Shown piece after piece: positions 1-64,000 of a stretch of DNA of 64,000 nt. The stretch spans positions 37,262,001 to 37,326,000 of the forward strand of contig CM060731.1 of the NCBI GenBank assembly GCA_030704615.1. The letters are read 5' to 3'. A program made the translations under genes and the position numbers. The notes under the pieces were generated by a model. The model made no database searches and had not been told where the DNA came from. It saw only the letters and a program-made list of their open reading frames with translations. Numbering within the stretch: the first letter of the stretch is position 1; every line of letters begins with the position of its first letter. This DNA comes from Takakia lepidozioides (Eukaryota > Plantae > Bryophyta).

Positions 1-73
1 CATATGTCTGCCCTGTCCATTAGCACTCTGTCTGTGCATTCCTCATATTTCCCGCTCTCTCTCTCTCTCTCTC

Positions 74-933
74 CGGGGTCAGAAGCAGAGAGGAAAGGGA
101 GAGTGCAATTGCCCGTTGTGTGGGCAATCTGAAGACAGTATTCATTTTCTGATACACTGTCCGGGGTTCTCTCACCAAAGAGACGCTCTCTTCAAATCTA
201 TTAAGGGAATTGTGCCTGTACCCCTGTTTACCAACTTTGAAAGTCTCGAGGCTGAGCCAAAAGCCCAGGCCCTCCTGAGGCCTAGTTTTTGGGCAAATCA
301 CACACAGCAGATTGATGCTTGTGTGAAGGGATTTCTAGAGGATATCTGGAAAACCCGGATTAATTCTTTATATGGAGGTAAGTCTTACTAGCAACGTCAG
401 CCCCTGACAGAGGTAGGTTCTGTCCCTTTTGTTCCTTTTGTTCCCGCTCAAACTGGGCACGGGGTCAATGGCCACAAGGCTACGGCAAACAACGTCTTAT
501 GAGTACAATCTCTCCGGGGTCCGTTCAAACTGAGCACGGGGTCAATGGCCACAAGGTTACGGCAAACAACGTCTTATGAGTACATTCTCTCCAGGGTCCA
601 TGGTCGTAAGGCTATGGCAAGGTAATGTTCGCAGGGAACAGCATGAGTACACTTTCTCTCTCTCTCTCTCCACAAGGGCTCTCTCCTGCTAAGCCCAAAG
701 CCCTGGCCGTTCAGGTATAATTGCTTGGCAGCTAGCTTGCACACAGAAGATTGATGCTTGTGTGAAGGGCTTTCTAGAGGAAATCTGGGAAGGCCGAACC
801 AATTGTTTATACAAGCTAAGTCCCACTACTGGAGTGCCCTTACAAAGAAAATGTCTGTTTCCTCTTGTTCTACCCAGACTGGGCGCAGGGTCTATGTCAC
901 AAGGCTACGGCAAACAACTTCTTATGAGTACAT

Positions 934-964
<31 letters not shown>

Positions 965-1010
965 GAGGCGTTCTGCCCTACAGCAAATGTCGTCTTGTGA
1001 GTACAATCTG
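74..1010 (+). mobile_element. 5'-truncated non-LTR retrotransposon (LINE/SINE) 3' ends, several nested or tandem copies
   Basis: ORF 116-391 carries a C-terminal CCHC-like motif (CPLCGQSEDSIHFLIHC). It is followed by a tail GGGTCAATGGCCACAAGGCTACGGCAAAC...ATGAGTACA and (CT)n, repeated at about 451-513, 529-592 and 880-965. The same tail recurs at about 11215-11290 and 26478-26540. Confidence 0.65.
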
Positions 1011-1780
1011 TGATTGAGGTGGACACAGAAAAAATGTAAAATGGGTCTACGGCTGTCTAGAGGATTCAACGAGGCTTTTAATTCTGACCCCCAGCTTCCC
1101 TTCTGGCACAGTTGCGAAAGACAAGTTCCCACTTACCTCCACTATCACGACATTTTAATAATGTCCTAAGCAGGGTCAGGGTAGGTGGGATCCATAAACA
1201 GGTAGCAATCATGCCAACTTTCAAATGTAAGGGTTGATTTTGACGAAAATTCTAATGGTTTGCAGAAATACAAAAAGGTGTCCTTGAGATCCCAGAAATT
1301 TTGCATCCTTAACAATGAGTCCTTTCTCACATTAGCATATCTATGTCCAAGTAATGGAGCACAAAGTTAATTTTTAAAAGGCATACTTGAGCCAAGACTG
1401 GACTTCGCAGTGAGCACAGAGCTTGCCTGATCTTGCTTGACAACAGGAATGCCTTTGCTGAGAAGCATGCGAAGATACACGTCAACTCTGTGGTACGGGA
1501 CACCTGACATGGGGACCTTTTGTTCCAGCAGCTGCCACCCCAAGCATTGTAGACATCAATGTGACAATTTTTTTCTTTTTTCAATCTCCTTAATGGCGTT
1601 GACAACATGACACCTAAAAGTCAGGTCATAGCAAAGCAATTCCATTGCAACAAAGGATCCTGACACCTCCTCAAGCTACAACTGACATCCAAATCTGTCT
1701 TCAGAGCATATGACAAATCCTTTTCCCTTATACTAGAGGATCACCCACTAGTACAAATGGACCAAAGAAGTCAAGTTTAC

Positions 1781-4700
1781 CTTGCCACCATCGACTGCTG
1801 CAAGACGGATGCTGCACACTTCTGCCAGCCGCTCTGCATCTTCAAAAAAGGCCTATGGAGTGACAACAACTGTAAGGCTTGTACTAACTTGCTAGTTGTT
1901 TCTTTATCTGTTAGGCGCTCTTCTTCCCTATAGCTCTTGTGAAGATTAAAAAGTTCGCGCTAGCGCAGGTAGCCCAGTGGTTGTGCCTTGCCAGTGCAGT
2001 ACCCAGGTGATCTAAGGTTCAAAGTGTCCACCTTCCAAAGGAGGGCAGTTCCTTGGTGAAGAGACACTAGAATTTACACTTCCTTCGGGAGGAGTCCCCT
2101 TTCTTTTATTACAAAGTTCCTTTCAAGATGTGATGGAGGCAAGATGTACAATGCCATCCCGGATTTTCTACACTGAATTTGCTTGGTACCACTCAAACTC
2201 CAAGCCATATTTTGAGTAACAATCTTCTTGACAAGGCTGCAAAAAGTCTTCTCTACAAGTGATTTCCAGTTCGTGCCCTTACAACATCTGTCAGACTCAA
2301 AGCAAGTGGTCTAAAGACCTCTTGGTATGCTTGGGTCTCCAATTTCTTTGACCAACATGGCTTGTTCGTTTCATACTGCCAAGAAGGGCTTCGAAGTTCT
2401 TCCAAGCATGACCGTAACAAGCTTATTAGACATGAACTGATGAAACTTCATGTTAGACGTGGAAACCACAGAATCTTACAACAAAACTGCAGCTCTATCT
2501 CCACCTCTTCTCCAAGCATTGCAGAGGTTTGGGGTGGGTTGACACAGCAGGCCAATAGAGACTGGTAGATGACAATCTGGAGTGAGCTGGCGGCTTGTGC
2601 CCGGCTTGCGCTAGAGATGACAGACCGAAGACTGAGACCGTTTTTCGTTTCACTGTCCTCTCTACTATAAGTACTACTGTCTACTCCATGAGAGGCAATC
2701 CCCACAGAGGTCTTTCACTACGAGGACCAGAAATGCTTGGCAGCATATCTACACAAGGCTCTCCACCTTAGAGAATCTTCGACGGTGAAGTTTCTTTCTG
2801 GACTGCTTGTTGAGGGATTTCTTGTATCCTGCTTTTGTTTGTCCAATAAGCTCTTTGACCCATTATAAAGTTTCATTCTTTCTTTTTCCTTCCCTGCAAT
2901 GACATTGAGTAAATCACAGCCATACCTGCATCTGGGCTAGCTAAAGAGCCCTCTACAATCACTCATGGTCAACAACAGCCACAGAATCATGTGTACATTG
3001 TAGTAGGCATCACAGTAGCACTGATGAGAAAAACATCATGATTTCTAGTATTTTGTCAAGGCCAGCCCCAAAGAAGACATCATCATCTCCCCATTCATAC
3101 AACTATAAACCAACCAGCCATTTCCCACACAACTTAGTTTGAGAAACTAGAACACACAACCACCCAGGGCCTGAGAATCGTAAGAGACTTCAATACATGT
3201 GTAGCATGTCTACAACATTTGCTGTCAACAGCACAAACCAAGTCATACCTCGTAAAAATCCCCAACCCTTGAAAGGAGAAGAAATTTGGGTCTTTGCCGC
3301 TTTGTCTCCACATATTGTCTCATCATAGGGCTCAGTAGCGACAAATTCACAGCACTTGTGTGCAGTTGTACCTTCAGACCCTCAATCCTCTCTTCTGAAC
3401 TTGTAGGGTTTAAATCGTTATCCAAGACTGCTCCTTGATTATTAGAGTCTATGTGACTCAAATCCTTGCTCTCTGCTACAATGGGCAGCTGTTCTTCATA
3501 GTCTCCCTCCCTCCGTGCAAGTCCTTTGAGGCTACCAGCAGCTGGTGTTTGGACATCACCCACACCTTGCCGCTTCCCTTTCTTTTTCTTGAAACTGCTT
3601 CCCATAATTAATGGCTGGGGTGTTCCACCACCTTCAGCATGCAACCCAGAATCAACAGCATCGAGTGATTCTACCCAATCCTCTCCGAGATCCTTCAATT
3701 GTGAGGCAATCTCTCCTAGATTCCCGTGAAGTAAAGAAAGAGAACCTTCTGTTTCATAATCACCTGGTGACATGGCAGAGTGGTCATCCTCTAAATTTCT
3801 TCCTTCTACTGAATTGACCAGGTCAGCCATAGCTCGATTTCCACCATCACCTATTCCCTCCTCTAATTGATCAATATCCACAGGGTCAATCCTCCTCATT
3901 TCAATGGAACTCTTTTCATCCTGAAATTCATCGGAACTCTGCAGCAATTGTCCAAACCAAGGGAAGGAAGTTCCTGCTGAGGTGGATGACAGGCCCACCT
4001 CTCCAGCTTTGATGGGACCAATGGCATGCACATGCTCTTCAGAAGCGCCTAAAGTTAAACCAAGAGCATCATCATAGTTTTCTCCATGTTGTCCATCCAC
4101 CAATTCTGTCTTACACTTGCCTTCCAAAATTATACATGAGCCTCCATCAAGATCATGATTATCTCTGGAATTTCCTAACATTGTGCCTCCTGGAGGATTT
4201 TTTTCTAAGACTCTAGTAGCAACAACCTCCCCTTCATCTTCTTCGTCCTCCTTCACCTGTGCTTCAATTAGGATGATGTCATGTTCAGTATAGACCCCCA
4301 TAGACTCCTCCAGGAGTGACTCATCCACTTCCTTTGTAAGAGGGCTTATTCTGTCCTTATCTTCTCTGGATATAAGCTCGGCCTTCAGAACGATGTCTTC
4401 CGCTTTGAATGCTTGGCTCAAGAGCTCAGAAACTGGCAGCTGAAGGTCCCACATTACCTTTCCAAACACTCTCGCCAGCATGTCTACATCCACTCCAGCA
4501 CGGTGAGCATCCTTCAGCTGGGGCAATTTGTAAAACTGATAGTAGAGATAAGAGAGATTGCAGGGCCTTGTCATACCTGTAACCAAACAAACATGCCCTG
4601 TCAAAAGCTATTGATATCGAACTAGTGTCACTCACAGCTTGCCAAAACTTTCTTCCAGAAGGCCTTTTCACTTCAATTACGACTGAATATCTGCACTACA

Positions 4701-7586
4701 GATGGCTACGTTGCATGCCATATTCAAGGCCTTTCACATGGAAGTTCACTAACGTAGCAAAAAATGTGTCATGCTTGATATACTTCCAATGGTATGAGCG
4801 GCTCACCTGTTCTCTTTCTAAGTGCTGCTCTCGCAAGCTCCAGCGAGTCCACAAAGTACCAGTGGGAGGGGACTTGCATTGAGGATTCAAAACACTCCTT
4901 CATAATAAAGGGCACGTCAAACTTTTTCCCATTGTGTGCAACGAGGATGACTGGTCCCTCGCCCTTACGCCGGCCTTCCACAAAGTCTACAAAAATTGCC
5001 ATAACTTCCTTCCATCTGCACAAGAACAAATGTCCATGACCTTGTAGCAGTGTTGGTGATGATATAACATTAAATCTCCTCAGAGCCCCACATAGACTTT
5101 CAAAAGCTTCTCTTCTTGTCTTTTCTAGTTGTTGTGGTTAGGCCATGATAAAGATTTTGTGTTTCCTGCATAAAAATTTCCTTCTCTCTCATAATCAAGG
5201 AGGTCCAACAATCACATAGAAGTTATCCTTCATCCAGACCCACTGTAGATTCAACTCACAGATGAGTGTTTGTGTTGATTCAAGTTTCACCTTGGGATGT
5301 CTTCGCTGTTCACCATTTCAGTAGTTATCTTATGAATCTCTGTAGCTTCCAAAGGCACTGGTTGATCGGGGTTCACAAAAGTTTGAAAAGTGCTGCAATC
5401 TCCGCCTGACAAATCACGGCAAGCAATTTCAATGATCTTGTTGGCAGGTGTCAGGAATCCTGTAGTCTCGAGGTCAAAGACTATAATTGTCGTTTCCCGT
5501 GATGTTTCTAGAGAAGATGCAGGGGGGACTTCTGCTAATAGGCCTTGATCAGCTCTCTCCTTGTCAGACTGTTTGTTGGCGACGGCCTCACCATACAAGA
5601 CAGAGATAACCTTTCCTTCAGTTACACTTGTGGTTTCAGCCTCTGGGCTTCGGTATGCTGCTCCTGCTTCGTCCTCTCCGTTTCTAGACTGTCCATCAGT
5701 GAAACCTATCAAACCATTAGACAATTGTGTGAACGGAGAAACAACAGTCCCATTCCCATCTTTACCTTCAACTACAGTAGTTGTGGGCAAAGGTACTAAT
5801 GTGTCAGTATCCCCGACTGGTGCCCCTTCACACTGGGCTGAAAAACATCTAGTTTGTGCCAGAGTCTTTGAAGTATTTGTAGAGCTGTGGAAATCTACCT
5901 CCCTGGCCTGAGCACTAGGTGGCACTGAGGCTGCCAAGCTCTGAACCCAAGATATTTGCAATCCTTTATGGTACACAGGTATAAGATTAGATCGGTTTCC
6001 TATCCCTGAATTATGAACAGATCTCTGCCCTCTGCGTGTGAGAGCATCCAAGCCGAACCAACTGACCAAGCACCCACTTTGATGGCACCTGAAACAATAG
6101 GTGGAAATTACAAGTCAGAATCTCCAGTCAGATTAGTGTAACGCCAACTAAGTGCAATGCATAACTCTGGCCTTACTTGAAGCAGCCTGGTAACTATGAA
6201 GCTCTTAAAGACTACCGTGAACCTTATAAGCTCCTTCCTTTCCTCCTTGCTTTTTCACTACCTCCATCCTTCTTCTGGCCCCAAACTATGCAGCTGCTCG
6301 TTTGTCAGATATGGCTCTAATCTCTAGCCATTTATAGAACCAGTCCATGGCAACAGAGACAAAATAGAGTCAATGATATGCCAACAGATTTCATTATGCA
6401 TGATCTCAAATCGAAACTGTTTCAGGCTATTACCAAAATACTGCCTCATAAGCTTTCTAGCTGTATGTGAATTGAACTATGCTAAAATCACAATTTTATG
6501 TTTCAGATAGTACCACCAATGACAGTTCACATTTCCTATTTGGAATGCGGAGAAACAGGCCCTTGGCAGACAAATAACAGTGATCATGCAAGGCAAAAAG
6601 TTGGCAGTTTGCCCATGAACTTGTACAAACAGACACTGATCACAAATGTGATGTGACGCTTAAATAAAATTACGCAGTTTCACTCGAGGTGATAATGCAT
6701 GGCTAAGCGCCAAGAATGCACAGTGTCTTGGTATAGTTTCACAATCGTACAATAGTCTTTCGCACTCTCAAAACCAGGTTTTTCATCATGAGCTTTAAGA
6801 TCCACGCCATCAAAAGGAAACTGTTTTTATTTTGGCATTTTGCTCTTCTTGAAATGCTCTTGGATTATACACAGAAGTGTGTGTCTACTACAATTCCTCA
6901 CATCCAGTGTAGCTTTCAGTGAGTCGCTCCTGCCTTGTGTGTACTTTCTCCTTACAATACATTAACCTACAACTAATAATCTGACCTTCGACAATACTGT
7001 CAACGCTTACCTTAACGCTAACTCGACCTATCCTGACTATCTAGACAAATAATCTGACACTTTGCAAGCAAAGTTACTGCCAGCCTTTCATTGCTAAACT
7101 ATGGACAGCGAAAAATTGCAGGATGAGATCAATCAGCCCACCCTTCTTGCCCCCTCTCAAACACACAAAAGACAGTAGCACTTGCCTGAGGTGCCTCTTA
7201 AGCAAAACACATGGGCCACGTCTGAGGACATCAGAACACTCTGTAGGGACAAAACGGAACCCCAGTCCACTGCCCTGTTCCAAACGCGGCACGTATGTCA
7301 AATTCTTCAGACAGCACTGCATTTTTGTCTGAATTGTCAAACCAGCTGAAAGTCTTTCCTGCTTGCAGCCTACAACTCCTGCCACAGATTCAATATGTTG
7401 GCCCCGAAATCGTCCCCCGAATCCCGTGTCAACTTCGCCTCTTGTAGTCTTCCTGCCAAAGTCGCCACTGCCCGTCCCAGCACCATATCTCAGGCCCATT
7501 TGACTGGTAGCAGCCATTCTGGTTAGAGAAGAAGCAAAGCAATGTCGAGGCCATCTCTGGCTCATTCTCGCATTACCTTGCAACAC
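1781..7586 (-). CDS. DEDDh 3'-5' exonuclease (DPD1-like) fused to MutS domain I; spliced, 3' end probably beyond the window
   Basis: GT-AG exons about 7586/7520-7078, 6088-5291, 5015-4807, 4576-3249 and 1852-1781 join in frame. Exo motifs: VFDLETTG, VAHNGKKFDVPF, FVDSL, HRAGVDV. MutS-I motif: SPMMRQYVETKRQRPKFLLLSRVGDFYE|AFFEDAERLAEVCSIRL. The start codon is uncertain. Confidence 0.85.
1960..2110 (+). mobile_element. Degenerate tRNA-derived SINE (intronic)
   Basis: A-box-like TAGCCCAGTGG and B-box-like GGTTCAAAG at tRNA-like spacing; no cloverleaf evident. Confidence 0.35.
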
Positions 7587-9339
7587 CGCATTGTCTTAGG
7601 AGGTAAGTTTCTCTGTGACTCTCTCAACATGTTCCATTCCTCTTCAGCTGTCTCCACCAGGGATTGCATCTTGGCCGAAATTTGCTAGTCCTCTCTCCAG
7701 AAATCAAAGACTTACCAAGACCTTCGTTCTAAATTATTTAGAAAGCAGCCAGATCCTCCAACCAGCTTACCGCTGTCAGATTATGGACTGCACGCAAAAG
7801 ACCTTACTTTTTCACATGCTCCACATGATGGGCCGACGTTGGCGTATTTGTGAAAACAATTCCAGCTACAGCCTACTTCTCTTCAACTAAAATGCGAAAG
7901 ACCAGCCTTTAGATAACTATTTCGAAAGAGCAATTTGTAAGAGGCATTGGAAGAGAAAGAGAGAGACGTAACGAAACATCACGGAATGAAACTAATATTT
8001 CCAGAGCTCCGAAACGAATTGCCATCAGACTACTGAGCTGAAACACATCTGAAGACGCGTGTTTTGTTGGAGAGGAAGGTGAGAGTATGGAACAGCGTGG
8101 AATCTAAGACAGTTCAAACTTGTTTGTGACCGCATATCCGGGGCTGGTCCGCAGGATTCCCACTTGACATCATTTGTTTCTAATAACGTGTTCACGCACC
8201 ACATCTCCTGTAACGTGAGGTGCTTGTGTGGTGGTCCCTCTGCATATGAATTCCAGGTTCTCTGGTAAAATAACATGGTACTTCAACTCAAGTTCTTGAA
8301 GCAAACTTTTGATACACCAAGAATGTGGAGAACAATCAGAATTCATCATCACAAGGGAACATTGGATGGGGTGGGATGATTAGCTTCATGTCTAAAACAC
8401 ATCATTGAAAAATGATCACCAACTAAACTTTGCAGTATGGTAATGTAGGTTGAGATCCAAATGATAAGGAGCAAGATTGCAGTCTGAAATATTTTCAATA
8501 AACATTCACACTGCTCAGTCACAATGAAAAGGCCATTCCTGACAGTTGATTGTGAAAGAGTTTGTAGTTCTTTGCACCTCATACTGGCCTTGGCCACAAG
8601 ATTGCGAGAGCAAAACTGTAGCCAAAGGGTCTCTCTCTTCCACTATTTGTTTGACATTGGAGCCCACCGCCCTTTCCAACCAAAAGACTGGTAGACTGGA
8701 TCCATTGACTGGAACCAAAACTAGATTGTTGGCATGCCAGGACAGCTTATCAAGACACATAACATGCGAAAGCATCACTTTTGCCACCCCAGACATCATT
8801 GACATCGGCTGCCGAACTTTGGGACATGAGGGGATAAAGATGCTTTCAAAAAGATCATCTTGGGGGTTCACAAACTCCTTCGAACCCGTGGGTACAACCT
8901 TTCTATAAAGATATCACGAGTAGTTGCTAGGAACAACAGCTTCCTCACATGAATCTTGTTGCCTTCAAATAGCAGAGCAGCGCAGGGGATGATAAAGAGC
9001 CTGCTCCCCAACAAATCGGAACGAAATTGTGTACAAAGATGCTATTGGTCGACCTCACTGTTAATCCGAGGGTGTGCAATCCCTGGCCCAAAAGCCTAAC
9101 CCAACCTAGCTCTGAATCATGCTCCATCTAAAAGCTGAAGCAATGCATTCCGCCCTCCTGTAATTTCGAACAAACTACTGTGTTCTGGAGAGGAGATCCA
9201 GCCAGCAGTGTAACTGCAGGAAACTCTGCAGTATGTTTGACTGACGAACACTGCGCGCAGAGCTCCCATTTCTATATTCGACATGAAAATATGAACCAGA
9301 CACTTTCGGTGCTGTTGCTAGTGCAACACAAGTACCCCA

Positions 9340-12300
9340 TTACTCACCAACGGTCATACCAAACCCAAACTTGTAGTCCTTCTTCCAATGGTCAATCTGC
9401 CAACACAATAGCGGACAGACAAGGGGGTCCACAACCCAGAACCTCATCAGACTTACATTCTGAAACATACGATGTTGAACAGAAAAAACTAGGAAGTTTC
9501 AAGACAGCCAAGCCAGTTAACTATGATCCTCCTCCACGACCTCTTTCTACTCTTGTCATGGCTCTATGTCCATGACAAAGGAAAGAAGGACACTTAACTA
9601 TGATATGAAGCCAGATGCAAATGGCATCTCATCTAATATGAGGTTAAAAGGATAAGGTGACGTATTGAATGACCTCAACAACAAAAGTTCTGAGCTCATG
9701 AGTTGCCTAACTGAGGCTGACACAAACTCAGACTCGTGTCTTCAAATTACCAGACAAAAACTGAGGACAATGGGGACTAATTTGTCACCTCATTTCAAAA
9801 GCATAATATGTTAAGTACAAGTTGCAAGCAGTTTCAGCTAGAAGCGATGATAACGCAAGACATGTGGTTTCATTCACAAATCTACAAAGTGTACAAAGTT
9901 ACCGAAAGGAACCAACTATGAAGAAATGAAGAATCCCTGTTCTGTTTTCGAAGAACTATATACAATATTAAGTTAAATAAAAAAAATACAAGGAAAAAAG
10001 AAAACCCATACATTGGCACAATCAACTACTGGGGTAGGGGGTTCGATGGAAATAGAAAAACTGACCTCTGCAGAGAGCAAAAAGTTGACACCAAGATTCA
10101 GCCTTTCTTCCAAATATGCAGCTATGCATCCATTAGTATCTAACCTTCCCCTCAAGCGGCACTGCACACATCACAATGCCTCCCATTATTAGCAACAGAT
10201 CTGAGGATGGTCAGGCAAGCAAATAAAACACTGCCTTTGCAAAGACAATGTGGGAATAAAGGGCTCATGTGACCTGGGGACTAACCGCAACAAAACTCTG
10301 CAGACTAGGTCACAACATTCAGCTGTAAGTTCCCGACCTATTGGAGGGAAGGTTAACATAGAAAAAAGAAATAACATTGCTCATCAAACGAAATAACCAC
10401 AGAACTTAGGAAAGGAATATTTGTGTACCTCCTGAGGTTTATCTTGCTATTTTTGGAATCCACAGTATATTACCTGGCGAAGCAGATAGTCATAGCCAAC
10501 ACTGGTAGATGCCTCCTTAGTATTCCAGTTATACATAAAATCCGATGCCAGTGATACCTGGAGGCCCACATCATGCACAAACCCTCTACATTACCATCAA
10601 AGTACCCTTTGCAACTCAACCATCACCAACCCTTCCCAACTCTGGCTGCAAGAGTAGCCAAGAAAGTTTCGAGGTTGGGAGAAAATGGATCTCCTTGAAA
10701 GTGTTGGGTGCTGCTGAGGTTTGAGTAGTTACAAGTGCCCTGGGAAAGCAGCTTAACATAGATATTGCAAGTCAGCAATATGACAGTGATCCTGCCATCA
10801 CAGATCTGTACACGACATGACTACCAGATCTGGCGTTGTCAACTAATGTGCTATTTGCAGTTACTGGCCAGAAAGTTAACCTCACATCAGTTATAGCAAT
10901 AGGATTACCTTCGCAAGATCCATGTATTCTCCATCCCCAACAGGAGGCACTACCAACAGGGGGAAGAGGCTCTTTTTGGTGCTGGCTCCAGTTGATTTCA
11001 TCCCTCTCTCTCTCTCTCACAGTGCATTTCAATTCTCTTGTTTCTTTCTTCCTCTTGTCCCATAAGCTCTTTGAGCTTCCAGCGGAAATTATGAAGTACT
11101 ATTTCATTTAATTTCTTATTTCTTTCTTCCTTGTTCCATAAGCTCTTTGGGCTACCCATGGACAGTGTAAATTACCATTTCATTACTCTCTTTCTTTCAT
11201 TCCAGTTTCTCCAGACTGGGCACAGGGTCTATGGTCCCAAGGCTGCGACAAACTGCCGTAAACAGTCTATGGTCTCAGGAGTACATTCTTCTTTTATTCC
11301 TGAAACCCTAAAGAACGACCAACCAGAGCTCCTATTTGCACAAGTATCTACGGAAGCATGTGCCAGTAATAGGTGCCATTACCAAAGCCTCTATTTTACA
11401 CGAAGAGAAATCCACTTTAAAGAGTCCTTTAGAACATAACAAGTAAGTCTCTCTGAATGCACTGAAAAAGGCCTACAGCTGAGAACAGCACTCTTGTGCA
11501 AGTTCAAGAGAGAGGAAAGCACCTTGTCAGAGACTCTTTGCACATAGGTCAAGGACACAATGCCAGTGCTTGCAAATTGCCCTGTTGCTATCTGCATACA
11601 CCACTCTTTTGAGCACAGGAACACAAAAGGAATGAAAGTGTCCAAATAGGGAAATGCAATGTTGAAAGATGTTCGAAGTCTGGACCCAATATCAACACAT
11701 TTTCCTCCAAAAACCTCTCTACCATAGCAAGGACTGTTACACAAATTTACCCACGAAATTCAGACGAAAGGCCAACCATGCTTTTTTGAAGTGATGAAAG
11801 AGTGTGAGAAAGAAAGTGGAACAGGAGGGAATATAGGACACACATACCACTTTATCAGTGTTGTAGCGGGCAGCCAAGCCAATGCCCGACTTCCGCTGAT
11901 GGCCCAACCAAAACCCTTCTCCTCCAAGAGCCAAAGTTGATGTCACACTCTGTACCCAACTCCCTTCTCTCTTGTAAATGAAGATTACTGTTTTGTGATT
12001 TAGAAAAAGGTGCCATACAACTTGAGATAATTAGGTCCACTGCAAAGTGATACCAAGAAAAACCTGCTTTTATTGTACTGTCTGTCAGGGCATGGGATCA
12101 GAAAAGAGAACAGAACTGTCAGAGGAATGAGACACGTTTCAGCATGACAGCAACACTGAACTCCACATTGCAAGTAGTTTACTCAGGAAGGCGAGCAGCA
12201 ATAAGATCAATAGATGGCATGACTTGAGCTACCGTGAAAGATAACAGGCACGGCCTTTGGCATTGGGTACAAACCTGGATGTAGTTCACCCCATAAAACG

Positions 12301-14937
12301 CATTGTTTCCCATCTGCAGTTGGGCTTGATAATCCCCTCCCTGCCCAGATTCCACTGTAAATCACTAACTATCACAGAAATTGAAAGCACATAACATATG
12401 ATAACAACCAAAGACTACCTCCACAATGAGGTTTCAATTAATTCATATGTAAAAGTGAAAGCCTAGGAAACTCTGAACTGACATTTGAGAGGTAAACCAA
12501 AGATAAAGTGAGACTGCCACATCCAAGGTAAACAAGCTTTTAAAAAAAGAAGGCAAATACCCACGACAAAAATGAAGGGAAGTCACCGTAAAGGTGAAAC
12601 AATAAAAAAGGAAGGAAACCAGAAAGAACTCCCCACTGACCAAATCAGATCCTGGGCACAGGCGTGCAGAGTTACTTAGGATTAACAATACTTCCAATCT
12701 AACCACCCTTACAAACTCAGACCTGCACACTGACTGGTTCAGCAAACCCTGCTTACAATGTAGAAGTTTGAAACCCCACATGCAGGCCCCCATTCATTTA
12801 ACTAAAACCCTAATATCCTTTTGTCATAAAGTTTCAAGAACTGGTGACATAACCCAATAGGATTTTTCCACCTTGCTGCAGCCCTACAATCACCCTTAAA
12901 GAATTTAGTGTGCGATGTTGAGTAACTGGTTACTGCTTGCAAGACTCCAGAGAAAATCCCTCTTTCCATCACTCAACGTGCTAATGCTTCAAAACATTAT
13001 AACACTAGAAGAGGGACACTGAGAAGACAGTCGGGTCTATGAGGATAAAGTAGCTACCCTGTAGTCAAAATGGACCATGCCTTGGGAAAAGTGAGGCTCA
13101 TTTGTGAGCTGCATACCCACGGCCACCACCAAGAGTCTGTTAGATGAGAATGCTTTTTGAGTTCATGAAGATATCTAACAGATAACATAAGACAGTAAGA
13201 AACCTGAAAATACTGGTTGTATCTAACTGCTGGTCCAAATAACAACCACAAAGATTTCATCTTTGAAGCCTAACGATGAACGAACCTGAGCATTGATTTT
13301 GACAGAAAAGCGATCGTTAACATCGTACTTAATGCGGGCACTCATGCGCCCATCAGTTAAGATGCGCCCAATCATCATCACCATCTGCTGCTTACCCTGA
13401 AAGATAATAATAGTAATTTAGGCATCAGTCTCTAGAGAAGGAAACATACAACTACAACTAAACTAGTCTATGCACCATGCATATCTGGTGGGGAGCAGAA
13501 TGAAGGCCTCCACCATCATCAAGACACCCCAGCAGTGGGACAAACATAAGAGCATAGATGGACGAGGCTTCACAGCTTCCCTCCAGAAGTCCTCTACCTT
13601 TGCCAATGCAAGAATACACCACAAATCGGACTCCAGGTCTCCAGCTTCTGGAATGACCTCAAGAGTCGAGAGTTTTGAAAAGCTACAGAGGGAGAGAAGA
13701 AGGGTTAAGAGGATCAAACCTTCTGATCTATGAGGTTAGCACCAAACTCGTAATGGGCAGCAGGGACCTTAATAGTCTGAGCCCCCTGTGAGGGCACCTC
13801 CACAGAGCCCATGAACAAACTGCACCCAAGCATTTCATTTGTCAGTTCTCCCCTCTGGACGAGCTTGACTAGGTCTGATATTGGACGTGGACAACTTCTG
13901 ATCGGGATAGGTATACTAGGGTAACGCCATTGTCAGCTCACTTCCAGTGCACTGGTAGCATTGCATACACAGGTACATGCTAACATTTCTGCCAGGCATC
14001 TCGCCCATGACATTCAATCACCAATTTCCCAAAGAATAAGACCAAGAGAAATTCATCAAAACGGATAAGGAGTCTAATTCGGAGTCTCATATCGGATAAG
14101 GAGTCTAATCCGTCTAAGGAGTACTAAAGCACCGATTTCTCCCAGTTAAGTCAGCCCCAGAAAACCTCACAGCGGGTGATCTACCACAAAGAACTCATGA
14201 AGATCTCAATGCAAGTTCTCACCGACATGCATGCAATATGTTCCCTCTCACTGCTCAAAATGCAGATAGCATTGAATGAAAAGGAAGGGCTTAGATACGG
14301 ACAGTTGTTGGGAAAGAATTCCACCAAAAATGCATTACTTACTCCTATGCAATGATGGGCTTATAGTTCCCAAAGGGCAATTCAGATGGCAGTTGACTGA
14401 TTAGCAGAGCTTATACAAGAACTTAGGCAGTGAAACAAACAATCCTTCTGACCTGTGGCTGAGTGAAAACTTCTGGTTAAGAGGCTTTGTAAAATCAAAA
14501 CGAAGGCCTTCAAACAGCTCCGGCTTGAGAGAAACTAACCACATGAGCCCACACACACATTTTGTCAATCCAGGTGCGCCCCAGCCTCCAGCCCCCGAAA
14601 TTTGCACCTACCAAATACGTGTCGCAGGTGCAAACGCCCATCACTCAATCAGTGGGATCCAGGATCCCACTCACCCATGTCCAAGCACAACATCACATTA
14701 TCTAATCCCTACTCTTTTTTCACTTCCCTATCCCACCTGTACGAATCCCACCTCTATCAATCTCTGTCAAGCTGAGGCAAGGTACTTACTAATAGCTTCG
14801 CGTTGAATCTCTTCATACTTGACAGGGCACGGTAGGTTAAGCCAGTCAACATCGTCTCCCTTCTTCCCTTCTTGTTTCCCTGATGCATCTGAAGATTTGG
14901 CTGGAGAAGCCGATGCATAGCTCACGGCTCCCCCCAT
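9340..14937 (-). CDS. TOM40: Mitochondrial import channel TOM40, 11 exons
   Basis: Exons 14937-14790, 14534-14453, 13819-13720, 13384-13286, 13108-13058, 12340-12275, 11949-11848, 11591-11523, 10557-10474, 10161-10066 and 9396-9340, all GT-AG. Diagnostic peptides: [65 protein letters not shown]. Confidence 0.96.
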
Positions 14938-15097
14938 GGCCTCCTCAATCTTCCTGCCACAGACGTAACTGGGAGGGCGCTGGGGCAAGGGGCGTGGCAA
15001 ACCAACAGGAAGCCTGCAAAGAAGGGTACTGTCGGGTAACCGAAACGATGCCGGATCCCTGGCGGCGGGTTGCAACCAACTGTGCCTGCCCTTCTCT

Positions 15098-15121
15098 AAA
15101 CCCTAAACCCCTAAACCCTAA
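15098..15121. promoter_or_regulatory. Telo-box motifs (AAACCCTAA) in the TOM40 5' region; matching motifs upstream of RPA43 at 24412-24420 and about 24558
   Basis: AAACCCTAA at 15098-15106 and 15113-15121. Telo-boxes are established plant promoter elements of translation and biogenesis genes. Confidence 0.55.
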
Positions 15122-15254
15122 TATTCTTGTCGCTCTTCCCACGACTTCGAACACACGACCTCAGTGAATCGCCGAATATTCTCTAGAGGTTTAACGATCA
15201 TTCATTAACAATGAATTATAAAACATATGTAGGTAATCAAAAATCTAACTAAAA

Positions 15255-15459
15255 ATCAGTAGCTCAGTTGGTTAGAGGACTGGGTGCCACCCAAATGATT
15301 CTGGGGTCAAATCCTGCTACTCGAGGGATGTGGTGTGCTCTACTCCCCCTTCCCTTGGGCTCGCGGCGAGGTTATTGTGAAAAAGGTTATTTCTCCTCTC
15401 ACTATCAAGGGGCCTGATTTGTGCGCTGTCGCTCCCGGTGTTAATTATTAAAAAAAAAA
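15255..15459 (+). mobile_element. tRNA-derived SINE
   Basis: A box TAGCTCAGTTGG, degenerate B box GGGTCAAATCC, about 150 bp of unrelated body, and an A-rich tail at about 15449-15459. Confidence 0.6.
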
Positions 15460-15517
15460 GATGGTTTCAAAAACCCGAAAAAAAAACAATTTCTAAAACA
15501 GGCAGGACTCAGGAGCT

Positions 15518-15986
15518 TGTGAAGCCTTAAAACAAGCCTGAAGCATATACTCATTTCCTCTCAAGAAGCGAGGTTGCACAACAAAGGGGCGAGCGAAAAG
15601 AACAAGCAACGCGCGAGAGGAGGATCAAACACACGAATCAGGCACTAAGTAGCTCTCATCCAAAACTTGTACACCAAAATCACATATACACCAACACCCG
15701 AGTACACCGCCCTGACCTTGTGTCAGGGCGCCGTCTTTATACAAAAGCCCTAACCATAGTGGCCCGCCGCATGGCGAGGCATCATAGGCCAAAGCCCACG
15801 GTGCTGCCTTGTAGCCCTAGATCTGATGAAGGGCCAGGATCGAGCCACCAGCCTAAACTAACCCTAACCTAAACATCATTGTAACGGATTAACAGCTTTA
15901 TACGCCAAAAAAATATACTATGAATGTGTATCGCCGTTTTGGATGAAACGGGCTATTTCCAGGCTAAGCAAGTATGGGGATTTACA
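15518..15986 (-). repeat. 3' LTR, including a 10-bp terminal extension AGGCTTCACA
   Basis: Matches 23912-24353. In sense orientation it starts TGTAAATCCCCAT and ends TTTTA-AGGCTTCACA. Upstream lies the PPT GGGGGG (16000-16005). Confidence 0.9.
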
Positions 15987-16399
15987 TCTGTGAAGCCTAC
16001 CCCCCACGAAGAATCCTGAACTCCGCGAAGGAAAACAATGATGGAAAATATCACCCTCCACTGCTGGGTGAAAAACCTACCAAGGGAAAACCTGACACCT
16101 GCAAGTTGGGCCGAGAACAAAACCCTTGGTTGGAAAAACCGTGCAGGGAGTACAGATAATGAGATGTCTTAGAAATGTTCTAAGTCCTAGAGAGGTCAAG
16201 TCTGAGGATCCCAAGAGTCATCAGTCGTAAACTAAGACTTAGCCCCTGAGAAGAGAAGTGGAGTAAGCTGAAGCAAATCGCGAAGAAGATCAAGACATCA
16301 CCCCACCGTGCGCCCCTCCACATTGATACATGTAAGATCAAAAACTAGCTCGGAATGCACCAAGTCTGTCAAAGAAACAAGTTCATCCCGCACTTCAGT

Positions 16400-19300
16400 G
16401 TTAAAGCCTTGGGGAAGAAGAAGAGCACGTCGCCCACGTAAAATCTGATAGATCAAGTATGGACCGTCGATCTTGAACTTAGATTTGCATGCATGCTTGT
16501 CATGCTATAATCGAACACACACGGTCTGTCCTACCTGAAACAGGTTAGAATACTTGACACGCTTGTTAAAATTACGGACGTGGGGTAGTTGAGCCTTACC
16601 AATGTTCGTCTTGGCATTATGGATAGACATTGCATGTCGAGCATGAAGATCTTCAACAAAGGTCTCAAGATCAACCGGATCAGCAACAGTAGAGATAAGA
16701 GGGATAGAATGCAAAGGAGAAACATATTTGTGACCATACAGCAACTCAAAAGGAGTCTTCTTGGTGCTAGCATGCACGGCGGAGCGATAAGCAAAGAGAA
16801 TAGGGGGAAGAAATGTATCCCACTCCCTGGTAAGTGCGCCATTCTTCTCCAACATTCAGCAAAGAGTTTGGTTGAAGCGTTCCGTAAGGCCATTGGTCTA
16901 GGGATGGTATGGAGCGGTGGTGGAATGCTTGACACCGAAGTTGAAGCAAACCACCGTGAGGAGCTGGTTACAAAACTCCTTGCCCTAATCCGTTAGTATC
17001 TCCTGATGACACCCATGCCGCATAAGGATTTCATTGAAGAAGAACTAAGCTACAACATCACTAGCCTTGGAACGCAAAGGCCGGACTTCTACCCACTTAG
17101 TCAAGTAGTCGTTAACAACACAAAGGTAGATTCAACCCTTTGATGTGAGTGCGAGGGGTCCTACTAAGTCAATGCCAACACGAGCAAAAGCATGGGTGAC
17201 AGGCAAAGGCTGCAGCTCATACAAGATCCGGGCCCTAGGGAGAGCAATGTTAGCACAACAACCTTCACACTTAGAGATGAACTCGGTGACGTCTCGGTGA
17301 ATTCCCAGCCAATAGTATATCTCTTGGATGCGGGCCACAGTTTTCTTGATACCAAGGTGACATGCATACTAGGAACAATGGAAACGCTCCAATAAAGCAT
17401 TAAGCTGGCTCCGTGATGGCACCTCCAAGTAGCATGGCACTCCCCCTCCTTGAAAAGCTTATAACCTATAAAACGGTGAGTAGACACATGATAGATAATT
17501 TGTTTACGCAATGACTCAGAAAGGCCAGTTGGCGAACACCTTGATTAGCATCGCTGGAGTAGCGCAGCATGTAGCTGATCATTCATGACTGCACTGCAAG
17601 AGGTAGACAATGGGTTTTAGAGAAGGTGGTCTGGAGTGCCTGTACCTATGATCTCCAGCCACGGATACCTTCACCTCATTTGTTACTACCCATGGACAGC
17701 CAAATCAGGCCTTGAGGTTCAAGCCAATAGTCACACCGGACTGCAGCAACCGAATCACAACAAACTCGGGGGGCCTAGGAAAGAGAAGGACTGAAACACA
17801 ACAAGGAAATTCCACCAAACTATCCGAATTTTTGCGAAGCGATAGATCCACCACACATACTAATACACGAATAAATCAACCAGGCTCATCTAATATGCTA
17901 GACCAGCCCCATGCAGCCAATATGCCATGTGAATCGAGGGCCAAGAGTTGCTGATCTGCACAAAGAATGTTGAGAAGAGGGGCATGATTAGGAGGAGAGG
18001 CAGCATCAGCAGCAACAAGGTCATCCAAGGTGAGCATAGACCTGCTGACAGGAGGATCAACCCGCGTGAGTGCATCAGCATTTGTGTTTTCCTTGCCCTT
18101 CTTGTAGACTATATCCATGTCAAATTCCTGCAGGTACATAGCCCATCTAGCAAGTCTGCCATGAAGTTCCCTTCGCTTAACGAGAGCCTTTAGTGGAAGA
18201 TGATCAGTCTCTACCACAAACCGGCTGCCATGTAAATATTGCCTGAAATGCTTCACACCAAAAACCAGGGCTAAACCCTCCTTATCAGATATGGAATAAT
18301 TCCTTTCATGACGATCTAGACGACGAGATGCATAGGCTATTACATGCTCATTGTCTTCTACAACTTGACATAAGATTGCAGAGATGGCAACATCTGATGC
18401 ATCAGTCTGAAGCAAGAAATGTAACTCAAAATTGGGAAACATCAGGATGAGAGCTGAACACAAAGCCTTGCGAAGGATGTCAAAAGCAGCCTGCTGGGAG
18501 AAGGTCCATTCAAACCTGGCATCTTTGCACAACACCTTGATTAGAGGGTGAGCAAGCTTGGCAAAGTTCTTTATGAAGCGCCTATAATAAGAAGCCAGAC
18601 CAATGACAGATTTGATACAATGTTTATCCCTAGGGATAGGAAAGCCCCAAACATGGCAAGATCAGAAAGCAAACCATCTTTGGACAGAATGTGACAAAGG
18701 AAGTGCAGCGCAGGCATGAATAGCTCACACTTCTTGGGCTTTACTTTGAGACCTATAGTGCGCAATTTGCTGAAAACACGCTGCAGATCAGCTAAGTGAG
18801 CTTCAAAACTGGCTGAGTAAACATTGATATCATTGACATAAATTAAAGCACACTCCCAGCGAAGATTGCCCAAGACAATGTCCATGAGACGTTGGAAAGT
18901 AGAGGTGGCATTGCATAAACCAAAAGGCATGGTCTCATATTGGTATTTGCCCATGCGACACACAAAGGAGGTTTTTTCCTTGGCAGCTTCAGTAAGAGGA
19001 ACTTGCGAAAAGCCAGACGCAAGATCAAGGGAGGAAAAAATTGTGGCACCATGCAATTGATCCAAGGTCTCACTAATCCTGGGTAGTGGGTATGCATCAT
19101 TTTTGGTGATGTCATTCAGCTTTCTGAAGTCAATCTTTCTTACCAACCAGGACAATCGGATTGGCCCAAGGAGAAACTGAAGGCTTAATCACGCCAGCAT
19201 CAAGCATTTTCTGGATTTCTTCTTGGATTACAGCACATTCCTTGACACTCTCACGGTAAGCAAATTGTTTAATAGGAGCCCCTTCAGTGACAATGTCATG

Positions 19301-22300
19301 TTGGAGAATATGAGTGCGCCCTAGATCAGTGAATCCCAAACTGAAAACATCTAGATTCTTTGCAATAAGCATTTCCACTTTCCTCTTTTGTCCTGAGGAG
19401 AGAGTTGTGCCCAACTTGATTTCAGATAAGACTTTGGTGAGGGCCGTCTTACCTTCTGGGCTGAGATCAGGGACAGGTGGTGGAGCAACTGCAGTAAACA
19501 CAACAACCTCATTTAAGGGGCCATGTTGGATGCCAATGGCCTCAAGTCCAAAGCCAGCGTGCACCTCTTGTATTTCTACAATGGGCAGAGCAGTGATGCG
19601 CCAGAACCTGCCCCTGCCCATAGCTATTCCAAAGAATTCTACTCTAATCCATGCACCTCTCAACATCACCATCCCTGCCTTGACCCAGAAGGTGGTCAAG
19701 TCTGGTCTGGCCTTCTTGTGTCCAGCTGCTCATTTCCTAGAAGTTGAAGGATAGAGGAGATTGATTGCCCTTAAGCATTGCCTGGTGGCCACTGGTGTTC
19801 TAGATAGAGGATATAGGCAAGAAGTCAAGATCTTGATTGCTAATCCTAAGCGCTTCCCTGTGGCACCCCTGTCCTATCTCTAGCACCAGGAACATGCCAT
19901 TGATATAAGAGTTGAAGATCAGGTTGAAACTTGTAGAAATCATTCCAATTGAGGTTGGAGTGAGAGTTCTGTTGTACCTCCTTTACCAGGGCCTGAATCT
20001 CTAGACAAATTGGCTGTAGCATACCCAGCCTTGATCTTCACTGCTTTCAAGGGAACCACTACTTCATGCCCTTCTCCATTGTTAAAGCAAATGGAGTAGT
20101 ATGCTAAGCTGATGGTGGCACCAGCTCCAGTCATCCAATCAAGGCCTAGAAGAAATTGATCTCCAATGGTGACTATGCAGGTAACCACAACCTCTTTTTT
20201 ATGAATTCTGATAGGAACAGTGACTAGTCCTAAGGGCTCATACCTGGATCCATCTGCAATAAGCACCTCAATACCTGTGGCAGGGCATAGTTTAAGACCA
20301 AGAACTCTCACAACACTTAAAGGTATAGTAGATATAGTGCATCCAGTATCAACCACACAGGGAAAGCTGAGCTCGTGGATATGGCACTGGGCCATGAGGG
20401 GACTGATCTGTCCCGGTAGTCTGCCGACTAAGAGGACAATGCAAAGCTTTAAAATTAGTAGATAAAACAGCTTGAATCGGAACAGAAGAAACAGGGTTGG
20501 TAGATGATGGACCTCTTGCCCCCTTCCCAAGAGATCGCGCTAGTTTAAAGGAGGGGAAGAGCCATTAGCTGTCTTCTTGTTCTTGATCAGCTCTGGTAGC
20601 CCTGCTCTGTCTGGACATGCTTCGTCCAGTGTTCAAAAGACCCACAAATGTAACAGGCAGCACGATTGCCCTCATAGGCTTGTCCAGTCTGGATTCAACC
20701 TCTATTGTTACCCCCTGTTGTTCCTTGGCTATGTCGAGGCTGCCATCTCTGTTGATGAGCCTGCATGGCAGCAAATTGAGTGGCCACAGACTCACTAAGA
20801 CTTCCCACAGTATTAGCCAATCCCTGAAGAGTGAAATCATTAGTTTTTTTATGTCTTAGTAGGAGGAACATAGGGTGAGGATGTTGCAGACATGCCAAGC
20901 TCTGAGCCCACTAGAGCTTGAAACTTGGCATGATGTTCCATTGATTTGCTGTCAGCCAAGTCTGCCATTTTAAGATTAATTTTTGCTAACATAGTCTTGT
21001 CATTGACAAAATGACGTCACTGAGCCCAATTCTGAATAGTGGAAGGCAACCCAAGGAGAAAATACATTTTTACCATACGATCCCTCTCTGCCGGGTCTAT
21101 GATATTTTCAACAACAGCAAATTTAAGATCCATATAATACTTCCACAAGGATTCCCCAGGTTGGTAAGTCTTGGCCGAAAGCTTGGTGTTGTTCAAGGTG
21201 GGGGTGTCATGATGCAAGGGCCCTCTAGTATGTCTGCTGCTCTGCCTCCTGCCACGCCTCCTGCCATCGCTGGCCAGTCAATGGGGGCTCTCCCTGCTCC
21301 ACAAGCTGGGGTGCCACCACATCTTGTCTTTAGCCAGTCCGTGGGTATGCATGCTAGCAATATCCCTCTTAGCAGTATAAGATTTGTGTCAACACAACCT
21401 GTGGGAGTGACATCCACTCTTCCCATGAGTGGAATGTCATAAACCCACTTGCAGTCTACTAACCCTGCTGCTCAGCCAAGTGTGGCAATACCTGCTCTCC
21501 CCATGGGCACGGTGGCGTCACGTCTGTCAGCTTCAACTGCTATAGGATCAGTCAGCAATAGTAGTATGAGTTATAATTCTGCATCTAATGTTGGATATGT
21601 GCATGGTAATGCTGCTCCCATAGTTCCCCGCTGCCCTGCTCATGGGTCTGTCCTCCCTGGTCACATCAACCATAGCCTGCCTTGTCATCTGATCCCCCAG
21701 CTGACCACTCAACCTTACCCAGAATATACCATAGGAGAAGACTTTGATAGATATCTTCAGATGTTTGAGGTCATTGCTAGTGTCAATGGAGTGCCTGAGA
21801 ATTTCAAGATGGCGATCTTTAGGATGAGCATGAAGGGACCAGCTCGTGACTTACTGCATGCAGCCATCATGAATGATCCCAACCTCAACTGGGCAACTCT
21901 GGTGGAATGGGCAAAGACTTGTTCAAACCTCCTGAGAGGCCTCTGGATTGCTGACACCATGCACGTTCAACACAGGAAGACTGCCCACATGCATACCCGA
22001 ATTCACAAGCAACAAGTTCCCTCCCCCAAGAGTGGGACTAGGGAAATTCACAATAGGCAACACCCTAGGACTCAAGTTAGTGACCTGGGCCGGTATACTG
22101 CTCGTAGACATCTGAACCAGACCCTTCGATCCCCTGGACATGAATAGGATGGGAGGGCAGAACGTTTAATTCCCGAGCCAGCGTAGGCTCAGTCCGTCTA
22201 GCCACCAAGGCCTCATCACGCCGATCATAGACAGAAAGGCCCTCGAGGGTGGCTATCCCAGACCCCTCATCAACTAATGTAATACCAGTTGGGGACTCTA

Positions 22301-22350
22301 CAACTGCTCCCATCGTCCCAACATTCAAAAATTCATCATCACTCACCATT
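16400..22350 (-). pseudogene. gypsy gag-pol with frameshifts, stops and an inverted gag segment
   Basis: Protease CVVDTGC (about 20350); RT FSSLDLASGF, MPFGLCNA, IYVNDI (19155-18571); RNase H LQTDASD (18535-18060); integrase FARVGIDLVGPL, LFAYRSAVHASTKKTPFELLYG (17400-16500); zinc knuckle about 20660. Confidence 0.9.
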
Positions 22351-23010
22351 ACCTACCTGCAGGTTGTCCGATCCCTCATTCACTTCTACTACACTTCCGG
22401 CCAGCGGCTCTCCTAAATTATTCATGGACCTTTGTCTTCCGGATCTCAACCAAGTAGTTCTAGAATCACCTAGCAAGAAACGAGGTTGGATTGGTGGCAT
22501 AACCTTTAAGCAGCAGGGATGTGGAGCGTGGGCCGAGCACTTGGCGAGCTGTCTTCTGGAACCCAAGTGGAACAATACACCACCCTCAGCACCTTGTGTG
22601 ATTGTAACTCGTAGATCCCCAACGCCAGCCACTCCCAACCATTAGCTCCTTTAAGCCAAAAACCAACGCGGGTGGTGTCACCCTCTCTCCAGGTGCACGA
22701 AAGCACAGTCGAGTTTGAACAGTCACTCAATCTCTCAAACGCGCTCGGGCGAACCACTCGCTAGACCATCAAGTAACTGTGAATAAGTAGGTATCAAGGC
22801 GCAGGGCCGGAGGTGAAACGGTAATGCTCTCAAGATCAAAGCCCCCGTGCCTTGTAACATCAACGACAACCAACTTTGCCCTACCACACCAGGGCCATGA
22901 TGAAGCTCTGCACTTCGAACACTAGAAAGAAGTAGATACAAGCCAATTTCCAACCAGGTCAATTCACGATGGTTCAGAAAATGCGACTTGATTGTCCTGG
23001 ACGGTAGACG

Positions 23011-23709
23011 CTATTCGTTGCGTAGCTCAAATTCGCGCTTAGCAAGCTGTCTGGCTTTGGATATCACCGCACCAGGCTCAAGCAAAGGTCGCGTGAACAG
23101 GGCCTCCTGATGACTGGTTAGTGCAGCAAGATCACCTACAACAGCTCTCTCTACACGCTCAAACCAAATCTGATCTTCGTCACATATTTCACACAACAGA
23201 TCATCTACTTCCTGCGACAATTCAATGTCTCTCTCCAATTCAGTTGCTTGCTGCCTACTTTCAAAATATTCAGGGCCTGAATCCACAAAGTTGTCAAAGT
23301 TATAGTAGTCCGGGTCACAGCTATTTAGAGAGCTGTCAGACTTCTCAAACCTTGGCGACCACGCCTCTGCCTCCCCCAGATTATCATAATCACTACCACC
23401 AGGAGAACCCAATGAAACAACAAGGGCTGGAACGCAAGCAACAGGCTCAGGAAGTGGGGACGGTGGCAAGACAACATTGCCAGACCGCGCGCCGTTGGTA
23501 GTGTTAGCAATAGCAAGAATGTCAGCAGGGTGAGAAACAACAGGAGGAGCAACAACAACAACACCAGCAGAATGAGAAGTGGCAGCAGTGTTAGCCTCTA
23601 CACTAGGATTAACTTCGATAGCAAGTGCCACGCTAATCTGAAGAAATTGGCTCTCCCCCTCTCTGCGAGCTACACAAGACAAGTCACGAACGGCAGCCAT
23701 CCCCTGCAA
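23011..23709 (-). CDS. Extra ORF in the 5' internal region of the gypsy element, function unknown
   Basis: 232-aa low-complexity, acidic ORF between the PBS and gag, on the element's sense strand; no motif recognised. Confidence 0.35.
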   Translation of the reverse strand: MQGMAAVRDLSCVARREGESQFLQISVALAIEVNPSVEANTAATSHSAGVVVVAPPVVSHPADILAIANTTNGARSGNVVLPPSPLPEPVACVPALVVSLGSPGGSDYDNLGEAEAWSPRFEKSDSSLNSCDPDYYNFDNFVDSGPEYFESRQQATELERDIELSQEVDDLLCEICDEDQIWFERVERAVVGDLAALTSHQEALFTRPLLEPGAVISKARQLAKREFELRNE

Positions 23710-23894
23710 TCACACCCCAATGCACATCGTGAGACGGCAAAATCACAGCAGCAGGAGAAAATATGGCAAAGCGAGGAGCCGCCATCGATAACACGCATTA
23801 GCGAACCACTTAGGCAGCAGGATGTAGAGCAGATCCCGCGAAAAGACCTAACTGATCCTGACAGTGCGGGCAGGATCCACCACGCCTAGAGTAC

Positions 23895-23911
23895 CCGACT
23901 TCTCTCCACCA
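23895..23911 (-). other. Primer-binding site, tRNA-Ala-like
   Basis: Sense sequence TGGTGGAGAGAAGTCGG is complementary to a tRNA 3' end ...CUCCACCA, typical of tRNA-Ala. Confidence 0.7.
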
Positions 23912-24353
23912 TAAAACAAGCCTGAAGCATATACTCCTTTCCTCTCAAGAAGCGAGGTTGCACAACAAAGGGGCGAGCGGAAAGAACAAGCAATGCGCGA
24001 GAGGAGGATCAAACACACGAATCAGGCACTCTCATCAAAAACTTGTACACCAAAATCACATATACACCAACCCCCGAGTACACCGCCCTGACCTTGTTTC
24101 AGGGCGCCGTCTTTATACAAAAGCCCTAACCATAGTGGCCCGCCGTGTGGCGAGGCATCATAGGCCAAAGCCCACGGTGCTGCCTTGTAGCCCTAGATCT
24201 GATGAAGGGCCAGGATCGAGCCACCAGCCTAAACTAACCCTAACCTAAACATCATTGTAACGGATTAACGGCTTTATACGCCAAAAAAATATACTATGAA
24301 TGTGTATCGCCGTTTTGGATGAAACGGGCTATTTCCAGGCTAAGCAAGTTACA
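23912..24353 (-). repeat. 5' LTR
   Basis: Starts TGTAA (9 bp shorter than the 3' LTR near its start) and ends GCTTGTTTTA directly against the PBS. Confidence 0.9.
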
Positions 24354-24596
24354 AGCTCCCTCCACCGCAGACCTCACAATGCGATTCGCAGATGGAGTAG
24401 ACACATCTCCTAAACCCTAACTTGGTTCAGGATCTCTGCGTTCGATGTCTCTCATCAGTGTGCATGCTACTACTTCACACAGTGTTTGAAGGATTTTTTT
24501 CTTGTGTGTGTATTTAGCAGGTGAGGCGATGTTGTTGGTACAAGGTTGGGATTTCGGTTTAGGGTTTAAAGGTATGGGTTCACGGGAACCAGGGAG

Positions 24597-27500
24597 ATGA
24601 CTCCGGAAATGGCGTCGCTAGGAGTCCGAGATGCAGAGGGAATGGAGGGGTTGAGAGAGGTGAAGGCGAAGCTGGGGGTGTATTTGCATCCGTCGAGAGC
24701 TGCCAATGTGCAACAAGGCGTTCGGGAAATTCTGAATTCTCTCCTTCTGCGGTATGTCTCTCTATCTCCCTCCCACTTTTTGAAGTATACGCATTCTTTC
24801 TTCCTGGGCCTCTCCCTCCTTAACTTCAGGTTGCTTAACGCCCGTATGTTTCGCTAACTGCTATCTATAATCCCTCTGACTGCAGTGCATGTGGAGTGAT
24901 ATTACAATAGCATTTGCATTGTTGGGTGCCAGCGCCCTTTGTCCCCAGAATGTCTTTTTATGGAATTTTGGTTCGAAGTGTAGGTGATGTCAGTGTTTTC
25001 AAATTTCAGAATTGGTCTTGAAAAGTTCAATCCTCAGCGGGAGGAGGTAGTCCGGGGATTGTGGTCTTCCACCACAGAGATTGGGACATTTTGGATGCCA
25101 CCGGCTGATTCGTGCGGAATCACAGCACAGTGGCCAGTATGACTTGGGCCAGACGATATCTTGGTTGATCATGCATTGTTGAATACTATTGAACTTGTCA
25201 GGGTATGCTATCTCTCAATTTCTCTAAGTGAATTGAGAGGAGATTTGGGAGTGCAGGCACAGCGAGGAGTTTGAAGGAGTGGTCCTTGCGTATTTAGATC
25301 CCACAATCCAGGGCCGTACAGGAGGCATTTTGTCCGGTTTGTCCCCGTATTTCCATGTGCACCTGACAGCGACCCTCATCCTATTCTCTCCTAAGGTCGG
25401 AATGACCATAGGTGTGTTCCAATTCATCCTCATTGCTGTCTTCTTTGTGAAGTAGTGAAGTAGATATCTGCTACCCAAAGTATCAAGACCTAAACCATGG
25501 CTAAGCAGGATGGAAACAATTCGGTCACATGGACTGTTGGAACTTCCTTCTGGTAACTGTCAATGAAACATTGTTGAGGACAATCAGTCGGAGCTATATA
25601 ATTGAGGCTACATTGTATTTGGAGCAGAGGGTAAGGTGAATAAAGTGGAGAGGGACTACCTAGGGGTGGTCGTATTAGGGCTATTCAATGCAGCCATTGG
25701 CGTTTCTGATATCCGTGAAGATCTTTACTACAATGAATCGGTACGTCCAATGCTGTTCCAACTTTAGTCCAATATGCTTGGCGGTGATACACTGCATGCA
25801 CATATATGCTCACATCTTAGCGTACATTGAATATGAGGTGCAGCACACTCAACTACAGAGAAATTCAGGGACTGAGGGCGGGAAGACTTAGAAGTGAGAC
25901 TCGATTAATGCATCAATCACCCACTACTTAATTCCTTTGCAAGTCAGAGCTTTCAGCTTTGTCTTGTGGCTCTGAGAAGAGGGGTGCAGTGAGACTCCAG
26001 TAGCTGAAATGTTTTTGCATACCAATCCGTTGTTGGGTTGTATTCTGCTTCATGTTACGCTTGGCAAGTACGGAGAACACATTTACTTTTGAGAGAACCG
26101 AGTGAAGTGACATCCTCTGTTGTGGTCATGTTCCTTTGGTTTGTACAGGCAGGCACCAGGGCATGGATGAGTGAATCAGATGACCAGCATTCCATTAAAC
26201 TGGGCAGCATCATCTGCTTTTCTGTCAAGAGGTGTGTTTATGTTCTCCCCATCTGTCTGTATCTCTCTCTCTTTGTCAATCTCGAGGCTGAGCCAAAAGC
26301 CCAGGTCCTTTGGGGTCTAGTTATTGGGCAAATCACACACAGCAGATTGATGTTTGTGTGAAGGGATTTCTAGAGGATATCTGGAAAACTCGGATCAACA
26401 GCATGTTTCAAGGTAAGTCATACTACCGGCGTGAGCCTCTGACAAAGGTAGTCTCGGTCCCTTTGTGTTCCGCTCAAACTGGGCACGGGGTCAATGGCCA
26501 CAAGGCTACGGCAAACCATTTTTATGAGCACATTCTCTTTGTCACAGCTTACCTGCACGAGGCACTTCGTCTTTGGCCCACATTTGCTCTTCCTTGAAGT
26601 GGTTTTGTGTTGTTCTGCATTGCCCAGTGGGCCCTGAGGGCCCCCTTTGTTTGTTAGAACGTGTGTTGTGTGTGTGTCTCTCTCCCTGGCAGCTGTCCCT
26701 CTGATCTAAGTATAATACCTATGAGAATGTCATTGTTAGAAAATGAGCTTTACATGTTGGCACAAGTTTGAAGTTAGCAAGTCAGACTTTGTTGGCCTGT
26801 ATGACTGAAGTCTCTGTCACTTTCTCCTCTTATTCCCTCACTTGAGGTAAACAGGGTTCAAGCAGTTATTGGTGAGCTAACAGAGCTGCTCTGCAGTGTG
26901 CAGGAATCAGAAGAAATAATTGACATCTGTGGGTCTCTCCAAGGATCTCTCACAGGCTCTGTGGACTGGCTGGCTGCTGGGACTAGACACAAAGAAAGAA
27001 GGCAGACCATCAGTCCCAATAGCAGGTTAGTTTCTATTTTCCCAATCGTTGATATCCACATCACCAAATGAATCGCATAGCATGCATGGAAACTTCTAAT
27101 TCCAGGGTCACTTGTGGAGAGTGGTAGCCACTTCATCCTGTGGCAAATTATGTACGAATTCAATATCAGAAGTGGGCCCTCAAATCTTCTCTGCAATTCG
27201 AAGTGCAGTGTCACAATATGTGCTAACTCAGGTTATCTTTTGCATATCAATTTAGCTTTCCAAAAAGTCTGACACAACCATAAGCAACTTAGTTGAAAAA
27301 GAAAGATCCCATCACAATAAAGGAAAATAAAGAAAATAAAGATTTACAACACACAGAACAATGGAAGGTCAGGAATCTAAAGTACATTCAGGCATATGAC
27401 AAATGGTTTCTTTTTCTTTCTCTGGGATCGATTATAGATCCCTGGAGAATGGAGCCAAATTGTCCAAGCACAACCAAGCAAAAAGGAAGGAGAGGATATC

Positions 27501-27630
27501 AGAGGCTTCTGAAGGTATAAACAGAGATAGCAAAAAGCGGAAGAAGCGGGAGAAGCAAGAAATGAGGAATGAGAACAGCCATAAGTCCAAGAGACAAAAG
27601 GGCGAGGTGGGCGAGGTGGGTACTGGTTAA
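24597..27630 (+). CDS. RPA43: RNA polymerase I subunit RPA43 (A43/RPB7 family), 6 exons
   Basis: Exons 24597-24751, 25257-25411, 25628-25740, 26149-26231, 26897-27025 and 27438-27630 (GT-AG). Peptides: MEGL..VYLHPSRA, FEGVVLAY, PYFHVHLTATLILFSPKVG, EGKVNKV..YLGVVVLGLFNAAI, and a basic C-terminal tail. Confidence 0.9.
26275..26540 (+). mobile_element. LINE/SINE 3'-end copy in RPA43 intron 4
   Basis: Near-identical to 245-510 (EAEPKAQ...WANHTQQIDVCVKGFLEDIWKTRIN plus the same tail). Confidence 0.75.
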
Positions 27631-28501
27631 TTTCTAGCCTTCACAGTTTTGCCCTTCCCTTCATGCTGCAAGTTCAGTGGGTGAATTGTAATGCTCTAGT
27701 TTAACTCTTTGAATTCCATCAATCCATTCATTGTTCCAATAGAGAGCCCAATGGTCTAAGGTATCTGCAGAATGCCTGTAGCAGCATAGTTAACTCCGAC
27801 ACTAGATTAAGAAGTGTGCTTTTCACCAAGCCGAGTGAAGATTTTCTGGGAGTGTAGGAAAGATTAATTTGGTCTTCCCACCCCCAAACCCCGAGTCTTA
27901 AGAAAAAAGACATCTTGGATGTCATGAATTCAGCTGTGAGGAAGAATGTGGTGAAGCTTGTGGGAGTGAAGCACAAAGAGAACTGTTTGATTTGGTACGT
28001 GCTGGTAGCCCTAGATATTGATGCTGATGGTTGCATGGATCTTGGAGTGGATGGGTGAGGGGGCTTTTCCTAAGAGATAGAGCATGTGGAATTTCTTCTA
28101 AAGCTGAGTACAGGATGAAGTAAATGGTAGTGTTCTATGGTTTTAGCGATGTTTGGACCAAAGATGTTGTCTTGTAGTTCTGACAGTTATCAGCATATTT
28201 GTATATGCATGTGTTTGATAATCAGTTTAACTGATTACAAGATTCTCAAACACTTATGCAAATCTGGTGACTGTCAGAATTCCAAGACAATCCAACCATT
28301 AAAGAAGCAAACCATATAGTGTTTTATAGGAGAAATAACCTCTTTCACAGTAACCACGCCATGAAGGCTGAGAAATGGGACACCGCCCAGGGAAGGGGGA
28401 GAAGAGTATCCCCAGAATCATCTGGGTGGCACACAGTGCACTTTATCGACTGAGCTACTGACTGATGGTGATTTAATATGTTCTCAATCTACAGAAAACG
28501 G

Positions 28502-28941
28502 CTCAGAATTTTGTGTGGCCTCGTCGTCATGAGGCTGGTCAGACGATGGGGCCTGCTGTCTCATTAATATAGGAGCAAACTACCTTCATGCTTCCAGGAC
28601 TTAGAATATTTTTTGGCATATGAAATTTACAACTACCTCCATGCGGGTACTTATAGGATTTTCTAAACCAAGCTGAAACTACCTGCATGAGAGTAGCTAC
28701 ATACTACCTCCACTGAGGTAGTTGTAGGCAATGCCTACCACGTGATCCACATGCAGGGAATGGAACCCGAGACCTGCATTGCCACCAGACCACAACCTCC
28801 ACCGCCCCACTGTACTGTAGTTTTTTTAATATATAAGAGAAAGGGGGAATAGGGATCGTTTTAATCTAGCGGCCGCTGTCAGGTCCCTGTCCCCTCTGCA
28901 CCTCGAGGCCTCATTAGAACGAGGCCACACAAAATTCTGAG
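28502..28941. mobile_element. MITE of about 440 bp with terminal inverted repeats
   Basis: Perfect 23-bp TIR CTCAGAATTTTGTGTGGCCTCGT (28502-28524 and 28919-28941), extending imperfectly to about 34 bp; no TSD found. Confidence 0.7.
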
Positions 28942-29603
28942 GCAAAACATACTTTCTTCATAGCCTCAAAATATGAATGTATATAGTTTTGGAACACAAT
29001 AAATAGTTAATTTGCTCCAAACATTTGTACATATTGCATCAAATGATTTTCTAATATTTATTCTGCACATGCCAACTTCACTTCTAAGCTTTGAAAGCCC
29101 CATGAGAGGTAGCCACTACGTAAAATAACACAGTTTTCCAATAATTTGTGCTGGAAGAATGATTAACCTTACAACAGCCTGGAGACATAGTATCTTCAAT
29201 TATGTAAGAATAGGGACATATCCTTCCCTAGTGACACTTGGAAATTCAGTTAAAAATATCACCCCAAGTATGAAGATAAGATATACGCATTCACTGGATA
29301 ATATATTAGATGGACTACAGTTATTCGTCTATTTTAACCCTTAAAGGACGAGCTAACTTTTTACACTTTTTCCAAAAATAGCTAATCGAGTCTTCTAAAA
29401 TCCAGCGAACTCCAACCATGGTTACAACAATTTATAGTGCAAATGAACGGAGTCCACTGCTGTCACTGATATTTACCAAAAGTTAATCCCTAACTTCAGA
29501 CTCCCAATGCAATAAGCAACCTAAAACCCCTAATGAATTATCACCTAACAAGCTTTAGATGTATCCATCGATAACAAAATCAAGAGCAAAAATGCCACTC
29601 CCC

Positions 29604-30730
29604 AAGATAGCACGGGCGTTGGACATGTCTTCCAAGGGAACACCTCTTGTGTTTAGAGTTCCACATCTGGAAGGGGATGAGAGATTCGGCTCCTGCAAGA
29701 GGAAATTGAACACCCCACCTGGTTCGGATTCCGATTTGCACGGGGCAGACCGTGATAACTTCTCCACGCCTCGTGTCCCTCTACATGAGAAATATATCTC
29801 CGGACCATCTCTTCTTGAGGAACCTGCGACAGGACGGCAAGCTTCAACATATAACATTCCCATTGAAATGGTGCAAGAGATAAATTTGCTCCCTGATATT
29901 ATGGAGTCCATCACATTTGGCACATAGAGCGCACAACTGCAGGGTCTCGTGTCAAATGTACGGCGATCAGGGCAACCAATTCTGAGAAATGCACTTCTTC
30001 TATATCCAGAGATGGTGCCCGCACTCCAGCTCCAACTTTCACTGGTTTGATGCACCTATATGAGCAGTCAGAAGCCAAGAACCACAAGTTCTGGTTCTGT
30101 GCAGACGATTGTGGGAGTCGTATGCATGGAACTGTGCGACCTTCCGTGGTGATGAAGCCAACTCCACCAGCTGTTTGGCCCGTGAAGTTGGGAACAAATC
30201 TCACAAATCAAGAGATTGCAATGCTGGAAGAGGCAAGGTTTTCCCTTGCAAGACAACCCTGTGTGCATGCATCTGCTTCCAGTTCTGGAAGTACAAGGGT
30301 CCCTCCGCTAGATGCTCATTTGTGCCCAACAAAACGAAATGGAAAGCTTGTTCGGCGTTTCCCTCCAACTGCAGAACACTTCGGCAAGGTGGAGTCCGCT
30401 AGAATGCTCCAAGTTCGTGTTTCCAGCACGACGGATGTGCCCGATCCTGGGTATGGTAAGGTGTACACAATGATCACCTCGACATCTGCTGTTCACGATA
30501 GGGCGTACGACATCACTGCTTCCAATTTCCCCAATTGCACCTGTCCTGATTTTGTTGAGATGCTATCAACCAGTTTGGGCAAGAGAGGTAAATTCGTACC
30601 CTGCAAACATTTGTACTTCATCTTCGTGAAGAAGATGGTTTGTGATCCCAAACGTGACAATTTCATCCACCAGGCGACAATGAGTTTCAACGAGATCAAT
30701 ACTCTCTTGCAACATGATACAAGCACATAA
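29604..30730 (+). pseudogene. MULE-like transposase C-terminal part with SWIM zinc finger (displaced by inversion)
   Basis: SWIM motif Y.I......NCTCPDF...PCKHLYFIF. Its start KIARALDM continues ...RSGDP from 32642 on the minus strand. Confidence 0.8.
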
Positions 30731-31452
30731 GTAGATGACTTGCTGTTTCTGGAATGTGGTGAATGTTCAATCCGGTATCGCAAATCTGAATTCAGGTTGG
30801 TTTGAACTGTGAGTATGCAAAGGGTGCAACCATGATGTATAATGTGTAGTTGGAACATTGTCACTATAAAACATTTCAATTCAATAGCAACATTCGTGAG
30901 GTTGTGGAATGATATGGTAGGCCTTCTCCCTCCATTATGCTTCCAATTGTATAATATGTGTGCTCTCTTTGACAATTTTATGGAGCTCATGCAACATTGG
31001 TCCTGTGGATGTCTACATGTGCTTATTTCCAATGTTATCCGAATTGTCAATGTTATTTGGGGAGGGTCGGGGTGTTTCCTATATCGTCATGTATGCCACT
31101 GAAGTTGTGAGGTTAGTTTGTCGTCCTTGTAATTGTAATTGTCAAAATTAAAGTATTAATTGCAGATTATTGTGGAATGGACGCTACAGTTGTGGGCTTA
31201 TTTCCTGTTTCGGGTGTTTCATGATAGTCTTCATGTTATTTACCAAATGATTGCCCAAGTTAATCCCACAGTCATAGGACCCTCGGGAATAGGCTCCTTA
31301 TGTTTCTGCTCACGTGGCGTCACCTCAGCACCCAACTCCATGTCAGCTTGCTGACATCAGGCTCACGCAATGTCAGCAGGATTGTGGGCTCACGCCACCT
31401 CTACAGCCGTGAGCGTACGCTCACGCGCAAGGCTCACACCGTTGCGTCGTTG

Positions 31453-32646
31453 AAATTCAACCAGCACTCTAGGTTCTAAGCCCTGGCAAGCAATGTGGAA
31501 GGCATGGCATACCTTGAGGGGATTTCTATTTCAGAGAATGCCAATAAACAGACCAGAGTGCTTGCGGCAACCAATCTTTGCCAATTACAACTTGGACTCT
31601 GAAATCTAAGACAAACCCCAAGATGAGCTTTTTGGGAAGGTCAAGGCTTCACACACATTGCTAGCATGCAGATCCAAGGGAAGTTCCTCCCGCTTGCGGA
31701 TGTGGTGCAGGCTGCGGGAGGACAAAGAGAGAGAGACTGGAATACCATTTGTGAAAACATCCCACAGTATATGTTTCAGTTATTGTCGGAAAGCGATGAG
31801 CTAGGCAATACCCCAGCTTGGATGGCCTCTCGGCAAGGGGATGGTCATTCTGTCACACTAGTTCTATCTGTGATTGAAAGAAGGGCATCATGCTTACACT
31901 TCAGAGCTGACTGTGAAGGCTCCCTAGCCTTCCGTGGCAACATTGAACTACATATGCAATACCTCTACCACATTCGGGTGCTGGACTGCGAAGGAAATGC
32001 TAACTGAATTCCACCAATCAATCAGGAAGTCCAGTGGGCTTACCATATCTCATTGTATTGCTTTCTAACTGCCCCCTTGCATGATCTCCAGTTTCATCCG
32101 GGGGAGTGGAGGTGGATGGATACTAAGCACTCCCCCATCTTTGCATATTCGGTGAAGATAGGCTACTCCATTCTCAACCCAGCTTGCTCGTTCCTTTATA
32201 ATTGGCAATCAAAGTGGGATAACCATAAGCTCACTCAAAGAAACTGGGATACCATTTGGAAGGATGTCTGGAGAAAAGATAGGGCCACAAAGATCTCGGC
32301 CTTTCTATGGAAGCTAGCACACAGAGTTCTCCCAGTCAGACAAGCCACCCATGAGGATCACCCAACCTGCACTATCTGTCAATCGCAAATAGAATCAATA
32401 GAACACTGCCTAACATCATGTCATTTGGCCTCTAGGGTGTGGCAGGTGGTCTTATCTTTCTACTCGCATTGGGCCTCACTCCCCTCCCCTCCGCCCTCCT
32501 CCCTGCTTATTCTCAACTGTTTGCCTGGCCATCATCCCTCTTCTTGTCCTGTTTGGGATGCACTAAGAGCACTTACAAATGGAATTTGTGGAAAGCTAGG
32601 TGTGTTTGGGTTTCAAGGGCAAGCCCCCAAGGGGCAGATCGCTTGG
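31453..32646 (+). mobile_element. L1-type LINE ORF2, 3' part (zf-RVT)
   Basis: WKDVW...KISAFLWKLAHRVLPV...CTICQSQIESIEHCLTSC...WNLWKARC. It continues the minus-strand LINE broken at 49317. Confidence 0.85.
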
Positions 32647-35012
32647 ATCCCCTGATCTGCTTGCAGTACGCAACATCAACTCTTGTTTGTCCGGACCCTT
32701 CCCACCAACGCCTCCTCTCAAGAAGTCACGATATTTGGTTTGTTGTTGGAGTGCACGTATGAGATCATCTGTTGTTGCCAAATATAAATCCCGACCCCGT
32801 TTCCCGGACTGTTGCAACCATGCATTGTGCACTGTCTCTGCCAAATTGCAAGATGGCATGTCTGCCATTTCCTCAATGGACATGTTCTGTAAAGTGAAAA
32901 ACACACTTCAGAATATCCAAGAGGTTACAACACCACCCAAGCATATGCAGATCTGCACCACGAAACAATATGGAAAATGCATGCAGTACTAGAGACGTAT
33001 TGTTGTCATGGATGCTCCCCACTGTCTGTACTAGAAGTGCCAAAACACCAACCAATCTTCCAACGCTCTCATACTCTCAAGTGATGCTGCTCCTGAAGAG
33101 AACCACCAGGCACGAATTGTCTAGAACAATGTATTCGCCTCCGCCATTGATTTTGCATCTTTGTACTCTTTGCACAACTTACGATGATGTGTCTGCATCT
33201 CAGGTTTGATATCTGCTTTCGTATGTTTCTCCAGAGATTGGGTCCAATGGAATAGACATGTACGCTCTTTTCCCTCCATTGGCACCTTTGGGTTCCCCGA
33301 TCCGAAGATAATTCATATAGCATTGAAATTCGCCTGTGCACTATCTGCCATGAAACCAGCAAAATTCGGAGCAGGGACGCCATGACACCCCATAACACAA
33401 ATCAAGGATTTCCACATTAGCTGTTGGGATTCCGAATCCTCCGATTGCATGTCACTAACTGCAATTGTCATAACTCGCTGGTATACAGGATCGTACACAT
33501 GACAAGCCATAGTCATCCAATCTTTCACCCGTTTGACGTGATCAAACATAAGAAAATATTTCTCCAGGTCGCCACTCTTCTGCATCCGCCTGACGAGGCT
33601 CACCCCGCTGCCCTCCCCAGTTGTGGACATTTTGAAAAGATATACTTTTGTCGCTCCTTGCCCTGGAAACACACTGTCCTGTATGTAGTCGTACTTGCTC
33701 ATTCCTTTCAATTCCAGAATGTTGTCAATGTAGCCTCTATTTCTAGAGCGCATTCTCAATGCATTCACCTGATGGCGAATGTTGGGTGAACTCAATGTGG
33801 AGAAATGATCCATGACAATGTCCAATGTTGGTCCATCAAGTGTACTTCCCACAGAATCCACTGCACAGAAAATATGGTTGTCCAAGAGCTCTTGCTTGCG
33901 GCAAGAGCAATTGCAGATGTGGTTGCGGAAGGGTTGCTCTCGTACTCCTGTTTAATCAACTTCGACACTGTCTCAAGACTTTCCCTGTGATCTCCCTTTG
34001 AGACTGGATGGTTATGGAAACCAAAATGCACACAAGCTCGAGTCATAGTTTTCAAACGGTGCACCACATAGTACATTCTTGCACCACACACCGCCAGGCA
34101 TGATGGGACAAACTTGCAAAATTTACAAACGAAAGTATCCGTCTGTGTAGGAGCCGCCCCCGGCTTCAATGGATTTTCAACGATACCCTCCCACTCGCTC
34201 TGGTTGTGAGCCCCCGATTGAAGAAAGTGCCTGCAATTGAAATTTTCGCACCTGAGGTGCCCATTGCAAACTGTTATCCTGAAGATGAGTTTGTCGTGAT
34301 TTTGAATATTCGACGATTTCGTCCTACACCATGGGTGTCCATCATGTCTCTTGTCCATACCATGCATCAGGCTTGAAATACCTCCAATATGGTGAGGAGG
34401 AAGGAGCTTGAAAAGGATATCCCCATCAAACGTCTCTGGAAGATATTTCACAGGCACAATATTGAAAGTGTCCCAACAAATTCCCCACAACTCACTTTTG
34501 AAACCGGCCATCCCCCCCATTGCCTGTAGTTTTGGAATGACACTGGAGATCTCTTGAACATCATCTTGCACAACTACATGAGGATGCACGTCAGTAGTGA
34601 TTTCAGTGATGTCTTCATCTGATGAATCCGAAAGCTCAACGATTGGAGTGGAGGTTGTTTCCTCTTTTTTCACTACAACGTCCCTTTTGTCTTGAACCAC
34701 AGAAGCAGCCGTCCCTGGAGTAACATACGATCCAAGGGACTTTCGTCGAGGCTCCCCAAGGACCCTGTATCTCTAAGGCCGGACTCTCCACTGTCTGACA
34801 AGAGCTGTCTCATCACGGTTTTGGAAGGAGTACTTCAACAACTTCCTGTCCAAATCGTACACCTCTCTCTCCAAGAAAATTGTCCCATTTTGTAGCTCAA
34901 ACCGGGTCGTCAAGACATGTTCGAGAACAACTGCGAACCCATCGGCAAGGGCTTCTTTGGAGAACGGCACTGGTATCTCGTCAGAAAAGAACTCCGCTTC
35001 AGAGAAAGCCAT
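32642..35012 (-). pseudogene. MULE-like transposase, N-terminal and catalytic part
   Basis: GCM/WRKY-like Zn domain (DGHPW...CNGHLRCEN.NC...C..C...HFGFHNHP). Catalytic core MFDHVKRV...FMADSAQANFNA, CxxH motif (ERTCLFHW) and CNLAETVH glutamate motif. Several frameshifts. Confidence 0.8.
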
Positions 35013-36551
35013 CTTACTTCCTCTCGTAGGATGATCCCTTCTTTTCGCGGCTCTTTAGTGAAATCTGTTGAGTCAGGTCTCCAAAACACTGGAGAAGCAT
35101 GCGCAGAGGAAATACGGAGGAAGTACACACGATGATTGTGCACATTATGTTATTCCTTGCCTTTGGCGAGCTCTTCCTGACAACCCGCCGTCCCATTTAA
35201 TTTCTTTTTTTGTGGGCCCTGTAGACGGCGTTGCCTTACAAGCAATTTCGACAGGTGTTACACCTTTATTGAGATCGTCCTCAAGTAACAACAAAAACCT
35301 GCCGACTTCTCAAAAGCGTGCCAAAGGATTTGAGGGTGGGATAGCAACTGAAGTAAATGCATCTGAATAACACTATGATTGATCATGCGCACTTGGAAAG
35401 TCCACTTTGTTCAACTTTGATTTAACCACTATGGGAATGTCAGACAAAACGAAAGTGTGGGAGACGTACAATGATGAGTGTGGATGATATCCAGAAAGAT
35501 GGAGGGGTTTTATGTATTCTGGAACCTCAACCAAAACGTATTTAGCAAATATCTGACAATGAAACCACAACAATTACTCATTTACTTACATTGGTTTGAG
35601 TTTTTGCGCCAGATGGCCCCATATTTTCATAGGCAGATATCTGGCCCCAATATCCCATATAATCCCAATAATCCAGAGAATTCTCTAGGAGCAGTTAGAC
35701 CAACTAGTTTTTTATTCCTAATGTACTGACGTTGTTACATTCAATTAATGAAACCCTTCAAAAAAACGACACATGGTTCATTTAGTGTGACACACGTCAA
35801 GCTTCGAAAACTACATTGCAGACGAACAACTGTCCAATAATGGCTGACAGGTGCACTAATCAGGAAATGACATTTGTGTAACGGTCACACGAGAGGGAAT
35901 CCGAGGCTTCCAGAGACAATCCCTAATGCACGCAACTCCGCAAGAAATCGAGAGTCACTTTGTCTTTCTTGTTTCCGCACTTAGAGGGAGAGAGGTAGTC
36001 AAGCTGGAGAGGGTTCCTTCTACGATACGAAAGAGAAGGAAGTCATTGTATTTTACTTCCCTTAGAGAGAGACTCAGAGCAAGAGAGCAAATGACGAGGC
36101 ATCATTTGATGGAGAACACAGGGCCACAACAGCAGGTGAACGCGGAGACTGCAATAGATGAGCAGACGGAGAATGATAGTGAGGCTGCAGCTGTCATACA
36201 ACCAGAGGGAACAGTGAACGTTGGCAACCAGACAATGGAAGCAGAGATGATTCGCAAGGAAACCGAAGGAGGTGGAAGTCCTGGGAACGCCGAACCGGGA
36301 GACGGTCTGCAAACCCTAGACCAGACAGGAATGCCCACAGACGTGAAAGGGAAGAGGAAAGTTGTTGAGGGGGATCCTAACTCAAAACCAAAGAAGGCGA
36401 CCGTAAGTTTTCTCCACCCTTCTTTTTCCTGTTTACAGATGTACGAACTAGGTGAGTGCAATCACCTAGAAAATCTAGTCCATACATGGAGCGATTTGTA
36501 AGTCCACTGAAGCAGGAGCTTTACACGAAAGTAATGAGCAATGAGAACTGC

Positions 36552-37764
36552 ACTGACCATCAGTATGCAGCTTTGATTTAAAATGAAGCCACGTATTGCA
36601 AGTTAGCAACAGTAGCTGTTTGCAATGGTCGGTACTGATAATCGCTGAGAGACGAGCATGTCCCTAATAACCTCCTGGGAGTTTACCTTCTGGAATGACA
36701 TGAGTTCTTTCACCTTGTCAAGGTAGTGCACTTCAGGTTCATTTGTGTCATCGCTATTCTCCGAACTCTTCGCAGAGTCGTCCCCATCTCCAGAATCTTT
36801 TTCCTCTGTTCCTGTCAGCTTGGTCTTCACAGTTTTCTACATGAGGCCATGCCAATCAGAGAGTCAGATATGTGCAAATAGTGATGGTCGGCACCGACAA
36901 TCACAGTATAATGTTTCAAAATAATGTGCAATGTAGTTTGCTTACATAGGCAAAAACAATGACTTCACAATGACTACAAAGTGATAAAAAAATGTTGAAT
37001 GCAGCTTCTTTACAACTGAAAGTACTCTAAGTTCTCAAGGAACAACGATTGGCAGTACCGACAATCACAAACTGTATCTGTAGCAAACAATAACAGAATA
37101 TGGCAAACCAAATCACTATGTCTGCATAGTGATGGTCGGTACTGACCATCAGTCTGTCTTGTCTCAAATCACAGTGATTGGCGGTACCGACAATCACAAC
37201 CATCTACTCTAACCTGATACAGACGAATGCAAACCAAATCACTATTCCACTGCATAGTGATGGTCGATACTCTTACTATGCATGCAGGTACAGGAAGGTC
37301 TCAAGGAGCAGCAAATGACATTAACGACAATTAGAAAACACTACACTAGAAAAATTGATAAGATGGGTTTGGTGCAAATCAATATGACTCATAGTGATTG
37401 TCGGCACCGACACTCACTTTCTTTTGTATAAAAAAGAACGTGGAATGCAGATTGTTTGAAATGCAAGAAATCTAAGTTTTGAAAGGAAAGCGATTGGCAT
37501 TACCGACAATCACTTCTACCTGTTGCAGAAAACAAGAAACAGAGTGCTGGAAAGAAAATCAGTATGACTCTATGGTGATGGTCATTACAGACCATCACTA
37601 TTTCTTGTCTCATAAGAATGTGCAATGCAAATGTTTTTACACATGAAGGTACAGTATGGTCTCAAGAACAGCCAATCATAAACAACTACTCTTGAAAACC
37701 TGAAAGAGAGGAATGCAAAGCAAATCAATATGACTTCATAGTGATGGTCAGTACCGACCATCAC
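36552..37764. repeat. Dispersed array of a 24-bp palindrome, consensus GTGATGGTCGGTACCGACCATCAC
   Basis: Copies at about 36552 (partial), 36623, 36881, 37045, 37129, 37174, 37257 (partial), 37394, 37490, 37575 and 37741. Further copies at 46294, 46409 and 47798. Confidence 0.9.
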
Positions 37765-38425
37765 TTTTTGTTGACTCTTAAGAATGTGCAATGCAGCTTA
37801 TGTGCACATGGAAGTGAACATCGTTCTGAAAATTGGAAACTGATTTCGTGCATGGATACAGACTTGGTGCACAAGTTTTTTACGTGTCACTGACGGATAC
37901 AAAAGGGAAAAGCACATTAGTGTCTCTTGAGATCACCGACACCTGGGATGAGTGCTGGAAAGATGTTAATGATGAGTTCGAGCTGGGCCTAATGATGGGA
38001 AATAACACCCAACAATTCTGCAACCACATGTTCTATGTTTGGGACGGCAACCACCGTTTGCTGGCATGGATGGGATACATTCAGAAACAGCATTCAAAAG
38101 ACAAAGTCAAGCATGTTGCTGTGGAGGCAATGGTTCTGGATCCTGGAAACAACATCGCGAGGCTTCTTACAACTATGCACGATGTGAACAAGTAAGTCAT
38201 CCTAGAGACTCCATTGCCTCTTGAATGTCTTGTTCATCCCACCAAAAATCGATGTTTACCAATGCATTGTTTTTTCTCTTTTTGCAAATCGATAGAAAAA
38301 TTTCATGTGACAACTAGCTTGGTCCACACACTTTTCCGAATTCAGAGAATTGGTCTAATGAAGCTGGATGATTTTCGCACAGTACTCCATCCTGATATAA
38401 TCAAAAAGTGCAACACAGGAAGAGC

Positions 38426-38893
38426 TGTGAAGCCTTAAAAGAAGCAGGACGAATATCTGCCTATCCTCTCAAGTGCTCTTCAAAACAACGGGGGGAGAAC
38501 AAGAAGAGCGTGCATGCACGCGAGAGGAGGATCTCAACGAGCGAACTGACAGAAAATCATACACACATATCGCATTTAGACAGCTTTCCACATCTACATA
38601 CACCAGAGTACATCAGCTGGCTGACACAAGGTCAGGCCGCCACTTTATACAAACCCTAGCTGCATGCCTTCCTGACGCGTGGCGAGGCGTGTCAGGCTGA
38701 GCTCGCTGCGCCACATCAAAACCCTAGATCTGTTGAACGGCTACGATGCAGCCACAAGCCATAACTAACCCTGGCTATGATATCTTTGTAACGGTTCAAT
38801 GGTATTGTAAGCCAAAAATTTATACTACGAATGAGTATCGCCGTTTTGGATGAATAAGGTAAACCTGTGATGAAGAAAATTTGGGGCATCACA
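38426..38893 (-). mobile_element. Solo LTR related to the 15518-24353 gypsy family
   Basis: TG...CA termini, 4-bp TSD GAGC (38422-38425 and 38894-38897), shared blocks TGTGAAGCCTTAAAA and GTATCGCCGTTTTGGATGAA. Its removal restores the cargo frame NTGR|AAGTWYSL. Confidence 0.9.
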
Positions 38894-40429
38894 GAGCTGC
38901 AGGCACTTGGTATTCTTTGACTCGAGAGGCGTTTCTAGACTACATGTATGCGGTAAGGCCGAACCTGTACTCACTTGTATTTTTCAAAACATGTTTATAA
39001 TTCGTTTTTACTTATCCCTACTTTGATATATGCAGCAAGAACTGGCAGAGGCCGCTCAGAAGGGGAAATCCGAATACTACCGCACTACAACAGAAGAACT
39101 TTAGGACATCAAAGGGTGTGGAGGCAACAATAAAGAAGGAGTATGAAATCCGGAGAACTAAACTGATGTCCGCCTTCTCGAAGCAGCTTAGAATAGTGGA
39201 TCCCGGCCTTGGGGAGGAGTTACTTCTGCAGATCAAATCTCACTATGACAAACATGTGCACCCGGAGATGCAGCAGGAGAAATTGCACCGGCTGGCCATC
39301 TCAATGGTTGACCCCCAAACCAAAATTAGATGGCTGGAGATTTGGAACTCAGATCAGACAGTGAAGGACTTGAATCAGTTTCCTAAGAGCACAATCCAGC
39401 CTGGCACAAAGGTGGAGGGAATCAGTGACATTGTGTTTGACAACTACAAGACCACATTTTGGAGTCAGGTGTGTATTCAATGAAGTTCCATCTTTCGTGA
39501 CTTCATGAATCTAATGACTTCATTATTTGCAAAACTGACAGATGTACCCTTTGTAGCTGGAGGAGCGCGCCATCCTTCACTAGAAGCACTCGTGTCATTT
39601 ACCACTTGGGTAACGACTCATTTTGAGTCGGAAAAGTCAAAAAATTGGGATCGACTGGAAGTTACAAACGACTAGTTACAACGACGTGGTAGTTGGGTTG
39701 GACATCCAATGATTGGAGTGGTAAAGGACGCAGACGCGCGAACAACTGCTCAGCGATTAATGCGATTAATGCTGAAGAACCACGTGGCGTAAACAGGCGG
39801 GCCGCTCGTGTGTCTGACCTTTTGGGCTGACTTTGGTTTTTTCCTCCGGATGAGTGAACCGACTCACCGAAGCGCGGTGACACATGGACGCGGACGTGGA
39901 CGCAGACGTGGACGACGATGTGGACGCCGACGTGGCGGCGCCACGACGAGCAGCACTGCTTTCACGTGGCCACGGGCCTGGGGCGCCACGTGGTAGTAGA
40001 CCACATAACTTGCACTGCTACATGCCCAGTGACAATTGCGACTGCGAAAGTTGGCGCAACCACTGCTTTACTACTTTACATGAAGTGCTCGAAATTACTT
40101 GAACAATCATTCATAGTGATTCATGCTTTGGAGTTTTGGTGTTTGTAGTGAGTCGACTAGTAATGCCATACAAGAGAACTAATCATGCATTAGAAATGCA
40201 CAAACGATGAAAGACATGCCATGAAACAAAATGAAATGAAACAAAATGGTACTTTCTTACATCTGCAGAAAGCTCAAAGAGCTTATGGGACAAAATGAAA
40301 AACACAAAGTAAAAAAGCAGCCCAAAAGCTACTGCTGCTCTGGGGATTGCCTAAGGGTCAAGGCCTCATGCAAGTAAGCTGCCAAGCAGTTCTGATCCTC
40401 ATAATGCAAGACTTCAGTGAGTTCCACGG

Positions 40430-41680
40430 AATAGACCATCTACCCATGGAGGTTTCTTGTAGTTATTGATCCACAGGGAATCATAGGTAATCTTGTGCTT
40501 GAAATTTGGCCCTCTAGGATGAATCTGGACCACACTCTATCCCTGCTCCTTCAGCTATCCATGCCCCTGCACAAATCATGCATTCATCCTTGCCTTGCTG
40601 CTAGTAGCTGACAATGACAACCTACATTTGTTCTAGGAAACACCCAACTCAACTTATCACACTAGTTCCTATGCTCAATTGCAACTGCTACTCTCTGAAA
40701 TGTAGCAGACATTCACCTTTTTGCCTCGGTTATCCCATCATTGACTGGGGGCAGAAAAGTATTCATTCCACAACTTCTCCTCATGTCTGTTACTTGTTTT
40801 TTGATACTTTCCTGTTGTCACATAGCAGTATCATGTCAAAGTCACTCCAAACTAGATTCACTCAACCAGTTAACTTGCAGAATTCAACATGGAAATTTTG
40901 GGCCGATTATGATAAGAGGGAAAAACAAGGTGAAATGTGCTGAAGAAGATGCCTTCATTAACAATGTCTGATTTTATCAATTGTGCCGTTGCTGCCAGTT
41001 GACCATATACCCATGCAGGTTTCTTGTAGCTTCATAGTTAATCTGGAGCTTGAAGTCCGGCCCTCTTGGGTGAATCTGCACCAACACTCTATCCTTGCTC
41101 CTTCAGCTATCCATGCCTTGCACGAATCATGCATACAACCTTGCCTTGTTGCTAGCAGTTGACGATGACAGCCTAGACTTGTTCTAGGAAGCACCCAACT
41201 CAACTTATCACACTAGTTCCTATGCTCAATTGCATCTGCTACTCTCTATAATCCAGCAAACATTCACCTTCTTGCCTCGATTGTTCCATCATTGACTGGG
41301 ATCAGAAAAGTATTCATTCCATAACTTCTCCTCGTCTGTGTTACCTGTTTCTGATACTTTCCTGTTGTCACATTGGCAGAATCATGTCAAAGTCACTCTA
41401 AACTATCGAAGCTTCACTCAACCAGCTAACTTGCAGAATTCAGACATGAATAATTAGGGGCGATTCTGATAAGAGGGGAAAACAAGGTGAAATTGAAGAA
41501 GGTGCCTTCATTAGCAGTCATTACACTCTATCCTTCGCTCTGCCATATTGTTGAACACTCCCTGTCCACAAGGGTATTGTTCAGAATGACATCTGCCACA
41601 ATTCCAGCTTTGACGATGCAACCATGGACCTCTTTGCCCTTCCCCAGCAGGCTTGCACATGCACTACAAACGCAAACAAA
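40430..41680 (-). repeat. OSB/PDF-motif repeat units plus a PPR fragment
   Basis: Same unit as 54.8-59.1 kb (EEKLWNEYF.DPSQWWDNRGKK / HPRGPDFK...W), followed by KGKEVHGCIVKAGIVADVILNNTLVD. Confidence 0.8.
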
Positions 41681-44329
41681 ACTGGTTGTGGCAAACTGGG
41701 AGCAATATGTGTCAGAAGAAACCACTGAAACAAATCTACAGCTTACAGACTGTCTCTATCCTCAAAATTGGCAGCACATCACTCGCTGCTATGACATATA
41801 TTGCCCTAGACACACATTGTCCTAACTGCCATCCCCCAAGATGCTACCCCCACCAGACTTCTCTCACTTGGGTCCTTGCAAGGCTGACTTCCAGCTTTGA
41901 CTCTGTGCGTGGGGCCTATCGGACAACATACACCAGCAAGCCCTCCCCCTATCCTGCATCAACTCATCTCAGCCTTATCAACTGCACAACATGTGATGGG
42001 AGTGAGTGCAACATGGGAAAGAGCCACAACACATGATGAGCTGTAGGGAAGAAGCAACATCGTGCAAGTAAAGCAAATGATGAAGCAAAAAGACGAGGCA
42101 ACATGGGAGAAGGGAAAATGGGGTCCAAGGGGTGAGAAGGTCAACTGGTCAACAATGAGGAACTGGCTCTGGAGCACTATGTTGATGATTAAAGGGAACA
42201 GCAAATACATGTGGGGCATTGCAGCAAAGTGCATGCCAACGAGGGTCAGAATAGTGCAAGAAAGACTCCACAGATGGTGGGCAGCCAAGGGAGATGCAGT
42301 GAGACAAGGCACTCATGGCAAGGGAGCTGCCAAGACAAAACAATTGATTAAGCTACGGAGAAAAAGGAAAGCACAAGATCAACTACGAGGAAAAGTAGCA
42401 ATTCAGGCATGGGAGCTGCTGCTAAAACATGAGGAGGAAGACATACGAGGTGAAGCATCAAGGGAACCAGTTGAAGATGAGGAAGATGGAGCACACTTTC
42501 CTGTCAAAGGTTGGCGGTCAAAGAATGCAACCCAGCAATCAGAAAGTGAGGCACCCGAGGCTGGACTGCTGCAAAGAGATACAAAGACAGGAGCTGAGAA
42601 TGAGATGTTGCATTTTGTTGAGTTCCCCACACAAGGGTTGTTTGGCAAGCAAAACCCCAGGCAAGGATGAGAGGTGAATCTGGGATAAAACCAGCAGCTG
42701 GGAGTGAGGAAAGACACAAGGAAGGGCAGCAATACCTTGTCAAATCTGAGGGTGATGGTTGGAGAAAATTAAACAAGGACTGGAAGTATGGGAGCAACAA
42801 TCGCATGAAGAAAAATCTGCCTAGAGGTTGAAGAGTGAAAGGGAGGAAGACAGGCACCTCGCTTATAAAAAGTGGAAGGGCAGGGTAGAAAACCTGATGC
42901 CTGAAACTGATGGGAGCTCATGGGAGACTCTGCCAAGAAGACTCCAATCAGCTGGTGCCAACAATCGGACTAGTGAAAGATCGCCCTTGGCTGGCGCAAC
43001 ACCACGAAATAAATGCAGCCCTGATAGCATGGTGAGTGGGGCACCAACAGAGCCAGAAAATGAGGGAGAAGGAGGAGACTTCCCTGCCAAGAAAGTCAAT
43101 GACGGGCCTGCAGTGGCATGCAAGGAAAGGGACACTGTAAGTATTGCCAACAGATGCAAATCAGTGCTCATTCATTCGAAAGCACCACGGGAGATGAAGG
43201 AAAAGACACCTGCAGGGACGTTGAAGCATAAACGAGGAGAGCACTTCACTTGGGAAGAAAGTGAAGCATTGGAGAACGAGGCTGATGACTGGCAGTCTGA
43301 AAAGGAAAGGCGGTTGTGGGAAACCCTGCCAAGACAACCATATGGAGAGAATCAAGCAGGTGGGAACTGCCCTTCATTGGGGTGGTGCAAACAAGAGCAA
43401 GACCAGAAGCTGAACCACATGAGAAGATAGTGTGTCATCACAGATGGAGACCCTGGAAAATGCTCTGCCCAGGAGATGAAGAACATTAGGCAACTAGAAA
43501 CGTGGGGGGCTGAATATGCTATGCAGTCAACTTGGCTTGTTGAATGCTTGCATAAGAGATGAGGGGTTGCTGTTAGTATACGGCATTGAGTTCATCAAAT
43601 CCTACAATAGCCCACCATCGCTGCCCACTGCTTACAAACTGCCACAAAAACAGTTTCACAGGACTTACAGATGATTGGTGGAAGGCAAGGCCCCTCGCCA
43701 TGGGCTAGATTAATTGTATATTGCAGCCCAGAACAATGACGGGAAGTCATCTAGGGCAGCAAACCCCATCTTGGCAGCGTCTTTTGTGTGAGAGAAGTCA
43801 AGCTGAACCTGCTCATCATATCGAGTGGGATGGACCAGATGTAAAGCTGCCAAGCCAACCACACTCATATTCGCACTCAAGCAACATAAGCTGGAGCCAT
43901 TTTCATAAGAATACTCCTTCTTCAACTTGCAGTGAACGGGCATAAAACTTCACAATGTGCAGCAGATTGATGGACCAAGATGCGGAGCTGAATTGGGTAT
44001 CCAGTTGGGCAATGCTGGTTTCAAAACCCCGTTCCATCCCTACGTTTTGAAGATTTGGCTTGAATGGGCACACTCCGGCAGTGGAAGGCTCACGGAGTAA
44101 TGAGTTTGGGCTGATATGCATGCTGACATGCCATGTCGGTGCAAAGAACAACGTTCTGAGTGGTGATTGTGATCTCAAAATCTGCCCCTGCATTCAAGCT
44201 GATTTCTCTCTCGAGCAGAGCCGCCTTATGGATGTTCCAGCCAGTGTCCAAAAATAGCTCAAGTGCAAGACAACAACATCAGCAAGGCATGGTTAGCTAA
44301 GCAAGGTCATGGTGGAGAGGCATTTGAAC

Positions 44330-45220
44330 TCTCTGAACGTAATGTGGTCGGACTTCACCCCCTCCCACATCAACTTCTCATAGGTCTCCAAAACCTGCAA
44401 TCCCCGCCCCTGTTGTGCATGTCCTGCGATCATCACTTTCCATGACACCACATTTCGCTCAGCCATATTGTTGAACACTCCCTATCCAGAAGGGTATTCA
44501 TGTTCAGAATGACATCTACCACAATTCCAGCTTTGACGATGCAACCATGGACCTCTTTGCCCTTCTCCAACAGGCTCGCACATGCACTACAAACACAAAC
44601 AAATGTAATATGCTTGGGCTTCACCCCCTAGACCCACATCATTTGCTCATAGGTCTCCAAAACCCGCAATCCCCGCCTATGTTGTGCATGTCCTGCGATC
44701 ATCACGTTCCACCACACCACATTTCGCTCAGCCATATTGTTGAACACTCCTTGTCCACAAGGGAATGCTCCCACGTTTGGCATACATGTCGACGAGGTAT
44801 TGTTACATCTGGTACAGTTCCAGCTTTGACGATGTCACGATGGACCTCTTTGCCCTTTACCAAGTCTCCAGAGCTGCTAGGTTTGCACATGCATTGCAAA
44901 CACAAATGAACGTGACTCGGTCAGGCTGCACCCCTTCTCGCAACATTTGCTCATATGTCTCCAATGCCCTCATCCCACACACATGCTGGCCATATCTTGC
45001 GAGATTCAGCGTGTTCCTTGAGACAACATCTTGTTCAGCCATGTTATCAAACTCTCCCTTCGCAACTTCATAGGTCTCCAAAGCCTCCATCCCACGTCCC
45101 TGTTGTGCATACCCTGTAAGCATCGCACTCCACGACACTACATCTCGGCAAAACAGGCTGAAATAGCTCGAAGAAGAAGGTGCCCTCACCACATTGTCCT
45201 CTACCTTGTGTCATGACCCA
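44330..45220 (-). pseudogene. Tandem PLS-PPR fragments
   Basis: MAERNVVSW, ALETYEQMLREGVQPDRVTFICVCNACANLAALE; many frameshifts. Confidence 0.85.
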
Positions 45221-48200
45221 TTGCGGATTAGACTGACCATGAACCCAAGAAGACCTCTTGTGTGTGCTGCTTGTATCTGTAGTCAGGTAATGTGGGATTG
45301 GTTCGTAAGAACCACCACGGTGCAGCTGAGCGGGCAGAGATTAAAATATGGGCTGCTAAGACCAAGCTGATTCCCCCAAGAACCTTGTGATCATTAGGAA
45401 GAATACCAAATCATGGTACAAAGGGGAGCCAATAGCCCACATTTGCACATAATGCACCCTTGACGCCATAAACGCTTGCAACAACAGGACATGGGCCTCG
45501 ATTTGGTCCTCGTCCTTCTCGCATCACTTGCTCGTCTCTATCTCAAGCCTCCATCCCTCTCCCAACACTTAGACAAATTCAGGCAAAGGACAAAGTTACT
45601 CTTCCACCCTTAGATCATTTTACATCCGATGATTAGAACAATCTCTACGAGCCACACAAGCCCTAAAATACATTAAAATATTCCACGTCATGAGCCATGT
45701 GGAGCACTTATAAAAATTTAATTTTTGAATAGGGTGTGCAATGAATGCCTAGTTGTTAAGAGTCGTTCTCTAGTGCTTAAAACCACTTGTAATTGTTGTT
45801 TTAAGAAAAAAACAATTTACGTAATTGAATTAAATCGCCGCGAATATTGCGCCGACTGCGGAGTCATTGATGCAACTTCTATCCGCCATTAGAAATGCGA
45901 ATTTATCCGTTACGACTGTGCAGTAGTAACAAACATCTCAAAGTTGTTCCCTCAGTGGTTTTGGACATGCAGTCGATTCGGAACAGACACGAATGCTTCT
46001 AGTGCTTGTGCTCGAGCAGAATTTGAAGGACTTGAATATTTCCATTATTTCCCCGCCTCAAATGACATTGGAGGCATACACAGGAAGTGGAGAGGTCTCA
46101 CTTGGCGATATTGTTTTTTCCGGAAGTTTTCGAAGGACGGTAACATTTTGCAGTCCAACAACTTTGACAGTCGGGTTGAGGGGGAGTGGGCCATGATGCG
46201 AGTTGTGTACAGGTGCAATGTCCAACTGGAAACTGTATTGCCTCTTGTGAGAAATCCTTAGGCTTTGTTAGCAGTGTTCTTCACTGATAGGAAGTGAATG
46301 TCGGTGCCGACAATCACTTCCATTGCTGTGAGCTTCTATAGATAGATATTTCATTCACATGGATTAGGGAACTTAGGGTGTGTTGGCAGTGTTATTGAAA
46401 GGAATTTTGTGAATGTCGGTGCCGACCATCACATCTAGTGCTGTTGTGAGCTTCTATAGAGAGAGTTTTCTTGTACCCAATAGGGTAGGGATATTTCCCT
46501 GCAGAATATACATGGAAGCAAGTGGTTTGTAAATTGTAACCTCATTTTCTTGGTCGATTATTTCATTCTGTAGTACTGCTGTCAGGATCCAGTGTACTGG
46601 TTTACATATCATGAAACGTACATTATTTCAGGAATGTGATAGTCGCCACCGGCACTTAGAAATGATTTCTTTCTCACTTCACGCTTTGGTGGGTTGGGTT
46701 TTGTTTCATGGTTCGCAGGTACACAAAATATGTGCTTATGGATGGAAATCACCTCAGCGGTATCCCATATTATCTTGACATGTGGCCTGACCCTGACAAC
46801 GATCCAACCATGTACACTGCAGGGATATTGAGGGACTGGAGTCCTGCACACTTCAGGGACTGTGGTTGGTACCTGGACTGCCCTCCTGAGTACACGACTT
46901 TTCAAGAGCAGCAAATGAAATATGTGAACAATCATGCTGAGATGCTGGCACCTCTGAGCGACGAGGAGTGCCAAAAAACATAGCAGCATTGGCTGCCAAG
47001 GAGCCTGATGCGAAGGAAATAACCCAGAAGGGCAAGAAGGGGGGGCGCAAGACCAAAGACAAGGGTTATGATGGCATAGCCAAGTCACCAGCGAAGACAA
47101 AGGATAAAGACGAGTTGAAGGAGAAGGAGAAGGAGAAGGAAAAGGAAAAAGAGAAGGGGAAGGGGAAAGAAAAGGAGAAGGAGAAGGAGAAGGAGAGTGA
47201 AAAGGACTTCACTGCCGGAAGGTATACCCACACAATTCAGTGCGTGTTCGATGCCAGGCCACACCCTTCCAGTGCTGATTGGCAGGGGAGATTAAGATTG
47301 TCAATGAGGGATGGCTGGCGATGATGGAGAGTCGGAAGAAAGGATACACTGGGGTGCCTTCGCCTACTTGGGATAACATGATCTCTTTCCTTAATCTGAT
47401 GGGAATTTCATTTTCTTTCCTGTGCATTTGTAAGTGACATTGGCAGTATTGATCTTTGTTTCTTTTCAAACATTCTTCTCTTCGTTCTCAAATTGAACAT
47501 GTCTGTCGTAGGTGAGCACTGTTCCCTCCTTCGTGTGCGGTGTGCGGAAAACGTTTGCTGCTGACATGGTCATTCTTGACATCCCGGACGGCCAGGCTGT
47601 TCCAGAAGTTCTTCCGAAGGGCAAGACGCCAAGTTGGAACAAATTTGATGACAACTACTGAAGTTGGGTGTTCGGGTTCTGCAATAATTTCTTTTCTGAA
47701 GGGGGGTTGTCCTGGTCAGCTGGTATGACGCATCCCTCATGCTTGTGCTTTCATGCTGCGTTTCAGTGTTCTTTGCAGCGTAACTCTTGAAGAATCTGTG
47801 ATGATCGGCACCGATCATCACAAATACGTGACGGATCAGTTTGTTGCATGCCTATGTTTTGTTCGTTCAATCTACAAACATCCACTATTATTTGTGTTTG
47901 GCACCCTAACCTTCAGTCTTTGCTAGACGAGGATGTTTGAGGCGATCTGCCTGTGGAGGATTCGCACCTCAAAGACACCATCCTCCATCCGCAGCTTTGA
48001 GATTTCTGACCAGGGGTGTTTCATCAACCCCCCGTATGAGCCGCATATCGATGACATTTTGTACAACTTCATGCAGTCCAGTCAGACTCTCAAGAGACCA
48101 GATGGCACTCCCTGGAGAGGTGCAAAGGAGAAAACCCCAGCGTTCATGCCGACACTGCTGGAGTCATGCAGCCACCATTCTGCACGGGTGGTCGACCTCT

Positions 48201-49316
48201 CAATATCCACAGGTTCGTTCTCGCCCTTCAGATTTGGTTTTCTTTCACCAGTTTTATCTTCGTAAATGTCCCCCCTCCAACCTGTTCATGTCCTCCTGTC
48301 TGGTGCAGGAGCAACTTACCATGCGTGCAAGGCAGGCGGAATAACCCTTTTTGGCATGGAGGGTGACTCTGACCTATACAAGAGTGTGCTCCTCCCCTTT
48401 CTGTCTGGCTCTACGTCAGGCACACAGACTGAAAATATTCAAATCCGGAATGATGAGGATCCAGAAGATAAGCAGGTCGACAACAACTTTTCATGTGAGT
48501 AAGTCTGCCATTGACTTCTCATTCTTTTTTTGGGTTCAAAGGAATACCCATACTTCATCCTATAAGTAGTTTCATTTTTCTTCCTGTGCAGGATATGCAA
48601 CTATTGGTCTTCAGCAGTGAAAAAAATTAGTGACGAGACTGCATATGACAGCCCCCTCCACAGTTTTGTGCTTCCTGTGTATGTTGAAGCAATGGCACTT
48701 CGCATGTCTGAGGCTCCATCCCTTGACCCCTTGCTGTCTGATAGCTGCCGTAGACATCGTAGTTCAGGAGTTATGAAATTCTTGGACTTGGATGCAGATG
48801 AGGCGGGGATAGATTGTAGTGACTCGGAGTCATATTGACCTTCGCAGTTTTCATGGATTTTTTTCAAACTCATAATGCAAGTTTTAATTGATTGGACTGC
48901 ATCCGACTTGTTCCGGCAGAATGGAAAATGTATTGGAGGAGCATTCAAATTCATGAATACATCCCATCAACCCCACACACTCATGACATTTTTCAACCAC
49001 AACACATTCATACATTACAAAATCATCCATTTCATATTCATCCAACGCCCATTCATCCATCCTTCGCATTGTTCGTATTCATCCATCCAATTTTCATCCC
49101 ATATTCGTTCATCCATCCTACCTTCATCTGATGCTTTCAGTGGGGAGTGGCCACATTATGTTAATTTGCAGTCGTGCGTGTTCCCGCGGTGAAGGGTGCT
49201 ATTCCGTGGAAATACACTCTGTTTCTTCCTCGGCGCGGTGGGAGCCTGGTGACTTGACGTGGCGTGAGCCTGTATGCGCTCACGCCACCAGGCTCATGCC
49301 GAGGCATTCCTCGTTG

Positions 49317-51940
49317 AATTTCTGCCTTGAACCACCCATCTGAGGGAGTGTGCCCAGAGCGAAGATGAGGATGGAATTGCACCCATGAGGTAGGGTTGAA
49401 CAAGTTTGCTCCATGGGCTATGCCTGTGTCTAATTGCTCGTGGTATCCATTTTGCTAACAAGGCCTTAATTTGTTTGCCCGGGTCAATGACACCCAGCCC
49501 TCCATTTCTTTTCTTTTGACACAGTTGATCCCAGCCAACAAGCTCCAAGAAGCTAGCATTTTCTTAAGCTTGGAGATGACTTCTCTCATGGTACTTTGCG
49601 GGGAGAGATTCAAACCCATATGGTGTCCCAACAAAGTATGGGATTCTCCATCTTGCAGCCACCTTAGCCCAATATCGTCTCCCCAGGTTTGGTAGTGTGC
49701 AACTGTAGCTTCATTTTGCAACTTGGAAAGGATCCCTACAGATTTCCTCCAATTAACTTTCAGCCCAGAAGCTTGGCAAAAGGTATGTAAAGCCTGGAGT
49801 GCCTTGTCAATGTTTTGTCTACAGGAGTTATCCAACAGTAGGACAGTGTCGTCTGCATACATAGAAATCTTTTAAAGCATTTCTTCATGGAAAGTAGGCA
49901 GGTGAAGCCCCACAATGTCATGCCTGTGATCCAGTAGGTGACCTAGCGAATCTGCAGCGATTAAGAAGAGGAATGGGGCAAGCGGGCATCCCTGCCTCAC
50001 CGACCTGGATATAGGGAACGGTTGAGATATAACCCCATTAACCATGACTCTGCTTGAGGCCGAGTGGAGCAGGATATGAATCCAAGTGAGGAAGGAGCAT
50101 GTGAGCCCAGATTTTTCCATTGCATGCATGAGGAATTCCCAATCAATGGAATCAAAAGCTTTCTCGAAGTCCAACATGAGAAAGGCTAGAGGTTGATGAT
50201 TTACCATAGCTCGATGAAGCGCCTCATGAGCCAACAAGATGTTATCCAGAATCATACGGTCCTTCAGGAAGCCAGTTTGATTTTTCCTAATAATTCTAGG
50301 CAACAACGGCTGCAACCTCAAGGCAAGTGCCTTCGCAATGATCATGTAAGTGGAATTGAGCAATGTAATCGGGCGGTAATTAGCCATGCTACCTCTATCC
50401 CTTTCTTGATAATCAGAGTTACAAGACCCTCCGAGATCTGAGATGGCATCAGCCTTTTGTCGAGAATGTCATTGGCCATAAGCAGGAATTCATCACCTAA
50501 TGTCTGCCACATTACTTTGGAAAAACTCAAGGCCTGGAGATTTCTTGCATGCCATAGATTCCACTGCCTCACCCAATTCGTCACTGGTAAATGGAGCTGT
50601 AAGGGAGTTTCTATCAAACTCGAAAATTGCACTGGGGATCCTGTGAATTAGAGCAGCCCTAGCTTGATCTCTAGAATCAAATTGTGTCAGTCATTGAAAG
50701 AGTTGTTTGAAGTAGACTACTGCAATGGAAGCCATAGCCTTGGGGTTGTCTGTGGGAACACCAGAGTGTGGATCTGTCAAAACTAGCACTAGGGTAGCAG
50801 CTCTTCTTTGTGCCGCTTTCGTAAAAAAAAGGCTTATTCATTTTCAACGACCAGTTGACTCCTGCTTTGATCTGAATGAACTTTTCCTTGGTATGCAAGA
50901 GCAGTGAGAGATTCCTTTTGGCCGTGTTTTAGGCTGCCATCATATAGGGTCCTTCATGTCCAGATTGCAACTGATACTGGCACACCTGAAGACATTCATT
51001 CAGCGCTTTTTGCTTTCGAGAAGTCTCATATGCTTTCTTCCTTGCGATATGTTGGCAGGCTTTTCGCATCTCCTGGAGCTTTGAGAGAAAAAGCAGCGTT
51101 GGAGAGGTGTAGGGCAGCACAGCCGTAGTCCAGATGGTTTGCAATTCTTGAACCACTAGTGGGTCCTCCAAATTGAATGGGTTTAATTTAAAAAAGCCTC
51201 TCCCCCTTGTTCTGGAACCTAGCATACTGAGCTGCAAATTTATGGCTGCATGATCAAACCCTGGCTGGGTGGGATCGAACGGAATCCTCTTTGACCACTG
51301 CAAGAGTGAACCGTACAATAGAATCTATCCAGCCTTGCTTGATATAAACCTGGTGGGTTTCTGTTGTTTATCTAAGTGAACTTCAGCTCCCCATGGGCTG
51401 GTACAGTGGCGTCAAGAAGACCAACCGCCATACAAAGCGAATCCCAGGAGTTTCTCTCAATGACCGATAAACTGTGGGCAGAGGGGCCGTAACAGTCATC
51501 CTCGTCTTCAACCATGTTGAAGTCACCACCAAACAACCAATGCCGAATGTTTAAAAATTGGAGCAACTTAATTCTGATTAAATCCCACAAAGTCACCATT
51601 TCCTCTTCTGAGTTAGGGGCGCAAATGTTTAGTAGGCCCCGCTTATCCAAAGAGTGCCCTAGATTAAAGGAAAGGAACTGCAATCTCCCCTGAACCCAGA
51701 CCTCACTTGACAGGACATACTGACTCAGAGAAAGAGAAAACAAAACCGTTGTCCCCCCTCCAAAATTTACTCAAGTGGGGTTCCAGAAGGCACTAGCAGG
51801 AGCCCATATGGAGCCCCCAAGCAAGTTAATTTTCAATTAGTCGAGCTTATACTCTTGAATGAAGATAATGAAGATTTTATTTACAAAGTCAGAGGCCCAC
51901 ATTCTGAGCCTGGCTCTTTTTGGGGCCGAGTGCTTAGAGC
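49317..51940 (-). mobile_element. L1-type LINE ORF2, 5' part (AP endonuclease + RT), degenerate
   Basis: EN: GGDFNMV, RLDRF, FDH. RT: NYRPITLLN, LDFEKAFDSIDW, VRQGCPLAPFLF, YADD; then W..LC..K..GGLGV. Confidence 0.92.
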
Positions 51941-51949
51941 CTAGGGGAG

Positions 51950-53813
51950 TGTTTAGCTGTCATATGGGTAGTGGCACATGATTTCAGATGCTACCTCTAT
52001 GACAATCTCTTCACCCTTGTCACGGATCACCAACCATTGAAGTAGTTGATGGAGTCACACAAGCTTACAAAGAAGCTTGCACGGTGGACATTTATGCTTC
52101 AAGAATACAATTTTTAGGTGGTGCATCGAGCCGATATTGTTAATCGGGATGTGGATGGATTGGGTCGCAATCTATGCAGGAATGAACATGATGATATATG
52201 AGTTCGTTGGCATAGTGAAATGGACGAGGAGATGGTGTCATGATGGCATGCATCTGTCTTTTTGTGCATTCTAGCAATAGGAGCTCAAGCTGGTCCATCC
52301 CATGTGATTAGTCATGGAGATAGTATTTATGAGGAACCAGATATCAGTGAGGAGCTTGGTGGTGCTAAGGATGTGCATGAAGATTCAACAGTGTTGGCCT
52401 ACCTTCATATTGGAGAGACAACAGCCAGTGTGACTGCCAAGGAGAGAGATTAGATCCTACAACGAGCCAAGAGGTTCAAGTGGGAGGGGACTCGCATAAT
52501 CTAGATATTGGAGGATGGACGAGCGAGGATCGTGCCTCATCCAACACAATGAGCACGATTGGTAGCCATGCCCATGAGGAGTTGAGACATTTTGGGGTGC
52601 GGCACACGCAAAGGGCAGTATTTGGTGAGGCATGCACACGGATGTGTTGCAATTAGTGACAAGGTGCATGGTGTGTGATAGAGTACGGGCTTCTTTCAAC
52701 GCACTTACTCCACAATTGCATCATTTATCCATTGTGGGTTTGGGCTATCGTTGGAGTCTTGACTTTGCAGGCCCATTGCCACTAACGATTTGCCATAATA
52801 AGTATATGCTAGTGATTATAGAACATTTCTCCAAATGGTTTGAGTTGGTGACATTGCCTGACAAGGTAAGTGATGGGGCTACGTATGCATTCTTAGATCG
52901 AGTGCTTAGCCAATTTGGTGCTCCAACCGAGGTACTCGCGGACCACTAGAGGAGAGAGTTCTTGGGGGGAGTTTCAGGCTTTGTGTGAACAAACCTTGAT
53001 AGATCACCCCACTACTTCTTGGGATCATCTTGAGGCTGATGGTTTGGCGGAGAGAGTTGTACAAACAGTCAAGAGGGGCTTGCGCAAGATTTATGACTTG
53101 CTGAAGGGACACTTAGGAGATTGGGACCTCCAGCTATCTTGGGTGGCCATGGACTACAGATTTAACAAGTAAACATCACTTGTCTCGTTCTCACCTCACT
53201 TTCTTCTCTTTGGCCGAGAGCCAGATTTGCCTGCATCTATTCGCAGGGATACTATAATAGTCCTCAATCTTGATGATCTGGATATATGGGCACAAGCGTG
53301 TGACCAACCGGCAGAGTTGTTCAAGAGAGTCCTATGGCTTTTGAGAACCTTGCGATTGCCCAACACCGAGACACTTTGAGATATGCCAGTATACTTGAAA
53401 GATGATATCAACCAAGGGTTTAACGTTTCCACCCTAAGAATTATGTATATCTGCGGCAGACAGTGCCTACGACCTTGGATGTCACAGTAGGACATGTGAT
53501 CATAAAGATCAGGGAGATGTTGCTTTCAAGAGACATGATTCTGGAGGGTCAAGATGACATGGTGTGGAAAGACCATGTGCACAATTGTGCACCATGTTAC
53601 CTTCCAGATGTGGATGGGAAGATAAATCCTAACCTTACAGTGGTACCTACAGGGTTGCGTTGCATGTTATGTGGGCATGCTGATGGTGCCGCGCCAACCA
53701 TGTTGGTGTGTGACAAATGCTCAAGGAGATGGCACATGAGATGTTTAACACCACCACTTGAAGAGGTTCATAACGGAGAATGGTTGTGTCCACGATGCCT
53801 TAGACAAAAGTAA
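51950..53813 (+). mobile_element. Degenerate gypsy pol remnant (RNase H end, integrase) ending in a PHD finger
   Basis: TDHQPLK; HEELRHFG..C..C; WSLDFAGPLP; DGLAERVVQTVK; C-terminal CMLC...LVCDKCSRRWHMRCLTPPLEEVHNGEWLCPRC. Confidence 0.88.
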
Positions 53814-54799
53814 TAAACATGACAATGGTGAGGTTGGCAAATGATCCAAGATCTAGCTAGTGGGAACTCAACGCCATGGATATTCAATTAAAGATCATAG
53901 ATTGTAAACAGACGATTAACGACGGGCTTTGCATCCGGCCTCTTCATCCATAGACTTTAGAAAATTGGGACATGTGCGATTAAAGACCAAACAATAATCT
54001 TATTGAGATAGATATTTGTCACCTATCCGATGTTAGAGGGACCTAATCACCAACTAAAAAGACGATTATGGCATAACTCTCTAAAATTGTTTGCTTAGAA
54101 TGTTTGATAGACATCGCTGTATGTTATGGCACGATGCTTAAGTGCACGATAGCTGTCATGGTTTTGCTCATGGTTAATTAAATCACTTATTTTTAGTTAA
54201 CTCTGACATTTTGGATATTTATCTTTGTATTTTGTGTGTCGGGCCTTCATTTGGTCTCATGTAATTAAGCCTCCACACTAGAGCACACCCTTTGTAATTC
54301 CGACTCTCCATTTCACTGGTTTACAAGTTGATTGCGACTTTTCGACTACAACAAATGACCCTATTGAATAGTGAACTTGAAATTGAATATTTAAATATAG
54401 GTACTATTAGTGAGATGTATCGACGATATATAATAAAAAGAAAATGGAATATATGTAGAAGGTGTACGGTTTCGCTATTGGGGTGTAGACTTTTATTGCA
54501 AAAAACTAAATAATACAACATTTAATCAATATAATCGAATTCTTTAAAAACAAAATTGTCCTAAAAGGCTGACCATGTATATAGTATATGATTTTTTTAT
54601 ATTATATTATATAATGTTTTACTGTAAATGCTTTTTGAAATTAGAAACATTATTACTATTATTATTATTCAGAACAGGGGACATTATTAATTAAAATGCT
54701 AATTATTCACTGACTCAAAATATTTTTGGATGAAAAGAAAAGCAGTTTGCACGCAGCCATGTTCCATTCAGTTTTCAAAGCAGTTTTCATCCAGTTTCG

Positions 54800-57700
54800 A
54801 TCCAGTATCATGTCAAATCACTCCAAACTAGATTCACTCAACCAGCTAACTTCAGAATTCAACATGAAAATTTAGGGCCGAATCTGATATGAGGGGAAAA
54901 CGGGGTGAAATGTGTTGAAAAAGGTACCTTCTTTAGTAGTGCCTGATTTTATCAATTGTGCCGCTGCTGCTGCAGCTTCCAGTTGACCATCTACCCATGC
55001 AGGTTTCTTGTAGCTATCCTTCCACAGGGAATCATAGGTAATCTGGAGCTTGAAATCCGGCCCTCTTGGATGAATCTGCACCCACACTCTATTCCCTGCT
55101 CCTTCAGCTATCCATGCCTCTGCACAAATCATGCATACATCCTTGCCTTGCTGCTAGCAGCTGACAATGACAACCTAGATTTGTTCTAGGAAACACCCAA
55201 CCCAACTTATCACACTAGTTCCTATGCTCAATTGCATCTGCTACTCTCTATAATCCAACAGGCATTCACCTTCTTGCCTCGATTGTCCCGCCATTGACTG
55301 GGGTCAGAAAAGTATTCATTCCACAGCTTCTCCTCGTCTCTGTTACCTGTTTGTGGATACTTTCCTGTTGTCACATTGGCAGTATCATGTCAAAGTCACT
55401 CCAAACTATCAAAGGTTCACTCAACCAGCTAACTTGCAGAATTTGTGCTCTATCCCTGCTCCTTCAGCTATCCATGCCTCTGCACAAATCATGCATACAT
55501 CCTCGCCTTGCTGCTAGCAGCTGACAATGACAGCCTAGAATTGTCAAAGCAAACACTAGCAGGGAAAACAGGGTGAAATATGTTGAAGAAGGTAGCTTCA
55601 TTAGCAGTGCCTTGTTCTACCAATTGTGCTGCTGCCGCTGCTGTTCCAGTTGACCATCTACCCACTTGTAACCGCTGTGCTATTGAAGAAGGTGCCTTGA
55701 TTACCAGTGCCTGATTTATCAATTATGCCGCTGCTGCTGTGGCTTCCAGTTGACCATCTACCCATGCAGGTTTCTTGTAGCTATCCTTCCACAGGGAATC
55801 ATAGGTAGACTGGAGCTTGAAATGGCCCTCTTGGATGAATCTGGACCCACACTCTATCCCTGCTCCTTCAGCTAATGCCTCTGCACAAATCATGCATACA
55901 TCCTTGCCTTGCTGCTAGCAGCTGACAATAACAGCCTATAACTCTCCCAGCAAACACCCCAACCATACCTATCACAGTAGTTCCTGTGCTGACTTGCATG
56001 TGCTGCCAACAGGCATTCACCTTTTTGCCTCAATTGTTCCACCACTGACTGGGGTCGGAAACGTATTCATTCCAGAGCTTCTCCTCTCTGTTATCTGTTT
56101 TTCGATACTTTCCTGTCGACCACATTGGCAGTAACATATCAAAATCACTCCAAAACCACCATAGATCCACCAACGAGCTAACTTGCAGAATTCAACATGA
56201 AAATTTAGGGACAACTCTGATAACAGGGAAAAACAGGCTGAAATGTGTTGAAGAAGGTGCCTTCATTAGCAGTGTCTTGTTCTATGAATTGTGCTGCTGC
56301 CGCTGCTGTTTCCAGTTGACCATCTACCCACGCAGATTTCTTGTAGCTATTGATCCACAGGGAATCAGAAGTAATCTTGTGTTTGAAATCCAGCCCTCTT
56401 GGATGAATCTGGACCTCTATCCCTGGTCCTTCAGCTATCCCTGCTTGTGTACAAATCATGAATACATCTTCAGCCTTGCTACTAGCAGCTGACACTAACG
56501 GCGTGAAGTTCTTCCAGCAAACACCCCAACCCTAATGATGAGAGGGCAAAACAGACTGAAATAGGTTGAAGAAGAAGGTGCCCTCACCACATTGTCCTTG
56601 ACCTTGTGATCATGACCCATGGAGGATTCAGGTCTCCAAAGCCTCCATCCCGCACCCCTGTTGTGCACATCCTGCAAGCATCACGTTCCACGACACCACA
56701 TCTCGTTCAGCCATAGTGTTGAACATTCCCTCCACATCCTCAATGCTCCCACATTTGGCATACATGTCCACGAGGGTATTGTTCAGAATCACATCTGGTA
56801 CAATTCCAGCTTTGGTGATGCAACCATGCACCTCTTTTCCCTTTTCCAGGGCTGCCAGGCTTGCACACGCACTGCAAACGCACACAAACATGATGTGGTC
56901 GAGCTTCACCCCTCCCCCCATTATTTGCTTTCAGGTCTCCAAAGTCCCATCCCCCGCTCCTGCTCTGCACACCCTGCAAGCATCGTGTTCCACGACACCA
57001 CATCTCGTTCGGCCATAATGTTGAACACTCCCTTGGCATCCTCAATGCTCCCACATTTGGCATACATGGCCACCAGAGCAATGTTCAGGATGACATCTGG
57101 TACAGTTGCAGATTTGATGATGTCACCAGGGATCTCTTTGCCCTTTTCCGGGGCTGCCAGACGCACTGCAAACGCACACAAACATTATGTTGGCGGCCTC
57201 CCCCCATCATTTGCTCAAAGGTTGGAGCCTCCATCCCGCACCCCTGCTGTGCATACCCTGCAAGCATCGCACTCCACGACACCACATCTCATTCAGCCTT
57301 AGTGTTGAACACTTCCTGATGCACCCACATTTGGCATACATGTCCACCAGGGCAGGGGCAGTGTTCAGAATGACATCTTGTAATCTGACAGGCATTCACC
57401 TTTTTGCCTCGGTTGTCCCACCATTGACTAGGGTCAGAAAAATATTCATTCCACAGCTTCTCCTCGTCTCTGTTACCTGTTTCTGGATACATTCCTGTTG
57501 TCACATTGGCCGTATCATGTCAAAGTCATTCCAAACTATCCTAGATTCACTCAACCAGCTAACTTGCAGAATTCAACATGAAAATTTAGGGCCAATTCTG
57601 ATAAGAGGGGAAAACAGGGTGAAATGTGTTGAAAAAGGTACCTTCATTAGCAGTGCCTGCTTTTATCAATTGTGCCGCTGCTGCTGCGGCTTCCAGTTGA

Positions 57701-59130
57701 CCATCTACCCATGCAGGTTTCTTGTATCTATCCTTCCACAGGGAATCATAGGTAATCTGGAGCTTGAAATCCGGCCCTCTTCTCCCCTTCACCCCTTCTC
57801 CCATCATTCATAGGTCTCCAAAGCCTCCATCCCGCGCCCCGGCTGTGCATACCCTGCAAGCATTGCGTTCCACGACACCACATCTCGTAGCTATAGTGTT
57901 GAACTCTCGTATCCTCAAATGCTCCCACATTTGGCATACATGTCCACCAGAGCAGTGTTCAGGATGAGTTCTGGTACAATTGCAGATTTGATGATGTCAC
58001 CATGGATCTCTTGGCCCTTTTCCAGGGTTGCCAGGCTCGCACACGCATTGCAAACGCACACAAACATTATGTGGTCGGGCTTCACCCCTTCGCCCATCAG
58101 TTGCCCATAGGTCTCCAAAGCCTCCATCCCATGTCCCTGCTGTGCATATATACCCTGCAAGCATCGCACTCCACGACACCACATCTCGTTCAGCCATCGT
58201 GTTGAACACTCCCTTTGCATGCACCCACATTTGTCATACATGTCCAGGGGTGTCCATAATGACATTTGGTAATCTGACAGGCATTCATGGTTGTCCCACC
58301 GTTGACTGGGGTCAGAAAAGTACTCATTCCACAGCTTCTCCTCATCTCTGTTACCTGTTTGTGGATACTTTCATGTTGTCACATTGGCAGTATCATGTCA
58401 AAGTCACTCCAAACTCAATTCACTTAACCAGCTAACTTGCAGAATTCAACATCAAAATTCAGGGCCGATTCTCATAAGAGGGAAAAACAGGGTGAAACAT
58501 GTGGAAGAAGGTGCCTTCATTAGCAGTACCTGATTACATCGAATGTGCCGCTGCTGCTGCGGTTTCCAATTGACCATCTACCCATGCAGGTTTCTTGTAG
58601 CTATCCTTCCACAGGGAATCATAGGTAATCTGGAGCTTGAAATCCGGTCCTCTTGGATGAATCTGCACCCACACTCTATACCTGCTCCTTCAGCTATCCA
58701 TGCTTCTGCACAAATCATGCATACATCCTTGCCTTGCTGCTAGCAGCTGACAATGACAACCTAGATTTTTTCTAGGAAACACCCAACTCAACTTATCACA
58801 CGAGTTCCTATGCTCAATGGCATCTGCTACTCTTTGTATTCCAGTAGGCATTCACCTTTTTGCCTCGATTGTCCCACCATAGCTGGGGTCAGAAAAGTAT
58901 TCATTTCACAGCTTCTCCTCGTCTCTGTTACCTGTTTCTGGATACTTTCCTGTTGTCACATTGGCAGTATCAAGTCAAAAACTATCAAAGGTTCACTCAA
59001 CCAGCTAACTTGCAGAATTCAACATGGAAATTTAGGGCTGTAAAACAGGGTGAAATGTGTTGAAGAAGGTGCCTTGATTAGCAGTGCCTATCAATTGTGC
59101 CCCTGCTGCTGCGGCTTCCAGTTGACATAG
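54800..59130 (-). repeat. Tandem array of about 0.6-kb intron-containing OSB/PDF-motif units interleaved with PLS-PPR fragments
   Basis: About 7 full or partial units. Spliced reading EEKLWNEYFSDPSQWWDNRGKK|IHPRGPDFK..ITYDSLW.DSYKKPAWVDGQL (AAG|GT...CAG|ATT). PPR blocks at about 56630-57375 and 57785-58265. Confidence 0.85.
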
Positions 59131-59353
59131 CACAGTGACATACTGCAGATCATATCTGAATTGCCCTTTGTGGATTCCAATGAAAGACTATTCAAGGTAG
59201 ACATGATATTCCTATCGATGGAATGTGAACTGATACTTGAACAGACTATGACTCTCACCTCATTGACAAACTATCCATGCAGCTTGACCTGAGACTAACA
59301 AATCTGCCATGGCCAAGACAGCCAGGCACAGGAACAAAAGTAGGTGTCCATAC

Positions 59354-59500
59354 CCGTGCAGAGTTGTGAATGCAAGCAGGATCAGGCTCAAGATCATCTT
59401 TGGCAGCTATGAACAGGCAAGGCACCTCAAACCCATTGATCTCCCCATGTGCTGCTACCTTAACCAATAACTCTGCAGAATGCTTCCATGATCATCCGAG
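59354..59500 (-). pseudogene. Isolated exon of mitochondrial Rho GTPase (Miro), second GTPase domain
   Basis: SAELLVKVAAHGEINGFEVPCLFIAAKDDL...IHNSAR followed by a GT donor; resembles plant MIRO EVPCL..AAKDDL. No other clear Miro exons found. Confidence 0.75.
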
Positions 59501-59785
59501 GTGCCATGCCATACCATCCAGGAACATTTCCTCTCAGCCCCTTTATCCAGATGTAGCCCTCGCTCTCTTTCTGCTAGAGGAGCAGTCTGAAATCAACCTC
59601 ACAATTCCTAAATAATGGACATAAATCCACATTCAATTCCACTGGGAATTGAATTGCAATGGCAATTTGGGTCCAGTCTCATATATCCCGGTGGACTGAA
59701 ACATCGCAGCCAGCTCTAGGGTGTTATCGTGAATACAGCCTTAAATGGTACATCAGGGCCACCAGTTTCAGGGAAATGGTAAGTA

Positions 59786-62005
59786 CTAAGTACCCCCCCT
59801 CTCTCTCCAACGATAATGAAAAATCAAAGGGCATTCACCTTTTTGTCTCCATTGCGCTGCTTCCTTCCTCACACCTCGGTCCTCCATAATTTTTCTCACC
59901 TTTGCAGTATCAACCCACATGCCAGCTGCAGCATAGATATTTGATAACAACACATACGTGGCAGCATGCTGTGGATCCCACTTGAGAAGGTGTTTTGCTG
60001 CCCATTCTGCTAGCTTCACATTGTTGTGTACTCTGCAGGCACCAAGCAAGGACATCCACACCCCAGCATCTGGTTCAATTGGCATTTTGGTAATGAAGTC
60101 CTCTGCCTCAACTAATTGCCCTGCACGGCCAAGAAGGTCCACCATGCAGCCAAAATGCTCCACTGTGGGGGCAAGGCCATGAGCTTGCCTCATGGAATCG
60201 AAGTAGTGACGGCCTTCATCTAGTAAGCCTACATGGCTACATGCAGAGAGAACAGATGTAAAACTGATATTGTTTGGCTTCAGGCCTTCTTGTTGCATTT
60301 CTTCAAATAGCTGCAGGGTATCCCTACCACACCCATGCTGAGCGCATCCTGTGATCATGGCATTCCATGACACCGCATCTACTTCAGCCATATTGTCAAA
60401 CACTTGGCACGCATCCTTCATGCTCCCACATTTAGCATACATGTTAACAAGGGTCGTCTCCAGATTAACATATGACACAATTCCAGCTTTGATGATGTCA
60501 GAATGGACCTCTTTGCCCTTTTCAAGGGCACCTAGGCTGGCACACGCATTAAGAACACAGATGAATGTGACCCTGTCAGGCATCACCCCTTCTCGTTGCA
60601 TTTGCTCATAGATCTCAAAAGCTTTCCTACCAAACCCAAGCTGAGCATATCCATCAATCATCGCACTCCATGAGACTACATTTCGTTGAGCCATACCATT
60701 GAACACTTCATGAGCAACCTTCATGTCCCTGCATTTGGCATACATGTCAACAAGGGCAGACTCCAGAATCATGTCTGGAGCAATCCCAGCTTTCTTGAGA
60801 TTATCGTGGACCACCTTGCCCTTTTCCAGGTCTCCCAGGTTGGCACACGCATTGAGAACGCAAATGAAAGTGACCTTGTTGGGTGTCATTCCTTCCAATT
60901 GCATCTGCTCATAGATCTTGAGAGCCTCCCTACCACATCCATGCTGAGCATAACCTGCAATCATGGCGTTCCATGAGACCACATTTCGTCGGGCCATATT
61001 GTCAAACACATGCTGCGCAATCTTCATGCTCCCACATTTGGCATACATGTCAGCAAGGGCAGTCTCCAGAATGATATCCAATGCAATTTCAGCTTGGATA
61101 ATGTCACCATGGACCTTTTCACCCTTTTCCAGAGCTCCTAGGCTGGCACAGGCATTTAGAGCACAAATGAATGTAACCCTATCAGGTATCACCTCTACCC
61201 TTTGCCTTTGCAATTGCTCGTACATCTCCAAAGCCTCCCTACCACACCCATGCTGACCATAACCCCCGATCATGGCATTCCATGAGACCACATTTCGTCT
61301 AGACATGTTGTCAAACACTTCACGCGCAACCTTCATGCTCCCACATTTGGCATACATGTCAACAAGGGCAGTGTCTAGAACGATATCTGGCACAATTTGA
61401 GCTTTAAGTATGTCAGCATGGACCTCTTTGCCCTTATCCAGGACTCCTAAGCTGGCACAAGCATTCACAACACAAATGAATGTGACCTTGTCAGGTATCA
61501 CCCCCTTCCGTTGCATTTGCTCATATATCTCAACGGCCTCCTTCCCACATTTTTGCTTGGCGTATCCTGCTATCATGATAGTCCATGTAAACATATCCCT
61601 TTCACTCATACTGTCAAACACTTGTCGTGCATCGACCATGCTCCCACACTTGGCATACATGTTGACAAGGGTGTTGAGTAGCAAGATATTTGGCTGGAAT
61701 CCACTTTTGGCAATGTGAGTGTGCACCTGCTTTCCCTCTGCTAGGCCTCTCATCTCGATGCACTCCCGCAACAGACAGATATAAGTATTGGAGTTTGCCC
61801 GAATGCCTTGCTGGTTCAAAATGTGTAGTACCTCCTTCAGTCGTCCTTCCTTACAGAGTATCCTCACATTCCCATTGATGACATAACAATTCTTGTTGAC
61901 TCTTTTCCTTGCTTCTCTCTCCAAAGTAGTAGTAATAGTGGGGGTGCTACTGCTGTGGCTACTCTGACGTCTAAGCAACAAGTGTGCCTGATTTACCCCT
62001 GCCAT
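59786..62005 (-). CDS. PLS-class pentatricopeptide repeat protein with E domain, no DYW
   Basis: Intronless ORF of about 740 aa with repeated LVDMYAKCGS..A..VFD.M..RNVVSWNAMI.GY units, HFGCMVDLLGRAG, VWMSLLGACRVH and YVLLSNIYAAAG. The ORF leaves homology after DRGVRKE. ATG at 62005. Confidence 0.93.
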   Translation of the reverse strand: MAGVNQAHLLLRRQSSHSSSTPTITTTLEREARKRVNKNCYVINGNVRILCKEGRLKEVLHILNQQGIRANSNTYICLLRECIEMRGLAEGKQVHTHIAKSGFQPNILLLNTLVNMYAKCGSMVDARQVFDSMSERDMFTWTIMIAGYAKQKCGKEAVEIYEQMQRKGVIPDKVTFICVVNACASLGVLDKGKEVHADILKAQIVPDIVLDTALVDMYAKCGSMKVAREVFDNMSRRNVVSWNAMIGGYGQHGCGREALEMYEQLQRQRVEVIPDRVTFICALNACASLGALEKGEKVHGDIIQAEIALDIILETALADMYAKCGSMKIAQHVFDNMARRNVVSWNAMIAGYAQHGCGREALKIYEQMQLEGMTPNKVTFICVLNACANLGDLEKGKVVHDNLKKAGIAPDMILESALVDMYAKCRDMKVAHEVFNGMAQRNVVSWSAMIDGYAQLGFGRKAFEIYEQMQREGVMPDRVTFICVLNACASLGALEKGKEVHSDIIKAGIVSYVNLETTLVNMYAKCGSMKDACQVFDNMAEVDAVSWNAMITGCAQHGCGRDTLQLFEEMQQEGLKPNNISFTSVLSACSHVGLLDEGRHYFDSMRQAHGLAPTVEHFGCMVDLLGRAGQLVEAEDFITKMPIEPDAGVWMSLLGACRVHNNVKLAEWAAKHLLKWDPQHAATYVLLSNIYAAAGMWVDTAKVRKIMEDRGVRKEAAQWRQKGECPLIFHYRWRERGGT

Positions 62006-62964
62006 TCTGCATGACTCCAAACTTTTAGTTACAAATCTATGGACTCAAACCTGTATAAATATGTCTTAAATCTCATAGGTAACTTTAGCTACATATTTCA
62101 AGAAGATCACTTGATGAGGACAGGCTGCTTGATACATATTAACGAGGTTGAAAAACTATTGGAGTCATCTTCTTTGAGAATAAACTGCACCTAATTATTT
62201 GTATGACCTGGAACACTTGAATCATTAAAACCGTAGTATTCTTGACCTGGAGCTCCATGGTGTACCTCAACATTAGAGCCATCAGCAGATTGTGCTTGAG
62301 CTTGCACAATGGCAGCAAGCTTTGCTATCACCCAAGTGTGGCATTGCTGGCAAGGAAGAAGACCGACGAATCTCACAACACTCCTAAGAGTTTAGAAGGC
62401 ACGACACACTCTCTCGCACTTTTTTCTCAATAGATTCTTACACACAAGCTGCAAGCTTTCGACCACAAAATAACATGATTTGATTCTTGTCTTTTAAGAC
62501 CCTTTGTACCCAAATTCAGTTGTAAATTTAAGACCCTTTGAAGTTGCAACTTTGCATCAACACACTTCAAATTGAAGTAATTAATCAAATCGAATCACTG
62601 ACCTGGAATGACTGCTGCAGCATCCAGAATCCCCCCGAAAACTCGTTCCCGTGACCAAGGACCCTGGTAGATACGACATCGATCGCCCCTACGAATGACC
62701 CAAAAATAACCACACCTCAGCAAATATCCGCTCAAATCCAGAGCACGCTTCTATTCCAACCCCCTTCCACCTTACGATCACCTGTAAACAGCAGTGGACA
62801 TACCAGCACATAATGTATCAATGGAGGCCGCCTCCTGCTCCTCGATCAAGCACAAACACCTCCAACCCACATAGCAAGATGCATCATCGCATCCCCAGAT
62901 TCGGAATGCCAAGCTTCCCGCGCGATCAAACATCAAAAAGTTAGCCCCCCTCGAAACTAACTTA

Positions 62965-63142
62965 AGGGCCGCTTTACACTAGGGCCCAAGACCAAGTGAG
63001 AATGGAGCGTTCCCATTGGCGGAGGCCTGAAAATTGGGCCCAACGGCTTTACACTACGTCTCAAGACCAAGAAAATGGAAGCGGATCATTTGCCTTGTGA
63101 TGGCTCATGTTCTCCCGGCCTGACTTTCAGCAAATTCATCAC
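62965..63142 (+). mobile_element. Possible PIF/Harbinger-type terminal region
   Basis: TTA|AGGGCCGCTTTACACTA start, with an internal repeat of GCTTTACACTA...CAAGACCAAG; the other end is not in the window. Confidence 0.35.
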
Positions 63143-64000
63143 TGTCTGACAGCTTCATCCCATGCCATTAGTATTTATGGCGGGAGACCGTTATATACAA
63201 CTTGACCTATACTTGTTTGAGGTTATCCTAGAGCTTGGTGGCTGCATCTGGCCCCTTCATTGGTCTACAGGCCAGATCTGTTTGTAATCTAGGCAACCCG
63301 TGGCATGCTGCCACGTGGGGTATTGCCTCACCCTAGGTTTTGGGTATAAGCTTGTTCCTGACCTTGAGACAGGGCCCTTCTTTTCGTATGTACAACTTGG
63401 TGTACGGGCTTCTGGACGTGCTCTGTGAGCTTTGGATGTGTGTGTGTTAGCTCTGCATATGCTGTACGTGGGATCTTCTACATGTTCATCTCTCTTCTCG
63501 TGCTCTAAAGCCCGTTCCTTCCGAGCTCTTACACCCCTAGTTTAACGTGCACTTATGAGGACAGAAGAATCTCATTCAAACACAAAATATGGTGGAGACG
63601 CCGGGTAGTGGCGGCTCCGCACGTACAGTGATTTTGCGCGGTTACCTCGGGTTCAATCTGGTTTTGGAAGAAGTTTTTGGTTCAAGAGGAAGTTGCGATG
63701 GCGGCGGCAGCTTCACTCTTCGCGTTGTGCACTTGCATTTGTTTGTCTTGCTTGTTTGTTGTGTGTTGCAATGGCGTCTGCAGTTCTCTATAACTTATCA
63801 AGCGAGAGAGATGACATCGACTCGATTTTGGTTAAGATAGAACTGAGAGTGGAGGTTGCAAACTCTGACGTGGTGGGTTCCAGCCAGTTAGTTTAAGGCG
63901 TTCCTGTATCCGCTCCCAGTTTGCAGGTGGTGGATGGTCATCCAGTCTTGGAAATGCCTGCAGCTCCTGCCGTGCGTGTTCCACTGTTGAATCTAGTGGT
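63143..64000 (+). mobile_element. 5' LTR, PBS and start of another gypsy-type element (runs off the window)
   Basis: Blocks resembling the 5' LTR at 23912-24353 (GCTTGGTGGCTGCATCTGGCCCCTTCAT), followed by a tRNA-Ala-like PBS TGGTGGAGACGCCGGG at 63590-63605. Confidence 0.6.

Follow-up and report, generated by a model that had tools for sequence, protein, structure and literature searches.

Asymmetric insertion ends in a Takakia Ty3/gypsy family and its clade: possible integration from joined cDNA ends

In the textbook view, LTR retroelements integrate from linear cDNA alone, with ends set by the PBS and the PPT, and circles are dead-end by-products. How, then, could an LTR retrotransposon be inserted whose two LTRs end differently and whose primer sites lie away from its insertion ends? 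The question is raised by a gypsy-type element in a 64,000-nucleotide stretch of DNA from the bryophyte Takakia lepidozioides (hereafter the window; contig CM060731.1, positions 37,262,001 to 37,326,000). As an initial reading of the letters had placed it (the sequence-only reading), the element occupies positions 15518-24353 of the minus strand, between 4-bp target duplications (TSDs) reading AGCT.

The sense strand of the element is the minus strand of the window, on which its parts follow one another in the order A1 / PBS ... PPT / B1 / GA / A2 / B2, where B1 and B2 both read AGGCTTCACA. Inside the left TSD (24354-24357), outside of which the flank reads ...GGAGGG, the 5' LTR or A1 (23912-24353) opens with TGTAA at 24353 and runs to ...GCTTGTTTTA at 23912 without the terminal 10-mer B; its last bases, TTTTA, directly adjoin the PBS TGGTGGAGAGAAGTCGGG (23894-23911), which is unique in the window and has no CA ahead of it. 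At the other end, the PPT GTGGGGGGT (15999-16007) is immediately followed by B1 (15989-15998), an exact match to B2, and by a 2-nt spacer GA (15987-15988) between the CA of B1 and the TG of A2 (CA-NN-TG), so that TG is separated from the PPT by 12 nt (B1 plus GA). A2, the portion of the 3' LTR common to the 5' LTR (15528-15986), runs from TGTAAATCCCCAT at 15986 to ...GCTTGTTTTA at 15528, and B2 (15518-15527), whose last bases are CA, forms the right insertion end inside the right TSD, where the same 4 bp (15514-15517) lie directly beyond the element. The asymmetry first described for this locus, namely a 5' LTR that meets the PBS without CA, a 3' LTR with an extra 10-mer and a repeat of this 10-mer after the PPT, is thus confirmed. 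Alignment of A1 with A2 over 442 sites shows 433 matches and 9 mismatches (2.0%), with 2 gaps, A1 lacking 9 bp after TGTAA and 8 bp in mid-LTR. An exact 10-mer is expected by chance about 0.1 times in 128 kb, both strands counted; the occurrence of two exact copies, one immediately behind the PPT and the other immediately behind the final base common to both LTRs, is therefore not due to chance.

Direct LTRs, a PBS after the 5' LTR, a PPT before the 3' LTR and a short TSD are all present, as in Ty3/gypsy elements, and so is the order protease (PR), reverse transcriptase (RT), RNase H and DDE integrase (IN) on one (minus) strand. Pfam matches identify an aspartic protease remnant (19943-20539; gag-asp_proteas / Asp_protease_2), an RT remnant (18574-19188; RVT_1, E = 4e-29) and a 261-aa open piece comprising the RT C-terminus and RNase H (17879-18661; RT_RNaseH, E = 7e-36). 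The DDE-type integrase remnant (16637-17395) consists of an H2C2 zinc finger (Pfam Integrase_H2C2 in 17135-17368) and a decayed core recognised by tblastn with integrase-bearing relatives, which covers 17395-16637 at 27-32% identity; the element's own integrase is decayed and its ORFs are broken. The leader and gag-side region (20540-23893), made up of broken ORFs of unknown type, gave zero Pfam matches, and a homologue search with its 232-aa ORF (23014-23709) found none; a PBS-matching tRNA gene was sought in the window and in the loci of relatives, and none was found. The element is a decayed copy of a plant Ty3/gypsy retrotransposon family.

Whether the missing 10-mer belongs to this copy or to its family was addressed with contigs of public runs from the same organism, loose ends being counted among those listed. 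The repeat family is highly abundant, with a depth of about 5,000-19,000 in LTR bins versus 44 for unique flank. Contigs spanning the joint between A and PBS (records 3, 14 and 21) bridge it with no 10-nt extra, and an insertion at this point (23911/23912) was looked for in the listed contigs and found in none; the proposed check for other copies with AGGCTTCACA before the PBS thus came back empty. Loose ends at the A end, among those listed and in two studies, read A-AGGCTTCACA and then varied flanks, not PBS. This A-B end occurs with differing flanks in at least seven contigs of run X1 and at least three of run X5, and the A/B joint is exact in every end seen. The absence of the 10-mer from the 5' LTR is a family trait, not a private deletion, although a small share of A-B-PBS copies may exist beyond the contigs and loose ends listed. 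For B1 in other copies of the element's own family, a mixed loose-end consensus offers a hint.

The same A-B form is found in a solo LTR of a related family at 38426-38893 (minus strand; 74-80% identity to the LTR over parts), with a TSD GCTC on both sides. From 38893 to 38426 it opens TGTGATGCCCC and closes ...CTTCTTTTA-AGGCTTCACA, then GCTC, which bears out the earlier remark that its end is that of the element; its terminal inverted repeat reads TGTGATGCC / TGTGAAGCC.

The 261-aa RT-RNase H piece served as query for searches in other assemblies and for a tree. A word-index search with it returned no relative above 58% identity and so no further copy of the family; a DNA pattern scan of metagenome contigs for the B-NN-A junction and a protein scan of viral contigs gave no match. 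Three matches to a conserved LTR 20-mer in metagenome contigs were set aside as chance, having no LTR similarity, and the insect env-bearing elements L005, L008 and L013-L015 were left out of the comparison. In the tree, the query groups with P0151, P0195, P0047, P0198, P0192 and P0071 (support 0.974), and its clade takes in the loci L016, L021, L022 and L001.

L021 and L022 have the full layout with B sequences of their own, B1 being repeated as B2, a 2-nt spacer following B1 and the TSDs lying outside B2. L022 reads TSD CTGGT / A1 ...AAAGAT / TGGTGGAGATGCGGGGTAC ... G-rich PPT / TAGTGCTACA / TA / A2 / AGTGCTACA / CTGGT, and its junctions recur in two more independent assemblies; L021 reads TSD GTTAA / A1 / PBS-like ... 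PPT / TCTTACA / TG / A2 / TCTTACA / GTTAA. In L016, A1 adjoins the PBS without CA and the internal junction reads PPT / TAGCCCTACA / TA / TGTAGTGC; its right LTR breaks off 31 nt short of the expected end, leaving the B1 side visible and B2 unseen, and in L001 the A/PBS side alone is visible. An LTR pair was sought in contigs L001-L004, L006 and L007, and none was found. B1 and B2 agree at 10/10 positions in the query, over 9-10 nt in L022 and at 7/7 in L021; the spacer is TA in L016 and L022 and TG in L021, the TSD is 4 bp in the query and 5 bp in L021 and L022, and in every case B repeats the start of A in inverted form. A PBS closely similar to that of the query, TGGTGGAGATGCGGGGTAC, stands at the corresponding position in L022, L016 and L001, and G-rich tracts occupy the PPT position in L016, L021 and L022. 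The relatives carry DDE integrases, which exceed the Pfam rve cut-off. Neither the element and its family nor L021 and L022 have a pair of LTRs whose identical TG...CA ends are set by PPT and PBS; the out-of-clade relative L012 is canonical, with TG..CA on both LTRs and a PPT that adjoins TG. An internal PPT-B-NN-A junction whose B equals the right-end B and inverts the start of A is present in the query, L022 and L021, and on the B1 side in L016. Both the internal junction expected in relatives and its co-variation with the asymmetry are therefore seen within one RT-RNase H clade, and the layout is shown to be conserved across family and clade, with B1 equal to B2 within each element and a DDE integrase.

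What could generate such a layout? Evidence on mechanism comes throughout from inserted copies, and these suggest two kinds of boundary, 12 nt apart: those of reverse transcription, which would define LTRs running from PPT to PBS, and those of integration, TG...CA. Reverse transcription would yield linear cDNA with B-GA-A LTRs, beginning AGGCTTCACA-GA-TG at the left and stopping at ...TTTTA, without CA, at the right. In the established retroviral model, one strong-stop DNA is the source both of the 5' LTR and of the U5 end in the 3' LTR, so progeny without B before the PBS cannot get B2 from U5. If the LTRs set by reverse transcription are B-NN-A but the insertion ends lie at CA-NN-TG, an end-joined junction would therefore be required: the right end (A) would first be joined to the left end (B-GA-A), either in a ligated 2-LTR circle or by an RT jump. 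The DDE integrase would then cut the near-palindrome ...GGCTTCACA-GA-TGTAAAKCC... on both strands, just 3' of each CA; these cuts, 2 nt apart, would leave two canonical processed ends with CA-3'OH and a 2-nt 5' overhang, to be inserted with a 4-5 bp target duplication. On the joined-end reading, the inserted form A1-PBS...PPT-B1-GA-A2-B2 would arise because the A end had been joined to the B-GA-A end, the sole route that this reading allows. An ordinary integrase cutting an end-joined junction is probably what explains the layout. The 9-bp deletion that had been added to account for the 5' end is real in A1, but it is private to this element, since other copies keep these 9 bp (their sense loose ends read TGTAAAGCCCCATAT), and the model becomes simpler. 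A GUGGGGG/UCCCCAU RNA stem, with the junction in its loop, had also been proposed; it is not supported, being missing from the minimum-energy structure predicted for the region, which is no more stable than shuffled sequences (z = -0.38).

The strongest competitor is a read-around by the RT, which, at the right template end, would jump to the left end of the same cDNA or of a different one and copy a B-NN-A tail, with no covalent circle being formed; the junction would be RT-made rather than ligated, and integrase would trim the tail after CA as well as 12 nt off the other end. Other reverse transcriptases have an established capacity for template jumping, the inserted layout would be identical to that expected from the circle model, and the exact A/B joint in all ends seen is as compatible with templated copying as with end joining, if not more so. 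However, integrase would have to remove a long 3' tail and, at the opposite end, 12 nt, and we consider this route rather unlikely. The family-wide asymmetry and the junction in relatives thus support integration from joined ends as proposed at the outset, but the covalent 2-LTR circle named in that proposal would look the same in sequence as the product of tail-copying or of another end-joined form.

Far less probable is a post-insertion loss of the final 10 bp from the 5' LTR of an ordinary TG...CA element, with the 10-mer after the PPT there by coincidence. The copy is old enough for decay, given its LTR divergence and broken ORFs, and A1 does have two other private deletions (8 and 9 bp); however, no listed contig of this highly repeated family carries the 10-mer ahead of the PBS, the probability of an exact 10-mer falling precisely after the PPT is about 1e-5 or less, and two other families in other assemblies repeat this three-part pattern, each with a B of its own. 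Still less credible is B2 as host DNA, acquired by site-specific insertion just upstream of a AGGCTTCACA-like target: the window does contain two further occurrences of the 10-mer that lie outside any LTR (13565 and 31644), but the TSDs lie outside B2 in the full copy, the solo LTR, L021 and L022, and B, an inverted repeat of A's first bases, varies between families in step with A. Equally remote is an element of the DIRS/Ngaro/PAT type, a circle with split direct repeats inserted by a tyrosine recombinase, to which the A1...B1-A2-B2 layout formally corresponds (PMC8557442): a tyrosine recombinase domain is absent from the 28 ORF pieces scanned and from the gene tables of the relatives, where DDE integrase domains are found instead, and target duplications of 4-5 bp are present.

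Elements of the DIRS order (Ngaro, PAT, TOC1) nonetheless share with the Takakia type both this layout and its explanation by a circular or end-joined intermediate; to our knowledge, tyrosine-recombinase elements make no target duplications, whereas Takakia-type elements have a DDE integrase, a TSD and a B of just 7-10 nt. With canonical Ty3/gypsy elements, the Takakia element shares PR-RT-RNase H-IN, a PBS starting TGG, a G-rich PPT, TG...CA insertion ends with a short inverted repeat and a 4-5 bp TSD. In canonical elements such as L012, however, the PPT adjoins TG, the PBS begins 0-2 nt after CA and the LTRs are identical, whereas in the Takakia element both primer sites, measured from the insertion ends, lie 10-12 nt further upstream. 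The closest published likeness is Gypsy-7a_cRei of Chlamydomonas reinhardtii, an active element for which a single laboratory strain has yielded 86 new insertions (Craig et al. 2022; PMC9940879). A figure legend mentions, with no mechanism offered, that 8 bp at the end of its right LTR are missing from the left one (PMC9940879). Compared by its published description, Gypsy-7a_cRei is likewise a gag-PR-RT-RH-IN Gypsy element, its left LTR being short by 8 bp versus 10 bp in the Takakia element. It differs in its length of 15.4 kb and in a PHD finger, a domain not detected in the Takakia element. A left LTR without the terminal bases of the right LTR is a family trait in Takakia and recurs in the relatives; as Gypsy-7a_cRei is active, such asymmetry is compatible with ongoing transposition.

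In retroviruses, integration is established to proceed from linear DNA (PMC11054761). The palindrome where the LTRs of 2-LTR circles meet is cut by the integrase of foamy virus (PMC1180852), and junction cleavage is reported for HIV-1 integrase as well (on retroviral junctions: PMC11054761, PMC1180852, PMC1905944). This palindromic CA-N-TG of abutted LTR ends, cut by integrase to give processed ends, resembles the Takakia junction, whose 2-nt spacer would give the standard 2-nt 5' overhangs, as in retroviral junction cutting. In comparison, the retroviral junction exists in the circle only, whereas in Takakia-type elements it is a permanent internal part of each inserted copy; and the linear cDNA that is the accepted precursor in retroviruses would, in Takakia-type elements, be without a usable right end.

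A circle-junction model of retroviral integration was reportedly put forward by Panganiban and Temin in 1984. With a linear cDNA that would lack a usable right end and a site of abutted ends inside every inserted copy, the lineage appears dependent on a joined-end intermediate. A plant and algal Ty3/gypsy clade may thus use the LTR-LTR junction of end-joined cDNA as the obligatory substrate of its DDE integrase, a proposition that we regard as evenly poised; if true, a natural lineage would normally integrate by the discarded circle model. For annotation, LTR finders built on identical TG...CA LTRs misplace such ends by 7-12 nt or more, and the reading of plant eccDNA ('mobilome') data, in which 2-LTR circles are now treated merely as markers of activity, is affected as well. 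The old question of circle integration becomes testable in a natural system, of which an active relative may exist in laboratory strains of Chlamydomonas.

The element, read directly on its sense strand, occupies 15518-24353 of the minus strand between two AGCT target duplications (24357-24354 on the left, 15517-15514 on the right), all features lying on that strand. Its 5' LTR (24353-23912), which starts with TGTAA and finishes in GCTTGTTTTA, directly abuts the primer-binding site (PBS) TGGTGGAGAGAAGTCGGG at 23911-23894; the LTR part common to both ends is termed A and this copy A1. After an interior of 7.9 kb, the polypurine tract (PPT) GTGGGGGGT (16007-15999) is followed by the 10-mer AGGCTTCACA (B1, 15998-15989), a GA spacer (15988-15987), the second copy of A (A2, 15986-15528, from TGTAAATCCCCAT to GCTTGTTTTA) and an identical 10-mer (B2, 15527-15518). 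The LTR alignment has 9 mismatches between A1 and A2 over 442 aligned sites, and A1 additionally carries deletions of 9 bp and 8 bp relative to A2. Layout, coordinates and 10-mer positions were re-read on the sense strand, and every factual statement of the sequence-only reading on the element is correct; the RNA stem that it placed around the junction is missing from the predicted fold, the region folding no better than shuffled sequence.

The end of A repeats the start of B directly (AGGCTT-GTTTTA-AGGCTT-CACA, 15528-15545, minus strand), and the same kind of short direct repeat is found where A meets B in the related locus L021 (15708-15723, TCTT-GG-TCTT-ACA); such repeats may be a relic of end evolution or a joining microhomology. 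Two more exact copies of AGGCTTCACA lie outside LTR-like sequence, at 13565-13574 and 31644-31653 of the plus strand, against a chance expectation of about 0.1 copies in the window; these may be remnants of old LTR tips, or chance.

The interior has the gypsy order of protease, reverse transcriptase and RNase H, and of the integrase it retains a zinc finger and a decayed core, every domain being interrupted by stops and frameshifts; no tyrosine recombinase or any further domain was found in the 28 ORF pieces of the element. The stretch from the PBS to the protease (20540-23893, minus strand) runs to about 3.3 kb, an unusually great length for the gag region of a gypsy element; neither gag nor any other domain is recognisable in it, and its longest ORF (232 aa) gave no homologues. 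Elsewhere in the window, 56600-61800 and 44360-45150 carry arrays in which units of ~303 bp occur with related repeats of 80-300 nt, at 60-90% similarity; they resemble a coding or satellite-like block repeated in tandem. Several interleaved 60-280-nt repeat families, 65-98% alike, are common to 40400-41450 and 54800-59130, some 14 kb apart, which suggests duplicated gene or transposon fragments, and a 77-nt unit is tandem at the window start (444-597, 869-945) and recurs 26 kb away (26470-26546).

Three public runs on the same sample and a plant-metagenome run from another study supplied contigs that were compared with 23300-24500, and the statements that follow cover the contigs listed. The unique flank, at a depth of 44 and matched by one perfect 1,994-nt contig, establishes that the runs contain this genome, and depths of up to 5,000-19,000 in LTR bins and 1,500-6,000 in interior bins mark the family as highly repeated. 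Among the contigs listed, no run has an insertion at the joint between A and the PBS (23911/23912), and those spanning the joint (records 3, 14 and 21) have no additional 10 nt. Contigs departing from the reference exactly at 23912 (at least seven in run X1 and at least three in run X5) go on into AGGCTTCACA, beyond which they diverge from each other without continuing into the PBS; such contigs represent right ends, or solo LTRs, from separate sites. The asymmetry is thus a family trait and not a private 10-bp deletion, the test that the sequence-only reading had set beforehand, since no A-B-PBS arrangement occurs among the contigs listed; a rare variant of this kind may exist within the family. 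At the opposite LTR tip, 12-15 of the contigs listed per run have TGTAAAGCCCCATAT, so the 9-bp gap in A1 is private to this copy and the "added 9-bp deletion" once invoked for the 5' end is unnecessary. Upstream of the LTR start, the mixed consensus of one run resembles the PPT end plus B1 (7 of 10 B positions), only a hint of B1 in other family copies.

A solo LTR of a related family (38426-38893), flanked on both sides by GCTC and 74-80% identical to the element LTR over parts, starts with TGTGATGCC and ends in ...TTTTA-AGGCTTCACA. Its tips are inverted repeats of each other over 9 nt, with a single mismatch, which identifies B as a true insertion end.

Protein collections hold no relative above 58% identity. 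In a tree built on the RT-RNase H region (268 hits, those with an aligned stretch shorter than 150 residues being left out), the element falls in a clade with the protein hits P0151, P0195, P0047, P0198, P0192 and P0071 (support 0.974), with P0141 as sister (0.983). Locus L022 reads, in order, CTGGT, A1 (TGTAGCGC...AAAGAT), TGGTGGAGATGCGGGGTAC ... AGGAGGGGGGGG, TAGTGCTACA, TA, A2, AGTGCTACA and CTGGT; its junctions are found again in L023 and L025, from assemblies of other samples, and are therefore not an assembly artefact. L021 similarly reads GTTAA, A1 (TGTAGAGC...TTCTTTG), a PBS-like sequence ... AGGAGGGTGG, TCTTACA, TG, A2, TCTTACA and GTTAA. In L016, A1 without CA sits directly on the same PBS and the PPT is followed by TAGCCCTACA, TA and TGTAGTGC, the right LTR being truncated; L001 has the same PBS directly after a non-CA end. 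Each family has its own B sequence, equal to its second copy and an inverted repeat of its own A start, which bears out the predicted co-variation of the asymmetry and the internal junction. Both L022 and L016 have integrases that score above the Pfam rve threshold. L012, of similar identity and outside the clade, is fully canonical. In U5 of L016 (1756-1765), 11 nt upstream of the PBS, 9 of 10 bases of this element's B1 occur inverted (AGTAGGGCTA). L022 (12365-18254) and the loci of other relatives are found in identical form, plant-like or algal-like and with genes for WD40, folylpolyglutamate-synthase-like Mur ligase and LSM proteins, across numerous JGI metagenome samples (33000568xx), and thus point to one eukaryote abundant in that series.

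As established for retroviruses, reverse transcription copies the U5 ends of a new element's two LTRs from a single minus-strand strong-stop DNA starting at the PBS, and the PPT fixes the U3 starts. In a family where A adjoins the PBS and B-GA separates A from the PPT, the cDNA LTRs should therefore have the form B-GA-A. Such cDNA would bear 12 extra nt ahead of TG at its left end and would stop at TTTTA, with neither CA nor B, at its right end; B2 would not come from U5, its sole template being B1 or the B1 copy at the cDNA left end. Were the two ends joined, right to left, the product would read ...TTTTA/AGGCTTCACA-GA-TGTAAA..., and a cut 3' of the CA on each strand of this junction would leave precisely the ends that are observed. 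With its 2-nt spacer, the junction would also give the standard processed ends, CA-3'OH with a 2-nt 5' overhang. We consider this joined-end junction model, taken as a whole, a probable account. Within this model, the joint may be that of a ligated 2-LTR circle, the proposal of the sequence-only reading, or may come from reverse transcriptase jumping across to the left end from the right one; the two forms are indistinguishable by sequence, the circle being the likelier. A private deletion combined with coincidence is ruled out by the family and clade data, and in four independent insertions the duplications sit beyond B2, which excludes site-specific insertion beside a host 10-mer. The DDE integrase and the target duplications exclude a DIRS-like element with a tyrosine recombinase.

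HIV-1 integrase, for its part, reportedly cuts the 2-LTR circle junction. The idea of 2-LTR circles as integration precursors dates from 1984 and was given up after 1987 (PMC11054761); in later work, the palindromic junction of 2-LTR circles was likewise found to be cut by foamy-virus integrase (PMC1180852). The short B has a parallel in the active Chlamydomonas element Gypsy-7a_cRei, whose left LTR lacks the last 8 bp that its right LTR has (Craig et al. 2022, Figure 6A legend, PMC9940879), a difference for which that paper gives no explanation; the literature search found no other papers on this asymmetry. Inserted copies, as far as they go, support the interpretation of the asymmetric ends as integration from a 2-LTR circle through an internal att site, and to that extent the element shows LTR-retrotransposon integration in a new variant.

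Follow-up and report, generated by a model that had tools for sequence, protein, structure and literature searches.

ParB dimers load at palindromic parS repeats near their own gene. To our knowledge, the sequence-specific escape of a transposon from methylation silencing is understood in detail only for VANC. In the Arabidopsis VANDAL elements the motifs of VANC are family-specific, and tandem repetition has raised their number in introns and elsewhere in the non-coding sequence (PMC5735166). In the red alga Bostrychia, Plavaka elements carry the ParB-like accessory gene PAG3 with tandem inverted repeats alongside, for which both a binding to and a modification of its own element were proposed; homologues of the gene are cited there for Mutator elements of Chondrus (10.1101/2025.02.11.637652). 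In Ectocarpus, Sola1-1_Ec32 has a ParB-like domain and an N4C/N6A methylase in one gene on the strand opposite to the transposase, and self-modification was also proposed (PMC12477816). As far as the accessible text of the two algal papers goes, ParB-type self-recognition is proposed in both without a defined site (10.1101/2025.02.11.637652, PMC12477816). DUF3723 is described as a conserved cargo of fungal Starships with unknown function (10.1101/2021.12.13.472469, 10.1101/2025.02.28.640899).

The element and its cargo gene

The window, by which we mean the whole 64-kb stretch of DNA analysed here, contains a broken Mutator-like transposon whose transposase stands head-to-head with a cargo gene, the class being read from motifs. 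The broken transposase (32650..34900, minus strand) has a zinc-finger DNA-binding part and D-D-CxxH-E motifs, whereas its 3' part with a SWIM finger (29601..30730, plus strand) is inverted against the rest by a second inversion at about 29601-32650. From these motifs (zinc finger, DDE with CxxH, SWIM) we take the transposase to be Mutator-like, and we presume that its zinc-finger part is GCM-like. The motifs were seen by eye; no MULE or GCM match was obtained in Pfam and no match in the PDB, and the Pfam SWIM match (E 0.002) was short of the cut-off. A link between GCM domains and the 'Ghost' MULEs was not borne out, as GCM is absent from PMC6446971. The left terminus (31280..31470, unstranded) is carried in the second inversion and has short subterminal repeats that are unrelated to the palindrome described below. 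Together with the right terminus (49150..49330, unstranded) it adjoins the halves of one LINE. The two ends resemble each other loosely, and the target duplication in the split LINE is imperfect (8 of 9 bases, one gap).

The exons of the cargo gene were assigned from splice signals and homology, and its introns are inferred in the same way. The inferred exon 1 (36091..36402, plus strand) is acidic and of low complexity and ends at a GT donor whose phase fits that of exon 2. Of exon 2, the first half (36648..36836, minus strand), detected by tblastn with P0001 (E 4e-9), is inverted, keeps its AG acceptor and adjoins the palindrome copy at 36622. The second half (37830..38195, plus strand) codes for a predicted ParB/Srx-fold domain with the motif G-N-H-R-x-x-A, the fold being taken from the relative P0005. 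Decayed middle exons with a predicted helical region follow (38289..39470, plus strand), and an LTR-like insert (about 38422-38854) splits exon 3. A foreign block with approximate edges lies in an inferred intron (39520..45950, unstranded); it has reversed PPR-gene fragments, matches 54800-61700 in self-BLAST and contains zero palindromes. The frameshifted exon 7 (46720..47370, plus strand) has a conserved W-Y-L-D-C segment and then a KE-rich linker. Three methylase-fold exons in the beta-class order (47515..48500, plus strand) are broken by stops and a deletion, and the last cargo exon (48593..48838, plus strand) has matches in L004, L056, L057 and L059. A frame at 39541-39789, first read as an exon, was without a match in the relatives and was dropped. 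The copy in the window is dead, and the cargo protein cannot be made from it. Viral contigs gave two 28-residue matches (E 3e-4). Prokaryote genomes gave one 10-residue match and the contig L083, which is intron-bearing and looks plant-derived, and no prokaryotic donor was identified.

The ParB exon named in an earlier note on this DNA was confirmed in its fold on a predicted structure, which belongs to the relative P0005 and not to the copy in the window. The N-terminal model of P0005, which ends at residue 223, had a pLDDT of 90.9 and matched best to the nucleotide-bound ParB 7bm8 (Z 8.8, rmsd 2.1, 97 residues). Against 48,161 chains, all eight matches with a Z of at least 5 were ParB/Srx-fold proteins. 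The partial exon model of the window (pLDDT 65.5) had no structural match, and nothing significant was found in profile searches of PDB sequences. The CTP pocket of ParB is defined by a GxxRxxA motif and an upstream arginine. In 96 sequences, the pocket motif was conserved at 93% (G), 100% (N), 94% (H), 88% (R) and 90% (A), and the V-R-P arginine upstream of it at 93%. Among 17 frames in and around the element, no Pfam match to a ParA-type ATPase was found.

The C-terminal exons show the motif order IV, X, I as in the beta-class N4C/N6A methyltransferases (PF01555). In the window, motif IV reads D-I-P-D, motif I reads V-V-D-L-S-I-S-T-G and a P-W-R-G segment is present. The relative P0178 matched PF01555 with an E of 5e-4, short of the curated cut-off, and in the Atlas 28 of 30 matches at 0.93 supported a resemblance to N4/N6 methylases. 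When the second methylase exon of the window was used as the query, no homologs were found. The catalytic motif of the N4C/N6A methylases is (D/N/S)-P-P-(Y/F/W). Its double proline (PP) was absent from all 18 DNA rows and all 8 proteins compared, and in the same set the aromatic fourth residue was present only in L050/L051, L080, P0042 and P0174. D-x-P-E was observed in the open-frame relatives L004, L012 and L083 and in P0173 and P0176-P0179. Since relatives with open frames also depart from the canonical motif IV, a modification of the site is doubtful, and where the aromatic residue is missing the C-terminal domain may serve to bind bases or to flip them instead of methylating them.

Palindromes in the window

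The earlier note had claimed about 14 copies of a perfectly palindromic 24-bp consensus in the introns of the cargo gene, with 11 upstream and three near the methylase exons (46294, 46409, 47798). The consensus is a perfect palindrome, and the counts hold when half-sites are included, with 12 full copies and 2 half-sites in introns that are inferred. Seven copies were found at up to 3 mismatches, compared to 0 in 100 shuffles. At up to 6 mismatches there were 12 full copies (36622, 36881, 37045, 37129, 37174, 37394, 37490, 37575, 37741, 46294, 46409, 47798), with a shuffle mean of 0.02 and a maximum of 1. With the half-sites at 36552 and 37257 the upstream cluster numbers 11, and a weak additional copy with 8 mismatches lies at 46636. 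The central two bases vary freely, with TA, CA and TG in the window and CG, AT, TC and TT in relatives. Changes in both arms that preserve the symmetry, which had also been claimed, were seen at 47798 and 37174. The note had seen no copy outside the element, and in the rest of the 64-kb window the single match at up to 8 mismatches (4278) is at the chance level. Dispersed copies as an independent MITE would need are absent from the rest of the window.

In the main array (36552..37764, unstranded), the 9 full copies and the 2 half-sites each form the core of a unit in a diverged tandem repeat, at a spacing of 45-260 bp. The core identity is 0.82 versus an ungapped flank identity of 0.36. Two copies (46294 and 46409; 46294..46432, unstranded) lie in the inferred intron preceding the exon at 46720. 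The copy with symmetric arm changes (47798..47821, unstranded) lies in a poorly conserved inferred intron between the two main methylase exons, where the cross-copy depth is low compared to the exons. Between window copies that are 9 kb apart the core identity is 0.79 and that of the flanks 0.33.

The segment from about 36647 to about 37815 is inverted and takes in 8 full copies together with the first half of exon 2. This inversion is private to the window copy and flipped most of the array, and therefore the array was formerly in intron 1, its ancestral place, in the opposite orientation. In other copies from related DNA, which retain the motif, 36648 and 37833 are joined, each on the strand opposite to the other. 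The unit number of the array varies between copies and several joints fall at palindrome edges. One edge of the inversion adjoins the copy at 36622. This would fit palindromes that act as cruciform or hairpin structures of the DNA, or that are by-products, perfecting themselves through tandem duplication and template switching; in either case the element would supply no protein partner, and the palindromes may promote rearrangements. We regard this reading as distinctly unlikely. No palindrome was found at the edges of the second inversion (~29601-32650), and structure alone leaves unexplained why one CpG-rich core is kept across clades.

Palindromes in the relatives

The exact 24-mer of the window was found in 0 of 80 relatives, which are often copies from few host populations. 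The relatives carry their own palindrome arrays at the same gene positions. The exact 10-base core TCGGNNCCGA was searched without an arm filter. Two zones (3 kb upstream and +1.5 to +3.5 kb), chosen post hoc after an earlier analysis of the relatives, held 25 occurrences in 144.9 kb, compared to a single one in the 231.3 kb outside them. In 54 non-redundant relatives, the 3-kb stretch upstream of the ParB exon held 46 sites where 0.4 were expected, and the interval from +1.5 to +3.5 kb held 12 where 0.3 were expected; the five other bins had 0-1. When 28 loci were mapped, 83 of the 84 sites fell outside the protein-matching segments. Three such sites are present in L083, which was added after the definition of the core. 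Sites were missing in L020 and L044 despite long upstream DNA, and L002 has a core with a shorter spacer. With the relaxed rule, 6 of the 26 relatives with at least 1.2 kb of upstream DNA had no upstream site and 3 of the 26 had one.

The conserved core is TCGG-NN-CCGA and is flanked by symmetric, clade-specific arms, the 6 bases on either side pairing at 0.52-0.88 in the relatives. The exon-2 proteins across the clades are 32-48% identical to that of the window, and the flanks of the sites are unalignable. Arm symmetry can come from template switching in palindromes without selection. In L083 and L040 the symmetry extends over 30-38 bases per arm, more than one dimer footprint, which also speaks for structures or by-products. 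On the tree of the ParB exon, the arms cluster by clade. On the covariation of motif and cargo that the earlier note wanted checked, this grouping is co-descent and no proof of co-evolution.

The sites could also be bound by the zinc finger of the transposase, which would activate or organise the cognate copies, the cargo introns being merely free space. The window and six groups of relatives have the transposase in a head-to-head arrangement with the cargo gene, the main array lies within a few kb of the transposase start, and a sequence-specific activation by a Mutator transposase has been reported (10.64898/2026.08.24.746577). We still consider it unlikely. The termini have no palindrome nearby, and other repeats sit there. 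In the relatives, the sites recur in introns 6 and 7 of the cargo gene, distant from the transposase, and the position equivalent to the intron before the exon at 46720 is occupied in L050, L074, L079 and L080. The perfect dyad symmetry suits a dimeric binder of the ParB type, and an unrelated transposon superfamily also has inverted-repeat arrays beside a ParB gene (10.1101/2025.02.11.637652).

A core conserved across host lineages, with the array near a shared promoter region, would fit the recruitment of a conserved host binder, be it a transcription factor or a protein of the chromatin, to drive or protect the element. This is very unlikely, as the arms are symmetric and differ among families of the same contig sets, and zero copies are found outside the element in the 64 kb. 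Intronic RNA hairpins, acting as a source of small RNAs or in splicing control, would agree with the intronic location inferred for the palindromes in a transcribed gene and with their ability to fold back. In 111 sites, G-U mismatches were not in excess over A-C (111 versus 127, p 0.33; 8 versus 2 in the window alone), which counts against an RNA hairpin. The centre offers no natural loop, and Rfam gave no match. An independent micro-MITE, which the earlier note had given as a possible refutation, is opposed by the lack of dispersal outside the element, both in the window and in the relatives, where the other 231 kb of DNA held 1 exact core. To either of these two explanations we assign a minimal probability.

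Proposed function and comparison with known systems

That the relatives keep the same core in equivalent positions, with arms specific to each family, makes the palindromes likely landing sites. From these sequence data, we propose that they are probably the loading sites for the cargo protein of the element itself, working like parS plus VANC. The cargo protein, in which a predicted ParB-type clamp is joined to a methylase-fold domain, would bind the palindromes as a dimer. If ParB biology applies here, the dimer would read two half-sites, close under the control of CTP and slide. The clamp would then spread along the element and may shield or mark it against host silencing. By analogy with VANC, the arm changes might give each family a separate address, and intact copies could act in trans on the members of their family only. 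The output is the least certain step, the base-binding or flipping activity considered above being one candidate. The earlier note had suggested a self-recognising protein-plus-site module. This is partly supported, by the ParB fold of the relative's model and by the arrays at the same places with a conserved core, and such a module is not unprecedented.

A wider view is tentative and rather doubtful. A sliding CTP-gated clamp that reads a palindrome code of fixed core and swappable arms might belong to a widespread transposon lineage of seed-free land plants and drag along a re-purposed D-x-P-E methylase fold to write or protect an epigenetic state, with DUF3723 of the fungal Starships as the same device in another vehicle. 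The fern relative P0141 scored 0.95 to DUF3723 clusters by language-model features, which is a lead only, and no Pfam match to DUF3723 was found. The Starship protein is likewise a transposon cargo, but with a different mobilising enzyme.

With a candidate site resolved to single bases, a conserved core and several natural arm variants that correspond to clades of the protein, specificity swaps, CTP dependence and base modification can be tested directly. If the proposal is true, a ParB-type sliding clamp would work on eukaryotic chromatin and might become a programmable epigenome tool. In our literature search, where the coverage of subscription papers was thin, no description from land plants was found; the Bostrychia supplements (Fig. 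S13, Table S6) may describe arrays or land-plant homologues.

The predicted N-terminal fold is closest to the bacterial ParB-parS and Noc-NBS systems (PDB 7bm8, 7bnr, 6sdk, 7ol9), which also have repeated palindromes near the gene. The cargo differs from bacterial ParB by the pocket motif D-G-N-H-R instead of G-E-R-R, by a large insertion and by the lack of a ParA among the frames searched; its sites are longer, a methylase fold is fused and the carrier is a eukaryotic transposon. Marchantia DN4MT1 is likewise a bacterial-type amino-methylase fold in a land plant, but it is a host gene with a canonical TSPPY, and ParB is unmentioned in the accessible text (10.1101/2021.02.12.428880). VANDAL shares the Mutator type, the accessory gene and a family-specific motif amplified in non-coding tandem repeats. 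The VANC motifs are described as asymmetric words of 8-9 bases (PMC5735166), whereas the present sites are palindromic, and instead of a VANC-type or plant-transposon accessory match in Pfam the cargo has ParB and methylase folds.

Like the present element, Plavaka with PAG3 is a DNA transposon of a eukaryote in which inverted-repeat arrays accompany a ParB-like accessory gene. In this EnSpm-type element of red algae, ParB is reported to form a fusion with a 2OG oxygenase and the methylase to be encoded by a separate gene, whereas here ParB and the methylase fold are in one intron-rich gene of a Mutator-like element in a land plant, with the sites inside the gene. Sola1-1_Ec32, compared by its description only, shares the one-gene layout of ParB and methylase and the transposase on the opposite strand, but has a Sola transposase and comes from a brown alga, and the word 'palindrome' is absent from the main text of PMC12477816. 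In conclusion, the concept is already in print for algae, and, measured against the accessible parts of these papers, what is new is its occurrence in land plants, the conserved core with swappable arms and the non-canonical methylase.

Palindrome copies and the rearranged element

The consensus of the 24-bp palindrome was identical to its own reverse complement, as the earlier note had stated. A scan of the window found 7 copies at up to 3 mismatches and 12 at up to 6 mismatches, against a shuffle mean of 0.02. With two half-sites at 36552 and 37257, this bears out the claim of about 14 copies, and every copy or half-site fell within 36552-47821. The upstream palindromes are the cores that stayed conserved in a tandem array that has otherwise diverged, with an identity of 0.82 for the cores and 0.36 for the ungapped flanks; between the array copies and the three far copies, the values were 0.79 and 0.33. 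The central dinucleotides of all 12 sites (36552-47821) were TA, CA or TG, possible deamination products of CG, whereas the flanking CG in the half-sites was mostly kept.

The cargo gene, coding for a ParB fold and a methylase-like fold, extends from 36091 to about 48838 on the plus strand, head-to-head with the transposase. An LTR-like insert breaks it up, as does a foreign block of 6 kb that contains PPR fragments. The insert in exon 3 (38422-38854) shows 68-73% similarity to the LTRs, 449 bases long, of a Gypsy element located at 15525-24349. The block (39520-45950) is nested in an inferred intron and contains reversed, duplicated PPR-gene fragments resembling those at 54800-61700. It may be a Pack-type element, judging by its GC-rich repeats (39790-40050) and a high-copy end near 45700-45950.

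The first half of exon 2 (36648-36836) lies on the minus strand, with its acceptor in phase with exon 1. Junctions were compared in contigs that came from four runs, representing two samples at most, and contained many diverged copies of the element. In other copies two joints linked opposite strands: 36648 with 37833, and about 36450-36470 with about 37765. The inversion of the exon half and most of the array is therefore private to the window copy, and the array's proper place is intron 1. The contigs also contained a piece absent from the window copy, and array units were skipped or repeated at joints, several of them at palindrome edges.

The broken transposase (about 32650-34900, minus strand) was recognised by eye from D-D-CxxH-E motifs. 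Its SWIM finger end, now inverted at 29601-30730, gave a Pfam E of 0.002, below the cut-off. Because the transposase had no Pfam match to MULE or GCM, we only infer that the element is Mutator-like; MULEs have a zinc finger-transposase-SWIM layout (PMC1702500). The termini near 31470 and 49330 adjoin two halves of one LINE and show an imperfect 8-of-9-base duplication. They carry other repeats, not the palindrome, and binding of the sites by the transposase is unlikely, although a Mutator transposase is reported to activate in a sequence-specific way (10.64898/2026.08.24.746577). A second inversion (29601-32650) flips the 3' part of the transposase, the left terminus and one LINE half; its edges have a short microhomology in common and both lack the palindrome.

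The PPR gene and the LINE and Gypsy remnants identify the window as land-plant DNA. The intact PPR gene (752 residues, 59786-62044, minus strand) has several degraded partial duplicates upstream. Minus-strand exons at 3243-6114 are probably part of a host gene; they show exonuclease-like motifs and include the beginning of a mismatch-repair-like segment.

Sites in relatives

A relative was encoded in 144 metagenome stretches; of these the best 80 were kept, and 54 remained after duplicate removal. The exon order of the cargo gene was common to relatives, and in six relative groups the transposase also lay upstream, in the opposite orientation. The window's exact 24-mer was found in 0 of 80 relatives, but a de novo search returned palindrome families of the relatives' own, in arrays around the window's core TCGG-NN-CCGA.

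When deamination was tolerated and 6 paired arm bases were needed, the 54 relatives had 46 sites within the 3 kb that precede the ParB exon, where 0.4 were expected, and 12 at +1.5 to +3.5 kb, where 0.3 were expected. Five further bins had 0-1 sites apiece; the two zones were picked after the de novo search. Without the arm filter, the exact core occurred 25 times in 144.9 kb of zones and a single time in the 231.3 kb beyond them, and the bases next to it paired far above chance. Three core sites were present in L083, a locus close to L030 that was fetched later than the zone choice. This near-intact, intron-bearing copy (L083:1-4691), useful as an intact template, belongs to a record whose title names a cyanobacterial assembly, and is likely plant contamination of that bin.

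Mapping of 28 chosen loci placed 83 of 84 sites outside protein-matching segments, before exon 2, exon 7 or the first methylase exon. The pattern had exceptions, which count against it: of 26 loci whose upstream DNA reached 1.2 kb or more, 17 had two or more upstream sites, 3 had one and 6 had none. L007 had two under a looser rule, L020 and L044 had no upstream site, and in L070 only about 0.65 kb separates the transposase from exon 2. As to covariation of motif and cargo subfamily, a check suggested in the earlier note, arm types followed clades in a ParB-exon tree with 42 members; since the labels had been symmetrised and are shared among kin, this is co-descent only.

Other loci also depart from the pattern: the five-copy array at L002:8-195 has half-sites like the window's with two fewer bases between them, a naturally occurring change of spacer, and in L083 and L040 the symmetry reaches 30-38 bases. 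A second, AGCT-rich palindrome type, absent from the window, is interspersed with the main type upstream of exon 2 in L043, L074, L079 and L080.

The cargo protein as probable reader of the sites

The core was kept across distant lineages while the flanks were lost, which points to a reader of the sequence, and the dyad symmetry points to a dimer. This retention makes a DNA-structure or neutral by-product rather improbable. G-U pairs at the sites were not favoured over A-C pairs (111 vs 127), which argues against an RNA hairpin; a hairpin or MITE is the least probable explanation.

Among 50% cluster representatives, 341 relatives of the cargo protein were found at E 0.001; of ten looked up, seven were from Adiantum and one from Riccia. 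The 223-residue relative P0005 was folded with a 96-sequence alignment (pLDDT 90.9). ParB and Noc headed the Foldseek list, with a best E of 5e-3 and none below 1e-3, and against 48,161 chains all 8 matches with Z of at least 5 were ParB/Srx-fold proteins. On realignment nucleotide-bound ParB came top, with Z 8.5-8.8 and rmsd 2.1-2.6, ahead of sulfiredoxins. Conservation was 88-100% for the pocket motif G-N-H-R-x-x-A and an upstream arginine.

The C-terminal part resembled N4/N6 methylases (Pfam E 5e-4, below the cut-off), a likeness found in 28 of 30 Atlas matches, with beta-class order. Motif I was near canonical. Motif IV was D-x-P-E in open-frame relatives and D-I-P-D in the window; it was never PP-aromatic, so methylase activity is doubtful from the sequence.

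ParB-type proteins, the closest solved relatives of this element-encoded protein, load on palindromes close to the genes that encode them. With the observations above, this favours the cargo protein as the one that loads; a host factor as reader is very improbable. The cargo protein thus rather probably loads at the palindromes; it would then spread in a CTP-gated manner and might shield or mark cognate copies.

Comparison with known systems

The palindromes are real and conserved as a cis element, and the land-plant system to which they belong is a variant of a class so far only proposed. The openly available literature searched gave no land-plant description of such an element. The fern relative P0141 scores 0.95 to DUF3723, a conserved cargo of fungal Starships, hinting as a lead only that DUF3723 is ParB-like; the literature search returned no paper combining Starship, ParB and DUF3723. 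That the family encodes a sliding clamp of eukaryotes, combining a palindrome code with a re-purposed methylase fold and shared with Starship DUF3723, is a tentative idea that we consider doubtful.

The system has no ParA and hence is not parABS, and by motif IV the cargo is not a canonical amino-methylase. Nor is it VANC, the anti-silencing protein of Arabidopsis VANDAL elements, since the protein differs, but VANC is a tested analogy for the sites (PMC5735166). Two other papers describe phage-origin methylases linked to ParB in algae (PMC4738411) and a fusion of ParB and methylase encoded opposite to a transposase of the Sola type (PMC12477816). In Bostrychia, a preprint (10.1101/2025.02.11.637652) describes a ParB-like accessory gene with adjoining tandem inverted repeats, for which self-binding was proposed; the gene with its repeats and the self-binding proposal are common to that system and the window family.
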